From an uncultured Candidatus Saccharibacteria bacterium (GTDB lineage: Bacteria; Patescibacteriota; Minisyncoccia; Phycocordibacterales; JACOZG01): a stretch of 64,000 nucleotides of DNA. Numbering within the stretch: position 1 is the stretch's first letter; each line of letters opens with the position of its first letter. Where the stretch lies: the NCBI GenBank assembly GCA_964651115.1, contig CAZYXJ010000001.1:213077-277076 (forward strand). The letters are read 5' to 3'. Below the pieces are notes generated by a model. That model was not told the origin of the DNA and did not search any database. It saw only the letters and a program-made list of their open reading frames with translations. This document shows, piece by piece, positions 1-64,000 of the stretch. The translations under genes were made by a program, and so were the position numbers.

Positions 1-143
1 ACTCCATTACTGCCGCTATCAAACTTCAGCCAACCCATATTAGGTGTCCAAGCCCAACCCTTAACCTCTTGAGTGGTTTGCGCAAAACCAATTCCCCACC
101 AACCAAAAAACAAAAGCACGGCGATCAGCCAGAAAGTTTTCAT
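1..143 (-). CDS. Partial CDS (5' end only; continues off the window): secreted hypothetical protein with N-terminal signal peptide (MKTFWLIAVLLFFGWWGIGFAQT...)
   Basis: Reverse-complement ATG at 141-143 followed by a hydrophobic signal-like N-terminus; the ORF runs off the left edge. Confidence 0.4.
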   Translation of the reverse strand, partial: MKTFWLIAVLLFFGWWGIGFAQTTQEVKGWAWTPNMGWLKFDSGSNG

Positions 144-168
144 AGATGATTTAATTGTACACCCTTGC

Positions 169-1161
169 TTAGTCTTCTGCTTCGTCCTTATCCACAACCA
201 CCTGACGCGTACCCGCCGCGGTCTGCTTCAACGCTTCGATCAGTGGGTCTAACTCACCCGCTAAAACTTTTTCAATATTATGCCAAGACTCTTTTAAACG
301 ATGATCCGTAATCCGATCTTGAGCGAAATTATAGGTCCGGATCTTTTCGGAGCGATCGCCCGTACCAATCTGACTGCGACGCTCGCTCGAGAGCGCCGAG
401 GCGGCCGCTTCCGCCTCGGCGGCTTCGATCTTGCTTAACAAAATAGCCAAGGCCTTCTCTTTATTGCGCGCCTGACTCCGCTCACTTTGACAGCGCACCA
501 CTAAACCGGTGGGCTTATGCAAAATTCGAACCGCCGTTTCCACCTTGTTGACGTTTTGGCCGCCAGCGCCACCCGCTCGCGAAGTAATAATTTCCAACTG
601 GGATGGATCAATCGTCACCTTTTGCATCTCTCTAAAGGGCACGACGACCACCGACGCGGTGGAAGTGTGGATCCGACCCTGCTTTTCCGTCGCGGGTACG
701 CGCTGGACGCGATGGACGCCCGTCTCCCAACGCAATTCTTCATAGGCGCCTTCGCCAGAAATTTCGAACGAAGCTTCTTTGTAACCCCCGACTTCGTTTT
801 TCGATTCGTCAGACACGGTAAAGTCCCAGCCGCGACGCTCAGCGTAACGACGGTACATCTCGGCCAGTTCATAGGCAAACAAAGCCGACTCATCGCCACC
901 AGCACCGGCTCGCACCTCCAAAATTATTTTACGAGGTGAAGCCTGCTCGGCCGCGACCTCCTTGGTAACGATCTCCTCCATCTGTTGCCACAAGGTGGCG
1001 GCCAGGGCGTCGAGCGTCATTAACTCCTCGCGCGCCAAATCCGCCATCGAAGGATCGGCGGCGATTAAATTCTCGGTCTCCTGACGGCGAGCTAACACTC
1101 GATCATACTCGAGCGCCAAATACAGCGTCTTGGGATTAGTGCGAAATTGTTCGATAGACAT
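169..1161 (-). CDS. prfA: Peptide chain release factor 1
   Basis: 330 aa with GGQ motif (AGGQNVNK) and a PAT tripeptide (RF1-type rather than the SPF of RF2). Typical RF1 length. Confidence 0.9.
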
Positions 1162-1401
1162 CTACTCCGCGCGCTTCGCGGTGGTAGTGGAAGGAGACTT
1201 GGCTCGCGCGCGGCGGGCCTTAAACTTCTCTACCCGACCAGCGGCGTCCAAAACCTTTTCCATGCCGGTATAAAAAGGATGGCAGGCACTGCAAATTTCC
1301 ACTTCCAGTTTTTCCCGGGTGGATCCAACGGTAAAGGTCGCGCCACAAGCGCAAGTCACCTTAGCCGCTGGGTAATATTGGGGGTGAATCTCTTTCTGCA
1401 T
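1162..1401 (-). CDS. rpmE: 50S ribosomal protein L31
   Basis: 79 aa, [10 protein letters not shown]... with CxxC...CxxCHPFYTG zinc-ribbon signature of bL31. Confidence 0.9.
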
Positions 1402-1424
1402 AGTGTCGGGATTATAGCAGTGAT

Positions 1425-2759
1425 TTATAAATTTTGCAAAGGATTAATCATATTCTCCTGAATATCGGCCGCCTTGGTCATTACCTGATTGCCATAGAAG
1501 GTGTTGGCTGGAGCCCGGTCATCGCAAGGCCGGCCAGAATAATAGCGACAAGCCGCGTTACGCTCGGCCGTAAAACCGCCCGCTCCAGCACCCAAATCCG
1601 CCAAGTACAAAGAGGAGGCCATAAAAGCGTCGGCTGGCTCCCAGGGGTCGGCCGTCTTTTTACCTAAAGCGCTGGCGATCCTCGTTTTAAACAATTCCCA
1701 GGTCGAAGGGATAAATTGCGCTGGCCCCATGGCGCCACCCCAACCGCCGCCCCACGGACACGAGAGGGGCAGACCCTCCGGGCTAATTCCTAACTCACCG
1801 ACGATCCGCAAGAACGGCGCGTGGTCGCGAGTCGGCTTCATGATGGCTTGCCACTGCTTTTCCGGTGGATCGCCAGGACGATTACAGGTCCCGACGTTCT
1901 GGCCCAGGTTGGACTCTTGAGTCAGAATGGCCAGAACTAAAGCGGCCCGGACCCCCGTCTTTTCGGCGGCGGCCGTGGCATATTCCAAAGCCTTACCAAA
2001 CGGGATCGCCGCCGAGTCTCGCAGGGCAAAGAGCGCGGCCCTAATCTGAGCGGCGCGCTTTTGGCGTTCGGCTAAAATCGTCTTGTACGCCGCCTCTTGA
2101 GTCTTGTTAACGCTGAGCAAAACTTGCTTGTCTTTCTCTTTGGCTTGGATAGTTCGCTGTTCGGCCTCAATTAACTTCTGCGCGTCGAGCTCCTTATTTT
2201 TGCGTTCTTCGAGGGCCGCCTTCTCGCGCCGAGCATCCTCTTGGGCTCCGCGCATCTCGGTAAAAGCATCGTGAATTGAACGTTGCACGAAAGCAAAATC
2301 ATCTACGTCAGTAAAAAAATCAGACAACTGACTGTTGTCGAGCAAAATTTCGACAAAAGAAGCGTTGTCAAAGTCGCGGGTCTTACGCAATAACTCGCCG
2401 AGCGAACCCTGCTCCCGTTTAATTTTTTGGGCCAAAGTTTCGATCTTACCTTCGCGCGCGACAATATCGTCCGCCAAACGCGAGACCTGAACTTGCTTGG
2501 CCTTGATACTAGTCTGCGCTCGCTGGATCTGCGACTTAAGCAAATCAATTTCGCCTTGGACGGTAGCAGTATCGCGCTGTTTGGCTTGGAGCAACTTGGT
2601 CTGTTCGGCAATCGCCCGCTCCTCGGCCTCCAGCTCGGCCTGCAACCGCGCGCGACGCGCCTCAATCTCCTCCACACTCTGCGCGCCAACTGGCCGACTA
2701 ATCGCCACCGCGCCAGTTAGCGCCAACACCAACCCAAAAAAAATAATCCCCCGTCTCAT
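1425..2759 (-). CDS. Secreted coiled-coil protein with C-terminal lytic-transglycosylase (SLT/lysozyme-like) domain
   Basis: Signal peptide [19 protein letters not shown] at the internal Met (cat at 2757-2759). The upstream ORF extension is Arg-rich and implausible. There is a long heptad/coiled-coil middle region. The C-terminus carries ESNLGQ and [10 protein letters not shown] motifs typical of the SLT family. Confidence 0.6.
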
Positions 2760-2802
2760 GTGGGGATTATTATAACAAATTTCTCTCGGCTGGTAACGAG
2801 GA

Positions 2803-3438
2803 TTAGGCAGCCGTGGCGGCCTCCTCGCCCTCCTCCACCTTCTTACCCTTCTTCTCAACCTCGATGGCCGAGAGATCAACTGGCGCCGTCTCAATTGGCT
2901 CATCCTTCGCGACAGCAATCGAAGCCACCACCTCCTCCGGGGCACTGAGAACCGTCACATCTTTGGGTACGCTCAAGTCCGAAACCAAAATTTGGCTGTC
3001 CAAAGAAACTAATTTAGAAATATCAACCTCAATATCGTGAGGAATGTTCATTGGCAAAACTTCTACTTCCAATTCGTAAAGCACCTTAACCAAAGTACCA
3101 CCGAGATCCTTAACGGCGGAGGCCACGCCCTCGAAGCGGAGGGGCACATTAACCTTAACCGTCTTGGTCTTATCGACAGCGTAGAGATCGGCGTGCAGAG
3201 GCTCGCCGCTCACGGGATGAACCATCACGTCATGGATCAAAACGTCGGCCTTAACCTCGCCGGCATCAATCGTTACCATACTCGACTCACCAGCCGTGGC
3301 GAGCAATTTTTTGAACTCCTTAGTATTAAGAAGAAGAGAGGTGGTCTCCTGCTTAGGACCATACAAAACCGCAGGCATTTGACCAGCTAATCGGACACTC
3401 TTGAGCTTTTTGCCGAAGACAGAACGCTTTTCGGCCAT
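2803..3438 (-). CDS. rplY: 50S ribosomal protein L25 / general stress protein Ctc form
   Basis: MAEKRSVFGKKLKSVRLAGQMPAVLYG... matches the bL25 N-domain plus the Ctc C-terminal extension. Start taken at the internal Met 3436-3438. Confidence 0.8.
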   Translation of the reverse strand: MAEKRSVFGKKLKSVRLAGQMPAVLYGPKQETTSLLLNTKEFKKLLATAGESSMVTIDAGEVKADVLIHDVMVHPVSGEPLHADLYAVDKTKTVKVNVPLRFEGVASAVKDLGGTLVKVLYELEVEVLPMNIPHDIEVDISKLVSLDSQILVSDLSVPKDVTVLSAPEEVVASIAVAKDEPIETAPVDLSAIEVEKKGKKVEEGEEAATAA

Positions 3439-3497
3439 AATTTTTTGCATGACAGATAGTATAGCGAAAAGCGGCCAGATGTCAAAATCAGTGGACC

Positions 3498-4475
3498 TTA
3501 AGCGGCCGTCACCAAATTGGGCGGCGTCTGGCCCGCCAGCGCCGCCAAAATATTGTCGGCCGCCAAACGAGCCATGTCGTCTCGGGTCTCAAAAGTAGCG
3601 GAGGCAATGTGTGGCGTTAAAACGACGTTAGGTAAATCCTTCAACCCCGCCGCCAGAGTGGGCTCATTTTCATAAACATCCAAGCCCGCACCGGCGATCT
3701 GGCCAGAACGCAAGGCCTCCACCAGCGCGGCCTCGTCAATCACCGGACCACGAGCCGTATTTACGATTACCGCACTCGGCTTCATTAACGCCAGCCGCTC
3801 GCGATTAATCAAATGGCGCGTCTCGGGCGTCAGATTAACGTGGAGCGAAACGTAATCCGCCACCGTCAACACCTCCTCCACCGTAGACTTAAACTCAGCG
3901 CCAAATTCTTTCTCAAATTCTTCGTTCCGCTTAACGTCAAAGTAGACCACCTTCATGCCAAAACCGCGGGACGCAAAGTGAGCCAACTTAGAACCAATCC
4001 GACCGGCGCCGACAATGCCAAGCGTCCGGCCATAAAGATCTGGGGTCAAAAAAATCATTGGCGCCCAGCCGACATACTTGCCGTCGCGGACAAATTGATC
4101 CGCCTCGACGATCCGCCGCCCCACCGCCACCAGAAGAGCCAAGGCATGCTCAGCGACGCTCTGACTGGTCGAGGGCGCGGGCGTGTTGGTGATCATCACG
4201 CCACGCTTTTTGGCCTCAACCAGATCAACGTTATCAAAACCCACCGCGTAGTTAGCAAAAATCTTCGCTGTCGGGACGGCCTCAAAAACTTCGGCATCAA
4301 TCTTGTCGGTCAAGAGCGGTAAAACGGCGTCATACGGCTTAGCCCGAAGCGCGGTTAATAACTCCTCGCGCGAGAGAAGGCCATCCTTAGGGCTCACGTC
4401 CACCTCGTGCCCCTTCTCGCGCAACATCTGTTCTGCCAAATCCGGAATTTTCCGGGTAATGTAAATTTTTCCCAT
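3498..4475 (-). CDS. D-isomer-specific 2-hydroxyacid dehydrogenase (glyoxylate/hydroxypyruvate reductase or D-glycerate dehydrogenase-like)
   Basis: 325 aa with NAD-binding GxGxIG (GIVGAGRIGSKLA) and a catalytic R...E...H arrangement (TPHIASAT). Confidence 0.8.
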   Translation of the reverse strand: MGKIYITRKIPDLAEQMLREKGHEVDVSPKDGLLSREELLTALRAKPYDAVLPLLTDKIDAEVFEAVPTAKIFANYAVGFDNVDLVEAKKRGVMITNTPAPSTSQSVAEHALALLVAVGRRIVEADQFVRDGKYVGWAPMIFLTPDLYGRTLGIVGAGRIGSKLAHFASRGFGMKVVYFDVKRNEEFEKEFGAEFKSTVEEVLTVADYVSLHVNLTPETRHLINRERLALMKPSAVIVNTARGPVIDEAALVEALRSGQIAGAGLDVYENEPTLAAGLKDLPNVVLTPHIASATFETRDDMARLAADNILAALAGQTPPNLVTAA

Positions 4476-4487
4476 TTATTAATTGTA

Positions 4488-5504
4488 TCATAAGGATTCA
4501 ATTTTTCTTCTAAGTTTCCAACCATTGCCGTGATCCAATAAACCCAAATATGATTGAACTGTCTCCGACTTAACTCCTGCTTTATTTATCCGTTTAAACA
4601 TTCGTCGTCTTGTCATAGTCCGCAGAACACGATGTTTTGAAAATTGGACCCACCCTAGAAAATCAACACCAGAGGAAACTCGCTCGAGAAGAATTTTGTT
4701 GGGATGAAACTCTAACTTCAGTTTCTCTTTTAAGAATTCGGCAATTTCGGGTGCGAGCTTGACTAGACGATCTTTATCGCGACCAACAATGACAAAATCG
4801 TCCGCGTAGCGAAGATAATGCCTCGCTTTCAAGCTATGCTTCATAAACTGATCGAGCTCGTTTAGATAAACATTGGCAAAAAGTTGGGAAGTAAGATTAC
4901 CGAGAGGCAGGCCCTGGCCGGGTACGCCCGAATTAAAACTGTAAATTATTTTCTCGATCAGCCAGATAATACCCTGGTCAGGAATCTTTTTCCTCAATAA
5001 ATCGATCAGTATTGCTCGATCGATGCTAGCAAAAAATTTGCGAATGTCACACTTCAAAACCCAAACCATTTTGGTGTTGTTTCGAGAAAGCTTGGCCGTA
5101 ATTAGGGCAAATTTTTTAATTGCTTTGTGAGTACCTTTTCCGTTGCGACAAGAATAGGAGTCAGAAATAAATCTTGGATGGAAAAACCAGTAAAGCCGGC
5201 GATAAACGGCTCGATGTAAAACCCGATCACGCACGGATGCCTTATGGATCACTCGCCGCTTGGGGTCGTTAATGATGAAAACTTTGTAAGCCGAATGATG
5301 GTATGTCTTAGCCACTAAATCCTCGTGAAGTGAAATAATGTTGGCCATCAGGTTTCGTTCAAATTCCTGCACGTCTTTTCGATTCCGTTTCCCTCTCACG
5401 AATTCCTGCCAGGCCGCGAGCAGATTAGCGAGCGAGACGATATTGTCATATTTTATGGTAGGTGCTATCTTGGCCGAAAATGCTACCGGTAAGCCCCCCC
5501 CCAA
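4488..5504 (-). CDS. Diversity-generating retroelement reverse transcriptase
   Basis: 338 aa RT with catalytic YADD (RYADDFVIVG). The N-terminal YDNIVSLANLLAAWQEF...RGKRNRKDV region is typical of DGR RTs. Motif 4 reads LPLGNLTSQ, the [I/L]GxxxSQ variant that distinguishes DGR RTs from group II intron RTs (QGxxxSP). It lies next to a TR/VR pair. The only in-frame start before the conserved region is TTG at 5502-5504, inside a 9-nt G homopolymer. Confidence 0.85.
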   Translation of the reverse strand: MGGGLPVAFSAKIAPTIKYDNIVSLANLLAAWQEFVRGKRNRKDVQEFERNLMANIISLHEDLVAKTYHHSAYKVFIINDPKRRVIHKASVRDRVLHRAVYRRLYWFFHPRFISDSYSCRNGKGTHKAIKKFALITAKLSRNNTKMVWVLKCDIRKFFASIDRAILIDLLRKKIPDQGIIWLIEKIIYSFNSGVPGQGLPLGNLTSQLFANVYLNELDQFMKHSLKARHYLRYADDFVIVGRDKDRLVKLAPEIAEFLKEKLKLEFHPNKILLERVSSGVDFLGWVQFSKHRVLRTMTRRRMFKRINKAGVKSETVQSYLGLLDHGNGWKLRRKIESL

Positions 5505-5513
5505 CCGAAGTTA

Positions 5514-5906
5514 TTGCCTCTTTTGCAAAAGGTGAAGATTGCATACTTATTGTGGTATGAATATTACCAAATTTTGCCAAAAACACATCGACACTCACTC
5601 GGTAAGAAAATTGATACGTTGTGGATCGAGATTATCGAAGCCATTGCGATTGCAAGCTATTTAGGCAAAGGAGAGAAACAACCCTGGGTGAGATTGGCAA
5701 TAAGGAAAACTGATACACTCAAGATATTGCTCTTGGTACTTTGGGAAACTAAATCACTGGATAATAAAAAATATATCGCCCTGTCTTTACCCCTGGAGGA
5801 AATTGGCAAAATGCTTGGCGGTTGGAATGGGCAAATTTTGAGACAATTACAACAAGAACAATTAAAGAAAAACTCTCCCACCAAAGCAGGAGAGAAAATG
5901 AAGTGA
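5514..5906 (+). CDS. Candidate DGR accessory variability determinant (Avd-like four-helix-bundle protein, '23S rRNA intervening sequence protein' family), atypically on the opposite strand
   Basis: 130 aa, basic and helix-rich. The pattern ...LPKTHRHSLGKKIDTLWIEIIEAIAIASYL...LAIRKTDTLKILLLVLWETKSL...LEEIGKMLGGW resembles the fPK-e-yGL--Qi-RAavSIpsNIAEG ... iA-gS--El-tql-la--l-yi ... eigKML-gL pattern of Avd/four-helix-bundle proteins. It ends 2 nt before the TR. Caveats: TTG start, no clear RBS, and opposite orientation to the RT and target. Confidence 0.4.
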   Translation: MPLLQKVKIAYLLWYEYYQILPKTHRHSLGKKIDTLWIEIIEAIAIASYLGKGEKQPWVRLAIRKTDTLKILLLVLWETKSLDNKKYIALSLPLEEIGKMLGGWNGQILRQLQQEQLKKNSPTKAGEKMK

Positions 5907-5907
5907 G

Positions 5908-6029
5908 TTGCGACGAAACGCAAACCAGTCATTGGAGTTACCGTAGTTCTCGAGCCAGTTGAGGTTCGCCTTGCGCCTCGAGTCGTTCCACCAAACGTTG
6001 CACGCCTGGCGATCGCCATCGAAGAAATA
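5908..6029 (-). repeat. DGR template repeat (TR), coding strand = minus
   Basis: The 122-bp stretch at 5908-6029 aligns with 6408-6529 at an offset of exactly 500 bp. All 22 mismatches fall on plus-strand T in this copy (minus-strand A). The first 24 bp are identical (IMH-like invariant 3' end). Translated in the VR frame, the TR reads Asn (AAY) codons where the VR varies. Confidence 0.85.
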
Positions 6030-6388
6030 GTGTAAGGTGTCATCCGAGTCACCATCTCTTGTCGCCAACACAGGACGATTCGAGATCGAATATTATTCGG
6101 CATCTATAATGCCCTAGCACTCTACACCAAGTAGCTTCATTTTTTATTGAAGGATCTGCGTAAATCCTCCGTCGGAAATCGTAATCGCCGACGCTCTCAA
6201 TTTACAGACACTGGTTTCAGTAGCGAGCAACCCTGATCGCCCACATATTCACCTACTCCCGTCTTTAATTTTAGCAAAGAAAAATCCCACACGCGAAGTG
6301 TAGGATTCCATTGTTTACGTTTTGGATTACGTTTGGCAAAAATTGCCGAAGAGCAAAATCCAAAGGATCTGAAAAATCTCCAAGGACC

Positions 6389-7048
6389 TTAGGCCTGAGG
6401 ACGAAGCTTGCGACGAAACGCAAACCAGTCACCGGAGCGACCGCAGACCTCGAGCCAGCAGAGGCGCGCCCCGCGCCCCGAGTCGCCCCACCAAACGCGG
6501 CACGCCAGGCGAACGCCAACGAAGAAACACTCCTTGGTGGCCACCACATACATCGGGTCTAATCCCAGTTCCCGATGAAGAGTGGGATAATGTTCGCCAA
6601 TAGCGAACACTTCTCGTGGGTCAGTGCGCTCGAGTCCGAACTGCTCCGCCCAAGCGATAGCCTTGCTCCAGTTGCCACCCCGTGGGAAGTTGAGAAGGAT
6701 GATTTCCTCCTCTTCTTCCACACCTTCTCCCGGCGGATACTGGTCGCCCACCTTCCGGACGTTGTAGTCCAAAGGAGTGTTGGGACCGGCGGCATTCAGC
6801 GCTTCCGACCACTTGCGTCCTTTGTTGAAGCGAACGCGGATCGTGTGGATGCGAGCGCCCGGTGGCGGGATAAGCGGTAAGCCAATGGTGATCGGTAGCC
6901 CAGCCTCGATTCCATCGAGAACACGACCCAGAGTTCCATCGTCAAGTGCCGTTTGCAGGCGGGCTCGACTCATCTTTTTGTCCCGTACCATTTGAACAAA
7001 CTGTCTTCCCTGACCATCGGTCGCGGTTACAACCTTTTCAGTGGTCAT
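6389..7048 (-). CDS. DGR variable (target) protein, C-type-lectin/FGE-like fold with C-terminal VR; no signal peptide
   Basis: 219 aa. Reverse-complement ATG at 7046-7048 with an AAAGG RBS 7 nt upstream. The C-terminus ...CFFVGVRLACRVWWGDSGRGARLCWLEVCGRSGDWFAFRRKLRPQA contains the VR and ends 17 nt after it. The corresponding TR translation is ...ACNVWWNDSRRKANLNWLENYGNSNDWFAFRRN. Confidence 0.8.
   Translation of the reverse strand: MTTEKVVTATDGQGRQFVQMVRDKKMSRARLQTALDDGTLGRVLDGIEAGLPITIGLPLIPPPGARIHTIRVRFNKGRKWSEALNAAGPNTPLDYNVRKVGDQYPPGEGVEEEEEIILLNFPRGGNWSKAIAWAEQFGLERTDPREVFAIGEHYPTLHRELGLDPMYVVATKECFFVGVRLACRVWWGDSGRGARLCWLEVCGRSGDWFAFRRKLRPQA
6408..6529 (-). repeat. DGR variable repeat (VR) inside the 3' end of the target gene
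   Basis: Partner of the TR. 100/122 identities, with 22/22 differences at TR adenines (A->G, C or T on the coding strand). Confidence 0.85.
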
Positions 7049-7203
7049 AACTATACCTTTCTTAACATGCCCCCTTTAAGCCCCAGCCACAAGCTGAGAC
7101 CAGAAGCGGGCAAAATGCGTGTTTTACATCAAAGAACTACATTTATAATATACACTCATTTATGCCGAGTTGTCAAGCCGGCTGAATCTGCTAGAATATG
7201 GCT

Positions 7204-8067
7204 CTAAATGTGGCTAAAAAGTTTTAATTTTTGCTCAACGAGCTTGGTCATTGCCGCCAGGGCTGGCTTTAAGAATTTGCAAGGCGCAACCTCATCAGGA
7301 TTTTCTTGCAACGATAGTTTAAGGCCGTCGCGGTAAGCCACGCGCAGCTCGGTATTGATGTGGACAACGGCAACACCACCCTCGATCGCGCCACGAAAAT
7401 CGCTCTCGCTATTACCCGAGCCGCCATGCAGAACCAGAGGCACACCCGCCGCCGCCCGGATGGCGGCAATACGCGCCAGATCGAGCTTGGGATCAGGTCG
7501 GCCGCGCAACATCCCGTGGATGTTGCCGACGGCTGGCGCCAAAAGGTCAACGCCCGTGGCCACCACAAACTCGGCGGCCTGCTCGGGCTTAGTCAGATCG
7601 TCACCGAGCGCGGCGCCAGCCGGCACCTCGTCGAGCACCTTCGACGAGGTGCCAATATAACCCAGCTCGCCCTCCACCAGCACGTCCCGACCACTAGAAT
7701 GCGCGTACTCCACCACCTTACGAGCGGTCGCCACATTCTCCTCAAACGGTAATTGCGCGCCGTCAAAAATAACCGCGTCAAAACCAGCGTCAATGGCCTC
7801 GACTGCTCGCTCGTAAGAATAAGTATGGTCGGCATTAAGAAAAATCGGGTAGGCAAATTGTTCGCGCAGACTCTTAACCAACGTCGCGATCTGCCGAACG
7901 CCAATAAAGTCTCGCTCGCCCTCCGAAACGCCGATGATCACCGGCAGAGAGAGAGCGCGCGCGGCATTAAATACTGCCCAGACCGCATTAGAATCCGAAA
8001 TATTAAAATGCCCCACCGCCACCCGACGCTCCGCCGCCTCTAGAATGTATTCTCGTAACGTTTTCAT
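7204..8067 (-). CDS. fba: Fructose-bisphosphate aldolase, class II (FbaA / tagatose-bisphosphate aldolase family)
   Basis: MKTLREYILEAAERRVAVGHFN... with the VLHGGSG motif and class II metal-binding His positions. Internal Met start (cat 8065-8067) gives 288 aa; the upstream 43-aa extension is unlikely. Confidence 0.85.
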   Translation of the reverse strand: MKTLREYILEAAERRVAVGHFNISDSNAVWAVFNAARALSLPVIIGVSEGERDFIGVRQIATLVKSLREQFAYPIFLNADHTYSYERAVEAIDAGFDAVIFDGAQLPFEENVATARKVVEYAHSSGRDVLVEGELGYIGTSSKVLDEVPAGAALGDDLTKPEQAAEFVVATGVDLLAPAVGNIHGMLRGRPDPKLDLARIAAIRAAAGVPLVLHGGSGNSESDFRGAIEGGVAVVHINTELRVAYRDGLKLSLQENPDEVAPCKFLKPALAAMTKLVEQKLKLFSHI

Positions 8068-8109
8068 GCCAAAAGTATACCACAGCCACTGCATGATATA
8101 CTGGAGGAC

Positions 8110-9108
8110 ATGGACACGACAGAACAATTTGACTTTATCGCCATCGGCGACATTACCACCGACGCTTTTATCCGAATTAAAGAGGCCGATATCCATTGCC
8201 AGGTCAACAAAGCGGATTGCCAGATCTGCATGCGCTTCGGCGACAAGATCCCCTATGAGTCCGTCACCGTCGTCCCGGCAGTAGGCAACTCGCCCAACGC
8301 CGCCACCAGCGCTGCTCGGCTTGGACTCAAGACCGCCCTCGTCACCAATCTAGGCGCGGATCGCGACGGCGATGAGGCGCTCGCCGAGCTAACCAAAAAC
8401 GGCATCAACGCCACCTTCGTCGCTCGCCACGCCGACAAAAAAACTAATTACCACTACGTCCTGTGGTATCACGACGACCGCACCATCCTCATCAAACACG
8501 AAGAGTATCCTTACCGCTTACCCGAGATCGGCACGCCCCGCTGGATCTATCTCAGCTCGCTGGGTGAAAATTCTCTGCCCTTCCAACACGAGATCGCTGA
8601 TTATGTGAAAAAAAATCCCTTAATCAAACTCGCCTTCCAGCCGGGCACTTTCCAGATTAAAAATAGCCGTGAGCTGGCCGACGTCTATGCCGTGACGGAA
8701 ATCTTTTTCTGTAACGTTGAGGAGGCCAAACGCATTCTCGGCACCACGGCAGGCGAAATAAAAGAGCTTCTCACTGGTCTCGCCGCCCTCGGCCCCAAGA
8801 TCGTGATCATTACTGATGGCGCGCGCGGCGCTTATGCCTACTCGGCCGAAACGGGCGCCTGGTTTATGCCACCTTATCCTGATCCCAAACCACCCCTAGA
8901 GCGCACTGGCGCCGGGGACTCTTTTGCCTCAACCGTGACGGCCGCTCTCGCGCTTGGCAAAACTCTGCCCGAAGCCCTAGCGTGGGGACCAATCAACTCG
9001 ATGTCGGTTGTCCAACACGTCGGCGCGCAAGCCGGCCTCCTGCCTCGATCGGAATTGGAACGCTACTTAGGCCAAGCGCCGACAGATTACACCGCCCGAC
9101 CGCTGTAA
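8110..9108 (+). CDS. PfkB-family carbohydrate kinase (ribokinase / fructokinase-like)
   Basis: 332 aa with N-terminal GD(I/A)xxD and C-terminal TGAGDSF motifs of the ribokinase superfamily. GGAGG RBS before the ATG. Confidence 0.8.
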   Translation: MDTTEQFDFIAIGDITTDAFIRIKEADIHCQVNKADCQICMRFGDKIPYESVTVVPAVGNSPNAATSAARLGLKTALVTNLGADRDGDEALAELTKNGINATFVARHADKKTNYHYVLWYHDDRTILIKHEEYPYRLPEIGTPRWIYLSSLGENSLPFQHEIADYVKKNPLIKLAFQPGTFQIKNSRELADVYAVTEIFFCNVEEAKRILGTTAGEIKELLTGLAALGPKIVIITDGARGAYAYSAETGAWFMPPYPDPKPPLERTGAGDSFASTVTAALALGKTLPEALAWGPINSMSVVQHVGAQAGLLPRSELERYLGQAPTDYTARPL

Positions 9109-9127
9109 AAAATTTGGCATTAAAAAA

Positions 9128-9158
9128 CCCGTCGCTCCCAAGCGACGGGTTTTGGGTT
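9128..9158 (+). terminator. Rho-independent terminator downstream of the PfkB kinase gene
   Basis: cccgtcgc / gcgacggg 8-bp stem with a 6-nt loop, followed by ttttgggtt. Confidence 0.6.
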
Positions 9159-9569
9159 GGCGGAAGAGTGCTTCTTTCCCAACCGCCATTTCTTCTCCGG
9201 AAAGCACCTACAACGAGACGATCAGGACACCACTATGTCCATCAACCTGCAAGAGACGGATCACCTCCCCCAAATCCAAAACCTCCATGACCAGCAAACC
9301 GTCGGGTTTGAACCTGACGCGCAAACCCTGCCCCGACCGATCAGTCACCCGGAGAATGTCGCAGAACGTTACTCCCGCGAACACCTCCGGAAACTGAACT
9401 CGGCACTGATGGAAATCCTCCTCGGTCGCCAGCCGGCAACCGAAGGGCTGACACATGGATTGGCCCCATTCTCCCAGACAGTGGCCCACATCAACTTGCC
9501 CATACACGCACACTTGGTAGACGCAAGTCGGTGCCAGAACGCTCCCACTCATACAGGTCTCCGTTCCTG

Positions 9570-9624
9570 TTACCAAAGAACAATCGCCTTACCAAAGAAC
9601 AATCGCCAGTCGACCGCCGACTGG
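9570..9624. repeat. Two perfect 19-bp tandem repeats (ttaccaaagaacaatcgcc) followed by a 7-bp-stem inverted repeat (ccagtcg-accgc-cgactgg)
   Basis: Read directly from the sequence. It lies in the ~560-bp low-coding-quality gap between the PfkB kinase gene and the transketolase C-half, just 3' of the tkt stop on the minus strand. Confidence 0.5.
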
Positions 9625-9671
9625 CGCAAAAAGGAGAATAGCACACTCTCCCATCATTGACAAACTGTGGA

Positions 9672-10691
9672 TTACTGTCGCTTGCGAGCAATCGCCCGGC
9701 CGACCGCGGCCTTAATACTGCCCACGCCTAAACCATAATGATTAAGCAGTTCGTCGGGCGTACCAGACTGACCAAATTGATCATCAATCCCCACCCGGAC
9801 CAGCGGCACCGGGCATTGTTCGCCCAAAACCTCCGCCACCGCGCCACCCAAGCCGCCCGCGCGCTGATGCTCTTCCACCGTGATCACGGCGCCAGCGCCA
9901 GCTGCCCAGACCACCGCCTCCGTATCCAGGGGCTTAATCGTATGCATATTAATCACCGCTACTTCCGTCCCCGCCTCAGCCAGTTCCGCCGCGGCCGTCA
10001 AAGCAGAATAGACCATCTGACCACAGGCAATAATCGTTACTTGCGGCTTTTCTGGTTGGCGGAGCACATTGGCCCGACCAATTAAAAAGGGTGACTCCTC
10101 CGTTGTCACCACCGGCGACTTTTCGCGCGCGAGACGCAGATAAGCGGGGCCAACATAAGACGCCAGCGCCAGCGTCGCCTTGCGCGCCTCAATCGCGTCG
10201 GCCGGTACCACCACCGTCATCCGGGGTACGACACGCATGATCGCAATATCTTCGATCGCCTGATGCGTCCCACCATCTGGCCCCACGGAAACGCCAGCAT
10301 GCGAACCAACCACCTTAACGTTGCGATCGTTGTAACAAATCGTCGTCCGAATTTGTTCCCAATTACGACCAGGACTAAACATCGCGTACGAAGTTAAAAA
10401 AGGGATCTTGCCCATCGCCGCCATGCCGCTGGCGACGCTCGCCAAGTTCTGCTCCGCCACGCCAATCTCCACGTAACGCTCGGGAAATTTGTTTTTAAAT
10501 AAATGCATCTGCGTTGACTCTACTAAGTCGGCACACAAACCAACCACTTCGGCATTGGCCTCCGCGGCGGCGAGCAACCCTTCACCAAAGCCCTTGCGAA
10601 TCGGCACTCGCTCCACGTCGAGCTTAAAAAGTTTGGGATTTAATTTTTGACCTTCAACTAAATTATTCATGTTCGCCTTTGATCCGACCAC
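9672..10691 (-). CDS. Transketolase, C-terminal section (pyrimidine-binding and C-terminal domains)
   Basis: 339 aa aligning to the TktB-type half of split transketolases. It overlaps the N-terminal half gene by ~30 nt. Confidence 0.85.
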   Translation of the reverse strand: MVGSKANMNNLVEGQKLNPKLFKLDVERVPIRKGFGEGLLAAAEANAEVVGLCADLVESTQMHLFKNKFPERYVEIGVAEQNLASVASGMAAMGKIPFLTSYAMFSPGRNWEQIRTTICYNDRNVKVVGSHAGVSVGPDGGTHQAIEDIAIMRVVPRMTVVVPADAIEARKATLALASYVGPAYLRLAREKSPVVTTEESPFLIGRANVLRQPEKPQVTIIACGQMVYSALTAAAELAEAGTEVAVINMHTIKPLDTEAVVWAAGAGAVITVEEHQRAGGLGGAVAEVLGEQCPVPLVRVGIDDQFGQSGTPDELLNHYGLGVGSIKAAVGRAIARKRQ

Positions 10692-11529
10692 TTAGACTGC
10701 GTAATTCTTTTAACGCCACCACTCCTTCCTCAGCGTTGGGCGGCTTGCCGTGCCACTCAAACTGTCGCTCAAACTGCGGTACGCCCTTAGACGGAATCGT
10801 GTGCGCGATAATGCAACTCGGCCGATTGAAAACCGCCTTGGCATGACCCACCGCTTCGGCAATTGATTCGAAGTTATGACCGTCAATATCTTGAACGTGC
10901 CAACCAAAGCTCTCCCACTTCTCCTTAAGCGGCTCCAGCGGCATCACCGTCTCAGTAAAGCCGTCGATCTGGATATTGTTGCGGTCAACGATCACAATTA
11001 AATTATGCAAAGCCTCGCGGCCGGCGAGCATCGCCGCCTCCCAGATCTGGCCGCAATTAAGTTCACCGTCGCCCGTGAGACAGTAGAAAAAGCGGTCACT
11101 CCGCCGGCCGCGATCCAGCCGGTCAGCCAAGGCCATCCCCACGGCCTGCGAGAGGCCCGAGCCCAGCGGGCCGGAGCTCGTCTCGAGCGCCGGGAGAAAC
11201 TCCCGGTGGGGATGGCCTTGCAAACGCGAACCAAACTTACGCAAAGTGACCAATTCCGAAACCGGAAAGTAACCAGCGTGGGCCATCGTCGCGTAAAGCA
11301 CTGGCGCGATGTGACCATTAGACAAAATCAAGCGATCGCGATCCTCCCAACGCGGATCCTCGGGCCGATGCTTTAACAAATGAAAATAAAGAGCGGTAAA
11401 AATGTCGGTCATGCCCAGCGGTCCTGCCGTGTGGCCAGAACCAGCCGCCAAAAGCATCTCAATAATCGACTGGCGGATCTGCTGCGCCTGCCGTTCTAAA
11501 AATTTTACTTTTTCGTCGTAAAGGATCAC
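10663..11529 (-). CDS. Transketolase, N-terminal section (TPP-binding)
   Basis: 288 aa with TPP-binding GDG...N motif (CLTGDGELNCGQIWEAAMLAG) and HTAGPLG. Confidence 0.85.
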   Translation of the reverse strand: MILYDEKVKFLERQAQQIRQSIIEMLLAAGSGHTAGPLGMTDIFTALYFHLLKHRPEDPRWEDRDRLILSNGHIAPVLYATMAHAGYFPVSELVTLRKFGSRLQGHPHREFLPALETSSGPLGSGLSQAVGMALADRLDRGRRSDRFFYCLTGDGELNCGQIWEAAMLAGREALHNLIVIVDRNNIQIDGFTETVMPLEPLKEKWESFGWHVQDIDGHNFESIAEAVGHAKAVFNRPSCIIAHTIPSKGVPQFERQFEWHGKPPNAEEGVVALKELRSLSGRIKGEHE

Positions 11530-12155
11530 AAATTTTGAAATTGCTTAATCGTCGCCGCCACATCCTCGCTCTCCCACAAGGCCGAACCCACCACCAAGCG
11601 ATCAGCACCAGCCGCTAAGAGCGCCGGGGCATTAGCCAACGTCACGCCACCGTCAATAGAAATTGTAACATCCGGAAATTGCTGTCGCAAAGATTTAATT
11701 TTTTCTTCAATCCCCGCCACCAGCGGCTGACCATGCTGACCAATGGCGGCGATACTCATCAACTGCACCAATTTAAGATTTTCGCGATAGGCTTCTAAAA
11801 CACTAAGCGACGTTGGCCACAACAGAGCTAATCCCAGCTGATTGGGGCGACCGGCGACGGCACCAAAAATCTGTCGCAGTCGATCGCTCGCTTCGTAGTG
11901 GACGATCAAACGATCGGCCCCCGCCAACCAACCAGCCAACTCTGTCTCGGGCTCCTCAATCATCAGATGGACCTCGATCTTAACCTTGCCAGGCACCAGG
12001 GCCAGATCGTCGGCGGTGCCCCACGTCTCCGGACTGGCAAAATGTCCGTCCGTCACATCAATTTGCACCCAATCAACCAAACCTTCGACTTGCGCGATCT
12101 TAGAAGTGATCTCTCGAAAATTTTTACCAATGATTGCCGGAATGATTTGCGCCAT
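11526..12155 (-). CDS. rpe: Ribulose-phosphate 3-epimerase
   Basis: MAQIIPAIIGKNF...VDWVQIDVTDGHF... and a C-terminal DGG(V/I) motif. Start taken at the internal Met (cat 12153-12155), giving ~210 aa with a 4-nt gap to rpiB. Confidence 0.75.
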   Translation of the reverse strand: MAQIIPAIIGKNFREITSKIAQVEGLVDWVQIDVTDGHFASPETWGTADDLALVPGKVKIEVHLMIEEPETELAGWLAGADRLIVHYEASDRLRQIFGAVAGRPNQLGLALLWPTSLSVLEAYRENLKLVQLMSIAAIGQHGQPLVAGIEEKIKSLRQQFPDVTISIDGGVTLANAPALLAAGADRLVVGSALWESEDVAATIKQFQNL

Positions 12156-12159
12156 AATT

Positions 12160-12627
12160 TTAAAACTGATACTCGGTCTGCCCCTCTTGATCAATCTTAT
12201 TAATGCGGCGGACGTGACGATCATCGCCCGGGAAATCGGTCTTGAGCCAAAGCTCGACCATCGCTAGCGCCTGATCCTCTTTAACAAAGCGGGCGCCCAG
12301 GGAGAGCACGTTGGCGTTATTGTGCACGCGCGAGAGCGTGACGATGCCCTCGTCGCCGCCGTAGTAAACGGCGGCCCGGACACCCGGATAACGATTGGCC
12401 ACCATCGCCTCGCCCTGGCCCGAACCACCAAAAATTAGTCCCCGATCTTCGTCCGGATTAACCGCGACCTGTTTGCCGACTAGGTGGATAAAATCGGGAT
12501 AATCATCATTCTCCTCCAGCGCGAACGCCCCCTCGTCGTGAACCGTGTAGCCCAAAGACTTTAGTCGGACCTTAACCGCCTCCTTGAGTGCGTACCCTGC
12601 ATGATCCGCCGCCAAAAAAATTTTCAT
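12160..12627 (-). CDS. rpiB: Ribose-5-phosphate isomerase B (RpiB/LacAB family)
   Basis: 155 aa, MKIFLAADHAGYALKEAVKVRLKSLGYTVHDEG..., catalytic Cys region GSGQGEAM. Confidence 0.85.
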   Translation of the reverse strand: MKIFLAADHAGYALKEAVKVRLKSLGYTVHDEGAFALEENDDYPDFIHLVGKQVAVNPDEDRGLIFGGSGQGEAMVANRYPGVRAAVYYGGDEGIVTLSRVHNNANVLSLGARFVKEDQALAMVELWLKTDFPGDDRHVRRINKIDQEGQTEYQF

Positions 12628-12654
12628 AAACTACAAATAAAGAATAGCAATATA

Positions 12655-12695
12655 AGTTCATAATATCAAAATGCCCCCGCAGTGGTTGCGGGGGC
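12655..12695 (-). terminator. Rho-independent terminator (minus strand) after hypothetical gene 12707-13240
   Basis: gcccccgca / tgcgggggc 9-bp stem with loop gtggt, followed on the minus strand by attttgatattat. Confidence 0.55.
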
Positions 12696-12706
12696 TAAGT
12701 CTACTT

Positions 12707-13240
12707 TTAACCCCGCCAACTAAAATCGGGGTCAGAATCGCCGCGGGGATCAGGTGCTTCTGGCAAATCCTCTTCCGCTCCAACTCTCTGCCGAAACTGA
12801 TCATCCATAACACTAAAACAATCTTCTAGAAAGTGGCTACAAATTCCGATCGCCCACCACGTCTCTACTTCGTTTGAATCAGTCTCACCCTCCTCAAGAG
12901 TCCTCGTTTGGGGATTAAAAATTAACCAACGCAAACGATCCACGAAAGGTTCAGGGGCAGTTTTTCGAGAAGGCAGAAAATACTTGAAGTGGTGCACAAC
13001 CTGTCCCAAGCTTGTTTTTAGGGGCAGACCGGGCAACAAAACCAACCCAAGATCTTTAACTCTTTTCAAAACTGAGGTCTCGGGAAAAGACTCCTCCAGA
13101 TTAGCAAGATGCTCTGCGTTATAAAAAACGCCACAAAAAGCAAAGATCTGCCCCGGGGAAATGAATTTTTTTCCCAAGACCTCGCCTCGAGAGACAAAAC
13201 TCGCCTGGAAACAGTTAGGCGGAACGAGCTCAATCGTCAT
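12707..13240 (-). CDS. Hypothetical protein
   Basis: 177-aa ORF with coherent codon usage and no recognisable motif. Confidence 0.4.
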   Translation of the reverse strand: MTIELVPPNCFQASFVSRGEVLGKKFISPGQIFAFCGVFYNAEHLANLEESFPETSVLKRVKDLGLVLLPGLPLKTSLGQVVHHFKYFLPSRKTAPEPFVDRLRWLIFNPQTRTLEEGETDSNEVETWWAIGICSHFLEDCFSVMDDQFRQRVGAEEDLPEAPDPRGDSDPDFSWRG

Positions 13241-13284
13241 GATCTAGGCTCCTTAAAAAGAACTTTTTATCGTTATACCAGAAA

Positions 13285-13590
13285 CTAATCTTTCTCACCA
13301 GTAAGGATTAAACGCTTTTCAAAACCGCCGCGCTCCTCTTTTTTTCTCTGCCGCACCGCCTCCACCCCAGCATAATCTGGAAGCTTTTTAAGCGCCTCAA
13401 TGACCTCGAGCACATCTGCCAACTCCCCCACTTCTCCCGCGAGAGAAAATTCGGTCGCCTCTTCGACTAACTTCTTTATCAATTCTTCTCGATACTCCAA
13501 ATCTGTCGCAACCCGTTGCTCGTAAGCCACACCCTTAGCATCAAGGATCTCGGGAATCTTATCGCGAACTAATTTGTGATAATGGGTCAT
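13285..13590 (-). CDS. Small MazG-like nucleotide pyrophosphohydrolase domain protein
   Basis: 101 aa. KLVRDKIPEI...EExxE...ELADVLEVIEAL resembles the MazG/HisE-like all-alpha NTP pyrophosphatase fold. Confidence 0.45.
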   Translation of the reverse strand: MTHYHKLVRDKIPEILDAKGVAYEQRVATDLEYREELIKKLVEEATEFSLAGEVGELADVLEVIEALKKLPDYAGVEAVRQRKKEERGGFEKRLILTGEKD

Positions 13591-14619
13591 TTATTTAATC
13601 CCTGCGGTTTCGATGACGTGACGAACGAGCGTGTGGGTGTACCCCATCTCATTATCGTACCAAGACAAAACCTTGACGAGATTGCCATCCACCACCATGG
13701 TAAACTCCGCGTCCACGATGGCCGCGTAAGCCAGACCGACGATATCGCTCGAGACTAACGGCTCATTACTGACGAGCAAGAGATCGCGCCAGCGCGGCGT
13801 GGCCGCCGCATCAGTCAAAAGCTTATTGACCTCCTCGGCACTCGTGCGCCGCTTGCTGATAAAGGTCACGTCGGCGATCGAACCAGTAATCACCGGCACG
13901 CGCAAAGAGATGCCATCGAACTTACCCCTAAGACTCGGGATTACCTCCGTTACCGAGATCGCCGCGCCCGTCGTCGACGGGATCACGTTGTGGGCCGCAG
14001 CGCGGCCGCGGCGATAATCCTTGGCGTCCGGCGAGTCAACCAAGCGTTGAGTAGCTGTGTAAGCGTGCACCGTCGAGAGGATCGCCTTTTCCACACCCAG
14101 GGTCTCATTCATAATTTGGATCACTGGCGAAGCGGCATTAGTGGTGCACGAAGCGTTAGAGGTGATCTGGCAACGCGCCAACTCCGACTCATTAATACCC
14201 ATCAGCACCGTCGCCCCGCTAATCCCCGGCACTGGCGTACCCTTAACGGGCGCCGAGACCACCACCTTATGCGCGCCGGCATCAATGTGCGCCTTGGCCT
14301 TGTCGTAACTATCAAAAAAACCAGTGGACTCAACGACCACATCAATCCCTAATTGCCCCCAAGGCAACTGCGCGGGGTCCTTTTGCTGAAAAAATTTAAT
14401 AACCTGATTATTAATCACCAATTCTCCCGGACGCACCTCCACCTGCAAGCCCGAACGACCGTAAGCACTGTCGTAGCGTAATAAATAAGCCAAGTTATCT
14501 AAATCTCCCAGATCGTTGACGGCCACCACTTGCACTTCCGGCTTAGTGAGGGCGACTTTAAGAAAGGCGCGACCGATCCGCCCCAGACCATTGATCGCCA
14601 CTTTAGCTTTAGTAGACAT
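13591..14619 (-). CDS. gap: Glyceraldehyde-3-phosphate dehydrogenase, type I
   Basis: 342 aa with N-terminal NGLGRIGR Rossmann motif and the catalytic SNASCTTN signature. Confidence 0.9.
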   Translation of the reverse strand: MSTKAKVAINGLGRIGRAFLKVALTKPEVQVVAVNDLGDLDNLAYLLRYDSAYGRSGLQVEVRPGELVINNQVIKFFQQKDPAQLPWGQLGIDVVVESTGFFDSYDKAKAHIDAGAHKVVVSAPVKGTPVPGISGATVLMGINESELARCQITSNASCTTNAASPVIQIMNETLGVEKAILSTVHAYTATQRLVDSPDAKDYRRGRAAAHNVIPSTTGAAISVTEVIPSLRGKFDGISLRVPVITGSIADVTFISKRRTSAEEVNKLLTDAAATPRWRDLLLVSNEPLVSSDIVGLAYAAIVDAEFTMVVDGNLVKVLSWYDNEMGYTHTLVRHVIETAGIK

Positions 14620-14652
14620 GATGATATTATATCATCAAACATTTAACGCTCC

Positions 14653-15102
14653 ATGTTTAGATCACTTCTCCGACTGGATAGGCACGTCATCAGCTTTGCT
14701 AATCACCACGGCCTCCTCCTGGCTCGCCTGGCCTTGGCGCTCGTCTATGGTTGGTTTGGCATTTTAAAATTAGTCGGCGCCAGTCCCGCCAACCCCCTCG
14801 TCGACGCCCTGCTCGGAAAAACTTTGCCCTTTCTCACCTTTGGCCAATTTATTATTATTCTCGGCTGGTGGGAGGTGGCGATTGCTATCGCCTTTCTCAT
14901 CCCGCGACTGGAGCGCGTCGCCATCCTCTTGGTGGCGCCCCATCTCGTCGTCACAGCGATGCCCCTCTTTCTGCTCCCCTCCCTCACTTGGCAAAGTAAC
15001 TGGATCCCCACCCTCGAAGGTCAATACATCATCAAAAACGCCGTGCTCGCGGCACTGGCGCTTTCGGTTGCTGGTCACTTAGAACCGCTAAATCGTCGTT
15101 AG
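14653..15102 (+). CDS. Small integral membrane protein (DoxX-like?)
   Basis: 149 aa with four predicted TM helices. Weak resemblance to the DoxX family. Confidence 0.4.
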   Translation: MFRSLLRLDRHVISFANHHGLLLARLALALVYGWFGILKLVGASPANPLVDALLGKTLPFLTFGQFIIILGWWEVAIAIAFLIPRLERVAILLVAPHLVVTAMPLFLLPSLTWQSNWIPTLEGQYIIKNAVLAALALSVAGHLEPLNRR

Positions 15103-15605
15103 CCCTTGATCTCGGGAAGATTTTCGGTCGCCAAAAAGGTGACGCGCAAGGGATTGCCGTCCGGACCCTCAAGCAAAGCATCCTCCACCACACTAAAGCG
15201 ATCATCGCCGTTATCGGCATAAAGCTCAACGAAATAATTTTTACCCTCCTCCAACTTTTCGATCAGATCAATCGTCCCTGCTCGCGTGTTGGCGTCAAAA
15301 TAGCCCGCCCCAATCACCGAACCGACGACGCCACTATCGTTGCGGCGAACAACCACCCAACCGCCCTCAGGCAAATCAACTTGCGAAACGTAGACGCTCG
15401 CCGCTGGCAATTGCAAGCCCACCGTAATCGTCGCCGTCCGGCCAGCCCGGATCGCCGCCGCGCGGTCGAAAGCGCTACCTACCGCGGCGGAGTTATCGTT
15501 GGCGCCGTCGCGAGTCGAGAGCCAGACAATCGCCCCGATCGCAATAATAATCACCACCACAATACCAATCACCACCTTGCGTGCGCCCGTCTCATTGGGT
15601 TCCAT
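15099..15605 (-). CDS. Hypothetical membrane-anchored protein
   Basis: 168 aa, N-terminal TM anchor (VVIGIVVVIIIAIGAIVWL) then a soluble domain. Confidence 0.4.
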   Translation of the reverse strand: MEPNETGARKVVIGIVVVIIIAIGAIVWLSTRDGANDNSAAVGSAFDRAAAIRAGRTATITVGLQLPAASVYVSQVDLPEGGWVVVRRNDSGVVGSVIGAGYFDANTRAGTIDLIEKLEEGKNYFVELYADNGDDRFSVVEDALLEGPDGNPLRVTFLATENLPEIKG

Positions 15606-15668
15606 ATCAATAAATTAAGTTAATAATCATTAATTATATCAAAAATCATGAACCACCAGAATGGACGT

Positions 15669-16109
15669 TTAATGAAGTAGGGCCTTAAGCGCGGCTAGTG
15701 ACTTGGGCCACAGATCCTCAAACATGGGAGCATATTCGTCCGGGACGTCAATCAGCTCCACCACCAGCTCCGTACCGTCGCCGTGCTCGCGAAAAGTATA
15801 ATTTTCGTAAGCGACGTGGCCATCGGGCCAGGGCTTTTCCTCCCCCGCTATCACCTCGCCGTAATGCTCAATCGAGATATATTCGGGCGGCCGACTTTCT
15901 TTAATCCGCGAGAGCATCCCGCCCTCCACGCCCGTCTCAGGATGAGGGCCCAAAAACAACATTTTGCTACCCTCGCTCCAATCACCGCGGTAATACGACC
16001 CCTCGCAAAACACTTTGGTCCACTGACGATAGGTGGCATCCTCGAGCATTGTCTGCCAAACCTTTTCCCGTGGCGCCTCAATCTCAATCGAATATTTTAA
16101 ATTTTTCAT
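15669..16109 (-). CDS. SRPBCC-superfamily protein (AHSA1/activator-of-Hsp90-ATPase-like or polyketide-cyclase-like fold)
   Basis: 146 aa. MKNLKYSIEIEAPREKVWQTMLED...YRQW is characteristic of SRPBCC ligand-binding proteins. Confidence 0.55.
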   Translation of the reverse strand: MKNLKYSIEIEAPREKVWQTMLEDATYRQWTKVFCEGSYYRGDWSEGSKMLFLGPHPETGVEGGMLSRIKESRPPEYISIEHYGEVIAGEEKPWPDGHVAYENYTFREHGDGTELVVELIDVPDEYAPMFEDLWPKSLAALKALLH

Positions 16110-16130
16110 ATATTTAAGTTACGGATAATC

Positions 16131-16439
16131 TCACTTTTTCTCCCAGCGATCTTTATCTCGACTATTCAACTTAGCCATCACCCGATCAAAGCCGCGATCC
16201 ATATCGAGGCCCAGAGAATTAGATAAACAGGTTAAAGTGAAGATAACATCAGCAACCTCTTCCTCAATATCCTGGACATCCTCAGTATCTTTTTTCTTTT
16301 TAGGACCAAAACGGTGATTTATTTCCCGAGCCAACTCCCCAATCTCTTCCGTCAAACGGGCCATTATTTCTAGGGGTTTAAAATAACCGATCTTATATTG
16401 TTGCACCCACCCCTCCACCTCTTGTTGGATTCTTTTCAT
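16131..16439 (-). CDS. MazG-type nucleotide pyrophosphohydrolase
   Basis: 102 aa, ...LTEEIGELAREI...EEVADVIFTLTCLSNSLGLDMD... (EExxE/D motifs of the MazG domain). Confidence 0.6.
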   Translation of the reverse strand: MKRIQQEVEGWVQQYKIGYFKPLEIMARLTEEIGELAREINHRFGPKKKKDTEDVQDIEEEVADVIFTLTCLSNSLGLDMDRGFDRVMAKLNSRDKDRWEKK

Positions 16440-16446
16440 ACGGCCA

Positions 16447-16890
16447 TTATTCCATATATTCTATTTCCAACCCAAGCCGCAGGGCCTGATCATGCTCCCA
16501 GCGTGCACCGACCGAAGACTGCCAATCAGGGAGAAAATACAACTTATGAACCAATTTAGACTCAAATATTGGCAAGTAAAAATCGATTAACAATAAGTCA
16601 TCGTAATGCTCAAACTCGCGTCGACTCTTAATGCGTTGCATCGGTACTTCAAAAGGAACTTGATCAAAAATCTCGATCCCTCTTTGTTGCAAACTAGCGA
16701 TCGTCACTTCGAATCGCTTTAAATTTTTCTCCACCGAACCAGCGCCACCGGTCGAAATCGGACCGCACACCTGGCCAATGGGTGGGGGCATTTTCCGCAA
16801 CACTTGTTCAGCAACAATAAAAAGATCCCGATAAGTCTCCGCTCGGTCTAAGCTGTCATAATGTTCTTGATCCCAATACTTAAGTGACAT
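16447..16890 (-). CDS. DUF4406-like / nucleoside 2-deoxyribosyltransferase-like protein
   Basis: 147 aa. CGPISTGG...FEVTIASLQQRGIEIFDQVPF...LPDWQSSVGARWEHDQALRLGLEI matches the flavodoxin-like DUF4406/NDT fold pattern. Confidence 0.45.
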   Translation of the reverse strand: MSLKYWDQEHYDSLDRAETYRDLFIVAEQVLRKMPPPIGQVCGPISTGGAGSVEKNLKRFEVTIASLQQRGIEIFDQVPFEVPMQRIKSRREFEHYDDLLLIDFYLPIFESKLVHKLYFLPDWQSSVGARWEHDQALRLGLEIEYME

Positions 16891-16903
16891 AAAATTGTAA
16901 ATT

Positions 16904-17305
16904 TTACCTTATTTTCTTAACGACGGTGCCGTAAAAAATTGATGATCTGGTCCTGGAACCACCCGACTCAAAACCCACGAAAAGGCTGGGGTTTTTTATA
17001 ACCTTGTAATAATCTCCTCTGAAATAAAAAGTTTCTTTTAAATTGAATCTTTCAGCATTATAAATCTCTTCAAAAACATAAACTCCCCCTCCACGAGATA
17101 ATGGCTCACCCTCAAGCACCGCCACCTCATCACTCGATTGATACATTTTTTGAGAGTCAAAAAACTCTATATCGCCAAAAGGAATACGATTCTTTACTTC
17201 AGCTAAAAACGTTTTCTTTATATTAACGTCAAATGCCCAACCCAAAGCAAGAATACCAACCGCAATAAAAAACGAAAATTTATGCCTCAAGATAAAATTA
17301 ATCAC
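16904..17305 (-). CDS. Hypothetical protein with N-terminal TM anchor
   Basis: 133-aa ORF, lower GC than the backbone. Confidence 0.35.
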   Translation of the reverse strand: MINFILRHKFSFFIAVGILALGWAFDVNIKKTFLAEVKNRIPFGDIEFFDSQKMYQSSDEVAVLEGEPLSRGGGVYVFEEIYNAERFNLKETFYFRGDYYKVIKNPSLFVGFESGGSRTRSSIFYGTVVKKIR

Positions 17306-17697
17306 AAAAAAGATCGATAATCGGGATAATTGGCCTTAATAATGGATCTCCATGCAGCCGTTTCATTCGTGCTGCCCAAATCACCCTTGGTATAAACTAA
17401 CAGAACGTGTACAGTGGCATTGCTTTTTTTGATAGCAATAATACACCTGTTACCCGAAGCGTGGCGCGACTTACCAGGTCCAGCAATCCGAAATTCCGTT
17501 TTACAAATCTTGACGTCGCCAGCATCACAAATTATCTCCACACGACTATTAACACCGATCAGTGATTCTATACGTTTAAATTGCTCCGCAATAGCATTCC
17601 ATGTAACATCCCAAGCATTTTTATACTTCTTCTTAAATTTTGAGATGTAGTGTCGGTCGGCAAATTTTTCGACAATAACCGCATAACTAGTAGACAT
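17302..17697 (-). CDS. Putative type II toxin (RelE/ParE-superfamily, Gp49/HigB-like) paired with a Panacea-domain antitoxin
   Basis: 131 aa. Its 3' portion ...FRIAGPGKSRHASGNRCIIAIKKSNATVHVLLVYTKGD... resembles the conserved core of Gp49/RelE-fold toxins. It overlaps the upstream HTH-Panacea gene by 11 nt. Confidence 0.45.
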   Translation of the reverse strand: MSTSYAVIVEKFADRHYISKFKKKYKNAWDVTWNAIAEQFKRIESLIGVNSRVEIICDAGDVKICKTEFRIAGPGKSRHASGNRCIIAIKKSNATVHVLLVYTKGDLGSTNETAAWRSIIKANYPDYRSFL

Positions 17698-18370
17698 GGT
17701 CCGGATTTTCCTGTGTGATTAGTTCGTAAGGAATAGCCTCGTCCGGCGCACACAGCTTGTACGGAAGCTGTTCATGAGTAAAATCAACAATTTCCTTAGT
17801 TCTTTTATCTTTCCATTTTGTGGAAATCTTTTTCATAAGTTCAACCTCTTCGCCCTGCAGAAGATCAAGCTTTTGACGGAGGGCTCCTGCACCAATTGAC
17901 ACGAGCATTGCGTCACCCTTGCGGTCTATTGTGATCTTCCCCTCATCTTCAAGTTCGTCAATCGCACGGAAATACGGATCGGGTACCGGACCGTAGGCAC
18001 GACGTAAGTACTGCATTCCGCTCATGCTTTCTAATTTTTCGTAATACCAAGCAAAATCGGCAAGGTAGAGAAGCTTTGCGAGTTTTGTTTTTGGCACCCG
18101 CCCATCAGTTGATGCAGGAAATTTAAGATACGCAATAATCATCTGCTTGTATTTTTCATACTGTGGAGCTGTTACTTTTGAAAGTTCTTCGATTGAAATA
18201 CCATACAATTCGCATAGTTTTTCTGCTTCCCGTAACGTCATTTCGCGTATTCCACGCTCTACGGCCATATAGGATTGGCGCGAGAGTCCAAGTTTTTCGG
18301 CTACTACTAACTGCGAAATACCCCTCTTTGTTCTAAGGGCTTTTATAAATGATGCGTATTTGGTGCTCAT
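17687..18370 (-). CDS. Antitoxin: XRE-family HTH fused to a Panacea (DUF4065/SocA-like) domain
   Basis: N-terminal HTH_XRE (LRTKRGISQLVVAEKLGLSRQSYMAVERG). C-terminal ...KLAKLLYLADFAWYYEKLESMSGMQYLRRAYGPVPDPYFRAIDELEDEGKI... matches the Panacea domain. Start at the internal Met (cat 18368-18370). Confidence 0.7.
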   Translation of the reverse strand: MSTKYASFIKALRTKRGISQLVVAEKLGLSRQSYMAVERGIREMTLREAEKLCELYGISIEELSKVTAPQYEKYKQMIIAYLKFPASTDGRVPKTKLAKLLYLADFAWYYEKLESMSGMQYLRRAYGPVPDPYFRAIDELEDEGKITIDRKGDAMLVSIGAGALRQKLDLLQGEEVELMKKISTKWKDKRTKEIVDFTHEQLPYKLCAPDEAIPYELITQENPDHVY

Positions 18371-18730
18371 GTCTAAAGTGTACATAACCTGTGTATAAAA
18401 TACAAACACAGGGTGTTGATATTCTATACACGCTCGTGGTAAAATTGTTGCACTGGACTAGTCGAACCAGCAGAAAAATAAACTTAATACCTTAGTACTA
18501 TGGCAAAAACCTCAAAAAAGGCCGGTAGGGCTGCATCAAAAGTGTTGCGGAGCAAAAGTGCAGGAAAAAATCCAAAGATAGCTGCCGCTTCTGCATTGCG
18601 ACAGCGTCAAGACCGCCAATAGAGGCTAACTTGAGCAAAAGTTACTGGCTTATAGAGAGCTCGCGGAGAAAGAGAATTGATTGGGTTACAGCCATTCACT
18701 AACAGCCCTAGAAAAGTATGCCTCGCTCAC

Positions 18731-18758
18731 ACAAAACCGCACAATGTGCGGTTTTGTG
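18731..18758. terminator. Perfect palindrome (acaaaaccgcaca-a-tgtgcggttttgt) immediately 3' of the R-M gene; candidate bidirectional terminator
   Basis: 13-bp arms read from the sequence. The T-tract is modest. Confidence 0.4.
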
Positions 18759-21700
18759 TTATAAGGCCACCTCATCAATTTCTCTCATAATTTTGTCTGT
18801 TTCCACCAAAGCAACAATAATTTTTTGATAGTGTTCAATATCGCCATTTGAAAGCATGCGACCCTTGCGGTCTTTCAACCACTTCTGCGCGGGTTGGTAG
18901 CCGCCGATGTAGAACGACCATGCGATCTCGGGGACGTTGCCAAAATACTGCGTTGCGTTGATGTATACACTGTCGCCCTTGCGAGTGATTTTCTCTACCT
19001 TGTTCGTGCCGACCTCGGGGTAGGTAGTGATGGGGGTGCGTACCGCCGCTGATTCGAGCAGGTGAAGTTCCCGGAGTTGTTTACCGAGCGCCGCGAGTGC
19101 GGCGAACTGCGCCTTATCTTTCGGATATGGGACGCGGGGGAAATCTATTCTAAGAAACTCCTTGTACTTCTCACGGTAGTTTGGTGAGTGCAGAACGGCG
19201 TAGACATAATCAAAGATATCCTCGGGCGTTGGTTCTTTTCCGACCAAAGAGGCAATCTGCTTCACAATGTCGCGGTTGAGGTTCGGTACACGAGTGCCGT
19301 CCCCCGCGTGTAAATAAAGTGGGACGTTCATGGCGTTTGTGGCTGTCGTTCCAGACAAGAATATTGCTTCGGAAATGGTATTTGTAACAAAGACGTGGTT
19401 GTAGTCAGCATCGCGGACGCTTTTTGTGACCAAAAGTCCGAGATTAGATCCTTGTAGGTAATGCTTCATTATTTTGTCTACCGGACGCCAAACTAGCGAT
19501 GAGTGGTAAAAGATCAGACGATCATCAAAAGGACGATATGCGATCTCTTTTACAAAGTTCGATAATTCATTTTCTTTCCGCAAAGCATCTCGAGCTTTCA
19601 ACGCATCCCAACCTTTTTTATCGCTGATACCAACCTCGGCGCACAATGCCCTTTGTGTGTTTGTTGTTGAGTTACGGAAACGTTCCGCGTTGGAAGCAAG
19701 ATTCTGGGTGTCACTGCCAATAACAAAGGCGTCTCTGGCTGTAACCACCCCATTCCCGTTTTCAATAAAGAGGTCTTTGATAGAAATGTTTTTTATGTAT
19801 TGAGCTTTTGTTTTCTCATCTCGCACTGTCCATTCGTAGTTTTGCGACTTGGGAGCGAGCTCGTGCCAGTGCATGGAGCCAAGTTCCATTTCATTGAGAC
19901 ACTCGAACTTCGTTCGCTTCGTTCCGAAACAGTCGGCGCGATAGACGTTGGCGAGAGAGCCCGAGCGTTTTCCTTTGCGGCGTACGCCAATAAGAATCGA
20001 GACGCCCTGTTTGATAGCGAACACGTTTTCATCTTTGCCACCATCGGGGGCTTTTTCTTTCTTGTTGGAATTTCCGTGGAGGTCGAGAACGTAAATCTCG
20101 CTGAACGTCTCCATGAGGTGATAGCGCATACCCCGAAACGTTGGGTTGTCGATGTACCCGTGTGCAGTAATCATTCCGACAATACCCTCACCGGTTTGTT
20201 CGATAAGACTCTCGGCGAAGCGAATGAACTTCACGTAGTCATCGTTTATCCATTTGCTGTTGCGTTCTTTGAGCTTTTGCGAAGTACCCGGCTCAACCTT
20301 GTAGACATCGTGCCCTGTGTACTCCTTGTTACTTGACTCTCCTGCGTAGGGGGGATTTCCTATCACAATCATTATCGGTGTGTCGTTCTTGATGCGAGCA
20401 GCGGCACGACTCTCCTCACTAATACTCTGTGCGAGACCGAGCATGCCAAAGAGCGAATCGTCAGGGCGCTCCGCTTTCTCAAGAGAGTTCGTGAGATACA
20501 CGCCGATACGGTCTTTGAAATCTTTTGCACCGGACTCGCGGAGGGTGGCGGCAAGTTTGAGGTGAGCGATGGTATAGGGCGCCATCATAAGCTCGAAGCC
20601 GTGGAGACGAGGGAGGAGGTCTTCATTCACGTAGCCACTGAATCGTCCTTCCTGTCCGGCGAATGTGCGACGGATGAGACGTATCGTCTCGTTAAGGAAG
20701 GTGCCAGTGCCAGTTGCTGGATCGAGCACCTGCACTTTGTGAATGGTGTCCTTCACTTTCTTGCCCTGCACCATTCGCGTGATATCTATCTTCTTCGTGT
20801 CGGCGAGACCTTGGGGTAGGTCGAAGTCGCGTTTGAGAATGGCATCAACCGAGCGCACGATGAAGTGCACGACGGCGGGTGGTGTGTAATACGCACCAAG
20901 CTTCTTTCGCTCTACTGGGTCGTATGCTTTGAGAAAGTCCTCGTAAAAGTGGATGACAGGGTCGGGCGCCGCCTGTTCTGCGCCCCATAGGTCTTGCTTG
21001 TAAATCTGTTGCATGAGTGCGCGGACATTAGCGTTGCCGAACACTTTGCAGAGGTCGTCGACGATTGGCTTCAATCGGTCGTCAAAGTCAGCACCGGCGA
21101 TGTGGTCGAAGAAGCGACGCAGGAGAGGGTTTGAGTGCGGGATAAGCTCACGCGCTTCTGCTCGTGTGAAGTCTTTGGGGGATTCATCGTGATACCTCGC
21201 GACGAAAAGACCGTACACGAGCGTCTGCGCATACATGTCGGTGAAGTCGTCGAGCGAAAGATCGTGGATGAGTTGCGATTTGAACGCCTCGTAGATGTCG
21301 AGGAGAGGTTTATTCTTGGGACTATCCGTTTTAAGAAAGCGCAGCAGATTGGCGCGGAGGCGCTTGCCGTTCTCTCCCATGATTTCGGCGAGGCGGTTCG
21401 CACGGCGCACCGGCTCCGCCGCATCTTCGAGGAAGGCTCGAATTGTGGTTTCTAAAAGGGCATATGAGTTTCCGTCCGGTGAAAGTGTCTCAAGGTCACT
21501 TATTACGATGGGGTCGCAATACGCTCCGCCATGCTTGTAGAAGCGAAACTCGAGATAATTCGTAAGGATGAGGTTAGCATAGCCAAAGTAACGTTTGAGT
21601 TGTTCCCCCTTGACGATATCGTCGAGGTTCTCCCCGAGACGCTTGGTCTCGACATAGCCGACTGGAAATCCGCCCTTGATGAGGGCAAAGTCGGGGGCAC

Positions 21701-21863
21701 CAAACTCGATCTTTCCCGGCTCATTCACCGCGTCCACGTCGGGAAGCATTGCCTCAAGTAGCACCTTAAGTGCGGGGCGGTGCTGGTGTTCTAGATCTTT
21801 GGTACCCACGCTGGAAGTCGCACTACGAGTTCGTGCAATTGCAGAAAGGTATGTTTCTAGCAT
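18759..21863 (-). CDS. Type IIL/IIG restriction-modification enzyme, MmeI-like single polypeptide (PD-ExK nuclease + N6-adenine methyltransferase + specificity domain)
   Basis: About 1034 aa from the MLETYLSAI start (cat 21861-21863; the upstream 90-aa extension overlaps the neighbouring gene). N-terminal D-x13-ETK nuclease motif (APDFALIKGGFPVGYVETKRLG). Central SAM-MTase with the NPPY motif (VIGNPPYAG) and large C-terminal target-recognition region, as in MmeI-family enzymes. Confidence 0.75.
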   Translation of the reverse strand: MLETYLSAIARTRSATSSVGTKDLEHQHRPALKVLLEAMLPDVDAVNEPGKIEFGAPDFALIKGGFPVGYVETKRLGENLDDIVKGEQLKRYFGYANLILTNYLEFRFYKHGGAYCDPIVISDLETLSPDGNSYALLETTIRAFLEDAAEPVRRANRLAEIMGENGKRLRANLLRFLKTDSPKNKPLLDIYEAFKSQLIHDLSLDDFTDMYAQTLVYGLFVARYHDESPKDFTRAEARELIPHSNPLLRRFFDHIAGADFDDRLKPIVDDLCKVFGNANVRALMQQIYKQDLWGAEQAAPDPVIHFYEDFLKAYDPVERKKLGAYYTPPAVVHFIVRSVDAILKRDFDLPQGLADTKKIDITRMVQGKKVKDTIHKVQVLDPATGTGTFLNETIRLIRRTFAGQEGRFSGYVNEDLLPRLHGFELMMAPYTIAHLKLAATLRESGAKDFKDRIGVYLTNSLEKAERPDDSLFGMLGLAQSISEESRAAARIKNDTPIMIVIGNPPYAGESSNKEYTGHDVYKVEPGTSQKLKERNSKWINDDYVKFIRFAESLIEQTGEGIVGMITAHGYIDNPTFRGMRYHLMETFSEIYVLDLHGNSNKKEKAPDGGKDENVFAIKQGVSILIGVRRKGKRSGSLANVYRADCFGTKRTKFECLNEMELGSMHWHELAPKSQNYEWTVRDEKTKAQYIKNISIKDLFIENGNGVVTARDAFVIGSDTQNLASNAERFRNSTTNTQRALCAEVGISDKKGWDALKARDALRKENELSNFVKEIAYRPFDDRLIFYHSSLVWRPVDKIMKHYLQGSNLGLLVTKSVRDADYNHVFVTNTISEAIFLSGTTATNAMNVPLYLHAGDGTRVPNLNRDIVKQIASLVGKEPTPEDIFDYVYAVLHSPNYREKYKEFLRIDFPRVPYPKDKAQFAALAALGKQLRELHLLESAAVRTPITTYPEVGTNKVEKITRKGDSVYINATQYFGNVPEIAWSFYIGGYQPAQKWLKDRKGRMLSNGDIEHYQKIIVALVETDKIMREIDEVAL

Positions 21864-22008
21864 GTTTTGAATTCCTGTATAAATAGCCTTCGGCCATATT
21901 ACCACCAAGCACAGGAGTTCACCACTCCAACGGCCCGGCTCTCTAAGTAACAGAAAAGACCCTTGCTTAAAAGCAAGGGTCTTGATTAGCGATTCGGGGG
22001 GGTAAGAA

Positions 22009-22584
22009 CTACGTTTTACGCCGGCGGCGAGCGCACAGTGGCGCCGCCAACCCAAGGAGCACGAGGCTCGTCGGCTCCGGCAAGCCGGAGCCCCGAAGAA
22101 AGATGAGGTTGGTACGGAACTCGTCCGCACCAAACTCTAACCAATTCCCCACGGCGCTGGGGTCTGAACTCCAACTGAGCCGCTCCAACTGCAAGGCATA
22201 ATAGCCCGACAGTCGAGGCTCTAGCATCGCACCAACATGGAAGCGCCTCTTCTCCCCCTCCGCTATTAAGTAAAAGTCTTGCCCATCACTGGGGGAAGAA
22301 CTTGTACTCAAAAACGCCATCATCGGCGATCCTACCCCCGGGGTGGCGAAGTTGAAGAACGAATACTGGAGCAGCGGTGATGGCCTGGCGGACAGCCGTG
22401 GAACATAGACATCCCCGGAGATGGCGATGATATCGAACCACATCCGGAAGTAACCGATGCTCCCCTCCTCGAAGTCTTTCTGCCAGACTTCCGCCTGACT
22501 GGAAACCAACGTCGCCACCGGCGACGCTACCGCAACGGAACACGTCACCAACGCCGCCGCCACAAAGGAAAACAGACGGTTCAT
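22009..22584 (-). CDS. Secreted PEP-CTERM sorting-domain protein
   Basis: 191 aa with N-terminal signal peptide. The C-terminus ...SGLPEPTSLVLLGLAAPLCARRRRKT* is PEP + TM + Arg-cluster, the PEP-CTERM/exosortase signal. Confidence 0.65.
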   Translation of the reverse strand: MNRLFSFVAAALVTCSVAVASPVATLVSSQAEVWQKDFEEGSIGYFRMWFDIIAISGDVYVPRLSARPSPLLQYSFFNFATPGVGSPMMAFLSTSSSPSDGQDFYLIAEGEKRRFHVGAMLEPRLSGYYALQLERLSWSSDPSAVGNWLEFGADEFRTNLIFLRGSGLPEPTSLVLLGLAAPLCARRRRKT

Positions 22585-22691
22585 TTTTAGCCCCTTTTTC
22601 TTTTTAAGGTCCTAGGAAAGTTGGCCCAACGCCAACTGACTGCTCAACTATATACTATATTTTCTATATTGTCAATAGGTAGGGATTCGAG

Positions 22692-23507
22692 CTATCGTTG
22701 AGCGTGTTTTAGGATCCATTTGGTGTGTTCGTTTTTGGACTTCGACCAAGCGGCAATGAGCTTTTTAGCTTCTTTTGGGTTTACCTTGACCCAGTCTCGG
22801 ACATGATTGGCGACTGATTTTTTGACAAATTTTATCTCGTCTTCTTTGAGTAATTCGAGGATTTCAAAAATTGGCTTTGGGTTCTCGTTCCACACATCAA
22901 GCTTCGGTGCCCAGGGTAGTTTGGGGCGAAGTCCTTCGGTTGCAAGTCGGCGGAGGTGAAAATTTTTGCTTTTTGCCCATTTGTTACATATCGCAAGAGT
23001 TTTCTCAGGATACTTACGAGCATACGGACGAATAGCATATTCTCCCGTGTTTCTTTTGGTAATTTCTTCGATAGCTTTTATTGACAGCGCAAAGTGATCA
23101 AGCCCGTATTTCTCGACAAATTTTCCAACCGGCATGAGCCAATAAAAATTAGTAAACATACCAGTTTCTTCTTTGTTTTCTGGCCCGAGTATTTGCAAAA
23201 GGATATCAAGTGCTTCCGGATATTTTTCTGGTAGATACTGCTTGAGTAGATCCGCAATGATTCCGATCCGTTGCGTGTAGCTCTTACCAACAACTGCTCG
23301 TTTAGTATCGCGAACAAAACCTTTCGTATCAAAATTTTTATATACGGCCGATATTTTCTCCGCAAGCATTACTGCCAAATCTTCTCCGAACACCTCCGTG
23401 ATTGAGATTCTGTCAGTCATTGCGGTGGATTCTGAAATTAGTTCGAACGGAATTCGCTCCTCGCCGCGCACACTAACAATTTTAAGTTTTTCTTTAGCGG
23501 AATACAA
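22692..23507 (-). CDS. DNA alkylation repair protein (AlkD/AlkC-like HEAT-repeat glycosylase family)
   Basis: 271 aa all-alpha protein. ...FVKKSVANHVRDWVKVNPKEAKKLI... resembles the DNA_alkylation family C-terminal signature. Low GC. Confidence 0.5.
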   Translation of the reverse strand: MYSAKEKLKIVSVRGEERIPFELISESTAMTDRISITEVFGEDLAVMLAEKISAVYKNFDTKGFVRDTKRAVVGKSYTQRIGIIADLLKQYLPEKYPEALDILLQILGPENKEETGMFTNFYWLMPVGKFVEKYGLDHFALSIKAIEEITKRNTGEYAIRPYARKYPEKTLAICNKWAKSKNFHLRRLATEGLRPKLPWAPKLDVWNENPKPIFEILELLKEDEIKFVKKSVANHVRDWVKVNPKEAKKLIAAWSKSKNEHTKWILKHAQR

Positions 23508-23600
23508 ATTCGAGCGTGCGAAGCACGCACAATTGTTCTTTTAAAAGAAAAGTGCCCAGACCGAAGTCCAGGCACTTGCACCATCAGTTGCTGTGATGTT

Positions 23601-24446
23601 TCAACGGGAGGATGGAACGAGCCGAAGCAACCGCACCGAGACGATCTCGTAGTTGAGAACACCGAGGAGCGCTCCTGCGATTGCGCCGATGATGGCACTG
23701 CCAAATGTGTAGCCGATGGCGGCACCGATTGTGGCATCGACGAAGCAGATCGTCCGGCGTTGTGAGTGAACGTACACGAACACACCAGCGACGAACTGCG
23801 CGAGGGCGCTCGCCACGCGGCGCACACCATTGATTGTCGCGGGCACTGCACGCGCAATCGCTGACGGTGTACGAACGGCGACCCACTTCAGTCCGCGAAT
23901 GACCGCAAGGGTTGCGCCGATTGGATTGCAGTGGAGAATAAACATCCACCCTATCTCGGCGATATCGCGGAGTCCCTGTTCGCGGTCTGCCGCATCTTTC
24001 GCGCCACTCGAAATGCTAACTGTCATGAACCACCCCAGAAGTGCGCCCATGACCGAAAAGACGAGCATTGACCAGAGCGTACCGACGAGAACCGGCACGG
24101 GATTGTCGCTGAAGTAAGCGAACGCGACTCCTCCAACGCCGACGATTGACGAGTACATCATGACGACACCTCCCGACATCACCACGAGTGTTTTCCACCC
24201 GTGCAAATCGGGACGCCACGCGATCGTGCGGCGGTAGGAATGGACGACACCGGCGCAGAAGTGCCGAAAGTCGATCGCGACATAAGCGGTGATACCGCCG
24301 ACCAAAGCGCCGAAAGCGCACAGATACGAGCCGTACTCGAATCGTGTCGAGATCTCGAGTGCGGTCAGGGTGCCGACCAAAGCGCCGAAAGCGCACGCAA
24401 GGGCGATTGAAAGCCAGTCACGTGTCATGTTCATTTTTACCTCCAC
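23601..24446 (-). CDS. Polytopic membrane protein, function unknown
   Basis: 281 aa, 6 or more predicted TM helices. Confidence 0.45.
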   Translation of the reverse strand: MEVKMNMTRDWLSIALACAFGALVGTLTALEISTRFEYGSYLCAFGALVGGITAYVAIDFRHFCAGVVHSYRRTIAWRPDLHGWKTLVVMSGGVVMMYSSIVGVGGVAFAYFSDNPVPVLVGTLWSMLVFSVMGALLGWFMTVSISSGAKDAADREQGLRDIAEIGWMFILHCNPIGATLAVIRGLKWVAVRTPSAIARAVPATINGVRRVASALAQFVAGVFVYVHSQRRTICFVDATIGAAIGYTFGSAIIGAIAGALLGVLNYEIVSVRLLRLVPSSR

Positions 24447-24647
24447 TTTTCAAGGTTCAATTTATCTAAGCAACGTGCCTAGATTTCGGAGCAATCATAG
24501 CATTATTTACCTAATACGTCAAGAAGCAGCGTTTAGCTGCTTCTTGGAAAAATTCAGAATGAAAAAATTTCTTTTTCGCCAAAAATCCCATACAAATTAG
24601 CCGCCGAGCGCAGGGAGGCGGGCAACTCGCATTTACAATTTCCTTTC

Positions 24648-24737
<90 letters not shown>

Positions 24738-24749
24738 GTAAGTGCTATC

Positions 24750-25619
24750 TTACCACCGTCCGCTGGCGCCGCCACCACCACTAGATCCCCCGCCAAAGCC
24801 ACCAAAGCCGCCGCTCGAATGTCCCCCACCACCGCCTCCAAAGCCACCAATCGTCCAACCACCGCCGCCATTGATCTTACCCCCCTTTTCCACAAAGCGC
24901 GAAACAAAAAAGTCGAGTAGCAAGCCGCCCAGCGCCAGCCCGGCCACGCCGATCCACGGCAAGCTACCAAAGTAGGCCCACAGCGCTCCCACGACACCAC
25001 CCACCACGCCACCGTGCCACCAAGACTTAGAGCGACCAAAAATTTGTATCGCGATAATAAGAACAAAGTAAAACAAGGTCGGCCACAACTGACTCCAATC
25101 CGTCGGCGGTTGGGCCAAGTCAGGAGGCACCGCACCCGAAAGCGTCGTAACGAGGGCCCGCGCGCCTTCCACGGTGCCTAACGAGAGATTGTTGCCAGCA
25201 AAGAGTGGCAACATAATCTGATCAATAATCTTCCAAGCCGTCGCGTCGGGCAGGTCACCCTCGAGGCCATAGCCCACTTCGATCCGCACTTCTCGCTCAT
25301 TGGGCGCCACCAAGAGCAGGACGCCATTATCTTTCTCGCTGGTCCCAATGGCCCACTCTTCAAACAAGGCGACGGCATAAGTCTCGATTGTCTCGTCGCC
25401 GAGCGCGGGCACCGTCACCACGGCGATCTCGTTGGTCGTTTCCCGGCGATGAGCGGCCAACTCTGACTCCAGCAGGACCTCTTCGGCGTCATCAATCACG
25501 CCAGCAAAGTCATTAACCAAACCACGGGGATTGCCCGGGCTCGTGTAGGCCCACAGCAAAATCGGCATCACGAGGATGCCGAGTCCGCCGACCACTCGCG
25601 AGCGCCAGGTGGTGGTCAT
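24750..25619 (-). CDS. TPM-domain protein (YgcG-like) with Gly-rich C-terminal tail
   Basis: Signal/TM N-terminus, TPM phosphatase-like core (...NEIAVVTVPALGDETIETYAVALFEEWAIG...VLLLVAPNEREVRIEVGYGLEG), then a TM segment and GGGG-rich tail. Confidence 0.7.
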   Translation of the reverse strand: MTTTWRSRVVGGLGILVMPILLWAYTSPGNPRGLVNDFAGVIDDAEEVLLESELAAHRRETTNEIAVVTVPALGDETIETYAVALFEEWAIGTSEKDNGVLLLVAPNEREVRIEVGYGLEGDLPDATAWKIIDQIMLPLFAGNNLSLGTVEGARALVTTLSGAVPPDLAQPPTDWSQLWPTLFYFVLIIAIQIFGRSKSWWHGGVVGGVVGALWAYFGSLPWIGVAGLALGGLLLDFFVSRFVEKGGKINGGGGWTIGGFGGGGGGHSSGGFGGFGGGSSGGGGASGRW

Positions 25620-25625
25620 GATTTT

Positions 25626-26180
25626 TTAGAGATTAACGGCTGGGACAGCGTCCGTGCCCTCGGCCGCTTCAAAGTAAGCCCGTTCGTCAAAGCCAGCTAG
25701 CCGAGCCACCACACTGCCCGGAAAGCGCTTCGCGATCAAGTTGTAATCCCGAATCGTGTCGTTAAAGCGCTTACGCTCCACGCTCACTCGATTTTCCGTT
25801 CCTTCCAACTGGACCATCAAGCCCTGAACGGTTTCGACCGAACGGAGAGCCGGATAATTTTCCATCACCACCAAGAGACGGGCAAGACCAGTCTCCACCG
25901 CGCTGGCGGCTGAGGCCTTGTCGTTAACCGTCGCCGCGCCGGCATAGCGCGTGCGCGCCTCGGCCAAATTCTCAAAAATAGTTTTTTCTTGCGTCATAAA
26001 GCCGCGCACACTCGCCACGAGATTAGGGATCAGATCGAAGCGTCGCTGATATTGCACTTCCACTTGCGCCCACTGACTATCGGCCACCTCATTTTTCGTA
26101 ATCAACGAATTGTAGGTCAACCAAAAGTAACCACCCACCAACAGCACCAACACCACAATGATTAGCCAGGTTTTTTTCAT
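25626..26180 (-). CDS. LemA-family membrane protein
   Basis: 184 aa, N-terminal TM plus ...YNSLITKNEVADSQWAQVEVQYQRRFDLIPNLV... LemA signature. Commonly paired with TPM proteins. Confidence 0.75.
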   Translation of the reverse strand: MKKTWLIIVVLVLLVGGYFWLTYNSLITKNEVADSQWAQVEVQYQRRFDLIPNLVASVRGFMTQEKTIFENLAEARTRYAGAATVNDKASAASAVETGLARLLVVMENYPALRSVETVQGLMVQLEGTENRVSVERKRFNDTIRDYNLIAKRFPGSVVARLAGFDERAYFEAAEGTDAVPAVNL

Positions 26181-26204
26181 AGTCTTTATCTTAGCACGAC
26201 GGGC

Positions 26205-27863
26205 TTAGTAATCCATCCCACCCATACCCGGATGAGCATGACCGCCGGCCGCGGCCGACTTCTCCTCCGGCTCATCAGTCACCGCCACCTCGGTGGTTAA
26301 GAGGATGGCCGCCGCACTGGCCGCGCGCTCGATGCCCGTGCGCGTCACCTTCACCGGATCAACGATGCCCGCCGCAAACATATCCGGCACAATCTCGTCA
26401 GCGTTAGCATCATAACCCTCATTGCCCTTGGCTGATTTGATCTTCTCCACAATCACTTCCCCATTATCTTTGCCCGCGTTAATGGCAATTTGTCGGAGCG
26501 GCGCCTCTAGCGCCTTAAGAACGATCTTAACGCCCGTAGCAAACTCGTCAGCAATATCGGGCGAGGTGGGCTTAAGCGTCTTACTACCAACCTTGGCTCC
26601 GGCCCGTACCAGGGCCGTGCCACCACCAGAGACAATACCCTCTTCGATGGCCGCCTTCGTCGCCTCGACGGCATCTTCGACTTTTAATTTTAAATACTTC
26701 ATCTCCGCTTCGGTCGAGGCGCCCACGCGGATCACGGCAACGCCACCCGACAACTTACCCAAGCGCTCCCGCAGCTTTTCCTTATCATAAGACGATTCGG
26801 TCGTCTCCAGCTGAGTCTTGATCTGGGCCACCCGCTCCTGGATGTCGGCCTTCTTGCCGGCCCCGCCCACGATCGTGGTGCCATCCTTAGTCGCCACCAC
26901 CTTGCGCGCTCGACCCAACTGCTTAAGCTCGACCGTTTCTAACTTCAAGCCCAAACTCTCCGAGATCAATTGACCGCCCGTCAGCGCGGCAATGTCCTCG
27001 AGCATCTCTTTGCGACGATCGCCATAACCCGGCGCCTTAATCGCGAGAGTGTGGAAGATTCCCCGGATCTTATTTAGCACCAGGGTAGGCAGCGCTTCGC
27101 CATCAACATCTTCCGCGATAATCACCAACTCTTTCTTACCGGTCTGGGCCAACTTTTCCAGCAGAGGCAAGATGTCTTTAATTGACGAGATCTTACGGTC
27201 GGTGATCAAAATTGACGCGTCATTATAGACGGCCTCCATCCGCTCCGAGTCAGTGATCATGTAGGGCGAAACGTAACCCTTATCAAACTGCATACCTTCC
27301 ACCAACTCACTCTCGACGCCAAAAGATTGAGACTCCTCCACCGTCACCACGCCGTCCTTGCCGACTTGCTCAATCGCCTCGGCAATAATGGCGCCAAACT
27401 CTTCGCTCTCCGCCGAGATGGCCGCTACTTGCCGGATCTCTTCGCTCGACTTAATCGGCTTAGCCAGTGATTTGAGCGCTTCCACTACTTCGCGCGCGGC
27501 GGCCTCAATCCCCAAGCGGACGCCCATGGCATTAGCGCCAAGCGTCGTCTTTTTAAAACCTTCTTCGATAATCGCCTGAGCCAAAACGACGGCCGTTGTC
27601 GTCCCATCACCGGCCATGTCGTTGGTCTTGCCGGCGACGTCTTTAATAATCTCCGCGCCCAAATTTTCGACGCGATTCTTGAGAGTAATTTCTTTCGCGA
27701 TCGAAACGCCGTCGTTAGTAATCGTCGGCGCGCCAAAACCTTTATCCAAAATGACGTTGCGACCCTTGGGGCCGATGGTAATTTTTACCGCGCTTGCGAC
27801 CGCGTCCACGCCCCGCTTAATCGCCTGCCGCGCCTCATCTCCGTACAGAATTTGTTTTGCCAT
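26205..27863 (-). CDS. groL: Chaperonin GroEL (Cpn60)
   Basis: 552 aa with the [12 protein letters not shown] signature and a GGM-type C-terminal tail (MGGMDY). Confidence 0.95.
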
Positions 27864-27884
27864 AGTGTCTTTTTAGTTAGTGGA

Positions 27885-28190
27885 TTATTCGATGACGGCC
27901 AAAATATTGGCTTCGCTAATAATGAAGTATTCCTTGCCCTCGACCTTAATCTCGTCCGGTCCATATTTAGAGAAGATGATCCGATCACCCTTCTTGACGC
28001 TCGGCGCGATCCGCGAACCATCTTCGGTGAGCCGACCAGGACCAACGGCCACCACCGTCCCTTGCTCGCCCCGCTCCTTAGACACCGTCTCCGGGATGAT
28101 GATCCCGCTTTTGGTCTGCTGTAATTCGGCTGCCGAAAGAGGCAGAACCAACACCCGATCACCCAATGGCTTAATGTTGATCTTGCTCAT
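27885..28190 (-). CDS. groS: Co-chaperonin GroES (Cpn10)
   Basis: 101 aa, MSKINIKPLGDRVLV... plus the mobile-loop motif, directly upstream of groEL. Confidence 0.95.
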   Translation of the reverse strand: MSKINIKPLGDRVLVLPLSAAELQQTKSGIIIPETVSKERGEQGTVVAVGPGRLTEDGSRIAPSVKKGDRIIFSKYGPDEIKVEGKEYFIISEANILAVIE

Positions 28191-28296
28191 ATTATTTTTA
28201 GATTACCTAATAATGCGGCTTTCATTATAATGGCCCTGGGCGCTTCGTCAAATCGAGTTGCATTCTTTGTCGACCATGTTATACTCCCGGGCATAG

Positions 28297-28527
28297 ATGG
28301 AAACTCTCATCAACATCCTCCCGTGGATTCACGCGGCGGTAGCCATTCTGTTGGTAGTCGTTATTTTGATCCAACGCAGTAGCGAGGGTCTTGGTAGCGC
28401 CTTCGGCGGATCCAGCACCGGCGGCGTCTTTCACACCAAGCGCGGTCTCGAGAAACATCTATTTATCCTGACGGTAATCCTCGCCATCGGTTTTGGTCTC
28501 ACTAGTCTAGCCCAACTTCTGTTTTAA
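28297..28527 (+). CDS. secG: Preprotein translocase subunit SecG
   Basis: 76 aa with two TM segments and a central Gly-rich loop (GLGSAFGGSSTGG). Confidence 0.7.
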   Translation: METLINILPWIHAAVAILLVVVILIQRSSEGLGSAFGGSSTGGVFHTKRGLEKHLFILTVILAIGFGLTSLAQLLF

Positions 28528-28571
28528 ACGATTACCTTAAGATTTAGACTTAAAACTTTCGCCATCAATCA

Positions 28572-30302
28572 ATGGCCATCCCCTTCTTCTCTCATCTTTC
28601 AACCGAGCGGCAAAATGAGCTAGCCGCCGCCCTCCAAACTCTGCCTCCGGCGCGGCGGCGATTATTGGTTGGGCTCGGGGTGGTGCTCGTCGCCGCCGTC
28701 ATCGGACTTTTGTGGCAAATCAATAATCTGGTCTCGGTTGAGGTACCCAGCGCTGGCGGTTCGCTCCACGAAGGGATTGTGGGCACGCCGCGCTTCATTA
28801 ATCCTCTACTTGCCATCTCTGACGCCGACCGCGACCTAACCGCTCTAACTTATTCCGGACTAATGCGCGCCATGCCCGAGGGGGAACTAACTCCCGACCT
28901 CGCCGCTAGCCATCAGGTATCGGAAGATGGTTTAACTCATACTTTTATCTTGCGATCCGATCTCACCTGGCACGACGGCCAACCACTCACGGCCTCCGAC
29001 GTGGCCTTTACCATTGCCAAAGCCCAAGATCCGCTTCTGAAAAGTCCCCGCCGCCCCAACTGGGAAGGGGTGCGCGTAGAAGTCGTAAATGATCACGAAA
29101 TTAAGTTCCATCTTAAGGAGCGCTACCCCGCTTTCCTCGAAGTGGCGACAATGGGTATTCTGCCCCAACATCTCTGGTCTAACTTGGCCATCGATCAGTT
29201 TTCGTTTACCGACTTAAATAATTCCCCGGTCGGCTCTGGACCTTATCGCGTCACCAAAGTCACTCGCGACGACGACGGCATTCCGCGGGAGATGGAGCTT
29301 GCCGCCTTTAACAACTTTGCTCTGGGCCGACCTTATCTCCGACGGCTGATCATCACCTTTTATCCCACCGAAACCAGCTTGATTGAGGCCTATCAGCAAT
29401 CCGAGATCGAAAGTCTTAGCGCCATCTCGGCCTCGGCCGCCGCAGCCCTAGAAGAGGGTGGGGCGAATATTAAACATCTGCCCCTGCCGCGAGTTTTCGC
29501 CGTCTTCTTTAATCAAAACAAGTCTCAAGTCTTTACCCAAAAAGAGGTCCGCCTGGCGCTTTCGCAAGCCATTGATCGCCAAGCGTTAGTAGAAAAAATT
29601 CTACACGGTTACGGTCTACCGACGGCCGAACCTCTACCGACGGCTAACGCCAGCAGTACTCTCGTAGCTAGCAGTACCGACCCGCTAGCCCAAGCCCGCG
29701 CCACGCTCACCGCCGGCGGCTGGACTTGGAACGCCTCCTCAGAATCATGGAGCAAGAAAATCAAAAACGAGACGGTGCCACTGCGCTTTAATTTGGCGAC
29801 CGCCGAGACGCCTGAGTTGCGCGAGGCCGCCGAGTTCGTTAAGACCAGTTGGGAAAAGTTGGGCGTCACCGTCGACTTAAAAATTTACGAGCTCGGCGAT
29901 CTTAATCAAGACGTGATCCGACCACGCGAGTATGAAAGTTTGCTCTTTGGCCAAGTTTTGGGACGAGTGCCCGACCTAGCTTCGTTCTGGCATTCTTCCC
30001 AGCGACTTGATCCTGGACTAAACATCGCGCTGTACACCAACATCACCGTCGACAAATTGCTCGCCGAGATGCGCGCGACGCCGGACGAAGCGGAACGCGA
30101 AGAGCTTAATGCCCGCATCGCCAAAACGATTGCCGCGGACGTGCCGGCCGCCTTCTTGTACGCTCCGGACCTGGTGTATCTAGTGCCCGCGCGAATTAAA
30201 AATGTGTCTTTCCCCCAACCCAACACCGCGTCTGACCGCTTTGCCGCCATCCATACTTGGTATAGCGCTACCGATCGGATTTGGAAAATATTTAATCAGT
30301 AA
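28572..30302 (+). CDS. ABC transporter substrate-binding protein, family 5 (oligopeptide/dipeptide-binding, OppA/DppA-like), membrane-anchored
   Basis: 576 aa with N-terminal TM anchor and an SBP_bac_5-like architecture. No cognate permease genes are adjacent. Confidence 0.65.
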   Translation: MAIPFFSHLSTERQNELAAALQTLPPARRRLLVGLGVVLVAAVIGLLWQINNLVSVEVPSAGGSLHEGIVGTPRFINPLLAISDADRDLTALTYSGLMRAMPEGELTPDLAASHQVSEDGLTHTFILRSDLTWHDGQPLTASDVAFTIAKAQDPLLKSPRRPNWEGVRVEVVNDHEIKFHLKERYPAFLEVATMGILPQHLWSNLAIDQFSFTDLNNSPVGSGPYRVTKVTRDDDGIPREMELAAFNNFALGRPYLRRLIITFYPTETSLIEAYQQSEIESLSAISASAAAALEEGGANIKHLPLPRVFAVFFNQNKSQVFTQKEVRLALSQAIDRQALVEKILHGYGLPTAEPLPTANASSTLVASSTDPLAQARATLTAGGWTWNASSESWSKKIKNETVPLRFNLATAETPELREAAEFVKTSWEKLGVTVDLKIYELGDLNQDVIRPREYESLLFGQVLGRVPDLASFWHSSQRLDPGLNIALYTNITVDKLLAEMRATPDEAEREELNARIAKTIAADVPAAFLYAPDLVYLVPARIKNVSFPQPNTASDRFAAIHTWYSATDRIWKIFNQ

Positions 30303-30317
30303 ATTAATTTAATTCTT

Positions 30318-32096
30318 ATGTCTACTCGCAATCGTCCTCCCCGTTCTGGCCGCAATGGTCGCGGTCCCCGCGCCCCCGAGCGTTCGCGCGCTGGCACCGG
30401 CACGGTGCCAGCGCTCATCCCCGGCAACGTCCGCATCATCACCTTGGGCGGCGTTGAGGAGATTGGCAAAAACATGACGGCCATCGAATTCGGTAACGAC
30501 ATTGTCGTCATCGACGCCGGCCTCCAATTCCCTGACGAAAATCAGCCGGGCGTTGATTACATTATTCCCGACACCACCTATCTCGAAGAAAATAAGGGTC
30601 GCATCCGCGGCATGATCGTCACTCACGGTCACCTCGATCACATCGGCGGCATTCCTTTCATCATGCCCAAGCTTGGCAATCCGACGCTTTACACCCGCAA
30701 CCTAACGGCGATCATGATTAAAAAACGGCAAGAAGAATTTGCTCACTTGCCCAAGTTCCCGATCGAGATTATCGAAAACGATAGTCGCATCCGACTCGGC
30801 GATTTGTCGATCCGCTTCTTTGGCGTCACTCACACCATCCCCGACTCAATGGGTATTATCGTCGAGACGCCCTACGGCGGCATTGTTTGCCCTGGCGACT
30901 TTAAACTCGAACACGAAGGCGGCGTGCCCAGCGAGCGCGAACTTAATTCCTACAAAATCTTTGACGACTATCCCGTCCTGGCGCTGATGGCCGACTCAAC
31001 CAACGTCGAAAACCCCGGCTTTTCCGTTCCGGAAAAAGAAGTTCACAAGGGCTTGGAAGAAATTATCAAAAACGTTTCGGGCCGCCTGGTGATCGGACTC
31101 TTTGCTTCTCAACTCGAACGCATCATCAAGGTCATCGAGATTGCGGAAAAATATGGCCGCCACATCGTCGTTGAGGGCCGCAGCATGAAGACCAATATTG
31201 AAGTGGCTCAACTGGCCGGCATGCTTAAGCCCAAGAAAGACACGATTATTCCCGCTCAAGAATCTGGCTCTTACCCCGATAACAAAATTTTAGTCCTGGC
31301 GACCGGCGCCCAAGGCGAGGAGTTTGCGGCTTTAATGCGCATGGCCACGGGCACTCACAAGGCCTTTAAGTTTAAGGCGGGCGACACTGTCGTGCTCTCC
31401 TCCTCGATCATCCCAGGCAACGAACGCACGGTAGAAAAACTCAAAGACAATATCGCCCGCCAAGGCGCCCGAATCGTCCACTACCGCAGTTCGGAAGTCT
31501 ACATCCACTCATCCGGTCACGGCAATCGCGGCGAAATTGAGTGGCTCCACAAAAAACTCAAGCCTCGCTTCCTCATCCCCGTTCACGGCAATCATTACCG
31601 TCTCCGCCTGCACGGCGAACTAGGAGTAGAAAACGGCATTCCGGAAGAGAACGTGGTCATCCCTGACGACGGCATGGTGATCGACATCGTTGATGATGGT
31701 CAGAAGATCACGCCACTTAAGCAAACCGCCTCGAGCAAGCTCGTGATGGTGGACGGCCTCGGAACCAACAACATCCAAGAAGTCGTCATCCGCGACCGCC
31801 AGATGCTCGCCCAAGATGGGATGTTTGTGATCATCGCCATCATCGATGTCAAAACTGGCAAGGTTCGCAAATCGCCCGACATCATCTCCCGCGGCTTTAT
31901 CTATCTCAAAGAATCACAAGATCTGTTGCGCCACGTCCGCATGGTCACAAAAAAGAAAATCGAGGAGGCCACCGCCCAGATGCATCCGATCAACTTTGAT
32001 TACGTTAAGAACGTCGTCCGCGAAGAAGTGGGTCGCTTCCTCTTCCAAAAAACTCATAATCGTCCAGTTATCCTCCCCGTCCTGATTGAGGTGTAG
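30318..32096 (+). CDS. rnj: Ribonuclease J (metallo-beta-lactamase/beta-CASP RNase)
   Basis: 592 aa with THGHLDHIGG zinc motif, beta-CASP and C-terminal domain arrangement typical of RNase J. Confidence 0.85.
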   Translation: MSTRNRPPRSGRNGRGPRAPERSRAGTGTVPALIPGNVRIITLGGVEEIGKNMTAIEFGNDIVVIDAGLQFPDENQPGVDYIIPDTTYLEENKGRIRGMIVTHGHLDHIGGIPFIMPKLGNPTLYTRNLTAIMIKKRQEEFAHLPKFPIEIIENDSRIRLGDLSIRFFGVTHTIPDSMGIIVETPYGGIVCPGDFKLEHEGGVPSERELNSYKIFDDYPVLALMADSTNVENPGFSVPEKEVHKGLEEIIKNVSGRLVIGLFASQLERIIKVIEIAEKYGRHIVVEGRSMKTNIEVAQLAGMLKPKKDTIIPAQESGSYPDNKILVLATGAQGEEFAALMRMATGTHKAFKFKAGDTVVLSSSIIPGNERTVEKLKDNIARQGARIVHYRSSEVYIHSSGHGNRGEIEWLHKKLKPRFLIPVHGNHYRLRLHGELGVENGIPEENVVIPDDGMVIDIVDDGQKITPLKQTASSKLVMVDGLGTNNIQEVVIRDRQMLAQDGMFVIIAIIDVKTGKVRKSPDIISRGFIYLKESQDLLRHVRMVTKKKIEEATAQMHPINFDYVKNVVREEVGRFLFQKTHNRPVILPVLIEV

Positions 32097-32119
32097 AGTA
32101 AGTGTAATATAATGAAAGG

Positions 32120-33301
32120 GTGACCTTAACACCCGCCACTAAACGACGTTTACGCTACGCGATTTATTTAGGTGGATTTTTTCTCAATGCCAGCTCGGCT
32201 CTGACGGCCTACATCAACTCCTCGTTCTTAAATCAATTCGCTCCAGAAAAATTTGTGGGGATCTTTTATGTGGTCGCCTCGCTCGTCAGTTTAATTGGCG
32301 CCATCGCGCTTACCGAGCTAGCCCACCGCCACGGACCAAGAAAAATTCTAGCCGGGCTAAGTGCCGTGGTAGCGGGGCTACTCTTGACTCTCACTCTCAC
32401 CAGCTCCGCCCTCATCTCAATTTTGGCGCTCTTGGCGTATCTGGTGACCTCCTATCTCTTGGCTATTACCCTCGACATCCAACTTGAGCAACTCTCAACC
32501 CATGCCATTACTGGACGGATCAGAGGTCTCTTTCTAACTCTCGTTAATCTGGCCTGGCTACTCTCGCCACTCTTAGCCACCTACCTAGTCGGCAAAAACG
32601 GTTTTAGCAGTGTCTATCTAATCTCTTTTGCCGCCCTGCTCCCCTTGCTCATTTGGGCCACTACCGCGACCAAAACAAAAAATCCCCGTCACGAGCGCTT
32701 TACCTTACTTAAAACTCTGCGCCGGATCAGCTTTGGCAAAACCGCCAAAGCCAGCGCTCTGCGTCGCATCCTAGTAGTGGATCTGGCACTTAACTTTTTC
32801 TACGCCACAATGGTGATCTATACTCCAATCTTTCTCAACCGCGTCCTCGGCTTTGACTGGCTGACCATCGGCAAAATTTTCACCATCATGCTCCTCCCCT
32901 TTGTCCTGATCGATTTCGTCCTGGGCCAAATTGCCGATACTACACTCGGAGAAAAAGAATTGTTGCTTATTGGTCTAGGAGTCGCGGGCGTCAGCACTGG
33001 CAGTCTCGCCTTCTTAACCACCAATTCTGCGTTTGTGTGGGCCGTCATGCTCTTTGCCACTCGAGTCGGAGCAGCCACGATTGAAATGATGAAGGAATCT
33101 TATCTCTTTAAACAAATTGACGGCGGCGACATTAACACCATCTTTCTCTCACGCGCCACCTACCCGCTGGCTTACATTATTGCTCCGGTCCTCGCCACCG
33201 CCGCTCTCTTGGTGATGCCACTTCAAAATCTTTACTTTGGTCTGGGACTAGTCCTGCTCGCAATGATCCCCGTCGCCAGCAAACTTAAGGATACGCGCTA
33301 A
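32120..33301 (+). CDS. MFS transporter
   Basis: 393 aa with ~12 predicted TM helices. Confidence 0.6.
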   Translation: MTLTPATKRRLRYAIYLGGFFLNASSALTAYINSSFLNQFAPEKFVGIFYVVASLVSLIGAIALTELAHRHGPRKILAGLSAVVAGLLLTLTLTSSALISILALLAYLVTSYLLAITLDIQLEQLSTHAITGRIRGLFLTLVNLAWLLSPLLATYLVGKNGFSSVYLISFAALLPLLIWATTATKTKNPRHERFTLLKTLRRISFGKTAKASALRRILVVDLALNFFYATMVIYTPIFLNRVLGFDWLTIGKIFTIMLLPFVLIDFVLGQIADTTLGEKELLLIGLGVAGVSTGSLAFLTTNSAFVWAVMLFATRVGAATIEMMKESYLFKQIDGGDINTIFLSRATYPLAYIIAPVLATAALLVMPLQNLYFGLGLVLLAMIPVASKLKDTR

Positions 33302-33302
33302 T

Positions 33303-33342
33303 TTTTACAAAAAGAAAACCCCGCCGTTAGCTACGCGCGGGG
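33303..33342 (-). terminator. Rho-independent terminator oriented for minus-strand transcription
   Basis: Minus strand reads ccccgc-gcgtagctaacg-gcgggg followed by ttttctttttg. Confidence 0.5.
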
Positions 33343-33829
33343 ACCTCAATTGAGGATTTCTGCGGGCCTTAACATATAAATGAGCAACGATATCCAGACC
33401 CAACGTTCTCGTCGCCCAGAGAGATTCGATTCTCGATTTGACTCACTCCTCGACTGATTCTGGTTATAATCTCTCAAATTACCCAGATAAGCCGAAGAGT
33501 AAAGATTGATTGAAATGAACTAATCCTTTTTAATGAACTGGCGCGGACAATCAACCAAACTCCACGACAGGCATCGATTCAACGATCCTCGCGCTCCTCT
33601 CTCGCTAGCTACTAATCGATCACAATCTCACTAGCGAGACTACAGGAGAAGATAACTACCGACGCGATTTGTCAGACTTACTTGGGACTAAGCCCTTCCG
33701 ATACGATGCAAGCAGTTCCGCTGACCTGAGGAACCTGCACCCCATTTCAACCTGCCACCATCATAGCACATACAAAAATCCTGTCAAGTATTTTTAGTAC
33801 TTTAACAATAAAACGGCCAAGTTGAGCCA

Positions 33830-36793
33830 TTATTTCATCATTCGGCTGAGGCGGCAGCCCAAACAATCCTTTTCACCACAGCCCCGCTTAACAAATTCGC
33901 CCGACACGATCTCCCCCGTCACCCGATCAAGCAGGTCACGGACCGTCGCCTCATCGGCAGGCGGAATTTCGAAAGCTTCGCGCTTAAATTTTCCACTCTC
34001 ACTCGGCTCCACAAAATCCACCATCGCGCTAGCCACCTTAAAGCGTCCGCGCTCGCACTCTTCGATCAAAATTTTATAGAACACCAACTGACGATAAATA
34101 TCTCCCGTCGAATTTTTGGTCGTACCTAAAATTTCGTTACGACTCTTGGGCGACATTGTTTTATAGTCCACGATCTGTACCGTCTCGGGACTCAGAAATT
34201 CGATCTTATCGATCTTGCCCACCAATTTGAGATCGGGCGTGAGATGACAACCCGGAACTTTATACTCGTTAAGAATCGATCGCGGCCAGCCGCCGACTGG
34301 CGAAGTAGACCAAGTTTGAAACCAGCCAGCCAGCGCTTCTCTACCCCGCACCTGCGCCGCCGCCAAATCTCTTTCCGAAAAAGCTTCATGCTGAACCAGA
34401 CGCTCAAAACTGGCCAACAACGATTCGACGGTCACCTCACCGCCCTCACGATAACGATTAAAAAAAACTTCGAGCGTCCCGTGGATCGCCGTACCATACA
34501 TGGTATGACGATTGCGGATCTGGATCACCCGCAACAAATTAGTAAATAAATAATCAAGCGGGCAGCGCAAATAATTATTTAACCCCGTCGCCGAGAGACC
34601 CTGCTCGCGAAAGCGGCCCGCCAAATAAGCCGGATCAAAAATTGACGCCCCCTGATATTGCCGCGGTGTAAAAATCAAATTGCACTCGGGACGCACCTGG
34701 CTCTCCCACTCCGCCATCGGCTCAAACACCAAGCGCTCCGGATCCAACTCCTCAATAAACTGGCTCGGCAAAAGTGGCCGCCCATCCGATCCCTCAGATG
34801 AGTAACTGAGCGCGACAGCCAAACGCGCGCGAGTGAGCGCCACGTAAAAAAGGCGGCGCTCATCCTCCACCGGATCGGCGGCCGTTGGCACGCCCGCGCG
34901 CGTCGGGATCTTAAAGTATTGCGGCGAACGACGACTCCCCCAACCATTATCCGAAACCCCGATCACGTAGACGTAATCAAACTCCAAACCCTTGGACTTG
35001 TGCGCCGTCATCAACTCCACACCGCTTTGGCCTGCCTCCTGACGAGTCTTGATCCCGCGATGATGCGTCGCCAAACGATTAAGAAATTGAATAAAGTCCG
35101 CCAACCTAAAATTATGATTACTCCGCGAGAGCGCCACCCCCTCGTCGTAGAGCGCGTGTAATTTGCTCAACACCTCCTGGGCTTCGGGCAAACCCAAAAC
35201 ATGCTCCAAATAACCCGACTCCCGCACCACCACCGCGTACAAATCCAAAAAACTCTGATTGGCGGCCAAGCGGGCCCAGCGCTCCAACTTCTGCGACCAA
35301 GATTTTAATTTTTTCTTACGGCTGGTCCGCAAGCGCTGCCAGAGCGAACCGCCGGTCGCCTCCTCCCGCAGGGCATAAATTTCTAGAATATCCACTGCCA
35401 CAAAATCGAGATGCAAAAACTCCAGCAACAAGCGATCATCACCAAAACCATTAATCGCTCGCAAGAGAACAATTAATTTTTGCACCTCAATATCTTCTAA
35501 AATATTAGAGTCGGAACGGACCACGAAAGGGACTCCCGCCCGCTCAAAATAATCAATGATCGGTAGCGAGTCGCCATTAGTGCGATAAAGCACGGCCAAC
35601 TGCTCCGGCGGCACACCGGCGGCCAGCTTTGACTTAACCTCTTCTACTAGGTACAACAATTCGTGAGCGGGTTTAGTAAAGGATCTAACTTTAATCGGCA
35701 GGGACGCTCGCTCGGAGCGCGCCACCAGGGGCGACAAACTCTCAGCCGGCAAAGCCTGACTCTTGCTGATCACACTCTGGGCCGCATCCAAAATAAGCTG
35801 GGTCGAACGATAATTATCCGTTAACGTAATTAGCGTCGCTTGAGGAAAAAGTTTTTTAAAATAATTAAAATTATCCAGCGAGGCGCCTTGAAATTGGAAG
35901 ATGGCCTGCTTCTCATCGCCGACAATAAACAAGTTGGGCTGATCGTGGAAACTAGACAGCAGTTCCAACAAACGATTTTGTGACTGATTGGCATCCTGGT
36001 GCTCGTCAGCCAGCACATATTGATATTCTTCTTGAATCTGCAGACGGAAGTCGCTGTCTTCGCCAAGAGCGCGATTAACCTCTAGCAACATATCGCCAAA
36101 ATCGTAGAGACGACGGGTGGCCAACTTGGTTTCGTAAGCCGTGTAAAGTCGGACTAGCTCCTCAGCTTTGGTAATATTGGTCCGCAAAACTTGATACTTA
36201 CCCTTAATCTGGCCCGCGTAGGCCCCTTTCTCGTGACGCAAATCCGGCACGCTCTCGAGCGCCTTCTGCTCGAGCTCAACAATCGCGCGCAGGTCGTCGG
36301 GGCTGACATTTTCGCGCTTGAGTCGATCAATTTCTTGCTGGACCGGAAAGAGATAGTGGAATTGGTCGCCATAGGGTCGGAGGAGCGAGAGATCGCTCTC
36401 CAAAATTGCCTCCTCCAAAATCTGAATCTGATCAATCGGTAAAGCATTGATCGCTCCCACAATACGTGGGAATTTTTCGGGATAACGTCTAATCAACTCG
36501 TTAGCAAAACTATGGAAGGTGTGAATGGGGATCCGGTAGGCGCGACTGCCCACCAACGACACCAGTCGCCGGCGCATCGCGTGGGCGCCGGCATTAGTAA
36601 AAGTTAGCGCCAAGATCGCGTCGGCGGGCGTGTCGGTCTGACGCAAAATGTTGGCGATCCGCAGAGTTAACACTTGAGTCTTGCCCGTGCCAGGACCAGC
36701 CACCACCATCACCGGACCCTCAATCAGATCAACGGCCCGACGTTGAGCGGGATTAAGACGTTGATAGTGTTGCTCAAATTGATCCACCGACAT
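33830..36793 (-). CDS. UvrD/PcrA/AddA-type ATP-dependent DNA helicase fused to a C-terminal PD-(D/E)XK RecB-family nuclease with Cys cluster
   Basis: 987 aa. N-terminal Walker A (AGPGTGKT) and UvrD helicase motifs. C-terminal nuclease region with four Cys (RCPLDY ... CGEKDCLGC), a Cas4/AddB-like arrangement. Confidence 0.75.
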   Translation of the reverse strand: MSVDQFEQHYQRLNPAQRRAVDLIEGPVMVVAGPGTGKTQVLTLRIANILRQTDTPADAILALTFTNAGAHAMRRRLVSLVGSRAYRIPIHTFHSFANELIRRYPEKFPRIVGAINALPIDQIQILEEAILESDLSLLRPYGDQFHYLFPVQQEIDRLKRENVSPDDLRAIVELEQKALESVPDLRHEKGAYAGQIKGKYQVLRTNITKAEELVRLYTAYETKLATRRLYDFGDMLLEVNRALGEDSDFRLQIQEEYQYVLADEHQDANQSQNRLLELLSSFHDQPNLFIVGDEKQAIFQFQGASLDNFNYFKKLFPQATLITLTDNYRSTQLILDAAQSVISKSQALPAESLSPLVARSERASLPIKVRSFTKPAHELLYLVEEVKSKLAAGVPPEQLAVLYRTNGDSLPIIDYFERAGVPFVVRSDSNILEDIEVQKLIVLLRAINGFGDDRLLLEFLHLDFVAVDILEIYALREEATGGSLWQRLRTSRKKKLKSWSQKLERWARLAANQSFLDLYAVVVRESGYLEHVLGLPEAQEVLSKLHALYDEGVALSRSNHNFRLADFIQFLNRLATHHRGIKTRQEAGQSGVELMTAHKSKGLEFDYVYVIGVSDNGWGSRRSPQYFKIPTRAGVPTAADPVEDERRLFYVALTRARLAVALSYSSEGSDGRPLLPSQFIEELDPERLVFEPMAEWESQVRPECNLIFTPRQYQGASIFDPAYLAGRFREQGLSATGLNNYLRCPLDYLFTNLLRVIQIRNRHTMYGTAIHGTLEVFFNRYREGGEVTVESLLASFERLVQHEAFSERDLAAAQVRGREALAGWFQTWSTSPVGGWPRSILNEYKVPGCHLTPDLKLVGKIDKIEFLSPETVQIVDYKTMSPKSRNEILGTTKNSTGDIYRQLVFYKILIEECERGRFKVASAMVDFVEPSESGKFKREAFEIPPADEATVRDLLDRVTGEIVSGEFVKRGCGEKDCLGCRLSRMMK

Positions 36794-36827
36794 TGCCCGG
36801 ATTATACCATTTGCTATAGTCTAAGAT

Positions 36828-37280
36828 ATGACGCTACACGAAACGATTAAAAACGCCATTAAAGAGGCGATGAAGGAGAAGAACTCGGTTAAGCTCACGG
36901 TTATCCGTGGCTTGATCTCGGCCTTTATGAACGAGGCCGTCACCAAGGGTTACAAGCCCGACCAGATCCTCACTGACGAAGAGGCCATCGCCGTCATCAA
37001 GCGACTAGCCAAGCAACGCAAAGACGCCATCGCCCAATTTACCGCCGGTGGCCGAAGTGACTTAGCAGAGAGCGAACAGGCCGAACTCGCCTACGTCGAA
37101 ACCTACTTACCAGCCACCATGCCTCGCGAAGAAATTAAAAAAGTGGCCGAAGGCGTAATCGCCGCCACGGGCGCCACTAAAGCTGACCTAGGCAAGGTGA
37201 TTGGCGCCGTCGTCAAAGAGACCCGCGGCCAAGCCGACGGCGCGGACGTCAAAGCGGTGGTGGAGGAACTCTTAAAATAG
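36828..37280 (+). CDS. GatB/YqeY-domain protein
   Basis: 150 aa, typical YqeY pattern (LHETIKNAIKEAMKEKNSVKLTVIRGL...). Confidence 0.7.
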   Translation: MTLHETIKNAIKEAMKEKNSVKLTVIRGLISAFMNEAVTKGYKPDQILTDEEAIAVIKRLAKQRKDAIAQFTAGGRSDLAESEQAELAYVETYLPATMPREEIKKVAEGVIAATGATKADLGKVIGAVVKETRGQADGADVKAVVEELLK

Positions 37281-37320
37281 TTTTTAAAAAACCTTGGCCA
37301 ATTCGGCCAAGGTTTAAGGT
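37281..37320. terminator. Bidirectional rho-independent terminator between convergent genes
   Basis: aaaccttggcc-aattc-ggccaaggttt, an 11-bp stem flanked by T/A runs on both sides. Confidence 0.6.
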
Positions 37321-38004
37321 CTAAGCGGTGGGAACGGGAATCGCGGTAACGTCACGAAAGCGGAGGATGCTAGAACTATGATCCCAACCACACCCGACGT
37401 CTTCAAGGTCGATACTATCCCGGCCCAGCTCGCCCGCATCAAAATGGCGAGATAGCGATGGCACCAAATGGCCCTGAACAGGATGTTGATACAGACGCTC
37501 CTTCTTATCAAAAGAGGTCCAGAATAACATCCTAGGAAAATCCCTTCGACACTTCTGCCAGATAATGGCGATCCCCTGAATGCCAGTAAGAAGACCATTC
37601 TTACCAGAAGCCAGCTCCAGGCACTCCTCAAATCCCATCACCCGACGCGGCTTAATGTCAAAAACATCCACCTCGTAGGCGTGGCCGGGAATGAGACGAT
37701 GACTCGGCTCACGGTAATGTTCGTCACCAATTACCTCTTTTGAACACAGAAACAAACTATTGGGCAACTTCGACAGAGCCGTAGCGTGTTCGTAATCGAC
37801 ATCGACAACGAAAGAGAGGGTGAGGCGTAAATAAAAAGGCGGACCGTCAAAACGCCAATCACCAATGAATTTCGCCACCACATCACCGAGTCCGGGAGCA
37901 TTGTTGACACGCTCGGCCTCGTCTTTGGACAGACGGGCCTTGTTGTAAGCCTCTGCCACCAGCTTAAGGAACTGGCGGCCTTCGGGACCGTCGGCCTGAA
38001 CCAT
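37321..38004 (-). CDS. Hypothetical protein
   Basis: 227-aa ORF with good coding potential and no recognised motif. Confidence 0.4.
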   Translation of the reverse strand: MVQADGPEGRQFLKLVAEAYNKARLSKDEAERVNNAPGLGDVVAKFIGDWRFDGPPFYLRLTLSFVVDVDYEHATALSKLPNSLFLCSKEVIGDEHYREPSHRLIPGHAYEVDVFDIKPRRVMGFEECLELASGKNGLLTGIQGIAIIWQKCRRDFPRMLFWTSFDKKERLYQHPVQGHLVPSLSRHFDAGELGRDSIDLEDVGCGWDHSSSILRFRDVTAIPVPTA

Positions 38005-38217
38005 CGAAATTACCTCCTTTTATGAAGATCTGTTTTGGTTAATTTACCTGATTTGACCCGTTAAATTTATATTATATATAATCTTAACTGTCAACATAAG
38101 AGCGATAGCGAACGATATATCTCTTTACGTGCGGTCAAATTCGGCAAGCTTTTTTAAGCACTGAAGAACGGCTGACTCACGTTGATAAAAGATGATTTTT
38201 AAAGTAGAGTTAGCCAC

Positions 38218-38910
38218 ATGAAGGATCCGGGAACTCAGCGGCTTAATAAACGTCTGGCCGCTGATGGCTTGGCCAGCCGTCGCGAAGCTGATGAGCTAAT
38301 CACGAAGGGTTTGGTGTGGGTCAATGGCCAGAGGGCGGCGCTCGGCCAACAGGTCGCCGCCGGCGACCAAATAGAAGTGCGCCGCCCCGACCCCACTTAC
38401 CACTACGCGCTCTACCACAAGCCGCGCGGCGAAGAAATGAAGGAGGTCTACGCCTGGCAAGGCGCCCAGCTCCAAGCGCTTGGCCGACTCGACAAAGAGT
38501 CGCGCGGTCTGCTCCTGCTCTCCGACGATCGTCGCCTCTCCGCCCGTCTACTTGATCCAGAACATGGCCACCCCCGAGAATACGTTGTTGAAGTCGACAA
38601 ACATCTCTCACCCTCCTTCGCCCGCCTCCTCTCCGCCGGCATCGACATCGAAGGTTACCACACCCAACCAGCGGAGGTGACAATCCTCGACGACCGCACT
38701 TTTAAAATCATCATGCGCGAAGGAAAAAAACATCAGATCCGCCGAATGTGTTCTGCCCTCGGCTTCCAAGTCACTGACCTACTTCGCACCCGCATCTCCA
38801 ACCTGCGACTAGGCAACCAAAAACCGGGCTCTGCGCGAGAGCTCCGGCCAGTGGAAAAAACTAAACTGTTAGAGACGTTGGGTCTTACTCAATCTCGTAG
38901 CGAAGAGTAA
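38218..38910 (+). CDS. Pseudouridine synthase, RsuA/RluB family (S4 domain + catalytic domain)
   Basis: N-terminal S4 RNA-binding motif (RLNKRLAADGLASRREADELITKGLVWVNG), catalytic Asp in GRLDKESRGLLLLSDD, and a ...HQIRRMCSALG... motif. Confidence 0.8.
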   Translation: MKDPGTQRLNKRLAADGLASRREADELITKGLVWVNGQRAALGQQVAAGDQIEVRRPDPTYHYALYHKPRGEEMKEVYAWQGAQLQALGRLDKESRGLLLLSDDRRLSARLLDPEHGHPREYVVEVDKHLSPSFARLLSAGIDIEGYHTQPAEVTILDDRTFKIIMREGKKHQIRRMCSALGFQVTDLLRTRISNLRLGNQKPGSARELRPVEKTKLLETLGLTQSRSEE

Positions 38911-39682
38911 CCGTCACCATCACCTCCTGCGAACCTGGCTCAACCGCCACGCGAGGAGCGGCACTCTGAGCCACCGACATCTCCATCATCCCACCGTAAC
39001 CATCCTTGGCGTAAGGATAAGGATAACCGTAGCCACCCTCGTCGATGCCGAGCAAACGACCAACCTTAAAGCCACCGGCCTTGGCAATCTCTTTGGCCTT
39101 CTCTTTGGCTTGAGCAATCGCCTCAGCGCGAGCTTCGCTCTGAGCCGCCGTGGGATCATCTTGCGTAAACGCTAGCTGGGAAACGCTGTTGGCGCCGTTA
39201 GTGACTACACCAGAGAGCAAGCTGCCAACTTTAGCAAAGTCACGAACCTTAACGACGACACGCAAGCTAACCGTGTAGCCCACGATCGAAGCCGGTGGAC
39301 AGGTCGTCACGCCATTGGCGTAAACAACGCCGCCACAGTAAGAATTCTGATAGCGAGGTTCCACGTTGTAACCCTCGGTGCGGATATCAGCATCGGCCAC
39401 GCCCTGACCCTTAACGAAAGCGATGGCTCGCTCTGACTTGGCGGTATTTTCCGCCTGGAGCGCCGCTAAATCTTTGCCGCCCTCGGTGATCACACTAAAA
39501 CTAAACTCCGCCACGTCTGGTACGGCAACCGCCTTACCCTCTCCCATAACGGAAAAACTCCGATAAGTGGATGGCTCAACCGTCCGCGCGTAAGTACGGG
39601 CATAAGACCAAGCCGCCACCCCCACAAGCAATACTGCGATAATCACGGCAATGCCGAGATAATTTTTTATTTTTTCGGTCAT
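38885..39682 (-). CDS. SIMPL-domain protein (DUF541; periplasmic immunogenic-protein-like), membrane-anchored
   Basis: 265 aa with TM anchor and the SIMPL two-repeat pattern. Confidence 0.55.
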   Translation of the reverse strand: MTEKIKNYLGIAVIIAVLLVGVAAWSYARTYARTVEPSTYRSFSVMGEGKAVAVPDVAEFSFSVITEGGKDLAALQAENTAKSERAIAFVKGQGVADADIRTEGYNVEPRYQNSYCGGVVYANGVTTCPPASIVGYTVSLRVVVKVRDFAKVGSLLSGVVTNGANSVSQLAFTQDDPTAAQSEARAEAIAQAKEKAKEIAKAGGFKVGRLLGIDEGGYGYPYPYAKDGYGGMMEMSVAQSAAPRVAVEPGSQEVMVTVTLRYEIE

Positions 39683-39691
39683 GGTTGGATT

Positions 39692-40459
39692 TTACCCCAA
39701 GCGGGCCTCCAAATACAAGAACAGAGGAATTTCTTTACGGGCCAAATCCTCGGCCGCCTGCCGGGGGCCGCGCTGGCTCTCACGGTGTGACACCCACTCT
39801 TCTAAGCGCGAAATCACAAATCCTTGATTAGTCAATAGTTTGGCATACCACTGGAGCGGCCGATGGAACGAGAGAGTGGTCACGCCCGGCGCTGACCCAG
39901 GATGCATCTGGATCTCGGATCGCTGTTCCGATAAGTAGCGATCGACTCGTCGATACTGACGGCCCTCCGCCTCATCCCAGCCCCAAGCCGAAAATTTAGG
40001 GATGCGAAAAGCGGGATGATTAAGCACCAAAATCAAACGCCCGCCGGGAGCTAGCACGCGACGGACCTCGGCAAAAACCTCTTTAACTTCTGCGATGTTC
40101 TGGATCGCCAAAATGCTCATGACCACGTCTTGCGAAGCCGGCTCCACCATCCCCAATTTATGCGCCGGCGCTACAAAGTAAGAAATATTTTTTGTCTCGG
40201 CCTGCTTGGCCAGGGCAATCAGCTCGGCCGAAAGATCAACCGCGGTAATCGGGGCTAAGCCAGGGCAAGCGGCCAAAAGTTCGCGAGAGAAAAATCCCGA
40301 ACCACACGCCAAGTCGAGCACGCGCAAGCCTGCCTTGGGCGCCACTAGGCGCAAGAGATTAGGCAAAATCACCCGACGTTGAAAACTATCCTCATCCGTC
40401 GAGAGTAATTGATTGTACCAATCGGCGACCCCACCCCAAGAAGTCTCTGGCGTCTTCAT
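39692..40459 (-). CDS. Class I SAM-dependent methyltransferase
   Basis: VLDLACGSGFFSREL motif I, Methyltransf_11-like, ~255 aa. Confidence 0.7.
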   Translation of the reverse strand: MKTPETSWGGVADWYNQLLSTDEDSFQRRVILPNLLRLVAPKAGLRVLDLACGSGFFSRELLAACPGLAPITAVDLSAELIALAKQAETKNISYFVAPAHKLGMVEPASQDVVMSILAIQNIAEVKEVFAEVRRVLAPGGRLILVLNHPAFRIPKFSAWGWDEAEGRQYRRVDRYLSEQRSEIQMHPGSAPGVTTLSFHRPLQWYAKLLTNQGFVISRLEEWVSHRESQRGPRQAAEDLARKEIPLFLYLEARLG

Positions 40460-40461
40460 GA

Positions 40462-41193
40462 TTAGCGAACCACAAAACTGGCGCGCACCGTCACCATCAC
40501 TTCCTTAGCGATACTGCTCGTGTCGTACTCTCCGTAATCACTGACGTTGATCGAATTGGGCGACAAGACCTGCACCACCCCACTGGCGGCCGACTTAAGG
40601 GCGCCAACTCGCTGACCACTAGAAACCGCCAACTGTTCCGCCCGAGCTCGAGCATCCCTAATCGCGTCCGCCAAAAGCGAGACGCGCAACGACGCTAAAC
40701 CAGAATAATAATACTCGGGCTGACCGGGAGAGAAAAATACGCCACGATTAATCAACTCGCTAGAACGTTTAGCCAAATCCGCAATTTGATTAACGTCTTG
40801 GGAGTTAACCGTTAAATGTTGGACCAGGTCATACTCGCGAGGACCTTGATTGTTATAGTCATAACGTTCGTTAACAAAAACCGGAGAGATCACCAGTGCG
40901 CCATCAGTAACCCCGTTCTTCTTTAAAAAATCAACCACCACGGCAGAGTCCCGGGCCAATTCTAAATAGCCAGACTGAAGTTGTCCGGCCGGCACCGTCC
41001 GCGAAACGCTAGATTGCCACTTGGCCGAATCGGCCGTCACCGCCTGCTTAGCCGAGCCGACCACCGACAACGAGTTATCAAAAGAACGGACACGATAAAA
41101 GGTATAGGCTCCCACTACCGCCGAAATCATTAGCGAAACGCCCACAATCGTCGCCGGCACCGCGAAAGGAATAGACCAAAATTTATTATTCAT
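40462..41193 (-). CDS. SIMPL-domain protein (second paralog), membrane-anchored
   Basis: 243 aa with the same architecture as 38885-39682. Confidence 0.5.
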   Translation of the reverse strand: MNNKFWSIPFAVPATIVGVSLMISAVVGAYTFYRVRSFDNSLSVVGSAKQAVTADSAKWQSSVSRTVPAGQLQSGYLELARDSAVVVDFLKKNGVTDGALVISPVFVNERYDYNNQGPREYDLVQHLTVNSQDVNQIADLAKRSSELINRGVFFSPGQPEYYYSGLASLRVSLLADAIRDARARAEQLAVSSGQRVGALKSAASGVVQVLSPNSINVSDYGEYDTSSIAKEVMVTVRASFVVR

Positions 41194-41209
41194 AAACGTA
41201 GTATAGCAA

Positions 41210-41731
41210 TCATTTAATCGTTTTGAGAATCAGCTCAAAATCAGACTTAATTTGGTCGGCGGGCTCAAGCCAAGTTACCGAAGCCACCAACACCTCCGGC
41301 GACCCCGGCTTAAGCCAAGCCACGCTCTCCCCTTCGTACAGACCTGACCACCGCCAGCGATGGGCCAACTGACCCGCCACCGTCGTCGTCGCCAACTCGC
41401 CCGTTGGCGAAAGCTGGAAGTTGGCCTCGGGCGCAGCCAAAATCCAATCGCGCAGACTCAACTGCCCAGCGTTTTTAAACAAATCAATCGTGATAGCCGT
41501 TGGGCCCTCAAGCGCTGGCGTCGAGCCGACTACCTCGGGCACCAGCAACACCAGGCCAAAGAGACGACTCTCTCCCTCATTTCCCGCCAACTCCGTTACT
41601 TCGTAAGACGGTGGGTAGCCGAAGCGAATCCCTAAGCCCCCACTCACAAAGGGCGTTAACTGACGAGCAAACCACCAGCCGCCAAAGATAATCAACGCAA
41701 TTGCCAAAAAGGGTAAAATCTTTTTTATCAT
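41210..41731 (-). CDS. Hypothetical membrane-anchored protein
   Basis: 173 aa with N-terminal TM. Confidence 0.4.
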   Translation of the reverse strand: MIKKILPFLAIALIIFGGWWFARQLTPFVSGGLGIRFGYPPSYEVTELAGNEGESRLFGLVLLVPEVVGSTPALEGPTAITIDLFKNAGQLSLRDWILAAPEANFQLSPTGELATTTVAGQLAHRWRWSGLYEGESVAWLKPGSPEVLVASVTWLEPADQIKSDFELILKTIK

Positions 41732-41735
41732 TTTG

Positions 41736-42152
41736 CTATCGCCAAATGGTTAGAATTAAACCAAAAATAACGAAGACTACTAACTGGTAACCCACCTGGA
41801 TCAGGAAGCGAGCCCAGGCCACTTGCCGCGAATCATTATTCCACATCGCGGTCCCGGCAATTGTCGGGACAATAAAGCCCGCCCAGATCCACAGCGCGCT
41901 CTCCACGCCGCCAAGTCCGAGCCGGACGTAATGAGCCAAAACAAAAACCTGAAAACAGGTGAGTAAAAATTGAATGGCGTAGAGCGGCGCGGCGCGCTTC
42001 TGCATCTCGCGCCGCGCGGCCAAATCAGCGGCCGTCGCGCCGATCACCTTAAGCCAAGCTCGGCCAAAGAGTGGTCCGTACCACACTGCCCCGACCACCA
42101 TCGCCGCCACCGCACACCCGATCACCGCCCAATAATTAATGATTGAATTCAT
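41736..42152 (-). CDS. Small integral membrane protein
   Basis: 138 aa, 4 TM helices. Confidence 0.4.
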   Translation of the reverse strand: MNSIINYWAVIGCAVAAMVVGAVWYGPLFGRAWLKVIGATAADLAARREMQKRAAPLYAIQFLLTCFQVFVLAHYVRLGLGGVESALWIWAGFIVPTIAGTAMWNNDSRQVAWARFLIQVGYQLVVFVIFGLILTIWR

Positions 42153-42169
42153 TTATAGGTTCTAAATTT

Positions 42170-42715
42170 CTAATTTCCGCCGACCAAATGCCACACAATA
42201 ATCGCCAAACCGCCCCACCAGCCAAGATCGGAAACAATCAGGCCCAGCGCAATCTGCCGCTGCCAGTGCGCAGGCAAAAGTTCGCTGGCTCTCCCCGCTC
42301 GCTCGCGAGCCAAAAGGTAGGGACTAACGCGAAAAGACAAAAACAGACCATTGAGAATCAGAACACCGGCAATCAATCCCAGCACCAGCGGCACTGGTCC
42401 GCTTGCGCCGCGGAAAAAGATCGATCCGCCCACCACCGCCAAAAAAATTCCCAACCAAATCAGCGGCTTGGTAACTTTGTGCGTCCGCGTCGTCGCCTCC
42501 GTCCAGTAGGCCGAGCGGCGCCCCAAAAAACCATGCAGGTCGATCACCGTCACGGCCCCCAAACCGATTACAATCCCGCCCAGCAAACCGAACAAACCGA
42601 TAAAATCCAACCAGTTAATTGAGAGCATAAATGGCGTAATTAAGATACCCGGCAAAAGTAACCCAGGCCAGGTAAGGGGCCAAGAGCCAGGCCGCGAGGC
42701 GAGAGACGCGAGCAA
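42170..42715 (-). CDS. Integral membrane protein
   Basis: 181 aa, multi-TM. Confidence 0.4.
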   Translation of the reverse strand: MLASLASRPGSWPLTWPGLLLPGILITPFMLSINWLDFIGLFGLLGGIVIGLGAVTVIDLHGFLGRRSAYWTEATTRTHKVTKPLIWLGIFLAVVGGSIFFRGASGPVPLVLGLIAGVLILNGLFLSFRVSPYLLARERAGRASELLPAHWQRQIALGLIVSDLGWWGGLAIIVWHLVGGN

Positions 42716-43091
42716 AAGATAAAATCGTTAACCCAATCGCCAGCCACAAAAAGATAATTTCCACCAAGGCCCAGCCCGGTGATTGCCAACCAAAAAAGAT
42801 GATCGACCAGAACGTGTTTAAAATCAGCTGAGCGCCAAACGCCACCAAGGCCCGACGCACCAGCGCGCGATCAGTCCCCACTCGCCAAACGACGAAAGCC
42901 GCAATGCCCATCAAAATATATAAGATCGTCCAGACGGGGCCAAAGAGCCAGTTGGGTGGGGCAAAGCTTGGTCGAACCAGCTCTGCATACCAGGAGTCGA
43001 TTGCCGGCACAGTAAACACCGAGCCAATAATGCCCGCCAACTGCGAGAGCACAATAAACCCAATTAACACCGCCCAGCGTTTTGCCGTCAT
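42615..43091 (-). CDS. tspO: TspO/MBR family tryptophan-rich sensory protein
   Basis: 158 aa, five TM helices, W/P-rich motifs (PPNWLFGPVWTILYILMGIAAFVVW). Confidence 0.75.
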   Translation of the reverse strand: MTAKRWAVLIGFIVLSQLAGIIGSVFTVPAIDSWYAELVRPSFAPPNWLFGPVWTILYILMGIAAFVVWRVGTDRALVRRALVAFGAQLILNTFWSIIFFGWQSPGWALVEIIFLWLAIGLTILSFARVSRLAAWLLAPYLAWVTFAGYLNYAIYALN

Positions 43092-43117
43092 GAGATTATT
43101 ATCCTACATTTTTTAAT

Positions 43118-43498
43118 TTATTTCTCCTCCGGCGAGAGATCCAGGCAGACGGAATTAAGGCAGTAGCGCCGACCCGTAGCTGTGGGGCCGTCATCAAAAA
43201 CGTGCCCGAGATGAGAACCACACTGCGCGCAAACAACTTCGGTCCTTTCTAAACCATGAGAACGATCAGAAACTTCCTTGACTGAACCAGGCATCGCCTG
43301 ATCAAAAGACGGCCAGCCAGTACCAGAGTCGAATTTGGCCTCGGAGTTAAACAGTTGGTTGCCGCAAACTTTGCAATTGTAAGTGCCCGTCCGCTCCTCG
43401 TGGAGCAGCTGGCCAGAAAAAGGCGGCTCCGTCCCCTTCTCCCTCAACACGCGATACTCCTCGGGAGTTAAACGTTTTTTGATTTCTTGTTCGTCCAT
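43118..43498 (-). CDS. msrB: Peptide-methionine (R)-S-oxide reductase MsrB
   Basis: 126 aa with CxxC...CxxC zinc site (CKVCGNQL ... CAQCGSHLGHVF) and the SelR catalytic region. Confidence 0.9.
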   Translation of the reverse strand: MDEQEIKKRLTPEEYRVLREKGTEPPFSGQLLHEERTGTYNCKVCGNQLFNSEAKFDSGTGWPSFDQAMPGSVKEVSDRSHGLERTEVVCAQCGSHLGHVFDDGPTATGRRYCLNSVCLDLSPEEK

Positions 43499-43560
43499 AA
43501 ATTTTCCATTGATTAATTATAGCACTGCCTACCCCTGCCGCCGCTCAGAGAAGCTGCAAA
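43499..43560 (-). promoter_or_regulatory. msrB promoter: extended -10 (TGcTATAAT) plus a GC-rich upstream element shared with msrA. Includes an 11-nt stub of the msrA start (ATGGAAAATTT).
   Basis: The 39 bp at 43514-43552 are 37/39 identical to 62048-62086. The minus strand reads TTCTCTGAGCGGCGGCAGGGGTAGGCAGTGCTATAATTA. Confidence 0.6.
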
Positions 43561-43566
43561 TTAGTG

Positions 43567-44301
43567 CTAAACTTTGCCTAAGAAAACTTTTTCCAAAACA
43601 CCACTGGCAATGAGCGTAGTCGGCTGCCCCTCGGCGACCAGTAAGCCCTTATCAAGCACGTAGGCTCGGTCAGTAATTTCTAAAAGTGATTTAAGATTGT
43701 GCTCAACTACCACCACGGCGATCTGGCGTTTCTGATTAATCTCTTTAATCGTGGCAAAAATTTCCTTCACGATCTTGGGAGCAAGTCCTAGTGATGGCTC
43801 ATCGAGAAGCAGAACCTTAGGGTCGGTGACCAAGCCGCGAGCGATCGCGAGCATTTGCTGCTGGCCCCCAGAGAGCGTCCCCGATTTGGCTTTGAGTTTG
43901 GTTTTAAGCGCCGGTAAAAGGTCGAGAACTTCCGCAATCTTCTCTCTAACTAGTTTTTTGTTCTTAATCACGATCCCGCCTAATTCCAAATTTTCCTGCA
44001 CCGTCAGATGACGGAAAACCCGGCGGCCCTGCGGTACAAAAGTGATCCCCCGCAACACCATCTCGTGCGAGACTGGGGTAACCGACTCTTCGTGCCAGTA
44101 GACTTTGCCCCGCTCGATAGGCGCCAGGCCAAAGAGGGCCTTTAGAACCGTCGACTTCCCCGCCCCGTTGGGCCCCATCAAGGCCACCACCTCACCCTCA
44201 TCAATTGCTAGCGAAACACCGTCAAGCGCCTTCACGCCACCATAGTGGACATGGAGATCCTCTAGTTTTAGCAATTTTTCTGTAGCAACAGCCGTGGGCA
44301 T
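43567..44301 (-). CDS. livF: Branched-chain amino acid ABC transporter ATP-binding protein (LivF-like)
   Basis: Walker A GPNGAGKST, ABC signature LSGGQQQ, 244 aa. Confidence 0.8.
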   Translation of the reverse strand: MPTAVATEKLLKLEDLHVHYGGVKALDGVSLAIDEGEVVALMGPNGAGKSTVLKALFGLAPIERGKVYWHEESVTPVSHEMVLRGITFVPQGRRVFRHLTVQENLELGGIVIKNKKLVREKIAEVLDLLPALKTKLKAKSGTLSGGQQQMLAIARGLVTDPKVLLLDEPSLGLAPKIVKEIFATIKEINQKRQIAVVVVEHNLKSLLEITDRAYVLDKGLLVAEGQPTTLIASGVLEKVFLGKV

Positions 44302-44307
44302 GGTTTA

Positions 44308-45327
44308 TTAATTACCAGTTAAGATCGTTGGCTGGCCACCTTTAATTTGCTTCATGATAATCGGGCGGGTGTAGATGCCGCTAGCGTTAAACTTGGCGCC
44401 TGAGAGAAGATTACTTTTGACACAGCTGTAATCACCCTTACACTCCGTAACAGCTTGGACCAAAACCTCGGTTGCTTGTTTGGAGAGTCCAAAAACCGCC
44501 CCCTCGCTACCCTCCAAATCGCCAGGGAACGAATAAATCACATCGGGTACTAACTCACGCACGGCCGGTAATTCCGCTACGTAAGTTGTATAGACCGGCA
44601 CCATCACTTTAAGTTGGCGGAGCTTGGGTACGCCGCTGCCAAAGAAGAAGGAGATATCAGGTGAGTAGATAGCGTCAACGCCAGCTTTGCTAATCTTTAA
44701 TACCTCCGGCGAGAGATCAACAGTCTCGTCGGTTAAAACAACGTCTTGAGCGATTGTGCCCTTAAAGTTTTTACGGAAGCTGTCGGCGTGAGTCTGAGAG
44801 AAGGCGTTTTTAAAGCTCACCAGCGCCACCTTGCGATGACCACGAGCAAACATTTGCTCAGCCACAAACTTCGACTCCTCTTGGAGAGAATACTGGATAT
44901 TGAAGAAGTTGTTGCCGCTAGCCGCATACAAATCTGAGGAAGCGGCGGCTGGTACAATGGACAGAACCTCCTTACCCTTTAAAAGCGGCACAACCGCCTC
45001 TTGAGGCGAGCCGCAGGCGGGACCAATGATGTATTTAGCTTTATCAAACTCCGCTAATTTTTGATAAGCAGTTACCGCCACCTTTGGGTCACATTGATCA
45101 TCCTCAAAAATCAAACTAACAGCCGTCGTACTCCCAACACCAGCCTGCACACCTCGGCGGACCTCCTCACCATAATCAGCCAGTGGACCAGTAAGCGGCG
45201 CGATTACTCCTATTTTGACAGGTTCGCTTGTGCCCACAGGGCCATCTTTTTTAACCGCCACGCCAATACCCCACACCACCAGAATAATGACAATGATCGC
45301 GATTATAATTTTTGCTGTGTTGGACAT
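44308..45327 (-). CDS. PBP1/LivK-type substrate-binding protein, membrane-anchored (paralog 1)
   Basis: N-terminal TM anchor MSNTAKIIIAIIVIILVVWGIGVA, Peripla_BP_6-like domain. Confidence 0.7.
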   Translation of the reverse strand: MSNTAKIIIAIIVIILVVWGIGVAVKKDGPVGTSEPVKIGVIAPLTGPLADYGEEVRRGVQAGVGSTTAVSLIFEDDQCDPKVAVTAYQKLAEFDKAKYIIGPACGSPQEAVVPLLKGKEVLSIVPAAASSDLYAASGNNFFNIQYSLQEESKFVAEQMFARGHRKVALVSFKNAFSQTHADSFRKNFKGTIAQDVVLTDETVDLSPEVLKISKAGVDAIYSPDISFFFGSGVPKLRQLKVMVPVYTTYVAELPAVRELVPDVIYSFPGDLEGSEGAVFGLSKQATEVLVQAVTECKGDYSCVKSNLLSGAKFNASGIYTRPIIMKQIKGGQPTILTGN

Positions 45328-45337
45328 GGTGTTTTTG

Positions 45338-46081
45338 CTATTCTCCTAAATATGCCTCAATTACTTCTGGCTTTTTTAAAACTTCTTCTGGTAAACCTTG
45401 GGCCAAGAGCTGGCCGGCGTCCATCACGATTAAGTGATCACACAACTCGCGGATTAAATCCATGTTGTGCTCGACTAAAATAATAGTTTTACCTGCCGCC
45501 CGGAGCTCTTTAATTACGCTCACCACTGTTTTAATCATCTCAGGAAAGAGTCCGGCAAATGGTTCATCAAGAAAAATGATGGAGGCCGCGTTGTCACTAG
45601 CCGAGACCATCGCGAGCACGCGCGCGATCTCCAAGAGCTTGCGCTGACCATAAGAGAGATTAGCGGCTAACTCCCCGCGCTTCTCCCACAGACCAACTTT
45701 TTTAAGGGCCGCCTCAGCCTGAGCCACATGAAAATCTTTGTGCTTCTCAAACAGTGAGGCAAAAGTGTTCCGCTCTGTTAGGACCACCAAGATGTTATCG
45801 AGCACCGGCATTTGCTCAAAGAGTCGTACGTCTTGGAAGGTGCGGGTTACGCCGTACTCGGCTGACTCATAAGCGCGCAAGCGCGAGAGCTCAACGCCAG
45901 AAATTACGATCGCCCCCGCCTCAAACGGGAACATGCCAGTGAGAGTATTGATAAGAGTCGATTTGCCCGAGCCGTTGGGACCGATCACGCCAGTGATCTT
46001 GCCGGCAGCAAATTCAACCGAGAGCCGGTCTACCGCCTTAACCCCGTCAAATTGTTTGGAGAGACCGTGGGTTTTAAGCAT
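45338..46081 (-). CDS. livG: Branched-chain amino acid ABC transporter ATP-binding protein (LivG-like)
   Basis: Walker A GPNGSGKST, LivG-typical RTFQ motif, LSYGQRKLLEIAR signature. Confidence 0.8.
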   Translation of the reverse strand: MLKTHGLSKQFDGVKAVDRLSVEFAAGKITGVIGPNGSGKSTLINTLTGMFPFEAGAIVISGVELSRLRAYESAEYGVTRTFQDVRLFEQMPVLDNILVVLTERNTFASLFEKHKDFHVAQAEAALKKVGLWEKRGELAANLSYGQRKLLEIARVLAMVSASDNAASIIFLDEPFAGLFPEMIKTVVSVIKELRAAGKTIILVEHNMDLIRELCDHLIVMDAGQLLAQGLPEEVLKKPEVIEAYLGE

Positions 46082-46120
46082 CGTAGCCTAATTAAATAGG
46101 ATGTTGCCCCGACCGTCAAA

Positions 46121-46846
46121 TTACCGTTTTGGTCTAATTGAATAGCAAACCCAGGTGTAACCCAGGGCATTATTGTAGCGCCTGCCGACAACCTCACAAC
46201 CACAATCGCTAACTAAGTTCTCCAGCACCACAAAATCAGCATTGGGATCTTTAGTATTTGCGCTTTGCAGGTTAGAGTGAGTTAAGAGTATGTAGCCGCC
46301 TGGATTAATATGGTCTCTGGCCTCCTCAAATAGTCTTCGGTGCAGGACCATCCCCGGATCATAGAGCGCTGCGGTGATGCTTGTTTTTTCTGTGGGGACA
46401 GCGTTCGTAATGGGCAGATTAGCAATTATCCGATCATATTTTTTATTCCCCATTGCTGAGAAGAGATCACTTACGAATACCGATATTGTGTCTTCTAGAC
46501 CATTTAGTTGAACATTATGTTTGCTGCAAGCTACCGCCTCCGGAATAAGATCCACAGCATCAACGTGTTTGGCCCCTTTAATAACTGCCGCAATTGATTC
46601 GACACCAGTACCGCAACCGATGTCAGCAACATCCAAACCGCTCAAATCACCAAGAGCTTCATATAATGTGCGAGAGGACACGGAGTGATCAGCGGCCGGC
46701 GGAAAAATGCCAGGGAAGACATCGATTAAGATAATTTTGCCATCGATTTCGACATTCACCCGATAAGTTCCTTGGGCTTTCTTGCGCTCCAGTTCTTTGA
46801 CCATTCCCTGGGTCTGCGGGGAATCAGCTTGTGGTTTGATTTCCAT
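46121..46846 (-). CDS. SAM-dependent methyltransferase, MTS-domain type (RsmC/PrmA-like) with a degenerate motif IV
   Basis: DIGCGTG motif I. IANLPI is found where NPPF/NPPY is expected. Start overlaps the stop of the upstream SBP gene by 1 nt. Confidence 0.6.
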   Translation of the reverse strand: MEIKPQADSPQTQGMVKELERKKAQGTYRVNVEIDGKIILIDVFPGIFPPAADHSVSSRTLYEALGDLSGLDVADIGCGTGVESIAAVIKGAKHVDAVDLIPEAVACSKHNVQLNGLEDTISVFVSDLFSAMGNKKYDRIIANLPITNAVPTEKTSITAALYDPGMVLHRRLFEEARDHINPGGYILLTHSNLQSANTKDPNADFVVLENLVSDCGCEVVGRRYNNALGYTWVCYSIRPKR

Positions 46847-48006
46847 TACTCAGCCTTCACGAATTTACCCTCACGAACAGTCTTCATTTCAAAGGCTTCG
46901 ACTGGAGTCTCAACAAAACCCTTGTCATCAAACTCAATGAGAGGAATAGATACACTGCCCTCAAACCTCACCTTCTCTAAACCTGATCGAACATTCTCTC
47001 GATTAATTTCTTGGCCAGACTCAACAAGGCCCTTCATCACCTCCGCCAGAACCAAAACTGCGTTGTAAGAGGTAACAGCCGATGGCGACAATGGCTTTAG
47101 ATTAAATCTAGCTTCGTACGCCTTCTCAAACTGATCATAACCATGAGACTGGCTTGGCGTTGCAAAATATAGACGGTTTTGCATCAGCTCTGGGCATTCG
47201 CTCAAAGCTTTTGGCGTTCCGGCAGACTCGGTGGAGAGAAGAGGTAAAGGCGCTCCAAGTTCCTTAGACTGAGCCAAAAAGACACATTCCAACTCGGCAA
47301 AAGCGCCAAAGAAGGCGTCTGGGGATTTGGCCTTAGCCTTGCTAATCAAAGTTCGATAATCAGTAACGGCATAGTCCGTACCCATTTCTTTAGCCACCAC
47401 AGTAATACCAAATTCTGGCGCATTTTTTTCAACCAAGTTAGCAGTAAAAAGCCAGAAGCTAAAGTTTGCTGGCTGGACAATGGCAATCTTTTTCCAGCCC
47501 TTATTTTGAGCAAACTTGAGTAATTCTCTAATCCCCACTTCGTTCTTGGGCCAAGTAACAAAGAAATAAGGTGAGTTAACTTTAGACTCAATGTAGGTTG
47601 AGACATTGGGGCTCACCACTGGAGTTTTGTCAGCTGAAGAGATGGCAGCCACTACCTCGCCGTTACCGTCCCACTGAGGACCAACAATAGCGACTACATT
47701 ATCAACTGCAATTAACTTCTTGGCCGCTGCCGCTCCGCGTTTAAGATCAAGACCAGGAGCGTCTTCTGAAACCATTTCTATTTTCTTGCCACCCACCCCA
47801 CCTTGAGCATTTACTTCTTCCACCGCTAGCAGAGCCCCGTTCTTTTCCTCTGCACCAATTTCAGCGCCTAAGCCAGATTGCCCAGACATCTGCCCGATCT
47901 TGATAACCTCCGCCGAGACTGAATTAGGATTTTTGCTCTTGCTCGCCCAAACTCCCAGCCCCACCACCACCAGAATTATGACGATCCAAATTATTGTTTT
48001 TTTCAT
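46846..48006 (-). CDS. PBP1/LivK-type substrate-binding protein, membrane-anchored (paralog 2)
   Basis: MKKTIIWIVIILVVVGLGVWASK anchor, Leu/Ile/Val-binding-protein fold signatures. Confidence 0.7.
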   Translation of the reverse strand: MKKTIIWIVIILVVVGLGVWASKSKNPNSVSAEVIKIGQMSGQSGLGAEIGAEEKNGALLAVEEVNAQGGVGGKKIEMVSEDAPGLDLKRGAAAAKKLIAVDNVVAIVGPQWDGNGEVVAAISSADKTPVVSPNVSTYIESKVNSPYFFVTWPKNEVGIRELLKFAQNKGWKKIAIVQPANFSFWLFTANLVEKNAPEFGITVVAKEMGTDYAVTDYRTLISKAKAKSPDAFFGAFAELECVFLAQSKELGAPLPLLSTESAGTPKALSECPELMQNRLYFATPSQSHGYDQFEKAYEARFNLKPLSPSAVTSYNAVLVLAEVMKGLVESGQEINRENVRSGLEKVRFEGSVSIPLIEFDDKGFVETPVEAFEMKTVREGKFVKAE

Positions 48007-48009
48007 AGT

Positions 48010-48732
48010 TTATTTAATTCCCACAACAACAGCTTCCATCATTTTGCGATAAACCGTTTCCACACCCTTAAAACCAATCGAAGTCATAAACGTTTTTGCC
48101 TCCCCTTCAAAAAACACCAGATCTTCTTGTTCGTCACGTTCCATGTGTGCAAGCCACTCTTTTTTGTAATCCGACCGACCAATGGTGTCGTAAATGTCAT
48201 ATTTGGCAATTTGTTCTCTATAAATCTCTTGTCGCTTTTCTGGATCATCATGGGCATACTTATCACCATTAACAAAAATGCCACCCGGCTTTAAGACCCT
48301 GAAGATTTCTGAAATTATCTGTCGACGAAAGTTTTGTTCAAAATTATGGATCACGAAACCAGAAGCTACGGCATCAAATGATGAGTCTGGTATATTCTTC
48401 AAATATTCTCCGACCTCACTTTCAATTACCGTCACCCGATTGGAAGCTTGCCAACGATTAAGATTATCCTGGATTTGATCAATCATTTTTTTCTCATTAT
48501 CAACAGCCACAACGCGTACACGAGAATCTGAGTCAAGTAGAAACTTGGTAGTAATCCCGGTCCCACATCCGACCTCCATAGTTACAATACTCCCCACCTG
48601 AGAATCCTTGAAGTGCTCGCGGATAGCTTGCCCAACCGCCTGCTGAAGTTCATCATAGTGCGGGTAAGCCAACTTCAAAAGCTCATACTCTTCGCCCAGG
48701 ATATTATTAAATCTTTGATCGTTAGAAGTCAT
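48010..48732 (-). CDS. Class I SAM-dependent methyltransferase (Methyltransf_25/12-like)
   Basis: VGCGTGITTKFLL motif I; 240 aa. Confidence 0.65.
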   Translation of the reverse strand: MTSNDQRFNNILGEEYELLKLAYPHYDELQQAVGQAIREHFKDSQVGSIVTMEVGCGTGITTKFLLDSDSRVRVVAVDNEKKMIDQIQDNLNRWQASNRVTVIESEVGEYLKNIPDSSFDAVASGFVIHNFEQNFRRQIISEIFRVLKPGGIFVNGDKYAHDDPEKRQEIYREQIAKYDIYDTIGRSDYKKEWLAHMERDEQEDLVFFEGEAKTFMTSIGFKGVETVYRKMMEAVVVGIK

Positions 48733-48737
48733 TTTAT

Positions 48738-49847
48738 TTATTTCAGAGGAATAATTCTATTTTTCTCAACTTTAAAGAACAGCACTGGTTTATGAGCATT
48801 GCCGTCATCATCAAAAGTCATCGTGCCAGATGCGCCAACAAACTCTTTAATATTACTGAGAGATTTAGCAACTAGCTCTGGATCAGTCGACCCGACATCG
48901 CTGATCGCCTTGATGTATAGGTTAAATGCATCATAAGCCTGATTAGCCGGAAAACCAACCTCTCGCTGATATTTAGATTGGAATTTTTTATTAAACGCAC
49001 TATCAACTGTATCAGTAGAAACAAAGATCGTTCCTTCCAAAGAACCTTGGGCTTGATCGATCGTAGGCTGAAACAACAATACAGAGAAAAATGGGATCGT
49101 CATCCCTAAATCTCGCAGCCGCTGGGCAGAAACGGCCGTTTGTCCATAATTAGTAAAAACAACGGCCTCTGGATTAGACGTTTTTATCTTCGTTGCTTCG
49201 GTTCGCAAATCTTTGTTGTCGACGGTAGGCAGTTGAATTGAGACTACGGCTCCACCAAGCTCTTCAAATTTTTTCTTTACAAAATTAGCCTGGTCCATCT
49301 CCCACTCTTGCTGAGAGCCAAATATAGCAATCTTTCGAAATCCTCTTTGCTTATAGAGATACTCGGCCAAGGTAAAACTATCAAATTTGTTAGGCGGAAA
49401 AACATCAAAAGTTCTTGGACTCATTTCAGCAAATTTTTCTGACCCGACTGACGGAGAAATAATTACTACGTTTGCCTTTTCTGCTACAGGAGCCAACACC
49501 GTCGCTGTGGGAGTGAAATCCGGACCAATTATCAAACGCACATCACGATTTATTAGGTTATAAAGCGCCGATAATCCACCTTTGGGATTATCGCCAAGAT
49601 TATCCTCATAAACCATTTCAACCGGTCGGCCCAATACGCCTCCAGCTTGATTAACTTCTCCAACAGCCAGATCAATACCTCGTTTGGCATTCTCACCGGT
49701 ATCAGCAAAGTTACCGGTTAAATTGAGGATTGCGCCAATCTTAATTGGGCCATCAGTATTATTTGACATCTGCCCATCACGATAAAACCACGCCCCCAAC
49801 CCAACCAGCACTAGAATTATGACAACCCAAATAACGATTTTTTTCAT
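48738..49847 (-). CDS. PBP1/LivK-type substrate-binding protein, membrane-anchored (paralog 3)
   Basis: MKKIVIWVVIILVLVGLGAWF anchor; ...IKIGAILNLTGNFADTGENAKRGIDLAVGEVNQAGGVLGRPVEMVYEDN... is the classic LivJ/K N-lobe. Confidence 0.75.
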   Translation of the reverse strand: MKKIVIWVVIILVLVGLGAWFYRDGQMSNNTDGPIKIGAILNLTGNFADTGENAKRGIDLAVGEVNQAGGVLGRPVEMVYEDNLGDNPKGGLSALYNLINRDVRLIIGPDFTPTATVLAPVAEKANVVIISPSVGSEKFAEMSPRTFDVFPPNKFDSFTLAEYLYKQRGFRKIAIFGSQQEWEMDQANFVKKKFEELGGAVVSIQLPTVDNKDLRTEATKIKTSNPEAVVFTNYGQTAVSAQRLRDLGMTIPFFSVLLFQPTIDQAQGSLEGTIFVSTDTVDSAFNKKFQSKYQREVGFPANQAYDAFNLYIKAISDVGSTDPELVAKSLSNIKEFVGASGTMTFDDDGNAHKPVLFFKVEKNRIIPLK

Positions 49848-49850
49848 ATT

Positions 49851-50930
49851 TTATTCTAGATCTGTTAGCTGACCACCTTTTACCGCCATAATTTTAGTTT
49901 CTGGCTTGCGATTACCGGTGCCGTCAAACTCGATCTTGCCGCCCACACCCGCAAAGTTTGCAGCCTTAAGATTTTTGACCCAAGTGGCCTGATTAGCGTC
50001 ATAGGTTGCGACCAGCAAATTAAACGCATCGTAGCCGATATCAGACAAAAAGCCAGGATCAGCATTAAAGCGAGCTTTGTACTTAGCTTTAAACTCATCG
50101 GCCACGTCCGACTTTACCGTTCCGACAATCGTGCCATCAAGAACCTTCATATCACCCAAGATACGCTGGTAATCAGAGAAGCCAGATTGGAAGTTGGTGT
50201 CAAAAAAGAATTGCGGATTATTTTTCTTAATCTTCAAAAATTCTTGCATAAAGCGAGCGCCCTGCTGCGGCACAATAAAGAGACCGATCGTACTGGAGTT
50301 GCTAGCGGCCACCTTTAAAGCGTGGGGTCGGAGATCCTTTTCGTCAGCCTGGATAACAAAATCAGTAGTTGTACCCTGGAAGCCTTGTTTAAAACTTTCT
50401 ACAAAGCGGACCATGGCATCAATATTGCTGTAGACAATCGCCATCTCTTTAACACCCTTCTCTCTCATATACACTCCGTACTCATACTCAGAAGCGATAC
50501 TGTTGGGCAAAATACCAAGCACGTTATCATCAGCCGGCTCTCGTCCCTGCTCGCCCATTTGGATAACCGGTAGATCGGTTGTCGTTACCGCACCATAAAT
50601 CGCATCGATCGTCGGCGTAGAAACATTGATCAGCGCCTGGATCTGATTGCTCGTAATCAATTTTTGATAAGCACTGAGTCCCTTGCCACCATTAAAGCCA
50701 TCATCCTCCATAAAAACATTTATCTTAGCATCAGGATGCGCTTGATTATATTCCTCACTAGCCAAAACAACGCCGTTGCGGATGTTCTCGCCGACGGCCG
50801 CGTAATCTCCGCTAAGAATGGCGATGAGTCCTAGATTAAAACTTTTAGCTTGCTGATTGTTGCCAGACCAAACAACCGCCCCGATCACAATAATGGCAAT
50901 GATAACTACCCAAATAATTATTTTTTTCAT
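49851..50930 (-). CDS. PBP1/LivK-type substrate-binding protein, membrane-anchored (paralog 4)
   Basis: MKKIIIWVVIIAIIVIGAVVW anchor; PBP1 fold. Confidence 0.7.
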   Translation of the reverse strand: MKKIIIWVVIIAIIVIGAVVWSGNNQQAKSFNLGLIAILSGDYAAVGENIRNGVVLASEEYNQAHPDAKINVFMEDDGFNGGKGLSAYQKLITSNQIQALINVSTPTIDAIYGAVTTTDLPVIQMGEQGREPADDNVLGILPNSIASEYEYGVYMREKGVKEMAIVYSNIDAMVRFVESFKQGFQGTTTDFVIQADEKDLRPHALKVAASNSSTIGLFIVPQQGARFMQEFLKIKKNNPQFFFDTNFQSGFSDYQRILGDMKVLDGTIVGTVKSDVADEFKAKYKARFNADPGFLSDIGYDAFNLLVATYDANQATWVKNLKAANFAGVGGKIEFDGTGNRKPETKIMAVKGGQLTDLE

Positions 50931-50935
50931 ATTGG

Positions 50936-52057
50936 TTACTTTAAAGTTACAAAATCTTGACCATTAAATGTTTGTAAAATGGGCAATTTATTAACTGGAT
51001 AATTTAGCTCGGGATAGTCTATCCTACCCGATGCCCCAACAAAATCAATTTGCCGGAGCCCAGTGAGAATAGATTCGGAATCAGTTTTACCGACCTCCTC
51101 GATAGCATATTTGACTGCATACACGGCATCATAGGCCGAATCAGCCTCTGCCAATGGGGATTTGTCAAATTTCTGTTGATATTTTTCTACAAAATCTGTC
51201 TTGGGCAAAGCCGGACGAAAAATAGAAATATCTTTTAACGAACCTGCAGAAATTTTTTTGTCGTAATAAGCGTTAGCAAAATTGGCATGCGCCAACACTG
51301 GCGCAGCAATACCAAGCTCCGTTCGTCTCTTAGAAAATGTTACAACATCATTATAGTTTAGAGCACCAAGAACAACATCGGCACCAGACGCCTTAATGAG
51401 AGACAACTCTCGCTGCATGTCATTATTATCAAATTTTGGCAGCACGACCTCCTTTACCAATACTCCGCCGGAATTTTCCAGCGCCTTCTTAAACATCTCG
51501 CCGTGAGCTTTTCCCCAATAATTGTTGGCATAAATAATAACTGCCTTGGGTTGTCGAAATTTTGATAAATATTTTTCGACAACTCCCCGATTACTAGAAA
51601 TTGCCATGTAAGTCGTAAAGTGATACGAGCTGGTTGACTCGATCATATCTTGGGACGCAGACGGCGTAATCAAAATCCGTTTTTGTGAATCAATCACGGG
51701 CATAACTGCGCCGGCCAAAAAGTCCCAGGTAGCGCCGATAATTACTGGGGCGTTATCGACAGAGATTAATTTGTTAACCACCGAAACAGCCTGTTTAGCT
51801 TCGGTGCCGTCATCCTCATAGATCACTTCGAGCGGTCGCCCCAAAACTCCTCCATCATTATTTATTTCTTCCACGGCAAGCGAGATCGCATTTTTCTGAT
51901 GCTCGCCGTAAATAGCTGCGATGCCCGTCATCGGTAAATCGGCTCCAATCTTAATCGGCTCACTGCTGGTTGGAGCGCTATCTCTTCGGCCAATTAGAAC
52001 TAAAATGAGGACTAAAACTACTACAATTACCACCCAAATTATGGCTTTTTTAGACAT
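50936..52057 (-). CDS. PBP1/LivK-type substrate-binding protein, membrane-anchored (paralog 5)
   Basis: MSKKAIIWVVIVVVLVLILVLIG anchor; PBP1 fold. Confidence 0.7.
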   Translation of the reverse strand: MSKKAIIWVVIVVVLVLILVLIGRRDSAPTSSEPIKIGADLPMTGIAAIYGEHQKNAISLAVEEINNDGGVLGRPLEVIYEDDGTEAKQAVSVVNKLISVDNAPVIIGATWDFLAGAVMPVIDSQKRILITPSASQDMIESTSSYHFTTYMAISSNRGVVEKYLSKFRQPKAVIIYANNYWGKAHGEMFKKALENSGGVLVKEVVLPKFDNNDMQRELSLIKASGADVVLGALNYNDVVTFSKRRTELGIAAPVLAHANFANAYYDKKISAGSLKDISIFRPALPKTDFVEKYQQKFDKSPLAEADSAYDAVYAVKYAIEEVGKTDSESILTGLRQIDFVGASGRIDYPELNYPVNKLPILQTFNGQDFVTLK

Positions 52058-52123
52058 GACTCTAGTCTAGCAAGCTCGGGTGAACTGTAAAGCAAAAGTT
52101 GACTATACTGGTTTTATTGCCCG

Positions 52124-53239
52124 TTATGGCAAACGGTCAATCGTCTGCAACTTACCCTCAACCACTTTTTTGATTACCAGAGGCGGGATCCGGATACCAT
52201 TCTCATCAAACTGGACCTTGCCGCTCGCGCCCATCGTATTGGTCTTTTTAAGATTGGCAACCCACTTTGAGCTATCACTATCATAGGCATTGAGATAGGT
52301 CATAAAGGTGTCGTAGCCGTAATCAGCCAAAAAACCAGGCTCTTCGTTAGGATACATTTTCTTGAAGGCGTTGTAGAACTCCTTGTACTCTTGCGAATTT
52401 AAGTCACCCTCCATCCCCAAAGCAATGGCCCCATTAATTTTAGTTAGATTTTCTCCGAGTTGATCCTGATAATAGGAAGTCCCTGTCGTAAGTTGGATAT
52501 CGTAAACAAGCTGTGTTCCAGAGTTAAGAAGCGGCAACAATTCTTTTGTCAGAATCGCCCCGTTCTCCGGCGTCATAATAAAGACAACCGTTGTTGGTTT
52601 GGCTGCGGCGATCTTAGCGGCATCACTTCTTAGCGAATTTTTGTCTGACGAGGCAACAAAGGTAGTAACTGGCTTGCCGTACTCTTTTACAAAAGCTTTA
52701 GCAAAAGAGTCCTGAGCGGCATCAATAGAATGAACAACAACTACTTTAGATTCGTTAAAGCCCGCGCCCTTAATGTAGGTGCTAAAACGATCCCAGACAT
52801 TATCATTCCCTTGGGTCATCTGGAAAACGTAGTCATCGGCAACATTGTTGGCCTGGAAGGCAACCATCATGACGGGAAATCCCGCGGCCTTACCCGGCTC
52901 GTAAATAGAGTCCATCGTTGTGGTAAAGAAGTTGATTAACCCCCCAACATTGTCCTGGGTGGTAAGTTTGCGATAAGCGCTTAAGCCTTTGGCGCCATCA
53001 CCGCCATCGTCCTCCACAACAATCTCAATATTATTTCCCGTGTCTTCTTGATAAACCTGCTGCGCCACTTTTAGACCCTTTAAAGTATTTTCTCCCACTG
53101 CGCCAAAATCACCAGTTAGCGACATGACGGCACCAATCTTCAGCCCAGAGGTCTCGGGGTTCTTCGAACCTACAGTAATGATCGCCCCGACAATAATTGT
53201 CATGACAACAATCGCCAAAATTATTTTTGATTTTTTCAT
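52124..53239 (-). CDS. PBP1/LivK-type substrate-binding protein, membrane-anchored (paralog 6)
   Basis: MKKSKIILAIVVMTIIVGAIITVG anchor; PBP1 fold. Confidence 0.7.
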   Translation of the reverse strand: MKKSKIILAIVVMTIIVGAIITVGSKNPETSGLKIGAVMSLTGDFGAVGENTLKGLKVAQQVYQEDTGNNIEIVVEDDGGDGAKGLSAYRKLTTQDNVGGLINFFTTTMDSIYEPGKAAGFPVMMVAFQANNVADDYVFQMTQGNDNVWDRFSTYIKGAGFNESKVVVVHSIDAAQDSFAKAFVKEYGKPVTTFVASSDKNSLRSDAAKIAAAKPTTVVFIMTPENGAILTKELLPLLNSGTQLVYDIQLTTGTSYYQDQLGENLTKINGAIALGMEGDLNSQEYKEFYNAFKKMYPNEEPGFLADYGYDTFMTYLNAYDSDSSKWVANLKKTNTMGASGKVQFDENGIRIPPLVIKKVVEGKLQTIDRLP

Positions 53240-53378
53240 AATAGCATTATACAGATGAGCTATTTTATTGTATATAGATGAGGCTCGGTTGGACCGTTTC
53301 TCAAAAATATGCTTATTTATAGCGCTGGAACGGTTTTTATAATTTGACTAAAAATTAGTCACAAGCTATACTCAGCTG

Positions 53379-54203
53379 ATGGGTAACAGCAACGCCATCT
53401 ATAACCTAATGGGCCTCACCGAGACCGAAAAGCGGATTCTGCGGGCACTCCAGTCAGCAAAAAACGTGCAAAACATTGCCCGCCAGACGGGTATCTCTCG
53501 AACGGGAATAAATTATTGTCTCAGTTCCCTACTTAAACGTAGTCTCGTGCGCATTATCCGTCAGGGCCGCAAAAGATTATTCATTGGCCTGACTAAGCTA
53601 GAACTTGTTAATTTGCTGCAAGAGGCCATCGACGGATCAAAAATCGAAGGGGCGGAAAAGAGGGGCGCGAGAGTCCGGTCCACCAAAGAGGACGAATTTG
53701 TTATCCATGTGGGAGCCAAAGAGATTATCCCCGCCTACACCCGCATCGCCTCCGCGAACAAAGATGAGCGCATTAAAGCCATCCAACACCATCGCTCTTA
53801 CAATGAACTATTAGAAAAAATCACCGCTACCCAGTTGGTTGCCTTCAATAAAACCATCATTAAAAATCGCCTCATTATCGAGGGGATGCTGAACGAAGGA
53901 GCTTATCAAGCCTACAAAGAAGAAGTTGGAACAAACCCGAACAAGTATAAGGACTCTATCGAAAGCCTAGAAGGACGGATGGCGGATTACACCTGCTTTC
54001 CCGACAATAAGTTTAACCATGATGCCGAGCTGTGGCTATTTAAAAATACTTCGCTTTTGATTAATTGGCACGATGAGGTGGCGATAGAAATTACTAACAA
54101 AAGTATGACCGCCTTTCTGAAAGATATGTTTGACTTCGTTAAAAAAGACGGCCACAAGATCGACCATAACCGAGCCGTGAGAAATGTTTTAACAAAAAAT
54201 TGA
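53379..54203 (+). CDS. Winged-helix transcriptional regulator, TrmB-like
   Basis: The N-terminal ~70 aa form a wHTH (LTETEKRILRALQSAKNVQNIARQTGISRTGINYCLSSLLKRSLV). The C-terminal tail (...MFDFV...) is similar to that of the second regulator at 60422. Divergent from the SBP operon. Confidence 0.55.
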   Translation: MGNSNAIYNLMGLTETEKRILRALQSAKNVQNIARQTGISRTGINYCLSSLLKRSLVRIIRQGRKRLFIGLTKLELVNLLQEAIDGSKIEGAEKRGARVRSTKEDEFVIHVGAKEIIPAYTRIASANKDERIKAIQHHRSYNELLEKITATQLVAFNKTIIKNRLIIEGMLNEGAYQAYKEEVGTNPNKYKDSIESLEGRMADYTCFPDNKFNHDAELWLFKNTSLLINWHDEVAIEITNKSMTAFLKDMFDFVKKDGHKIDHNRAVRNVLTKN

Positions 54204-54212
54204 TCTGGGGAT

Positions 54213-55091
54213 TTAAATCTTATACTCCCCGATCAGGCCTTGAGGGCGGTAGAGCATAAGGACGATTAGCAAGAGGCCATAGACGGCTTGGCGCATTTGC
54301 GCCGCAATATCGGTGGGAAAGCCCACAAAACGCAAGGCCTCAGGCAACAGGATCAAACAAACCGCCCCCAAAACTGAGCCGCGGAGATTGGCCAGTCCGC
54401 CGAGAATAATAATCGCCAGCAAAAAGATCGACTCATTAAGCGAGAAAGTGGAAGGATCAATAAAGGTGATATAAGAAGCAAAAAGTGAGCCTGCTAGTGC
54501 CGCCAATCCAGCACTAATTACAAAGATCAGAAGTTTGTAATTAAAGGTGTGATAACCAAACACCCGGATCGCCTCCTCGTCCTCACGAATCGCCTTTAAA
54601 ACTCGGCCAAACGAGGATTTAACAATCAAACGTGATACAAGGTAAACCAAAGCAAGCGCTACGGCGGTTAAAACCAGAAACTCAAGGTTTGAGTTAAGGT
54701 CCAATTTCCAATTACCAATTCCTAAGGAGGGGCGAGTAATCCCGGGGACACCCAAGGGGCCGCGAGTTACTGATTGCCAGTTGAGAAAGATACTATAAAT
54801 GATGATGTTGAAGCCAAAGGAGCCGAGAGCGTAAAAGTCTTCGCGGAAGCGCGAGAGCACCACGCCCACTACCACCGAGACCAACATCGCGATAATCATC
54901 CCGATCAAAGTTGCCAAGAAAAAGTTCAACCCCATTCCTGTTAGCAGCAGCGCTGTGGCGTAAGCGCCAATGCCATAAAAGGCGGCTTGAGTGATGGAAA
55001 GGAGACCAGTGTAGCCAACGATCAGATTTAAGCTGATCCCCAAGATCCCGTAGATACCGATCAGAATGGCTAAGTGGATTAAATATTCCAT
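54213..55091 (-). CDS. livM: Branched-chain amino acid ABC transporter permease (LivM-like)
   Basis: 292 aa, ~8 TM helices, BPD_transp_2 family pattern. Confidence 0.75.
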   Translation of the reverse strand: MEYLIHLAILIGIYGILGISLNLIVGYTGLLSITQAAFYGIGAYATALLLTGMGLNFFLATLIGMIIAMLVSVVVGVVLSRFREDFYALGSFGFNIIIYSIFLNWQSVTRGPLGVPGITRPSLGIGNWKLDLNSNLEFLVLTAVALALVYLVSRLIVKSSFGRVLKAIREDEEAIRVFGYHTFNYKLLIFVISAGLAALAGSLFASYITFIDPSTFSLNESIFLLAIIILGGLANLRGSVLGAVCLILLPEALRFVGFPTDIAAQMRQAVYGLLLIVLMLYRPQGLIGEYKI

Positions 55092-55093
55092 GG

Positions 55094-55972
55094 CTACTTT
55101 TTAAATAGACCCTGCGGGCGAAATAAAAGAAACAGAAGCAGGAGCACGAAGGCGATCGCATCCTTCCACTCCCCGGCCAACTTCCAAATCCCAAAATTTT
55201 CTACAAAGCCCAAAATAAAAGCCCCGATGATCCCACCCCAAATATTACCGGCGCCACCAATAATCGCCGCGATCACTCCTTTTAGGAGGAGTGATAACCC
55301 CATCGTTGGCTCGATACCGGTATCAAAGCCGATCATGATCCCCGCCAACCCAGCAATGGCCGAGCCGAGAAAGAAAACGGTGGCAATCACATTGCTGGTA
55401 TTGATCCCCACGATTTTAGAAACCTCTTCATCATCGCCCACGGCCCGGATGGCTTTACCGATCGCCGTGTATTTAAGAAAGAGTCCCAGCAGCACGCCGA
55501 TCACCAGGACCAGGGCCACAATAATAAGCTGGACCTGAGTGATTACGCCGCCGGCAATCTCGTAGACCTGACCGCTGCCGGCGGCGCGACTTAGGGTCTG
55601 GAACTGACTAGTAAAGAGCATGGCGATAATCGCCTGGAGCATGGTAAAGGCACCCAGGGAGGCAACTAGCAAAACCATGTTGGAAGCTTTGCGCTTCCGA
55701 AGCGGTCGATAAACTAGATAGTTAATCAAAAGCCCGATCAAACCAGCCACCAAGACGCCCAAAACCACCGCCCACCATAAGTCGCCACCAAGTTTTTTAT
55801 AAAAAAAGAAAACGGTATAACCACCCACTGCCGTGAGAGCACCATAACCAAGATCAAAAAACTTGACCGTACCAAAGATTAAATTAAAACCGAGCGCCAA
55901 GAGAGCATAGATGGCGCCAGCAATAATGCTATTAGCAACAAGTTGTGGCAAGATATCCATATATATTTTCAA
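55094..55972 (-). CDS. livH: Branched-chain amino acid ABC transporter permease (LivH-like)
   Basis: 292 aa, multi-TM, BPD_transp_2 family pattern. Confidence 0.75.
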   Translation of the reverse strand: MKIYMDILPQLVANSIIAGAIYALLALGFNLIFGTVKFFDLGYGALTAVGGYTVFFFYKKLGGDLWWAVVLGVLVAGLIGLLINYLVYRPLRKRKASNMVLLVASLGAFTMLQAIIAMLFTSQFQTLSRAAGSGQVYEIAGGVITQVQLIIVALVLVIGVLLGLFLKYTAIGKAIRAVGDDEEVSKIVGINTSNVIATVFFLGSAIAGLAGIMIGFDTGIEPTMGLSLLLKGVIAAIIGGAGNIWGGIIGAFILGFVENFGIWKLAGEWKDAIAFVLLLLFLLFRPQGLFKK

Positions 55973-56028
55973 CCAAACTATAACAGCAACCTGAGCTGAC
56001 TACAAATCAGGTCCGGAATAAAACAAGC

Positions 56029-57135
56029 CTACTCTGCCATTCTCACAAACTTACCATCCTGGATAGATTTAAAGTAAAACTCTCTTTGAATGGTGTTCTG
56101 GTCAAAAGACATGACCCCACTTACTCCTTGGTAATTATTTAGTTGTAAAATGTAATCTCTGACACAAGACGAATTATTTTTGCCACAACTCTCAAGGGCA
56201 TCAATCAATATTTTGTATATATCGTAAGCATTGTAAGCCGCCACTTGAGGCCGTCCGCTGGTTACCTTTTGAAATTCGCTGATAAACTTTTGCTGAGCAC
56301 TAGTAAGAGAGCTCTCGTTAATTGGGAAAGTGTAAACCAATCCCTCCAAGCTACTACCTCCAGCCGCCACCAAATCAGACGCCTCTGTCGCGTATTGACC
56401 AAACAGAGGTACATCTATTCCTAATTCTCTGGCCTGTTTAGCAATTTGCCCGACTCCAGCCCCATTGTAGACAATATATAGAGCATCCGGGGCGGCCTTT
56501 TTGAGTTTAAGCAGGCTGGTTCGAAAATCCTGCGACCCAACAAGGAAAGGCTCGGCCCCAACCAAAACTCCACCACGTTTTTCTGTTTCCTCTTTGAACG
56601 ATCGGTAATGAAGGAGACCAAAATCATTGTTCATATAGATAATGGCCGGTTTTTGTTTTTTAAGTTTGGTGACAATTAATTCCGCCAACACTCGTGCCTC
56701 ACTGTCTGCTTCATGGGAGCCCTTGATCACATATCCCTCGATCTTATTGGCCGCACCCCAGGGTGTGAAGGCGACGATTTGGTTTTGGCTGGCTAGAGGT
56801 TTTACCGCTTCTATTCCGGAACTATTTAGCGGACCCACAATGGCGTCGACACCATCTACCGTCACTAATTTATTGAAGGCTGATACCGCTTTTTCTGAAG
56901 TAAATCCATCATCTTCGTAGACAAGTTCAACCTTTTCGCCATAATCTTTATTGGCGATCTCCAAGGCTGCCCTGATATCCTCTCCTACCTTAGCCTGAGC
57001 CCCCGTTAAAGGAATAACCACACCAATCTTAATCGGCTCGCCCCTCACCGGGCTCGCCTCGTCTCTCCTGCTCGCCCACACTCCTAACCCCATCACTACC
57101 AGAATTATGACGATCCAAATTATTACCTTTTTCAT
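56029..57135 (-). CDS. PBP1/LivK-type substrate-binding protein, membrane-anchored (paralog 7)
   Basis: MKKVIIWIVIILVVMGLGVWASRRDE anchor; PBP1 fold. Confidence 0.7.
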   Translation of the reverse strand: MKKVIIWIVIILVVMGLGVWASRRDEASPVRGEPIKIGVVIPLTGAQAKVGEDIRAALEIANKDYGEKVELVYEDDGFTSEKAVSAFNKLVTVDGVDAIVGPLNSSGIEAVKPLASQNQIVAFTPWGAANKIEGYVIKGSHEADSEARVLAELIVTKLKKQKPAIIYMNNDFGLLHYRSFKEETEKRGGVLVGAEPFLVGSQDFRTSLLKLKKAAPDALYIVYNGAGVGQIAKQARELGIDVPLFGQYATEASDLVAAGGSSLEGLVYTFPINESSLTSAQQKFISEFQKVTSGRPQVAAYNAYDIYKILIDALESCGKNNSSCVRDYILQLNNYQGVSGVMSFDQNTIQREFYFKSIQDGKFVRMAE

Positions 57136-57137
57136 AT

Positions 57138-57893
57138 CTAATTATTTAATATAAGCTCGTGCATGTAAATCATCCCTCTTTGGAGGTTGTTGATTGAATT
57201 GTGTAACCAGGTCGTTTGTACCTCATAACCAAGCTTTTCCCCAACAATTCTGGGATCAGTTAAGTCACCACCCAAACTGTAGGAAGGAATCGCAATCACA
57301 CCCTGAGGGTTAAGGTGCTCTTTCGCTTCAACCAGAAATCTCTCAAACAGCTCGGGCAGCATGAGCATGCTGGCAGAAATGGTATCACCTTCTGGAGACT
57401 TACCAGCAAAAAACGGGATCATCCAAGTTATTAGATCCGCTTTTTCGTCGATCTTTTCAAATAAGTCACCCTGGACGACAGAAGCAATCGCCTCAACATT
57501 AAATCTTTTTATATTCTCCTGCGTATTTTCCACAGCCGGAAGGGAAACATCAGACATAACGACTTTCTTGGCTCCATACTTGGCCATTATTACTCCCATT
57601 AGCCCAGTACCTGATCCTATTTCAATTGCAGTTTTATTAAAAAAGAGAGCATTGTGATAAAAAAGATAACGAGCGTGATAACGACCCGAAGCAATTAGAG
57701 GATTCCACACCCCCTTTTTGATCAGAAAGTTTTTCAGAGTGTCGTCCTCCCCGCTTACGTCGTAGTTTACTTCAAAATCTTCGTGTTGGTGTTTTTCCCA
57801 TTGGGTCAAAACCAGATTTCTCTGGTCTTGATTTAGCATCTTTAAGTTATCCTCTTGGAGAGTCGCTTCCCGCTTATCCATATGCCTTTTCAA
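57138..57893 (-). CDS. SAM-dependent methyltransferase (MTS/PrmA-like small-domain type)
   Basis: IEIGSGTGLMGVIMAKYG motif I; 251 aa; 3-nt gap to the downstream SBP gene. Confidence 0.6.
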   Translation of the reverse strand: MKRHMDKREATLQEDNLKMLNQDQRNLVLTQWEKHQHEDFEVNYDVSGEDDTLKNFLIKKGVWNPLIASGRYHARYLFYHNALFFNKTAIEIGSGTGLMGVIMAKYGAKKVVMSDVSLPAVENTQENIKRFNVEAIASVVQGDLFEKIDEKADLITWMIPFFAGKSPEGDTISASMLMLPELFERFLVEAKEHLNPQGVIAIPSYSLGGDLTDPRIVGEKLGYEVQTTWLHNSINNLQRGMIYMHELILNN

Positions 57894-57932
57894 CCAAACT
57901 ATACCTTATTCCTTGTATTGTTTCCAACGGTA

Positions 57933-59054
57933 TTAACGTAGTGATTTATAGCCGCCAGGTATACCATCTTTAGACAACACGATCTGCCACAGTTGGATAC
58001 TGCGAGCCCGAAAAGCTCCCGCACAGGCTAGCAAATAATAACGCCACATCCGTCGGAAGCGCTCAGAGTAATTTTGCTTGATCTGATCCCAACTGCGCTC
58101 AAAGTTTTGCTGCCAGGCCATTAGAGTCTTATCGTAATCAGAACCAAAATTGTGCCAATCTTCCATCACAAACAGGCCCTCAATCCCTCGGGCCATTTGG
58201 GCGACACTTGGCAAAACACCGTTAGGAAAAATGTACTTATCGATCCAAGGATCCGTTACCCTTGAGCCCACACTTTTACCGATCGTGTGGAGCAAAAAGA
58301 GTCCGCCATCTTTTAAGCAACGGCGGGCCACCTCAAAATAGCTGCGATAATTTTTATCACCCACATGCTCAAACATCCCCAACGACACAATCGCATCAAA
58401 CTGGCCGGTTAGATCACGATAGTCTTGCAATAAAATCTCGACCGGCAAACCCTGACACAACTCCATCCCAAGAGCCACCTGCTCCTTAGAAACAGTGACA
58501 CCAGTAACCCGCACCCCGTAACGCTCGGCCGCAAACTTGGCAAAGCTGCCCCAACCACAACCAATATCCAAAACGTGCATCCCGGGTTTAAGATTAAGCT
58601 TTTGGCAAACCAAATCTAATTTGGCCTCCTGCGCCTCATCGAGTGAGTTCGCCTGGCGCCAATAAGCACAAGTGTAGACCAAGCGTCGATCCAACATTTG
58701 GCGGTAAAGATCGTTGCCGGCATCGTAATGCTCCTCGCCCACCATAAAAGCCCGAGACTTTGATTGGCGGTTAAAAAGAGTGTTTATTAGATAAGAAAGG
58801 GCGAGTTGCCAACCCCCTCGAACTTGCTGGTGGAGTTTGGCGCGAAATATTTTATCGAAAAATTGATCCAGCTCCTGGGCGTCCCACCAACCATCCATAT
58901 AACTCTCTCCTAAAGCCAAGGAACCGCCGGCCAAAACCCGAGCGTAAAAACGTTCATCGTGGATCTGGATATCCCCCGGCGCGGCACCATTAATGGTAAC
59001 GCCAGCCTTGGCAAGCAGGTCAGTAATCAGCCGTTTAGCGGTTATAGTTGACAT
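57933..59054 (-). CDS. Cyclopropane-fatty-acyl-phospholipid synthase family methyltransferase (CFA synthase / mycolic-acid MTase-like)
   Basis: 373 aa; VLDIGCGWGSFAKFAAERYG motif I; C-terminal CMAS-family region. Confidence 0.75.
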   Translation of the reverse strand: MSTITAKRLITDLLAKAGVTINGAAPGDIQIHDERFYARVLAGGSLALGESYMDGWWDAQELDQFFDKIFRAKLHQQVRGGWQLALSYLINTLFNRQSKSRAFMVGEEHYDAGNDLYRQMLDRRLVYTCAYWRQANSLDEAQEAKLDLVCQKLNLKPGMHVLDIGCGWGSFAKFAAERYGVRVTGVTVSKEQVALGMELCQGLPVEILLQDYRDLTGQFDAIVSLGMFEHVGDKNYRSYFEVARRCLKDGGLFLLHTIGKSVGSRVTDPWIDKYIFPNGVLPSVAQMARGIEGLFVMEDWHNFGSDYDKTLMAWQQNFERSWDQIKQNYSERFRRMWRYYLLACAGAFRARSIQLWQIVLSKDGIPGGYKSLR

Positions 59055-59133
59055 CGTTTTAAACTATCATGAAGTTTTTCCAAACGCCAACCACCCGCCT
59101 CTCGGCGGGTGGTTGGGAATAAACCTTAATTTT

Positions 59134-60252
59134 TTACTGACTGATCGTCACCGGCTTGCCGTCTTTAATCATGCGCACTACGGCCTTAGAATTTACAACG
59201 CCATTATCATCTATTGTTAGGTCCTTACCAAGAGCACCATCAAACTTAGGAATATCGGCGATTGCATCACGGATCTCACTTCTGCTGGGCTTAACTTCTC
59301 CGTTGCCCGCAGACTCTGTGGCCATAACAATCAGGTTAAGAACATCGTAGGCGTTAGCAGCGCCAAACTTTGGTCCTTGGTCATAGCGTTTAGTATATAA
59401 GTCAACAAACCATTGAGTTGGATCAGCGCCATTGACGTACCACATCCCCTCAAACAGTGACAACTGATCAGAAAACTCAAAAGCTTCCATCGTTGTTACC
59501 GGTGTCGTGATTCCGGCCTCACGCATTTGTTTGGCAAGAATTTCCAATTCGGGCGTGGTTGCCTCAAGAACATAGATGTCGGCACCCGAGATTTTAAAAC
59601 CCTTATCGATAAGGGTTTTAAAATCTCGGGTGCCAGTGTTAAACTTCTGAGTCGAAAGCACTTGGATATTAGTATTTTTTATATCCTTCTCGAAGCTGTT
59701 AATGATTGCTGCTACCCCTTGGTTATCTTGCTGCGCAAAAAAGACAAGCTTTTTTATGCCTCTTTTTTGTAACTCTTGAATAAAGAGCCGCGAATCCTCA
59801 TACGGTGGTGTGTAGTGAACAAAGTTATACTCACCGTCAGCCACCTGAGAAGCCGAAGCAAAGTCATTAATATGAGGCACTCCATTTTTCTCGGCAATCG
59901 GACTAATCACACTGCCCACCGGCGACCCAAAAGATACCAAAACGTCTGCCTTATCAATGGCGATAAGCTTGTTCGCCACGGTCGCACCCAGAGCTGGCTT
60001 AAACTGATCGTCTTCAAAGATAAGTTTGTAGTTATATTTGAGATTTTTTGGCAATCCCTCCTGTGCCAAGGTAATTGCGTTTTTGGCACTTTGGCCAAGC
60101 ATGGCTACGTCTCCGGTCAACGGCAAACTAACGCCAACGATAACTGTTGGTCTCATCGCCTCTGGGACTTGAGAATCTTGCCTGGTCAAAACCAGGCCTA
60201 TCAGGACGATGATGACAAGACCAATAATGGTCCAAATTATTTTTTTATTCAT
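59134..60252 (-). CDS. PBP1/LivK-type substrate-binding protein, membrane-anchored (paralog 8)
   Basis: MNKKIIWTIIGLVIIVLIGLVLTRQDS anchor; PBP1 fold. Confidence 0.7.
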   Translation of the reverse strand: MNKKIIWTIIGLVIIVLIGLVLTRQDSQVPEAMRPTVIVGVSLPLTGDVAMLGQSAKNAITLAQEGLPKNLKYNYKLIFEDDQFKPALGATVANKLIAIDKADVLVSFGSPVGSVISPIAEKNGVPHINDFASASQVADGEYNFVHYTPPYEDSRLFIQELQKRGIKKLVFFAQQDNQGVAAIINSFEKDIKNTNIQVLSTQKFNTGTRDFKTLIDKGFKISGADIYVLEATTPELEILAKQMREAGITTPVTTMEAFEFSDQLSLFEGMWYVNGADPTQWFVDLYTKRYDQGPKFGAANAYDVLNLIVMATESAGNGEVKPSRSEIRDAIADIPKFDGALGKDLTIDDNGVVNSKAVVRMIKDGKPVTISQ

Positions 60253-60421
60253 ATATGATTATAAATATATCTTATATCCACTCAAGCATAAACTAGATTT
60301 TTCTCTTGTCATTAATAATTATCTAATTGCCACAGGAAATATGGCCTTAACTAAAGGTTTTTTAACTTATTAATTTTTTTGTTCGTTAAAAGTGACAAAT
60401 GTTTAAATACGTGTTAGAGTT

Positions 60422-61222
60422 ATGGTTATGATAAATAGCCAAGTAACTAACCAGTTAAAGGACACTGGTCTAAGCGAGAAAGCAGCCTTAGTTTATACCA
60501 CCTTACTTAAACTTGGTGGGGCCTACCCTTCTAGCCTCGCAGCCGCCACCAAGCTTAACCGTAGTACCGTTTATAAACTTCTCCTAGATCTATCAATAAA
60601 AGGATTGGTCACCGAGGTTGAACGAGGCAAAAAACTTTACTACCAAGCTGAAAAACCTGAAAAATTACTTAGGTTTGCAAAAAATCAAGCCGATTTAGCC
60701 AAAGGGGCTTACGACCAGATTCGACAACTAATACCAGAGCTCGAAACGATTTTTGCTTCCAATCCCAACAAACCGGTAATCCGCTACTTCCAAGACAAGG
60801 CCGGCATTGCTTCTATCTACGAAGAAATGGTATCTGAAAAAAAATATGAAATGGTCTCTTTTTCCCACGGAGAAGCTTTTAAGAATTACCTGCCCACTGC
60901 GGCACTAAGGAAATTTGTGCGCGCAAAAGAGCGCAATGGCATCACCACCCGAGCGATTGCTCCAGACACGGAGGAAAACCGAAAATATACCACTGCCGTT
61001 TTTGAGGGTATCAAGAAAGACTTCTGGCTAGAGATCCGTTATGTTCCTAACGAATTTTTTCCTTTCGAGGCGGAAATTACGCTTTATGGAAACTCGAAGC
61101 TGGCGCTAACAAAACTGCGCGGCGACAAGTTAATCGGTGTTGTTATCGACGAAAAATTGATTCATGACATGTTCAAAATGATTTTTGAACTAGTCTGGCG
61201 CTCAGATCAAGTTAAGAAATAA
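60422..61222 (+). CDS. TrmB-family winged-helix transcriptional regulator
   Basis: N-terminal TrmB-like HTH (GLSEKAALVYTTLLKLGGAYPSSLAAATKLNRSTVYKLLLDLSIKGLV); it is a paralog of the 53379 regulator. Divergent from the SBP array. Confidence 0.6.
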   Translation: MVMINSQVTNQLKDTGLSEKAALVYTTLLKLGGAYPSSLAAATKLNRSTVYKLLLDLSIKGLVTEVERGKKLYYQAEKPEKLLRFAKNQADLAKGAYDQIRQLIPELETIFASNPNKPVIRYFQDKAGIASIYEEMVSEKKYEMVSFSHGEAFKNYLPTAALRKFVRAKERNGITTRAIAPDTEENRKYTTAVFEGIKKDFWLEIRYVPNEFFPFEAEITLYGNSKLALTKLRGDKLIGVVIDEKLIHDMFKMIFELVWRSDQVKK

Positions 61223-61434
61223 CCGCCCATGCGGAGACTTCAGAAACAAAGTTCTGGGAATCACCAGAGATGCCAAGATTCGGCCAGACAAACTCGACGC
61301 TAGAGGTTATATGAAATACTTTCTTGAGAAAGGAGCAACTCGAGGGAAACAAAAACTGATACAGTAGTTTATAAGTCGATTATTACTTATCAATAAAAGA
61401 GTCACAGTCGCCGGTAATGCTCTGGAGAGTTTTC

Positions 61435-61496
61435 GCTCCCTCAACACGCGATACTCCTCGGGAGTTAAACGTTTTTTGATTTCTTGTTCGTCCATA
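61435..61496 (-). pseudogene. Duplicated 5' fragment of msrB (first 20 codons + 1 nt), 10 nt downstream of msrA
   Basis: The 62 bp at 61435-61496 are identical to 43438-43499. The ORF-track peptide MDEQEIKKRLTPEEYRVLRE is identical to the MsrB N-terminus and then diverges into nonsense. Confidence 0.8.
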
Positions 61497-61505
61497 GTGA
61501 ATAAA

Positions 61506-62045
61506 TTATTTTAGCAAAGCGGCAAAACGCGCCTGCAACTTTTCTAACTTAGGCGCGATCACGAGCCGACAATAATCCTGGTCGGAATGACGCTCGTAAT
61601 ACTCCCGATGATAATCCTCCGCTTCGTAGAATTGCTGAAGCGGAACGACCTCGGTGACGACCGGGTCAGGAAAAGCATTGGCCCGGTTAAGCTCCTGGAC
61701 TAACGTCGCCGCCTCGGACTGCTCCGTCGCGTTGCCGTAAAAAATGGCAGAGCGGTACTGCGAACCCACATCATTGCCCTGGCGATTAAGCGTTGTGGGA
61801 TCGTGAGTGTTAAAAAAGACAGCTAACAGGTCGGCGTAAGAGATCACCGCGGGATCATAACTAATCTTGATCGCCTCAGCGTGGCCAGTCTCGCCCGTGC
61901 TTACCTCGTCGTAGGTTGGATTTTCAGTCGTACCGCCAGCATAGCCCGGCACCACCGACCGCACACCATTGAGCCGCCGAAAAACCGCTTCTGTGCACCA
62001 AAAACAGCCATTAGCAAAAACCGCCGTTGCCAAATTTTCCATCAA
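61506..62045 (-). CDS. msrA: Peptide-methionine (S)-S-oxide reductase MsrA
   Basis: 179 aa with the catalytic GCFWC motif (FANGCFWCTEAVF). Confidence 0.9.
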   Translation of the reverse strand: MMENLATAVFANGCFWCTEAVFRRLNGVRSVVPGYAGGTTENPTYDEVSTGETGHAEAIKISYDPAVISYADLLAVFFNTHDPTTLNRQGNDVGSQYRSAIFYGNATEQSEAATLVQELNRANAFPDPVVTEVVPLQQFYEAEDYHREYYERHSDQDYCRLVIAPKLEKLQARFAALLK

Positions 62046-62100
62046 ATTAATTATAACACTGGCTACCCCTGCCGCCGCTCAGAGAATTTGAGGAACAGGT
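62046..62100 (-). promoter_or_regulatory. msrA promoter: extended -10 (TGtTATAAT) plus the GC-rich upstream element shared with msrB
   Basis: The 39 bp at 62048-62086 are 37/39 identical to the msrB upstream region. The minus strand reads TTCTCTGAGCGGCGGCAGGGGTAGCCAGTGTTATAATTAATTTG-ATG. Confidence 0.6.
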
Positions 62101-62545
62101 TGTTTAATTTTTTCTCGATAAGTCCTATCAAAAACATAACCGCATAGATCGATAAAATAAGAAACAACAAAACGGGCAACACCATAGTGCCAACAAACCC
62201 CAACATAAATAAAATCCCATATGAGATGGGGATTAATGGTTCAAATGGCCCAGAAAGCACAACAAAAACCGGGACATAAGAAAGGATGGATAAGCAAATT
62301 ATCGTCCTCACAACATCGGCAAAATATGGCCTCATCTTGTCTTTCAAGAATTCAATGAGGAGATAGTTCATCACCAGAAAAGCAACGACCATCCCCCAAG
62401 ACATTATTTTGTAATCAACTTGAACCTGCTCGAAAGCAGTAAAAACCGCCTGAAGAGTAACGGGGAAGAATAGGGTAATGGCCGCCAAAAATTGAAATTT
62501 ATAGCGAATAGACTCTACTGCCTTAGGGGAAGCTACTGTGATCAT
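62063..62545 (-). CDS. Small integral membrane protein (hypothetical)
   Basis: 160-aa ORF with several TM helices. Its 3' end overlaps the msrA promoter region, so the start and true extent are uncertain. Confidence 0.35.
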   Translation of the reverse strand: MITVASPKAVESIRYKFQFLAAITLFFPVTLQAVFTAFEQVQVDYKIMSWGMVVAFLVMNYLLIEFLKDKMRPYFADVVRTIICLSILSYVPVFVVLSGPFEPLIPISYGILFMLGFVGTMVLPVLLFLILSIYAVMFLIGLIEKKLNNLFLKFSERRQG

Positions 62546-62924
62546 GGCCCAACTATACTCTAATCCCGAAATACTACAAACGGAACTATGCGAAGTATCT
62601 ACTGACCGAAGGATCGATGTTTGAAAAGGGAGATCTGCTTAGTAATCTCAGAAGTAAAATTCGTGTTCGTAATAAGCTAGTCGAATCAAGTTCTGGCTGA
62701 AAACCTGTTACACTTTAATTCTCTGGAAAACAACCGCAAGTGTCTGTTAAGAGCATGGCTAGACTCTGCGAAAAAACCTCGTCAGAGCAGCATAAATACT
62801 GACCGAAGTTAAATAATTGAACCAAAGACTCATTTTCATTCTCGATAGGACCATCCTTTCGTTTTCCTTCGGTATAAAATATTCCCTTTTTTGGAGATAT
62901 GGACATGAATAGCCATATATCTTT

Positions 62925-63503
62925 TTGTCCAATTTCCCACCACGGCACGAAACGCAACAAATCTTGTCTCTCAAAATCCAAAAGTACAATTGGATTATCC
63001 GAGATCGCGAACTGGTCACTACTATCCTGCGGAATTTCAAGAACATGCAAATTTCCTCTGCGATATATCCGCTCTGCAAGATCACCTGCGGACTGTGCGG
63101 TTCGGGAGTGACAGCGGATGAAAAATTCAAAAAGCTCAAGGACGGAACGACAAACAGATACGTCTACTACGGATGCACAAAATTCAAGGACAAGAATTGC
63201 CAATGCGGATACCTACGAGAAGAAGACTTGATCGAACAATTGGCAAACGTACTCGACACCATCTCTCTCGACGAAATCGGAATGAAAGATAGGATCAAGA
63301 CAGAGATCGAATCGCACAACGAATTCCAAGAGTCTGTGCTTGGACGAGAGATAAAAGAAAAAGTGAAGATCAAAGAAGTGGATATTAGGAACTATGCGAA
63401 ACACATTTTGAGGAAGAGACCGATGTATGAAAAGCGGGAGTTGCTGAGTCACCTAAGAAGCAAGCTGATACTGAAAGAGAAGAAAGTTACTCTGCGGGGA
63501 TAA
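62925..63503 (+). pseudogene. Truncated large serine recombinase (C-terminal zinc-ribbon + coiled-coil portion only)
   Basis: ...CKITCGLCGSGVTADEKFKKLKDGTTNRYVYYGCTKFKDKNCQCGYLREEDLIEQLANVL... matches the recombinase zinc-beta-ribbon (C..CG...YY.C......C) and the following coiled-coil region. No intact resolvase catalytic domain lies upstream. Low-GC DNA. Confidence 0.5.
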
Positions 63504-63879
63504 TTTCTGGAGTAACAACTTCAGTATCCGTCGCCGACACAATTGCCTCCTGTGCAATTCTTGCCGCTTCTACCAAGTGACCATCTAGTACCTTGAACAC
63601 AGCAGGTAAATCTTCCTTATAGGTAGCTGTATAATTACCAACATGTAGAGTCTTCTCCTTCTCATGAAGGTTCAGTGCCTTTATAGTAACAGAATTTGTT
63701 TGCCAATAAGCAGCAAGCTTAACCTTATCCAAGACCTTAGTGAACTCATTAATATGTGGAATATAGTTGCGACCATCTTCTCTAGCTGACGCAAAAACAC
63801 TCGCAAAATTTCTCAGAAGATAGTTAGCAAAATGCTCAGCATTTTCTGGTATAGATAGGTCAAAGCAAACTCCAAACAA
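63487..63879 (-). CDS. Hypothetical protein in low-GC region
   Basis: 130-aa ORF with no motif recognised. Confidence 0.3.
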   Translation of the reverse strand: MFGVCFDLSIPENAEHFANYLLRNFASVFASAREDGRNYIPHINEFTKVLDKVKLAAYWQTNSVTIKALNLHEKEKTLHVGNYTATYKEDLPAVFKVLDGHLVEAARIAQEAIVSATDTEVVTPEIIPAE

Positions 63880-64000
63880 ATAATCGTTAATTGCTTCTGC
63901 TATGAGATGTTTATCCTCTTTACCTGATGGGTCATAATATCCACAACCAACCCCACTACTGATAAATGAATTCCCTAATTGATAGACGGTAAATCCTGTT

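Follow-up and report, generated by a model that had tools for sequence, protein, structure and literature searches.

How does a chromosome come to hold, among its housekeeping genes, a reverse transcriptase (RT), a short repeat, and an imperfect copy of that repeat at the end of a small gene, and is such a set of parts whole, resident, and still at work? Diversity-generating retroelements (DGRs) are reverse-transcriptase systems that alter the tip of a small binding protein, and their mechanistic prototype is the DGR of Bordetella phage BPP-1, with the order mtd-avd-TR-brt. We argue here that region 4488-7176 of the window (by which we mean the whole 64,000-nucleotide stretch of DNA analyzed) is very probably a complete chromosomal DGR of the CPR/Patescibacteria type, laid out as target gene with its variable repeat (VR), template repeat (TR), avd on the reverse strand, and RT (Table 1). 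An initial annotation of this DNA had proposed a complete DGR made of RT, TR, VR-bearing target, and Avd, and all of its sequence-level claims could be reproduced.

To call the locus a DGR adds little by itself, since the enrichment of DGRs in CPR bacteria is established and the type is common in their tiny genomes; the one in the window is a genuine, fresh example of a well-described and abundant class, and there is little surprise in finding it. By the accounts in PMC5758913 and PMC8144416, the first survey of CPR DGRs was that of Paul et al. (2017). Wu et al. (2018; PMC5758913) assigned 90% of CPR DGRs to architecture B3, TR-(avd)-RT with avd on the reverse strand, and did not give a fold to many of the VR classes in CPR (UVR1-6 plus ungrouped ones). 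Roux et al. (2021; PMC8144416) described a DGR clade 2 of cellular DGRs restricted to CPR, whose targets have no known domain. Judged by its gene order, the window cassette is of architecture B3, and its reverse-strand avd is typical of CPR DGRs and no oddity.

Table 1. Features of the cassette, in order along the forward strand of the window
Feature	Position	Strand	Details
DGR reverse transcriptase gene	4488..5504	-	338 aa, TTG start; Pfam RVT_1 E 1e-23
Promoter-like site upstream of avd, within the 5' coding part of the RT gene (tentative)	5443..5471	+	TTGTCA-17-TATCTT, TG extension
avd (accessory variability determinant)	5514..5906	+	130 aa; opposite strand to RT, TR, and VR
Stem-loop after TR, putatively Avd-binding, also terminator-like	5873..5894	-	9-bp stem, UUUG tetraloop, then UUUUU
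Linker between TR end and stem-loop	5895..5907	-	CTCACTTCATTTT; conserved among cassettes
Template repeat (TR)	5908..6029	-	122 nt, non-coding, 27 adenines including 7 AAC codons in VR frame
Upstream arm of possible long-range duplex (tentative)	6049..6070	-	would pair with ~5801-5821, downstream of TR
Terminator-like hairpin ending target transcript	6281..6309	-	12 bp + T-run
Degenerate CCTTGG/CCTTTGG-type short-repeat block directly after VR	6345..6407	-	conserved
Target gene	6389..7048	-	219 aa; N-terminal three-helix segment, then predicted C-type-lectin-like domain bearing VR
Variable repeat (VR)	6408..6529	-	codons 174-214 of target gene
Promoter-like site for target gene	7147..7176	-	TTGACA-18-TATATT, 11/12 consensus positions, ~100 nt upstream of ATG

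The Repeat Pair and Its Target

The argument begins with the repeat. A repeat search returned a direct repeat (5908-6027 and 6408-6527) with a spacing of 500 nt, which base-by-base comparison lengthens to 122 nt. Just as the annotation had claimed, the two copies differ at 22 positions, and all 22 are adenines of the TR coding strand (the minus strand, hence T on the plus strand); 0 of the 95 non-A positions are changed. Were 22 mismatches to fall at random on 122 nt with 27 adenines, a pattern confined to adenines would arise with P = 8.6e-20 (hypergeometric). In the frame of the target, each mismatch site also occupies a first or second codon position (22/22), and 7 AAC codons are affected. 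The 3'-terminal 24 nt of VR are identical to TR, three unchanged adenines included, and may represent an IMH-like 3' limit of mutagenesis. Divergence between the two copies begins directly after CGCAA (G in VR, C in TR), both in the window and in six relatives.

Past the VR, no GC-rich inverted repeat follows directly; pairing there is weak, and the first strong hairpin, which is terminator-like, lies ~100 nt downstream (related cassettes also have a strong hairpin ~50-100 nt past VR). Such an inverted repeat downstream of the IMH is an efficiency element present in ~34% of DGRs, not a defining one (PMC5758913). The CCTTGG-type motif that occupies this position in the window is ~16-fold denser in a 115-nt interval at target 3' ends than elsewhere (17 loci). 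The block is found beside solitary targets as well. Neither a third TR/VR copy nor a remote VR nor a target paralog was found on either strand of the 64-kb window.

What protein is being altered? The annotation had placed the VR in the last ~40 codons of a 219-aa minus-strand gene, and it does lie there, in ORF 7048->6389. The target family has at least 106 homologs and no Pfam domain, and every labeled genome with a target homolog belongs to Patescibacteria/CPR. A confident structural model suggests that the family has a minimal C-type-lectin fold, with the VR on its C-terminal strands; within the VR, an invariant scaffold of aromatic residues and Gly (WW...W...WFAF) alternates with the variable positions. 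Foldseek matches of this model were nonsignificant, and sequence similarity of the target to Mtd, TvpA (2y3c), or archaeal AvpA was not detectable. Inspected by eye, the target shows neither a signal peptide nor a transmembrane segment.

Related Cassettes and the Question of Activity

Is the cassette working, or do we see only what it once did? Its layout is repeated in related loci (L015, L021-L024, and L025-L029), and three of these are especially telling: L025, L027, and L029 share an identical TR and an identical first 480 nt of the target gene, and, one 3-nt insertion aside, all differences among their VRs are at TR-A positions. When the corresponding protein cluster is aligned, all 18 variable columns fall within residues 169-199. 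Because the TR is invariant while the VRs vary at TR adenines alone, this lineage is active, and VR diversification is demonstrably ongoing in that related population. By analogy with the Bordetella phage DGR, we infer that the window copy is itself active now.

One could hold instead that the window DGR is intact but silent, or recently inactivated, so that its VR is the frozen product of earlier mutagenesis and the locus is heading toward decay. The cassette family does decay readily, and its relatives form something of a series: in L011, the RT and the 5' end of avd are gone; L004-L007 retain, of the machinery, only a TR whose 3' end has degenerated, and their target protein is identical in 12 contigs; and at least nine loci hold a solitary target, with neither TR nor RT within 6 kb. 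CAZBVQ010000001.1 is one record with such a target. Nor was any population variation retrieved for the window locus itself. An exact look-up of the window target protein recorded no occurrence elsewhere (the sequence is in one genome only), and searching JGI metagenome contigs for the TR pattern, with N in place of each adenine, gave 0 VR-variant matches. For the RT, the exact look-up returned one 2.3-kb Logan contig only, which ends inside the TR; SRR14271375 carries an identical RT.

Against silence stand the parts themselves. Both ORFs, RT and avd, have their full length, the residues aligned to the catalytic motifs of the presumed phage enzyme (see below) are intact, and so is the stem-loop after the TR. 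The decayed relatives carry non-A TR/VR mismatches, whereas the window shows none. The annotation had singled out non-adenine differences as evidence that would count against a DGR; the pattern is adenine-only in the window and in five of six related cassettes, the exception being L011, with one non-A mismatch. A diversifying population of the same layout speaks the same way. We therefore think a silent DGR distinctly unlikely and prefer to read the cassette as a probably functioning one.

Chromosomal Setting

The gene for a D-2-hydroxyacid dehydrogenase (3498-4475) flanks the cassette on the left, where a release factor and L25 are also encoded, and the gene for class II FBA (7204-8196) flanks it on the right, the side that also holds PfkB, transketolase, Rpe, RpiB, and GAPDH. 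These are the flanks that the annotation had named in proposing a resident chromosomal DGR rather than a phage-borne one, a proposal that our examination bears out: with housekeeping genes on both sides, no integrase, transposase, phage, capsid, or tail gene lies within ~10 kb of the cassette, and no tRNA or repeat boundary adjoining it was found.

Might a prophage, plasmid, or other mobile element nonetheless have carried it in? DGRs are thought to be spread by mobile elements (PMC8144416), the cassettes of this family occupy different, nonsyntenic sites in different genomes, and the base composition is uneven, with a GC-poor RT (0.43) and avd (0.38) and a GC-rich target (0.59) against a window mean of 0.50. 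The proteins that flank the window cassette have no counterparts beside related cassettes, and so there is no conserved insertion site. The contrast in GC content, however, recurs in the related cassettes (relative to the remaining locus, GC content is higher in the target and lower in avd in 5/5, and lower in the RT in 4/5), which makes it a property of the family and not a mark of recent insertion in the window. CPR DGR clade 2, moreover, is described as cellular (PMC8144416). Taken with the housekeeping neighbors and the empty search for mobility genes and boundaries, these points make carriage by a mobile element very improbable, and we keep to a resident chromosomal DGR.

The Reverse Transcriptase

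To which RTs does this one belong? Among PDB sequences, its best relative is 8ub7, a 328-aa RT that is presumably bRT, the DGR enzyme of the Bordetella phage (150 bits, E 5.8e-43, residues 20-307). Group II intron and retron RTs, the affiliations that the annotation had offered as the alternative, reach at most 65 bits in the PDB (best E 6e-17). Both of the motifs on which the annotation had based its DGR-type RT are read in ORF 5504->4488: LPLGNLTSQ, a motif 4 of the DGR form [I/L/V]GxxxSQ, and YADD, a YxDD catalytic box, align with IPIGSLTSQ and YMDD of the presumed bRT, and the stretches LPLGNLTSQLFANVY and RYADD align with IPIGSLTSQLFANVY and RYMDD. The residues aligned to the catalytic D and YxDD of the presumed bRT are retained. 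Homologs at 58-70% identity number in the thousands in Patescibacteria, and most of the named ones are Patescibacteria/CPR. On these alignments, the enzyme belongs with the DGR RTs. Its gene lies 403 bp from the TR, in keeping with the ~400 bp first given.

Matches in NCBIfam, which include no DGR-RT model, look different at first sight. The best is to the group II intron RT/maturase TIGR04416 (145 bits against a cut-off of 300), followed by weaker ones to Drt3a (68 against 200) and retron St85 (59 against 235). We considered and rejected both identities: a group II intron, since the 338-aa protein has no maturase (X) or endonuclease (En) extension and an Rfam scan of the window gave no group II intron RNA, and a retron or defense RT (Drt, AbiA), whose best matches of 59-68 bits compare with cut-offs of 200-235 and for which the same scan gave no retron msr/msd RNA. 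That the RT belongs to another retroelement of these kinds (group II intron, retron, or Drt/Abi defense RT) and that the repeat is an ordinary duplication is hardly credible, for the NCBIfam scores that favor it are far under their cut-offs, whereas the E-value of the presumed bRT is lower than that of every group II intron or retron RT in the PDB by 26 orders of magnitude, the extensions and Rfam RNAs are missing, the mismatches are adenine-only (P ~9e-20), and an Avd is adjacent.

Avd and the RNA around the Template Repeat

Avd is found in most, but not all, DGRs, and the annotation had listed a candidate here. The candidate stands, with matches to NCBIfam NF033474 DivGenRetAVD (E 1.6e-14, 54 bits for a cut-off of 80, with positions 1-102 of the 104-position profile aligned) and Pfam bAvd PF22296 (E 1.6e-9, 38.6 bits against a cut-off of 40), both scores being under their cut-offs; its placement on the opposite strand had been omitted. 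Orthologs in L015 and L021-L025 agree with it in position and orientation, and PF22296 matches occur among the orthologs of related cassettes. No solved structure in the PDB was matched by phmmer or by a seven-sequence profile, and a single-sequence model of low confidence (pLDDT 64.5) gave four helices and nonsignificant Foldseek matches. The starts of avd and RT are divergent and 9 bp apart, and 1 nt separates the avd stop codon from the end of the TR. The putative avd promoter agrees with the consensus at 9 of 12 positions and is a consensus match alone.

The sequence just 3' of the TR is where one would look for RNA structure. A stem-loop begins 13 nt past the TR end, antisense to the last codons of avd (the conserved NSPxKAGEK tail), and the 76-nt RNA that contains it (5925->5850) folds at -18.8 kcal/mol, z = -4.2. 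A hairpin stands in the same place in seven of seven cassettes, with differing stem sequences, as compared by per-sequence folds (the MAFFT alignment for RNAalifold set the stems out of register). An Avd-binding stem-loop has been reported for 207 of 278 Avd-containing DGRs, with CPR members among the listed taxa (10.1101/2023.10.23.563531), and the hairpin in the window, by analogy, fits the description given there (section 10). The core of the linker between TR and stem-loop, CTTCATTTC, is kept in five of seven cassettes; L015 has the near-identical TTTCATTTC and L022 has CTGTGTTC instead.

Sequences upstream and downstream of the TR may also pair with each other. RNAduplex gives a weak -15.8 kcal/mol for this long-range duplex in the window and -18.5 to -28 kcal/mol in six relatives; its downstream arm is antisense to the invariant LGGW codons of avd. 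Handa et al. (10.1101/2023.10.23.563531) describe a duplex between TR upstream and downstream sequences, the "cPRT Stop" duplex, and we tentatively regard the putative pairing in the window as its analog. A primer:template duplex between the 3' end of the TR and downstream sequence gave no RNAduplex signal above shuffles.

It follows from this arrangement that Avd and its putative RNA ligand would share the same DNA, since the RNA elements are antisense to avd coding sequence, and that the TR-RT and avd transcripts must cross each other, because the start codons are only 9-25 bp apart. Could the convergent dual coding, with the 3' RNA elements expected for RT-Avd encoded antisense within avd, serve as a switch that couples or limits mutagenesis, with avd mRNA pairing in antisense to the DGR RNA as one conceivable route? 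We offer the idea as a doubtful one; we found no discussion of such a dual-coded avd/DGR RNA arrangement in the DGR literature cited here.

Discussion

If the cassette works as its relatives and the phage prototype would suggest, the TR would be transcribed with its flanks from the minus strand, and the flanks would supply the linker, the stem-loop 3' of the TR, and probably the long-range upstream/downstream duplex. A complex of RT and Avd would bind this TR-containing RNA and make cDNA of the TR, misincorporating opposite adenines; the cDNA would then replace the VR, 41 variable-region codons near the end of the target gene, with the 24-nt block of TR/VR identity fixing the 3' boundary. In this way, up to ~17 residues on the C-type-lectin-like surface of the target could be rerandomized. 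The cis-priming, the role of Avd, and the homing step are what we infer for the window by analogy with the Bordetella phage DGR.

What, then, does one more DGR offer? As a reference, it gives the commonest CPR DGR layout in a clean and complete form, apparently free of decay, and its chromosomal surroundings are well defined. As a side result for work on CPR DGRs, it brings a suggested minimal C-type-lectin fold for an unannotated target family of at least 106 members, a family that spans all stages from actively diversifying cassettes through RT-less remnants to solitary targets. Candidates for the cis-acting RNA elements that the Bordetella phage structure leads one to expect can also be placed in the window, where they overlap avd in antisense.

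The phage prototype shares much with the window. Its presumed bRT is the closest solved RT (E 6e-43), motif 4 and YxDD are common to both, and each RT has an Avd partner; both systems have a TR of ~120-134 nt, A-to-N mutagenesis, a C-terminal VR in a lectin-fold target (predicted in the window), and structured RNA just 3' of the TR. They differ in that the window DGR is chromosomal whereas that of BPP-1 is phage-borne, and in that the window avd is inverted, so that the equivalent of "Sp" is antisense to the 3' end of avd and not a noncoding spacer. The RT and avd start codons of the window are, moreover, divergent and nearly adjacent, its 219-aa target has no tail-fiber domains, and no GC-rich inverted repeat lies past its VR. 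The same mixture of likeness and difference holds for the C-type-lectin DGR proteins (Mtd, TvpA 2y3c, and AvpA), which likewise carry the VR on the last beta-strands and alternate an invariant scaffold with variable positions, whereas the window domain is much smaller and has no detectable sequence similarity to them.

The CPR DGRs of architecture B3 and clade 2 are closer still. With them, the window shares gene order, reverse-strand avd, cellular location, and a host among the Patescibacteria; a single target gene, adjacent and upstream, that has its VR at the C terminus and no recognizable domain, transmembrane segment, or signal peptide; and an AAC-rich TR with adenine-only mismatches. We see no essential difference from them, and what the window adds is a predicted C-type-lectin-like fold for its target family, one that may overlap with the UVR classes already described.

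Results

What sits here is a genuine and complete diversity-generating retroelement (DGR), as the initial annotation had held: its reverse transcriptase (RT), its avd gene, its template repeat (TR) and a target gene bearing the variable repeat (VR) are all present. A repeat search of 3500-8500 returned a single long direct repeat, 5908-6027 and 6408-6527 (83% identity, 500-nt spacing), and reading the minus strand lengthens the match to 122 nt. The copies mismatch at 22 positions, and at 22 of 22 the minus-strand base of the copy at 5908-6029 is an A; with 27 A in the 122 nt of the TR, the probability that 22 random differences would all fall on A is 8.6e-20, and 0 of the 95 non-A positions is changed in the VR. 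The annotation had described just this—a 122-bp TR whose imperfect copy, inside a 219-aa minus-strand gene, differs from it at 22 sites, all TR adenines—and base-by-base comparison within the window agrees with it in every detail. The VR lies in frame at codons 174-214 of the target ORF, every one of the 22 difference sites falls at codon position 1 or 2, and seven AAC codons are affected. Neither strand of the 64-kb window holds a third copy of the TR or VR.

Features of the DGR, its neighborhood and its relatives (window coordinates unless loci are named)
Feature	Position	Strand	Description
RT	5504 to 4488	-	338 aa; Pfam RVT_1 match
avd	5514-5906	+	130 aa; DivGenRetAVD and bAvd matches
Post-TR hairpin	5894 to 5873	-	9-bp stem, UUUG loop; classed terminator-like
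TR	6029 to 5908	-	122 nt
Repeat block 3' of VR	6345-6407	-	degenerate 7-9-nt repeats, CTYNGG / CCTTGG / CCTTTGG
VR	6529 to 6408	-	122 nt
Target	7048 to 6389	-	219 aa
FBA ORF	7204-8196	-	~45 extra N-terminal residues ahead of Pfam match; overlaps PfkB ORF start (8110)
Split transketolase	9672-11529	-	N-terminal 288-aa and C-terminal 339-aa ORFs, 29-nt overlap
Type ISP restriction-modification enzyme	17687-22133	-	1124 aa; Type_ISP_C and N6_Mtase
Solitary-target loci	L002, L003, L009, L010, L012, L014, L016, L019, L020		

Is the RT of the DGR kind, or does it group with the RTs of group II introns or retrons? No DGR-RT model is among its NCBIfam matches, of which the best is a group II intron RT (145 bits; cut-off 300), followed by Drt3a and a retron RT, each well short of its threshold. 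In a comparison with all solved structures, 8ub7 ("Reverse transcriptase", 328 aa; E 5.8e-43, 150 bits, residues 20-307) ranks first, whereas group II intron and retron RTs appear from E 6e-17 only. We take 8ub7 to be bRT, the RT of the Bordetella phage DGR, with which its length and IPIGSLTSQLFANVY motif agree. The window RT retains the aligned Asp of KCDIRKFF as well as the YADD box and LPLGNLTSQ, the two motifs from which a DGR-type RT had been called, and that call is borne out. Patescibacteria contain thousands of its homologs at 58-70% identity. Cryo-EM work on bRT is available (10.1101/2023.10.23.563531).

The avd gene had been listed only as a candidate, and its inversion relative to the other genes had been missed. 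Two profiles match it, Pfam bAvd at E 1.6e-9 and NCBIfam DivGenRetAVD at E 1.6e-14 (positions 1-102 of the 104 in the profile), each significant and each under its curated cut-off. We compared the window with relatives, that is, loci retrieved through the target family and then searched with the window's three proteins; the seven cassettes counted below are the window, L015, L021-L024 and L011. In six of the seven a gap of 1-6 nt separates the avd stop codon from the TR 3' end and, because avd is inverted, the RNA elements that follow the TR are antisense to the avd coding sequence.

Those elements run, on the TR strand, in the order TR, conserved linker (CTCACTTCATTTT), hairpin, UUUUU. A 76-nt RNA containing the hairpin folds at -18.8 kcal/mol (z = -4.2), and a hairpin occupies the same place in all seven cassettes with differing stem sequences (for example CTCTCCTGC/GTGGGAGAG, CTCCCCCGCC/GGCGGGGGAG and CGCCCCGC/GCGGGG); the compensatory changes were read directly from the sequences, the MAFFT alignment being out of register, hence without a formal covariation statistic. 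Handa et al. (10.1101/2023.10.23.563531) described a putative Avd-binding stem-loop, mostly 9 bp with a tetraloop, just 3' of the TR in 207 of 278 Avd-containing DGRs, with CPR (Patescibacteria) among the listed taxa, and the window hairpin fits that description. They also described a duplex pairing sequence upstream of the TR with sequence downstream of it; a candidate for this long-range duplex is clear in six relatives (-18.5 to -28 kcal/mol; upstream arm GGGTGGTGG.ACGGA, downstream arm ..TCC..CCAACCGCC) and weaker in the window (-15.8 kcal/mol).

The linker and hairpin lie opposite the last ~13 avd codons, which encode a conserved tail, 'NSPxKAGEK' (window 5801-5907; likewise L015, L021-L024 and L011), and the downstream arm of the putative duplex is antisense to the invariant Avd 'LGGW' codons. 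The same stretch of DNA (window 5801-5907) thus codes both for the Avd protein and for its presumed RNA partner. The overlap itself is present; it could have regulatory meaning. The RT and avd start codons, moreover, are divergent and 9 bp apart (window 5504-5514; 10-25 bp in L015 and L022-L024), and a consensus match to an avd promoter lies within the RT gene, so the TR-RT transcript and the avd transcript must run antisense to each other over part of their length. On this layout, each of the two promoters would have to lie inside the other gene or farther upstream.

The window DGR is probably active, to judge from its intact ORFs, its intact motifs and the absence of any non-adenine TR/VR difference. 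For the lineage, relatives give direct evidence of activity. In a 90%-identity cluster of target proteins (P0033, P0241-P0245), 18 of 18 variable columns fall in residues 169-199 of 210, as do all 9 of those in a second cluster (P0091 and relatives). The corresponding contigs, from different JGI samples (L025, L027 and L029) and each with the B3 cassette, have identical TRs, and their target genes agree throughout the initial 480 nt. Their VRs differ from one another at TR-adenine positions alone, save that in L025 (4590-4600) three nucleotides absent from the TR are inserted beside an AAC codon, which is not the case in L027 and L029 of the same population. Such an insertion is a known quirk of DGRs.

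The family also offers a decay series. L011 (6950-7330) keeps TR and VR, but its RT is gone and its avd is truncated at the 5' end; L004-L007 retain just the TR, its 3' end degenerated, and the VR and target protein are invariant in 12 contigs; at least nine loci hold the target on its own, and within 6 kb of it there is neither TR nor avd nor RT.

The target matches nothing in Pfam, NCBIfam or the PDB sequences, and by eye it shows no signal peptide or hydrophobic segment. It has at least 106 homologs; those with a taxonomic label, like the genome records retrieved with the family alignment, belong without exception to Patescibacteria (Taylorbacteria, Paceibacterota, Wildermuthbacteria and others). 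That alignment shows hypervariable positions alternating with an invariant scaffold, C..F.G.R.AC.VWW..S.R.A.L.W....G.S..WFAFR. Directly 3' of the VR is a conserved block of degenerate CTYNGG-type repeats, found also ~60 nt past the stop of target homologs (L002, L003, L010, L011, L016, L021, L023, L024), beside solitary and cassette-linked targets alike; the density of the motif in the 115 nt at target 3' ends is ~16-fold that in the remainder of the loci. The block may serve in homing or recognition, or may belong to the 3' UTR.

The flanking 10 kb agree with the earlier placement between a D-2-hydroxyacid dehydrogenase gene and fba: release factor, SLT-domain protein, L25 and 2-hydroxyacid dehydrogenase on one side; FBA, PfkB kinase, split transketolase, Rpe, RpiB, GAPDH and small housekeeping proteins on the other; and no integrase, transposase or phage gene on either. 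Flanking genes show no synteny between genomes. An Rfam search of the 64 kb yielded a single tRNA and neither intron nor retron RNA. GC content is uneven (RT 0.43, avd 0.38, target 0.59, window 0.50), but the contrast recurs across relatives; it is therefore a family property and does not point to a recent insertion here. Even with the VR left aside, the target exceeds its surroundings in GC content in 17 of 17 loci (L002-L024; mean 0.57 versus 0.47) and, among five related complete cassettes, avd has a lower GC content than the remainder of its locus in every one and RT in four (L015: target 0.63, RT 0.34, rest 0.43). As for the neighbors, the split transketolase belongs to a pentose-phosphate/glycolysis cluster (Rpe, RpiB, GAPDH, FBA, PfkB), the true FBA start is probably an internal Met near 8067, and the Type ISP enzyme adjoins an HTH-SocA/Panacea antitoxin-like gene, a small defence islet ~11 kb from the DGR.

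Discussion

How unusual is such an element? The layout target(+), TR(+), avd(-), RT(+) is found in L015, L021, L022, L023, L024, L025-L027 and L029. Across the seven cassettes the TR/VR pairs span 117-123 nt with 15-24 mismatches, and in six of them the mismatches are at adenines only, the exception being the RT-less L011, with one non-A mismatch. Wu et al. (2018, PMC5758913) found architecture B3, TR-(avd)-RT, in 90% of their CPR set, and Roux et al. (2021, PMC8144416) described a cellular, CPR-restricted DGR clade 2, whose targets as a rule carry neither transmembrane nor other recognisable domains. The window element agrees exactly with both descriptions—even its reverse-strand avd is a published B3 trait—and is, in its architecture, its cellular CPR clade and its small, domain-less target, typical for a Patescibacteria genome.

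Follow-up and report, generated by a model that had tools for sequence, protein, structure and literature searches.

The 64-kb window, that is, the whole stretch of DNA that was analysed, contains a pair of repeats and, adjoining them, genes for a reverse transcriptase (RT), the accessory variability determinant (avd) and a lectin-like target protein, which supports the original prediction that this locus holds a diversity-generating retroelement (DGR), a system in which an RT recodes the end of one protein. The elements follow each other in the order target gene with the variable repeat (VR), template repeat (TR), inverted avd and RT, and all open reading frames are intact. The DGR reverse transcriptase (4488 to 5504, minus strand) comprises 338 aa when read as the longest open reading frame from a TTG start, its true start being uncertain, and matches RVT_1 with an E value of 9.8e-24. 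Its motifs LPLGNLTSQ and YADD are intact in the window and invariant across the clade. The best PDB relative of the protein is the bRT of the Bordetella phage (8ub7, E 5.8e-43), while group II and retron RTs are found at approximately 1e-17. Inspection of terminators, promoters and open reading frames at the locus revealed neither a clear promoter nor a canonical start codon for the RT gene.

The avd gene (5514 to 5906, plus strand) encodes 130 aa and likewise begins with TTG, a start that is common to most relatives. It is divergent from the RT gene, with a gap of 9 nt between the two open reading frames, and convergent with the DGR RNA. This opposite-strand orientation had been missed in the original prediction, and an inverted avd next to the RT gene is present in 70 of 70 related loci. 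The Avd protein matches NCBIfam DivGenRetAVD over its full length (E 1.6e-14, 54 bits with a cut-off of 80) as well as Pfam bAvd (E 1.6e-9, 38.6 bits with a cut-off of 40); the scores lie below the curated cut-offs of both families.

With its reverse-strand avd between TR and RT, and a host from the candidate phyla (CPR; the relatives are all Patescibacteria MAGs), the element has the B3 'TR-(avd)-RT' architecture defined in Wu et al. 2018 (NAR 46:11, PMC5758913), which is reported for ~90% of CPR DGRs. Gene order, orientation and host group are those of the B3 CPR DGRs, and the gene content shows no difference from them. In Roux et al. 2021 (PMC8144416), the counterpart of the B3 CPR DGRs is cellular DGR clade 2, and the target described here resembles those of clade 2 in having no recognisable domain or membrane segment. 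With an adenine-specific TR/VR pair, an RT of the DGR clade, a VR at the 3' end of a coding target and an Avd, the element qualifies as a complete, putatively active DGR of the Patescibacteria (CPR) type, located on the chromosome. Ultra-small CPR bacteria are among the taxa richest in DGRs (Roux et al. 2021, PMC8144416). Finding one in a genome of this group is expected rather than surprising, and its gene content is already known.

Repeat pair and target protein

The TR (5908 to 6029, minus strand) has a length of 122 nt and contains 27 adenines, and the VR (6408 to 6529, minus strand) covers codons 174 to 213 of the 219-aa target, where the variable columns of the family alignment are the codons with TR adenines. 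The ungapped alignment of both segments reproduced the 100 identities and 22 mismatches at an offset of 500 that had been predicted, with every position exactly as listed. All 22 mismatches fall on a plus-strand T of the TR copy, corresponding to a minus-strand A, and a recount for substitutions at other template bases within 5908 to 6029 found none among the 22. The VR alters 22 of the 27 minus-strand TR adenines (14 to G, 5 to T and 3 to C), and the chance of all 22 mismatches landing on A is 8.6e-20 in a hypergeometric calculation. The changed adenines are without exception at codon position 1 or 2, and although 22 of 27 adenines differ, the VR contains no stop codon and no frameshift. It lies in frame at the 3' end of the open reading frame 6389 to 7048 (minus strand), and the stop codon follows after a spacer of 16 nt. 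The predicted AAY codons of the TR were found for 7 of the 15 changed codons; the final N versus K of the quoted comparison lies one base outside the repeat. Across 51 TR/VR pairs (the window and 50 related loci), 899 of 925 mismatches are at A. When both strands of the 64-kb window were scanned with the TR adenines ignored, no second VR was found. The two segments are the TR/VR pair of a complete DGR.

The target gene (6389 to 7048, minus strand) encodes a protein of 219 aa that begins with a three-helix segment and ends in a C-type-lectin-like domain, the C-terminal strands of which carry the VR, as in the variable proteins with C-type-lectin fold. Compared with other such proteins of DGRs (Mtd, TvpA 2Y3C and the archaeal/CPR CLec variants), the target is very small, its three-helix N-terminus is unique, and the consensus of its VR differs (C-VWW--S-R-A-L-WV--FG----WFAFRK). 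No sequence match was obtained in Pfam, lectin and FGE families included, in NCBIfam or in the PDB, a fold search in BFVD gave no E value below 0.26, and reading the sequence by eye revealed no obvious signal peptide or membrane segment. All 19 of 19 genome loci of the target family are Patescibacteria MAGs, and the protein cluster of the target has one member. A terminator-like hairpin of 12 pairs followed by a T run (6281 to 6309, minus strand), which was detected in the terminator scan and has equivalents in relatives, would end the target transcript.

As predicted, the homology of TR and VR stops abruptly, and it does so at both ends. The 3'-terminal 24 nt (TGACTGGTTTGCGTTTCGTCGCAA, minus strand) are identical in TR and VR, as had been proposed, with none of 3 adenines changed compared with 22 of 24 in the upstream part of the TR. 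Being the same in both copies, this end cannot alone distinguish donor from recipient. Its designation as an IMH-like element held for the invariant 24 nt, but not for the further attributes, as the segment is not GC-rich (50% G+C) and its hairpin is neither significant nor conserved. Folding of the VR 3' region for the suggested GC-rich IMH hairpin gave a z of -1.8, which is not significant, and a small TTGCG/CGCAA hairpin inside the invariant end is not conserved among related loci. In several of these loci, adenine changes extend to the very last A's of the TR, so that the unmutated 24 nt of the present locus reflect few A's together with chance or selection instead of a fixed 24-nt boundary. 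Target recognition of the Bordetella phage type, comprising a GC-rich IMH that differs from IMH* and a GC-rich hairpin or cruciform, is not seen at this VR. Hairpins are reported in only 34% of DGRs, hence the missing one says nothing about DGR membership, and an IMH identical to IMH*, as seen here, is a case noted in the same work (Wu et al. 2018, PMC5758913).

Directly 3' of the VR, the sequence contains a strand-specific tract of short CTTNG or CCTNAGG-like repeats (6330 to 6407, minus strand). Its first 16 nt encode LRPQA, the last five residues of the target in the window. In 48 loci, CTTN[GA] occurs 4.4 times per 90 nt, compared with 1.04 in shuffles and 0.44 in the reverse complement, and the spacing of the repeats is mostly 7 to 8 nt. 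The tract also follows target homologues without a DGR.

RNA structure on both sides of the template repeat

A set of 86 related loci served for comparison. An extended -10 promoter-like element, TGcTAAAAT, is located at 6268 to 6276 (minus strand) and would drive synthesis of the template RNA from a predicted start at ~6259 to 6262; across the aligned related loci, TG-N-TAnAAT is kept at a constant distance from the RNA domain that follows. This domain (6030 to 6259, minus strand, ~230 nt) comprises helices 1 to 6, an A-rich strand, a linker and helix 8, which encloses helices 9 to 13. With nhmmer, it was found in 57 of the 58 related loci with room for it, and one copy is present in the window as a full-length match (6256 to 6028, minus strand, E 8e-43). 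RNAalifold predicted 49 pairs, 43 of them with compensatory changes. The fraction of paired cells was 88.7%, compared with 73% in shuffles and 41 to 54% in slid controls, and 433 double changes were counted versus 137 in shuffles. Frequent G-U pairs identify the RNA strand as TR-sense. This covariation shows that the ~230-nt domain directly 5' of the TR is a conserved RNA structure.

The 3' strand of helix 8 (6030 to 6041, minus strand) pairs with 6116 to 6127 and abuts the start of the TR/VR homology, which makes it the proposed stop of cDNA synthesis. Helix 8 consists of 12 pairs, 10 of which have compensatory changes, with 95.5% of cells paired, and in 45 of 47 loci the 5' boundary of the TR is no more than 7 nt to either side of the point where the domain ends (mode 0). 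An A-rich unpaired segment after the helix 9 stem-loop is near-invariant. The window RNA had no match in Rfam even at E <= 10. The single-sequence minimum free energy of the 396-nt RNA gave a z of -2.0 with only some helices recovered, and this value was left out of the evidence.

A further helix reaches across the TR. Its 5' strand is the A-rich strand AAAAUGAAG (6135 to 6143, minus strand), recognised as an inverted repeat with covariation and proposed as the primer strand, which is followed by the near-invariant linker UACUUG (6128 to 6133, minus strand). The 3' strand, CUUCAUUUU (5895 to 5903, minus strand), is a conserved motif of 9 nt that lies 3 to 4 nt past the TR end (gap CUCA, 5904 to 5907), antisense to the last avd codons, and would be the template-side strand of a primer duplex. 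For this helix 7, 87.9% of cells are paired, compared with 44 to 55% in slid controls, and 17 double-change cells were observed versus 4.2 in shuffles, a count reached in 0 of 500 shuffles. In the window, helix 7 has 9 pairs with a C-A mismatch alongside, and 3 of the 9 positions are without compensatory change. From these comparative counts, the covariation shows that a long-range helix joins the A-rich strand of the 5' domain to the motif just 3' of the TR. Two other pairings were considered and set aside: a local CUUC/GAAG hairpin in place of helix 7 is conserved, but its covariation does not exceed that of shuffles, and an extension of helix 7 via the linker to the TR-terminal CAA (UUG/CAA) is not claimed, as loci with CGAAA have no compensating change.

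Immediately beyond helix 7, the terminator scan detected a 9-bp hairpin, CUCUCCUGC-UUUG-GUGGGAGAG, followed by UUUUUCUUU (5864 to 5894, minus strand), which is antisense to the C-terminal tail of Avd (NSPTKAGEK). It resembles an intrinsic terminator at which the DGR RNA would end, and it may also correspond to the Avd-binding stem-loop. According to a hairpin search in each sequence, 45 of 52 loci have a hairpin with a U run at 0 to 32 nt past the TR, typically 10 to 15 nt, and the inner stems differ between loci. Because even the final adenines of the TR are changed in several loci, cDNA synthesis would have to begin beyond them on the 3' side, at the border of helix 7.

Relation to the phage element and to known RNAs

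The DGR of the phage BPP-1 has the order mtd-avd-TR-brt, and its RNA, consisting of an avd segment, TR and Sp, is cis-primed from Sp A56; for the RNP of this Bordetella phage, the primer strand, a 2-nt linker, a strand of the stop duplex, a stem-loop and adenosines have been described (bioRxiv 10.1101/2023.10.23.563531). Both elements share the adenine-specific transfer from TR to VR, a homologous RT (8ub7, E 5.8e-43) with Avd and a target of lectin fold with a C-terminal VR. They also share the same cyclic order, namely stop-helix strand 5' of the TR, TR, template strand of the primer duplex, stem-loop, primer strand, short linker, second stop-helix strand, stem-loop and conserved adenosines. 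However, the present element is chromosomal instead of phage-borne, and its avd is inverted and placed between TR and RT. The priming and structured spacer that the phage RNA has 3' of the TR and before the RT is not found in the window, where the TR is followed by the 9-nt motif, the hairpin, the U run and antisense avd. Instead, the Sp-like part lies 5' of the TR, and the stem-loop past the TR would be the last structured element of the RNA. Whereas the two ends of the phage RNA come together to form its stop helix, an internal domain closes the stop helix here. The primer duplex has its template strand a few nt outside the TR/VR homology and not inside IMH*, and the linker has 6 nt compared with 2 nt. 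Finally, the VR is followed by the CTTNG tract in place of a GC-rich IMH or cruciform. With the cyclic order retained, the RNA would thus resemble the phage RNA in how it works, though not in how it is built.

A survey placed the Avd-binding stem-loops and stop duplexes of CPR DGRs in canonical positions, 40 nt upstream and 100 nt downstream of the TR (bioRxiv 10.1101/2023.10.23.563531). This fits the hairpin found here, and the survey neither addresses nor predicts an upstream priming strand. In the publications on CPR DGRs that were consulted, which include Wu et al. 2018 (PMC5758913) and Roux et al. 2021 (PMC8144416), the upstream ~230-nt domain, its pairing with the 3' flank of the TR and the CTTNG tract are without mention. 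Weinberg et al. 2017 described the structured RNAs RT-1 to RT-19 beside bacterial RT genes and suggested that some belong to DGRs; of these, RT-10 lies between TR and brt in BPP-1, and RT-7 has the Rfam accession RF03028. In one relative (L021), the hairpin CCAGAGU...GGUCAnGGC...AGnGUG, which corresponds to helices 4 to 6, resembles the first RT-7 hairpin (E 0.001). Identity with RT-7 was rejected, as the match reached 22.8 bits compared with a gathering score of 116.8 and skipped 143 of 191 model positions, and the RT-motif models gave no hits in 11 other relatives. The pattern AAAWGAAGNTACTTGGTR had at least 120 matches in IMG/VR, among which only two loci (L157 and L191) carry RT or avd, indicating that the RT/avd clade is essentially cellular; the other matches to this AT-rich 18-mer were attributed to chance.

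Proposed mechanism and competing explanations

Among natural systems that diversify proteins, DGRs are the most extreme, and efforts to engineer them into tools for targeted mutagenesis are under way. To our knowledge, all mechanistic understanding of DGRs stems from one phage element. In CPR DGRs, avd is inverted exactly at the site of the phage priming spacer, which raises the question of how they are primed. We infer the activity of the element, the ends of its RNA and the priming site from comparative sequence data. A separate RNA of ~395 nt would be transcribed from the extended -10 promoter at ~6270, and its 3' end would be the hairpin with the U run antisense to the avd 3' end. After binding of RT-Avd to this RNA, the A-rich strand at 6135 to 6143 would pair with 5895 to 5903 and form a template:primer duplex, so that cDNA synthesis would start in the few nt between this duplex and the terminal CGCAA of the TR. 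The TR would be copied with misincorporation opposite adenines until helix 8 acts as the stop, and the cDNA would replace the VR, which could recode as many as 18 codons in the target protein's lectin-like surface. That the locus holds a complete chromosomal DGR of CPR type which operates through such an RNA, with an Sp-like part in front of the TR, appears highly probable to us. The cyclic order of elements, which matches that of the Bordetella phage, suggests by analogy that the DGR RNA is circularly permuted and self-priming. In its full form, this proposal regards the B3 DGR RNA as the DGR RNA of the Bordetella phage in circularly permuted form, with an Sp-like priming and stop module 5' of the TR, a TR-independent primer-pairing motif 3' of it and a terminal hairpin overlapping the stop region of the oppositely encoded avd, and it includes the CTTNG tract, in place of an IMH and cruciform, as the mark of the DNA recipient; to this combination we give even credence.

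An origin of the repeats by ordinary segmental duplication, or from a gene fragment that diverged by ordinary mutation, would account for a direct repeat with an exact offset of 500 bp. It is refuted by the adenine specificity, with 22 of 22 differences on one base of one copy (P ~9e-20), and RT and avd adjoin the repeat and the same pattern recurs at 50 related loci, which leaves this explanation a negligible probability. A different matter is whether a real DGR uses an RNA of canonical order. The Sp-like priming element would then be situated 3' of the TR, in the avd antisense of a transcript reading through from TR to RT, and the upstream domain would serve the docking of RT/Avd, RNA stability or the regulation of the target or TR transcript. 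The sole biochemically studied DGR has its primer strand 3' of the TR, and stem-loops just 3' of the TR, which the hairpin at 5873 to 5894 matches, are known from CPR DGRs too (both bioRxiv 10.1101/2023.10.23.563531). Furthermore, TR and RT are on the same strand, hence the RT gene, which showed no promoter of its own, could be expressed by read-through. However, the G+C-rich hairpin and subsequent U run after the TR in 45 of 52 loci have the look of an RNA 3' end, and conservation farther downstream is explained by avd coding. The upstream A-rich strand, moreover, covaries with the post-TR motif, and the cyclic order of primer strand, linker, stop helix, stem-loop and A-rich segment is that of the phage RNA, so we consider a canonical order rather improbable.

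The VR could also have been diversified formerly, with retrohoming having ceased since, which would make the element an inactive relic. DGR loss does occur in the target family, given that DGR-less homologues of the target are common (L002, L003, L005, L007, L013, L014 and L015) and that one locus (L009) retains only the 5' half of the RNA domain. The start of both the RT and avd reading frames with TTG and the C-A mismatch flanking helix 7 could be signs of decay as well, but the TTG start of avd is shared by most relatives. All open reading frames and the catalytic and DGR motifs of the RT are intact, the RNA domain is a full-length match (E 8e-43) with promoter and terminator elements in place, and the 22 of 27 adenines that differ in the VR have produced neither stop codons nor frameshifts; on this basis, an inactive relic is unlikely.

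Under the permuted arrangement proposed here, the primer strand pairs with a motif that is independent of the TR, and the template could therefore change while the priming site stays untouched. From the comparative data, a concrete and testable model of a ~395-nt RNA emerges that specifies its ends, its helices and a candidate primer strand. Should this model hold true, the cis-priming core of DGRs would tolerate circular permutation, and priming would be separable from the template sequence, a property that would be useful for reprogramming.

Repeat pair and cassette

Pairwise alignment matches 5908-6029 to 6408-6529, exactly 500 bp apart and without a gap; 100 positions are identical and 22 differ, the latter being those listed in the original prediction. 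On the minus strand, 22 of the 27 adenines in the template repeat (TR, 5908-6029) are changed in the variable repeat (VR, 6408-6529), where G replaces 14 of them, T replaces 5 and C replaces 3, and a recount of 5908-6029 found no difference at any non-adenine base. The probability that all 22 mismatches fall on adenines by chance is 8.6e-20, and the earlier interpretation as a diversity-generating retroelement (DGR) was upheld. The homology stops abruptly at both ends. The VR lies in frame within the target ORF (6389-7048, minus strand; codons 174-213 of 219), the changed adenines all occupy codon position 1 or 2, and the TR reads AAY at 7 of the 15 changed codons. A scan ignoring TR adenines revealed no further VR in the window.

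The 219-aa target is followed on the minus strand by a spacer of 378 nt without a credible ORF, which leads to the TR. The reverse transcriptase (RT) gene (4488-5504, minus strand, 338 aa) is located downstream of the TR, and a plus-strand ORF of 130 aa (5514-5906) lies between the two. The RT matches RVT_1 and contains LPLGNLTSQ and YADD, both invariant within the RT clade; its closest solved structure is the Bordetella phage DGR RT (8ub7, E 5.8e-43), with group II and retron RTs at about 1e-17. The plus-strand ORF is the accessory variability determinant (Avd), with matches to NCBIfam DivGenRetAVD over its full length (E 1.6e-14) and to Pfam bAvd (E 1.6e-9), both slightly below the curated cut-offs. 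The RT and avd ORFs are placed back-to-back, with a gap of 9 nt in the window (5504-5514) and a projected offset of -31 to +30 nt in 70 relatives. As almost no DNA is left between them, the promoter of each gene must sit within its neighbor. Among related genome loci with a complete avd gene, six were compared; the first ATG/GTG/TTG of avd is TTG in five of them and in the window, at one shared position of the alignment (L-P-[LV]-L...).

The cassette is chromosomal, since its neighbors are housekeeping genes (class II fructose-bisphosphate aldolase, 2-hydroxyacid dehydrogenase, L25). Its G+C content is approximately 45%, compared with approximately 54% in the flanks. Along the window, the G+C fraction dips to 0.41-0.48 at 4001-6000, 16001-20000 and 46001-64000, compared with about 0.53-0.56 elsewhere, and the first of these dips overlaps the RT/avd part of the cassette.

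With regard to the recipient side, the original prediction of an IMH-like 3' end was only loosely right: this end is invariant between TR and VR, but it lacks both a high G+C content and a conserved hairpin. The repeats diverge right after CGCAA, where the TR continues with CUCUCUUCAUUU and the VR typically with GUAG or GUAA, in which the stop codon is contained. Directly past the VR, a tract of CTTNG-type repeats (CTTTG, CTTGG, CTTAG; 6330-6407, minus strand) was found, which holds the same position in the related loci L008-L099. The repeats are strand-specific and mostly spaced by 7-8 nt, and reach 4.4 per 90 nt; shuffled sequences have 1.04 and the reverse complement has 0.44. The tract is common to loci with unrelated targets and also follows target homologues without a nearby DGR; it may be a retrohoming recipient mark or part of the target 3' UTR.

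Relatives and their distribution

The genome scan with the target alignment yielded 19 loci. Every one comes from a Patescibacteria (CPR) MAG, and 7 of them share the layout of the window, each with an adenine-only TR/VR pair. The metagenome scan with the RT alignment gave 80 loci, from at least 564 relatives that are 52-62% identical. The avd gene adjoins the RT back-to-back and in inverted orientation in 70 of 70 loci, and over 51 TR/VR pairs, window included, 899 of 925 mismatches fall at adenines. The order 'TR-(avd)-RT' is architecture B3 of Wu et al. 2018, which made up 90% of their CPR set (PMC5758913), and DGR clade 2 of Roux et al. 2021 is cellular and restricted to Patescibacteria, with targets typically lacking recognisable domains (PMC8144416). 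The window DGR belongs to architecture B3 and corresponds to clade 2; it is an expected CPR-type DGR, of a kind already known. A homologue of the 219-aa target was detected in none of the 80 metagenome loci; the RT clade therefore serves several families of targets.

Orphan target homologues were found in L002, L003, L005, L007, L013, L014 and L015 (target at about 4001-4670 or 1061-1705), where RT, avd and template RNA are absent from the 4 kb downstream of the target. Here, either the DGR was lost or the targets are served in trans. In one related metagenome locus (L033:5018-5153), a LOOT RNA (RF03000) scores 69.5 bits, which exceeds the gathering score; it is located approximately 1.7 kb downstream of the RT.

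Conserved RNA domain upstream of the template

The spacer between VR and TR measures 271-414 nt in 49 loci and has no consistent ORF, and its 3' two-thirds are strongly conserved in nucleotides. This conserved part starts after a TG-N-TAnAAT element (TGcTAAAAT at 6268-6276, minus strand), which resembles an extended -10 promoter; a terminator-like hairpin (6281-6309, minus strand) a short distance upstream of it marks the end of the target gene.

For 37 full-length regions, RNAalifold predicted 49 pairs, 43 of them with compensatory changes. Counted on a structure that we specified, 88.7% of the cells are paired, compared with 73% in column shuffles, and double-change cells number 433, compared with 137; pairing falls to 41-54% when partners are slid by 1-3 columns. 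The RNA strand was assigned as TR-sense because many G-U pairs are conserved. Of the 58 related loci with sufficient space for the domain, a profile HMM recovered it in 57, in every case immediately 5' of the TR, and it gave a single match in the window (6256-6028, minus strand). L009 holds only the 5' half of the domain (4746-4846, profile positions 1-99), approximately 100 nt past an orphan target gene, and looks like a decayed DGR. The IMG/VR 'viral' contig L157 (2797 nt) carries an entire cassette, with a target homologue (37% identity), the RNA domain, avd and an RT split over the contig ends. The contig represents a circular molecule or else an assembly wrap-around.

The domain of the window has no match in Rfam 15, even at E <= 10. 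One hairpin of a relative (L021:1775-1828, helices 4-6) weakly and partially matches the first hairpin of RT-7, an RT-associated motif from Weinberg et al. 2017 (22.8 bits versus a gathering score of 116.8), and none of eleven other relatives matches any RT motif. The L021 match is a hint that in another DGR lineage the corresponding RNA may be RT-7.

Domain, template and a proposed permuted topology

Helix 8, helix 7 and a hairpin with U run link the domain to the function of the TR. Helix 8 (6116-6127/6030-6041, minus strand; 12 pairs, 10 with compensatory changes) ends at the nucleotide preceding the start of TR/VR homology, and for 45 of the 47 loci, the 5' edge of the TR is at most 7 nt either side of the domain end, with a mode of 0. 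Helix 7 (inverted repeat I7) has as its 5' side an A-rich strand (6135-6143, minus strand; consensus AAAUGAAGA), separated from helix 8 downstream by a near-invariant UACUUG (6 nt), and as its 3' strand the complementary conserved motif UCUUCAUUU (5895-5903, minus strand), which starts 3 nt past the TR in the consensus (after CUC) and 4 nt past it in the window, owing to a C-A mismatch. Pairing is found in 87.9% of the cells and in 44-55% when slid; the 17 double-change cells compare with 4.2 in shuffles, none of 500 reaching that number. A local CUUC/GAAG hairpin was considered as a competitor of helix 7 and rejected, being conserved but without covariation.

Directly past the UCUUCAUUU motif, 45 of 52 loci have a G+C-rich hairpin with varying inner stems and then a U run; per-locus hairpin finding and a terminator scan place them at 5873-5894 and 5864-5872 in the window (minus strand). 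Motif and hairpin are antisense to the last approximately 11 avd codons, and the avd tail '...NSPxKAGEK' with its stop codon occupies the opposite strand (5864-5906). An extra A (1-nt insertion) in the window turns the end of the avd frame into …GEKMK and stop and leaves the nucleotide motif unchanged. That the motif is kept although the frame is altered suggests selection on the RNA or DNA sequence.

In the Bordetella phage RNP, the primer strand is Sp 47-56; it is base-paired to the 3' end of the TR and primes from A56. Sp 59-70, 2 nt away, pairs just 5' of the TR as the 'cPRT stop' and runs into a short stem-loop and then adenosines, while an Avd-binding stem-loop lies directly 3' of the TR (bioRxiv 10.1101/2023.10.23.563531). 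The window RNA consists of helices 1-6, the A-rich strand, the 6-nt linker, the helix 8 5' strand, the helix 9 stem-loop, a near-invariant A-rich single strand, helices 10-13, the helix 8 3' strand, the TR, 3 nt (4 in the window), the helix 7 3' strand, the hairpin and the RNA end. The cyclic order is the same in both RNAs, whereas the linear break separates the post-TR stem-loop from the primer strand in the window and follows Sp in the phage. Given this identity, we propose by analogy that the window RNA would be a circularly permuted DGR RNA.

The last A's of the TR show adenine changes in several loci (L010, L016, L025, L029, L036, L043, L065, L084, L086), so cDNA would have to begin 3' of them. 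Both this and the conservation of the terminal CGCAA regardless of target family would fit priming at the edge of helix 7. No description of the 5' RNA domain or of the permuted topology was found in Rfam or in the literature surveyed, outside of which the key CPR paper falls, and it is in this conserved domain and its proposed permuted topology that the interest of the element lies.

Follow-up and report, generated by a model that had tools for sequence, protein, structure and literature searches.

The window discussed here is the whole stretch of DNA that was analysed, 64 kb in length, and it carries a chromosomal diversity-generating retroelement (DGR) with a layout typical of the Patescibacteria (CPR), bacteria in which DGRs are unusually abundant. 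The target (variable protein) gene is located at positions 6389–7048 on the minus strand. Its open reading frame is complete and the translation, which has more than 100 homologues, gives a protein of 219 amino acids that starts with MTTEKVV and ends with DWFAFRRKLRPQA. The variable repeat (VR) is found within this gene at 6408–6527 on the minus strand and encodes residues 175–214 of the 219. The template repeat (TR) is located on the same strand at 5908–6027, 500 nt downstream of the VR; it contains 26 adenines, and its translation reads FFDGDRQACNVWWNDSRRKANLNWLENYGNSNDWFAFRR. Beyond the TR, the avd accessory gene occupies 5514–5906 on the opposite (plus) strand, and the gene for a DGR reverse transcriptase (RT) of 338 amino acids occupies 4488–5504 on the minus strand. 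The cassette is flanked by a 2-hydroxyacid dehydrogenase gene on one side and a fructose-bisphosphate aldolase gene on the other, and genes for a PfkB kinase, a split transketolase, a ribosomal protein, and the pentose-phosphate pathway are found near it. The order of target (VR), TR, avd, and RT agrees with the definition of architecture B3, TR-(avd)-RT with avd on the reverse strand, which makes up 90% of the CPR set (Wu et al. 2018, PMC5758913).

The RT is recognized by Pfam RVT_1 with an E-value of 9.8e-24. Its motifs are intact in the translation, with LGNLTSQ as the DGR-type motif 4 ([ILV]GxxxSQ) and YADD as the YxDD motif, and it is 51–60% identical to the RTs located beside homologous targets. 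The avd gene is matched by NCBIfam DivGenRetAVD (E 1.6e-14; 54 bits, below the curated cut-off of 80 bits) and by Pfam bAvd (E 1.6e-09; 38.6 bits, below the cut-off of 40 bits). The inverted position of avd is repeated in 12 related loci.

The VR and the TR match over 120 nt without gaps. They differ at 21 positions, all 21 of which are adenines in the TR; 21 of the 26 TR adenines are therefore substituted in the VR, and there are no non-adenine differences. With adenines making up 26 of the 120 TR nucleotides (22%), the computed chance that all of the mismatches would fall on adenines is ~1e-14. The last 24 nt of the VR (6408–6431) match the TR exactly and code for DWFAFRR(K), which gives the repeat an IMH-like end, and the two copies diverge right after it. 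The 20-nt IMH-like 3′ end occurs in two copies in the 64-kb window, in the VR and the TR only, and as a result the window contains a single DGR target. The complete lack of non-adenine drift argues for recent rewriting of the VR, and hence for recent activity of the cassette. The initial annotation had described the gene as a DGR target, and this description is borne out by the adenine-only mismatches, the RT, and avd.

The DGR mechanism at this locus is modelled on the established systems of Bordetella phage BPP-1 and Legionella, from which we infer that the TR would be transcribed, that the RT and Avd would copy the TR RNA into cDNA with misincorporation opposite adenines, and that the cDNA would then replace the VR. 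Adenines are present in 16 TR codons, 7 of which are AAY. Rewriting of these 16 codons would make ~1e14 protein variants possible, with the changes placed on a ligand-binding face and with the scaffold and the DWFAFRR strand kept fixed.

Hairpins have also been identified around the repeats. A terminator-like stem-loop at 6281–6309 on the minus strand, located by a pattern scan ~80 nt after the target stop, is seen again in the DNA fold of 6270–6430 and lies ~100 nt downstream of the VR. Neither the pattern scan nor the DNA fold identified a GC-rich hairpin or cruciform immediately after the VR. Such an element is not universal and has been reported for 34% of DGRs (Wu 2018, PMC5758913). Another terminator-like hairpin, from the pattern scan only, is located at 5873–5894 on the minus strand, 14 nt after the TR and antisense of the avd 3′ end.

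The closest relative of the target protein is 68% identical to it. Elsewhere in the family, the 48-member 90% cluster P0106 has two VR haplotypes among the 13 members aligned and no variant swarm. This pattern is suggestive of VR-focused change and falls short of proof of ongoing activity.

An AlphaFold2 model of the target, built on 35 homologues, has a mean pLDDT of 91.4. The model predicts an N-terminal hydrophilic three-helix module (residues 1–50; 6899–7048, minus strand) with helices at residues 11–23, 28–36, and 39–48. A proline/glycine-rich linker joins this module to an alpha/beta C-type-lectin-like (CLec) core domain (residues 65–213; 6410–6856, minus strand). The VR makes up the last 40 residues of the core domain and is borne on its last four strands. 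A Foldseek search of PDB and BFVD with the model returned no significant match, so the fold is a divergent CLec variant. Every structural neighbour of the target is an extracellular lectin-like domain, with a Bdellovibrio fibre-tip domain ranked first. At the sequence level, the target has no family match in Pfam (E ≤ 0.1), NCBIfam (E ≤ 1), PHROGs, or the PDB sequences, and none of 35 family members matched FGE-sulfatase or DUF1566 at E ≤ 1. The CLec-like variable C-terminus that had been proposed from the DNA is confirmed by the AlphaFold2 model, and the target is almost certainly a DGR variable protein with a CLec-like fold.

The target contains an EEEEE run at residues 111–115, a GGNWS motif at residues 124–128, and WFAFRR at residues 208–213. 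The initial annotation had called the acidic stretch and GGNWS conserved-looking. Both are only moderately conserved: Asn120, Gly124, and Gly125 are conserved at 90% or more, and the acidic run reads E.EE in the consensus. The Cys174/Cys183 pair is conserved, yet P0205 and P0106 are among the relatives that do not have it.

The N-terminal module has the family consensus VT..Q...VRKMAN.KGV....FQ.ALDDG...RFLD.LK. The best PDB profile match of the N-terminal 72 residues is the HU-like protein pA104R of ASFV, a weak match with an E-value of 0.13. An HU/IHF-like origin of the module is unsupported, with a probability of 8.6% in an hhalign comparison against two HU sequences. No family member matched Pfam Bac_DNA_binding, and an HU gene was not found in the window or in the related loci. 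The module was looked for on other protein architectures, where the only protein found was P0275, a truncated family member. This is a weak negative, as the profile covered 50 residues and the E-value threshold was very strict.

To estimate the extent of the protein family, 1.84 billion representative proteins were searched with a profile; 572 clusters were recovered at E ≤ 1e-3 and 193 at E ≤ 1e-30. Nearly all of the family clusters are 160–260 amino acids long. Among the best 150 clusters, 149 have lengths of 134–257 amino acids with no added domains. The family has two builds, one in which the helical module precedes the core (~205–225 amino acids) and one that consists of the core only (~160–180 amino acids). 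The start of the target is shared by 106 homologues of ~200–230 amino acids. A hydrophobic N-terminus is missing in ~95% of the 248 family sequences sampled, and a genuine hydrophobic anchor is present in ~5 of the sequences. In P0146, the helical module is replaced by RRRK followed by a hydrophobic stretch, whereas P0190 has a signal-peptide-like N-terminus ending in ..ALGC, P0227 has a long membrane helix, and P0205 is a multi-pass protein of 429 amino acids. In at least two of these anchored relatives, the lectin-like domain would be extracellular. The existence of anchored relatives means that the fold is compatible with an extracellular role.

The genome loci that encode relatives belong to Patescibacteria in 25 of 25 cases, including Taylorbacteria, Vogelbacteria, Wildermuthbacteria, and Paceibacterota. 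The layout of target, TR, (avd), and RT recurs in 12 related Patescibacteria loci, together with adenine-biased differences between TR and VR. About a third of the family loci have no RT or TR nearby; in ~7 loci with sufficient flanking sequence, neither RT nor avd nor TR is found in the vicinity. The function of the family therefore does not strictly require ongoing diversification. Two loci of one genome (L003 and L013) have an avd-RT pair upstream and no TR that matches the family gene. Apart from avd and RT, the 23 loci compared yielded no conserved neighbour gene that could be an anchor, a secretion partner, or an effector. The remaining neighbour “clusters” are overlapping spurious ORFs. 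DEAD-box helicases are located beside two loci and are not conserved elsewhere.

The export signals of the target have been assessed with a heuristic based on Kyte-Doolittle hydropathy and motifs. With this heuristic, no signal peptide, lipobox, Tat motif, membrane segment, or sorting motif was found in the target. The highest 19-residue hydropathy window reaches 1.34 at residues 43–61, a linker with D, E, P, and G. The highest 8-residue window within residues 1–40 is 0.18, and 10 of the first 30 residues are charged. Two exported proteins with hydrophobic leaders from the same window, a DUF7282 protein (15099–15605) and an SLT-domain protein (within 1425–2945), were used as positive controls; they score 3.3 and 1.95, and both are flagged. 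The outcome for the target is unambiguous because it has no hydrophobic stretch of any kind. The lack of a signal peptide or TM segment, already reported in the initial annotation, is thereby upheld by a negative scan with positive controls. Since such signals are absent from the target and from ~95% of its family, the target is very probably soluble and not exported by the Sec pathway.

The missing signal peptide would have a trivial cause if the true start of the gene were located further upstream or if a sequencing error masked a leader. This artefact was considered since MAG assemblies can carry frameshifts, and no point in support of it has been found. The nearest upstream in-frame stop, which had been misplaced at 7049–7060, is located at 7076–7078, ten codons ahead of the ATG. 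None of the nine codons between this stop and the target ATG at 7048 is ATG, GTG, or TTG, and an upstream in-frame start with a signal peptide is absent from this interval. The intergenic gap from the aldolase gene, which ends at 7204, to the target ATG is 155 nt long and has stops in all three frames, so that a frameshift cannot add a hidden leader to the target. The same gap contains a promoter-like site at 7147–7176 on the minus strand (TTGACA, 18 nt, TATATT; 11 of 12 matches in a consensus scan), which is a sigma-70-like promoter candidate upstream of the target gene by pattern match only. Moreover, the MSK..VT start of the homologues falls at the position of the target start; more than 100 of them, taken from independent assemblies, begin there with the same hydrophilic sequence. 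The stops in all three upstream frames and the agreement of the homologue starts confirm that the target is complete and not the 3′ part of a longer gene. The artefact is effectively refuted, and we assign it next to no probability.

The initial annotation considered that a diversified protein with no secretion signal would be unusual. This claim was overstated, as signal-less targets have been reported as the norm in the CPR and are the rule in the family of the target itself. CPR DGR targets are typically found without membrane or other domains, although their genuinely non-membrane-bound nature “remains to be established” (Roux et al. 2021). The same pattern is observed in ~95% of the 248 family sequences. 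Very little is known about the functions of CPR targets, and many CPR VRs are without a fold assignment (Wu et al. 2018, PMC5758913). Beyond the CPR, most cyanobacterial DGR variable proteins have been predicted to be cytosolic (Vallota-Eastman 2020, PMC7517822), as have several DGR targets of Thiohalocapsa (Doré 2024, PMC10907252). The locus is thus a typical instance of a known pattern, an apparently recently active DGR of the CPR type.

On balance, we lean towards a cytoplasmic role of the target as a diversified binding module, in which the N-terminal three-helix module may be a handle for oligomerisation or for docking to a partner. This reading of the localisation is drawn from the absence of signals and from hydropathy heuristics. 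The lack of a conserved neighbour gene as an anchor or secretion partner in the 23 loci also counts in its favour. On the other hand, the CLec-fold DGR targets of known function act outside the cell, Mtd as the trimeric tip of a phage tail fibre and TvpA as a surface lipoprotein, and CPR bacteria are regarded as dependent on host-cell contact. In addition, the target has no attached effector or signalling domain and no conserved neighbour, so a cytoplasmic sensor would need a partner encoded elsewhere.

The main rival to the cytoplasmic reading is that the target, with no classical signal, is released or displayed on the cell surface and mediates the attachment of an episymbiont to variable host or particle surfaces. 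The protein could be exported by a leaderless route, or its three-helix module could attach it to a partner that is itself exported or anchored. This proposal fits the observation that most cellular DGR targets combine adhesion domains with a signal peptide or a membrane segment (Roux 2021), as well as the role in host-cell interaction suggested for the CPR/DPANN DGR clade 5F (Doré 2024, PMC10907252). It also fits the rare relatives P0146, P0190, P0227, and P0205, in which an N-terminal signal or anchor takes the place of the helical module, and the exclusively extracellular nature of the lectin-like structural neighbours with the Bdellovibrio fibre-tip domain at the top. However, the target and ~95% of its family have no export signal, while exported proteins of the same genome use ordinary hydrophobic signals. 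No conserved neighbour gene encodes a carrier, an anchor, or a secretion system, and the N-terminal module was found on no other architecture (a weak negative at the strict threshold used). An established leaderless export route is also not known for Patescibacteria. We consider surface display possible but rather doubtful. A phage origin is far less probable still, and we regard it as very unlikely. In that case, the target would be a virion- or infection-related binder, such as an anti-host factor or what is left of a receptor-binding protein. DGRs are often phage-borne (Wu 2018, PMC5758913), and a phage contig from IMG/VR (L030) encodes two core-only paralogues, flanked by genes for an endonuclease and the large terminase. 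The gene setting of these paralogues is one of DNA metabolism and not of tail genes. Against a phage origin, one of 2.9 million viral contigs was confirmed to encode a relative in a pattern-based scan, the target has no PHROGs match, and no phage gene is conserved beside the 23 loci compared. The cassette itself is located between the dehydrogenase and aldolase genes with housekeeping genes around it, and this setting is not that of a prophage.

Returning to the cytoplasmic reading, a broader proposal can be made for the family as a whole. Its members may be free-standing intracellular “intrabody-like” binders, or else surface proteins that use a leaderless route specific to Patescibacteria; as a general statement about the family we hold this proposal to be improbable. 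As intrabody-like receptors in CPR bacteria and in some of their phages, the proteins could bind changing intracellular ligands, for instance molecules from a phage or a host, and could signal to a partner encoded elsewhere through their conserved N-terminal three-helix module. For work on the location of CPR targets, the locus is a clean example, since it combines a recently active-looking cassette, a complete target of 219 amino acids, a confident model, and a large and mostly leaderless family. The contrast between the signal-less rule and the few membrane-anchored members gives a concrete handle on localisation. In this respect, the locus illustrates the question of CPR target location raised by Roux et al. 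(2021) and does not settle it.

By comparison with known systems, the target resembles Mtd of Bordetella phage BPP-1 and TvpA of Treponema denticola in having a VR of ~40–45 residues at the very C-terminus, which ends in an invariant IMH-encoded strand, and in the AAY-rich template codons. The diversity of these three proteins is in the range of ~1e13 to 1e20 variants. Mtd and TvpA are FGE-type proteins that act outside the cell; the target has no signal and no Pfam match to FGE-sulfatase or DUF1566 (E ≤ 0.1). The target is also similar to AvpA of the Nanoarchaeota (Handa et al. 2016, PMC5006420), which is likewise a small stand-alone protein of an ultra-small uncultivated organism with a single CLec-fold domain and no other recognisable domain, and which also has some homologues outside DGRs. 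The two proteins have no detectable sequence similarity. The VR of AvpA is internal, is followed by 46 residues, and is about half as long as the C-terminal, 40-residue VR of the target, and AvpA does not have the extra N-terminal three-helix module.

The variable proteins of cyanobacteria (PMC7517822) and of Thiohalocapsa and other multicellular bacteria (PMC10907252) are predicted to be intracellular and to contain a CLec domain, as is the target, and they set a precedent for cytoplasmic binders diversified by a DGR. In those proteins the CLec domain is fused to signalling domains, among them kinase, protease, and STAND NTPase domains, which point to an output, whereas the target has only a helical module of 50 residues and no attached or neighbouring effector. 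The CPR DGR targets (RT “clade 2” of Roux 2021 and architecture B3 of Wu 2018) have the same TR-(avd)-RT layout with the target upstream. They share with the target a C-terminal VR and the absence of a Pfam domain, a membrane segment, and a signal peptide, and the loci related to the target are all of Patescibacteria origin. Nothing essential differs between the target and this group in layout and target build. Beside the description of the group by Wu 2018, the new elements provided by this locus are a confident fold prediction and a census of the family.

Outside the hydrophobic core, conservation across the family is highest in the stretch NAAGPNTP..YNVRKVGDQYPP (residues 85–92 of the target, positions 6773–6796 on the minus strand, and continuing to about residue 106). 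In the predicted model of the target, this stretch is mainly loop, and its conservation seems to go beyond what the scaffold needs. The stretch may support the VR, or it may be a second, invariant interaction site. Among proteins 91–98% identical to P0106, the representative of one family cluster, two VR haplotypes are seen in the cluster alignment (A2), one of them with a 2-residue insertion within the VR, and the differences outside the VR are only scattered.

A few relatives (the representative proteins P0146, P0190, P0227, and P0205) have a signal-peptide-like or membrane-anchor segment in place of the N-terminal three-helix module, an arrangement that is rare among the relatives. The 429-aa P0205 is predicted to have several membrane helices and also carries a coiled-coil-like spacer, both before the lectin-like core.

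For about one third of the family members, neither an RT nor an avd nor a TR that matches them lies within 6–10 kb at the loci searched. The loci grouped as having no matching cassette are L001/L007, L011, L014, L016, L017, and L023, together with L003/L013. The last pair has an avd-RT pair immediately upstream of the family gene, but no TR matching that gene was found despite the adjoining pair, and therefore the L003/L013 DGR probably acts on a different target. The family members at these loci may be trans-targeted, or they may be retired targets. Two core-only paralogues are carried by a phage contig, L030 (IMGVR_UViG_3300032163_000619), at 7989–8510 and 8926–9669. They are ~85% identical to one another across the VR-like region and are flanked on one side by an endonuclease (phrog_93) and on the other by the large terminase subunit (phrog_2); RT and TR were not found in the 16 kb of L030 examined.

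Other genes of the window have also been noted. Transketolase is encoded by two overlapping minus-strand genes (9672–10691 and 10663–11529), with the N-terminal TPP-binding half in one and the pyrimidine-binding and C-terminal half in the other. For an SLT-domain protein (1425–2945, minus strand), the longest ORF opens with ~60 extremely arginine-rich residues, followed by an internal Met and a typical signal peptide; this internal Met is probably the true start.

In the DGR cassette of the window, a terminator-like hairpin with a T-run (5873–5894, minus strand) begins 14 nt past the TR, in sequence antisense to the 3′ end of avd. This hairpin could terminate a short TR RNA or belong to the spacer structure for cDNA priming. 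The avd gene (5514–5906, plus strand) lies on the strand opposite to the RT (4488–5504) and the TR (5908–6027), with its start 9 bp from that of the RT and its stop 2 nt from the end of the TR. As a result, any TR-to-RT read-through transcript would be antisense to the entire avd. A promoter-like site for avd is located within the RT coding region (5443–5471, plus strand). Conserved across 12 related loci, the inverted-avd layout matches architecture B3 of Wu 2018 (PMC5758913).

Follow-up and report, generated by a model that had tools for sequence, protein, structure and literature searches.

Panacea antitoxins (PanA) pair with dozens of unrelated toxins (PanT), with which they form complexes and which they neutralise, and 343 PanAs carry a helix-turn-helix (HTH) (Kurata et al., 2022, PMC8832971). 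Dataset S1 of the same study marks several PanT clusters as RelE-, HigB-2-, YoeB- or ParE-like by HHpred, without assay. One of these, cluster pT15/T14, matches HigB-2 by HHpred (99.7%), is encoded antitoxin first and is marked ‘notest’; its members include pairs with an HTH-PanA and a spacing of -11, from Ca. Saccharimonas aalborgensis and a TM7 strain, and pairs with a spacing of +2, from Pedobacter species (Kurata et al., 2022, PMC8832971). According to the NetFlax study, Panacea either neutralises directly or is accessory, possibly sensory, and in B. fungorum the HTH-Panacea portion alone did not neutralise the MqsR-type toxin (PMC10440598), so direct neutralisation by Panacea is not to be assumed. 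On the toxin side, Vibrio cholerae HigB-2 of HigBA2 (PDB 5JA8, 5MJE and 8A0X) is a ribosome-dependent mRNase, in which replacement of R64, Y82 or K84 by alanine lowered activity 350-, 1200- and 3000-fold, respectively (Hadzi et al., 2017, PMC5416850).

We analysed a 64,000-nt stretch of DNA (the window) that carries the genes panA and panT (Table 1). The initial annotation had described two open reading frames here, an HTH plus Panacea protein followed by a 131-aa protein with an 11-nt overlap, and all of these elements are present, on the minus strand. We hold with fairly high confidence that the pair is a chromosomal type II toxin-antitoxin module of the PanAT kind with a HigB-2/RelE-like toxin. 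It is a well-conserved but ordinary case of a known kind of module, found mainly in ultra-small CPR/Patescibacteria. Judged by the rows of Dataset S1, it shares with T14 the HTH-PanA, the antitoxin-first order, the -11 or +2 spacing, the HigB-2-like toxin and members in the CPR. HHpred places the T14 representative very near HigB-2, whereas the window family has no Pfam RelE-type match. A homologue labelled ‘Bacteroidia’, used as a query, returned Patescibacteria-type proteins only and no Pedobacter protein. Likened in this way by architecture and description rather than by sequence, the window pair very probably belongs to the already catalogued cluster or is a sister of it.

Table 1. Features of the panAT locus, with positions in the window.
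Feature	Positions	Strand	Description and evidence
O1, distal operator candidate	18413-18431	minus	GTGT-N11-ACAC palindrome; inverted repeat; recurrence upstream of relatives
O2, proximal operator candidate	18391-18409	minus	GTGT-N11-ACAC palindrome, overlaps putative -35; inverted repeat, relatives
Putative panAT promoter	18377-18405	minus	-35 TTGTAT (18400-18405), 17-nt spacer, -10 TACACT (18377-18382); aligned upstream regions of relatives
panA, antitoxin gene	17687-18370	minus	227 aa from ATG; HTH, linker helix, Panacea, conserved C-terminal tail
PanA XRE-type helix-turn-helix, residues 9-63	18182-18346	minus	HTH_3, E 1.5e-12, 47.7 bits (Pfam)
PanA Panacea (DUF4065/SocA-like) domain, residues 97-204	17759-18082	minus	PF13274 SocA_Panacea, E 2.6e-11
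panA stop/panT start overlap, ATGTCTACTAG	17687-17697	minus	11 nt common to both genes, containing toxin start and antitoxin stop; probable translational coupling; sequence
panT, toxin gene	17302-17697	minus	131 aa; predicted RelE/ParE-superfamily fold; HigB-2-like residues K66, R70, R84, Y102, K104
Hairpin ending the restriction-modification gene	18729-18759	minus	Perfect 15-bp hairpin; upstream module boundary; sequence, inverted repeat

The panA reading frame is open to 18409, with in-frame alternative starts at ATG 18385 and GTG 18409, and the ATG at 18370 is the likeliest start. Both PanA domains, HTH_3 and SocA_Panacea, exceed their Pfam gathering scores; the Panacea match reaches 44.8 bits (gathering score, 25.7) and covers profile positions 1-112 of 113, which bears out the DUF4065 assignment made earlier for 17687-18370. 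PanA has 2455 homologues, some of which are named ‘type II toxin-antitoxin system antitoxin SocA domain-containing protein’ by NCBI. An AlphaFold2 model (pLDDT 82) divides the protein into the HTH (residues 3-64), a linker helix (69-83), the Panacea domain (94-200), and a C-terminal tail that is modelled with lower confidence and is invariant (FTHEQLPYKLC-PDE-IPYELITQ). The Panacea domain is the most conserved part of PanA (alignment A3). In a fold search the model was matched through its HTH only, with no solved Panacea-domain structure among the matches, and the nearest folds to the HTH were restriction-modification controller proteins, HipB and SinR. Of the two proteins of the pair, PanA is the better conserved, with 94% compared to 84% identity to the nearest homologue for the toxin; mean column identity is 81% in alignment A3 of PanA and 75% in alignment A1 of the toxin, although these alignments are not matched samples. 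Toxin-antitoxin pairs usually show the reverse pattern, and an antitoxin more conserved than its toxin is unusual.

The toxin belongs to a family that curated libraries do not cover. The 131-aa protein has no match in Pfam (E up to 1), NCBIfam, PHROGs or PADLOC, and specifically none to the curated ParE_toxin (PF05016), RelE (PF06296), Gp49 (PF05973), HigB (PF05015), YafQ or NCBIfam RelE/ParE profiles. The RelE/ParE and Gp49 profile searches suggested with the initial annotation thus returned nothing at E up to 1, and the remark made there that the toxin is not a textbook family member proved apt. Its 371 close homologues are nearly all 128-134 aa long and unannotated, and a profile search of 1.84 billion representatives recovered 203 clusters at 50% identity. 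UniRef lists one family member under the name ‘Addiction module toxin RelE’. Mean identity is 30% in a broad alignment of 99 members. When these 99 members were used as a bridge to the curated profiles, one gave a weak match to PF06296 (E 0.014) and the rest of the Pfam matches were noise, with zero NCBIfam matches and zero Gp49 matches at E up to 0.1. A Gp49-type toxin was rejected on this ground, as neither the window protein nor any of the 99 members matches PF05973. The toxin was absent from the plasmid records, phage records and IMG/VR contigs searched.

Across the 99-member alignment E112 is the sole strictly invariant residue and opens the C-terminal helix together with T113, while conservation is 90% or more at K23, K66, F69, S77, R84, L99, Y102, K104 and T113. 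In the close subfamily R70 does not vary, and the C-terminal helix carries a motif, N-E-T-x-x-W, that is the family’s own. The AlphaFold2 model of the toxin, built with 43 homologues, is of moderate confidence (pLDDT 77, pTM 0.73). It predicts a strand (8-11), three helices (17-24, 29-41 and 43-46), four strands (53-58, 62-69, 83-90 and 95-103) and a helix (112-123), so that the modelled strand, helices, antiparallel sheet and C-terminal helix follow the RelE/ParE layout. The loop at 70-83, home of the invariant S77, R78 and H79, has a pLDDT of about 59.

A Foldseek search of the PDB with this model placed HigB2, archaeal RelE and HigB first, with a probability of 0.97-1.0. The earlier statement that the 3' portion of the toxin resembles Gp49/RelE-fold toxins therefore stands for the RelE fold, by model and Foldseek, and falls for Gp49. 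Neither phmmer nor the narrow-family profile found any match to the toxin among PDB sequences. With the broad profile, the five best matches were all V. cholerae HigB-2, in a weak alignment (E 0.011 over 40 residues) that pairs ‘S-G-N-R-c-I ... L-L-v-Y-s-K’ of the toxin with ‘G-G-S-R-I-I ... L-T-I-Y-G-K’ of HigB-2. In this same weak alignment the conserved R84, Y102 and K104 of the toxin fall on HigB-2 R64, Y82 and K84, and if the alignment is extended by one residue, R70 falls on R51, the fourth residue of the HigB-2 active site, in the close subfamily only. The invariant E112 has no counterpart among the HigB-2 catalytic residues.

The two toxins also differ, with about 15% identity between them. 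The window toxin is 20 residues longer and has the extra conserved N-E-T-x-x-W with its invariant E112; its gene follows that of the antitoxin, whereas higBA is toxin first, and its antitoxin is an HTH-Panacea protein rather than HigA2. Archaeal RelE (Pyrococcus horikoshii aRelE, PDB 1WMI), S. pneumoniae HigB and YoeB share 8-15% identity with the window toxin and no detectable sequence relationship, and their antitoxins, RelB, HigA and YefM, differ from PanA. Our conclusion is that the toxin, whose fold is predicted, belongs to the RelE superfamily as a divergent and uncurated member closest to HigB-2. Most likely it would act as a ribosome-dependent mRNase, which we infer from the model and the aligned residues with somewhat less confidence than the module itself. 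ParE toxins scored 6.4 or less in the fold comparison. The RelE/ParE fold includes gyrase poisons too, and the toxin of the same PanAT module might be a ParE-type gyrase poison or have another non-RNase activity, which we regard as unlikely.

The genetic linkage of the two genes was followed by scanning one genome per GTDB species with alignment A1, which gave 129 genomes with a relative; 80 loci were kept. In all 80 of these species-level loci the gene directly upstream, in the same orientation, encodes a full-length PanA homologue, cut by a contig end in two cases, and among 93 related loci the genes overlap by 11 nt in 62 and are separated by a 2-nt gap in nine. The pairing of panA and panT is far beyond chance. 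Together with the PanA domains, the overlap and the HigB-2-like fold, the 80/80 linkage supports the reading as a toxin-antitoxin pair with a Panacea antitoxin that the initial annotation had offered. The surroundings vary: grouping of the nearest neighbours gave 59 clusters for 61 loci on the upstream side and 68 for 74 on the downstream side. In the window, the pair lies in a low-GC patch of 2.8 kb (about 16000-18800), with a GC of 0.36-0.46 compared to 0.50-0.58 on the flanks. A low-GC island had been noted previously and the pair is indeed within it, but in its high-coordinate half rather than at its left edge. The combination of strict linkage, changing surroundings and atypical composition is the hallmark of mobile toxin-antitoxin modules, and panAT is an autonomous, horizontally mobile two-gene unit.

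This signature also bears on whether the 131-aa protein is toxic at all. It could instead be a domesticated RelE-fold co-regulator or partner of an HTH transcription factor, the pair being a plain regulatory operon, in keeping with the unusually good conservation of PanA and the lack of any match to a curated toxin family. We consider this highly improbable, since the residues aligned to the HigB-2 catalytic residues are kept across 99 divergent members and since a strictly linked and overlapping gene pair with a patchy distribution, variable surroundings and low GC bears the mark of a toxin-antitoxin module.

The hosts of the family are almost all Patescibacteria/CPR, comprising Zambryski-, Lloyd-, Yanofsky-, Nomura-, Kaiser-, Uhr-, Komeili-, Azam- and Taylorbacteria, Paceibacterota and Magasanikiibacteriota. 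Several family-bearing TPA MAGs carry doubtful organism labels (‘uncultured Candidatus Saccharibacteria’, ‘Gammaproteobacteria’ and, in one case, ‘Bacteroidia’); the loci concerned include L014, L016, L044, L055 and L058, and such labels are unfit for defining the taxonomic range. The L014 toxin is 82% identical to the window toxin, and the adjoining restriction-modification gene is kept there.

In the window, this restriction-modification gene (18759-22133, minus strand) adjoins panA upstream and encodes a Type IIG/Type ISP enzyme (Type_ISP_C, E 3.5e-83; PADLOC REase_MTase_IIG, 5e-274). Its reading frame as listed, which begins with a TTG codon, exceeds the 990-1013-aa orthologues of relatives by about 100 aa, so that an internal ATG (MLETYL..., near 21860) is probably the true start. 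The position of the pair directly downstream of this gene, a synteny that is kept in Zambryskibacteria relatives, raises the question of a joint role. The pair could be mainly a sensor-effector of phage defence (abortive infection) acting with the adjacent Type IIG/ISP enzyme, in which Panacea would sense the trigger or PanA would double as the controller (C) protein. The likeness of the PanA HTH to restriction-modification controller proteins, tandem palindromic operators that resemble C-boxes, Mrr, NYN or Fic neighbours at other loci, and the sensory role of Panacea proposed by the NetFlax authors (PMC10440598) would all fit. However, the restriction-modification gene adjoins the pair in 11 of 93 loci, all save one (L045) close relatives of the window, and the other neighbours are almost all different; the gene ends in its own terminator hairpin, with the operators at the panA promoter about 330 nt downstream, and no PADLOC system model matches the toxin. 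A defence role, which we judge quite unlikely as the main function, would moreover fit alongside the toxin-antitoxin mechanism rather than replace it. A functional tie between panAT and the restriction-modification gene was rejected on the 11/93 adjacency. A C-protein role for PanA was set aside as well, for its extra Panacea domain, the same adjacency count and the location of the operators at its own promoter, the structural similarity of the HTH notwithstanding.

The region upstream of panA is conserved as a regulatory unit. O1 and O2 are 19-nt palindromes, and the core motif TGT-N11-ACA occurs in 68 of 77 distinct upstream regions, compared to a mean of 2.8 and a maximum of 8 in mononucleotide shuffles. 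It occurs twice in 41 of the 77, compared to 0.03 in shuffles, and the paired copies are 21-23 nt apart, most commonly 22. Both stand at fixed positions, about 37 and 60 nt ahead of the panA start codon. The window has GTGT/ACAC in each of the four half-sites where most relatives have ATGT/ACAT, and such a concerted change is what one would expect of symmetric sites for protein binding. A conserved -35-like hexamer, which reads TTGTAT in the window and TTGACT or TTGCAT in relatives, is overlapped by the proximal site and followed 17 nt on by a -10-like TACACT or TATACT that ends 6-8 nt before the panA ATG (6 nt in the window); at locus L012, for example, the arrangement is TTGACT-17-TATACT with 6 nt to the ATG. 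A consensus promoter scan of the window did not call this promoter. No Shine-Dalgarno sequence is visible upstream of panA, which, together with the position of the -10 element, suggests leaderless translation of the antitoxin from an mRNA that would be leaderless or near-leaderless across the family. Autorepression by the antitoxin is the rule in most type II systems, and by analogy we infer that the PanA HTH represses its own operon.

The best sigma-70-like site of the region lies on the plus strand (18416-18445, TTGATA-18-TAAAAT with a TG extension, 10/12 matches) and points away from panA, with its -35 inside O1. It faces a very basic 40-aa reading frame (18500-18622, plus strand; MAKTSKKAGRAASKVLRSK...) that has no family match, and the two promoters may form a divergent pair sharing the PanA operators. 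At the same position and on the same relative strand, Zambryskibacteria relatives have an unrelated DUF1508 gene; the 40-aa frame is no remnant of such a gene.

In the mechanism that we propose, panA and panT would be transcribed from one promoter, and PanA would bind the two 19-bp TGT-N11-ACA palindromes through its HTH, probably as a dimer. The palindromes are two helical turns apart; as they overlap the -35 region, their occupation by PanA would repress the operon. In addition, PanA would hold the toxin inactive by direct binding, through either the Panacea core or the invariant C-terminal tail. The likely active face of the toxin, on the β-sheet, carries K66 and R70 on strand 2, R84 on strand 3, and Y102 with K104 on strand 4. 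Once released, e.g., by loss or degradation of PanA or by a phage-infection trigger, the toxin would most likely enter the ribosomal A site, cleave mRNA and halt translation.

The MqsR:PanA pair of B. fungorum is similar in that a RelE-related mRNase toxin (predicted as such in the window) is joined to a multidomain PanA with an HTH, which is autoregulatory there; neutralisation in that system is by an MqsA-type zinc-binding domain (PMC10440598). The window PanA has no such domain, and neutralisation would thus fall to the Panacea domain or the C-terminal tail. It is conceivable, though unlikely in our estimate, that the toxin is a distinct uncurated RelE clade, found almost only in Patescibacteria and with a signature of K23-K24, S77 and N-E112-T113-x-x-W116, whose target or trigger might differ from those of RelE and HigB. 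Such a toxin might cleave RNA outside the A site, or the module might respond through Panacea to phage or host-cell cues in episymbiotic bacteria, with the invariant C-terminal tail of the strictly co-evolving HTH-Panacea partner, not the Panacea core, as the neutralising part.

With a HigB-2-like toxin as the preferred reading, the locus adds a well-delimited and strictly paired family of HTH-PanA and toxin to the Panacea repertoire, comprising at least 203 toxin clusters at 50% identity and 129 GTDB species. As Pfam, NCBIfam, PADLOC and PHROG have no model for the toxin, annotation leaves it as a ‘hypothetical protein’. The finding overturns nothing in current understanding and is mildly new, in that the toxin is outside all curated profile libraries, nearly confined to the CPR and equipped with its own N-E-T-x-x-W motif and a conserved regulatory architecture. 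It indicates that reduced CPR genomes keep and exchange PanAT modules. The pair is a clean test case for neutralisation of a RelE-fold toxin by Panacea without a dedicated neutralising domain, and concrete predictions on regulation follow from its conserved tandem operators and from the panA transcript, which appears to be leaderless.

The remainder of the low-GC patch contains further genes. A 133-aa reading frame (16904-17305, minus strand) starts at a GTG that overlaps the toxin TGA stop by 4 nt (GTGA); it has an N-terminal hydrophobic segment and no family match, and is the lowest-GC stretch of the patch (0.355-0.37). With no terminator between it and panT, it may be co-transcribed with panAT. 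As a third gene of the module it was rejected, as elsewhere it occurs only at L002, a short contig with an identical copy of the toxin, and the 133-aa frame downstream of the pair in L012 is unrelated to it. Next to it, a DUF4406 gene (PHROG match, nucleoside 2-deoxyribosyltransferase) and a MazG-type pyrophosphohydrolase gene (16131-16890, minus strand) form a phage-like pair of nucleotide-metabolism genes; they were discounted as module parts, having no linkage to panAT in other genomes. No Rfam family was found within 16000-19000. Beyond the restriction-modification gene is a second short low-GC stretch (22600-23500, minus strand; GC 0.40-0.43) with a 271-aa reading frame at 22692-23507.
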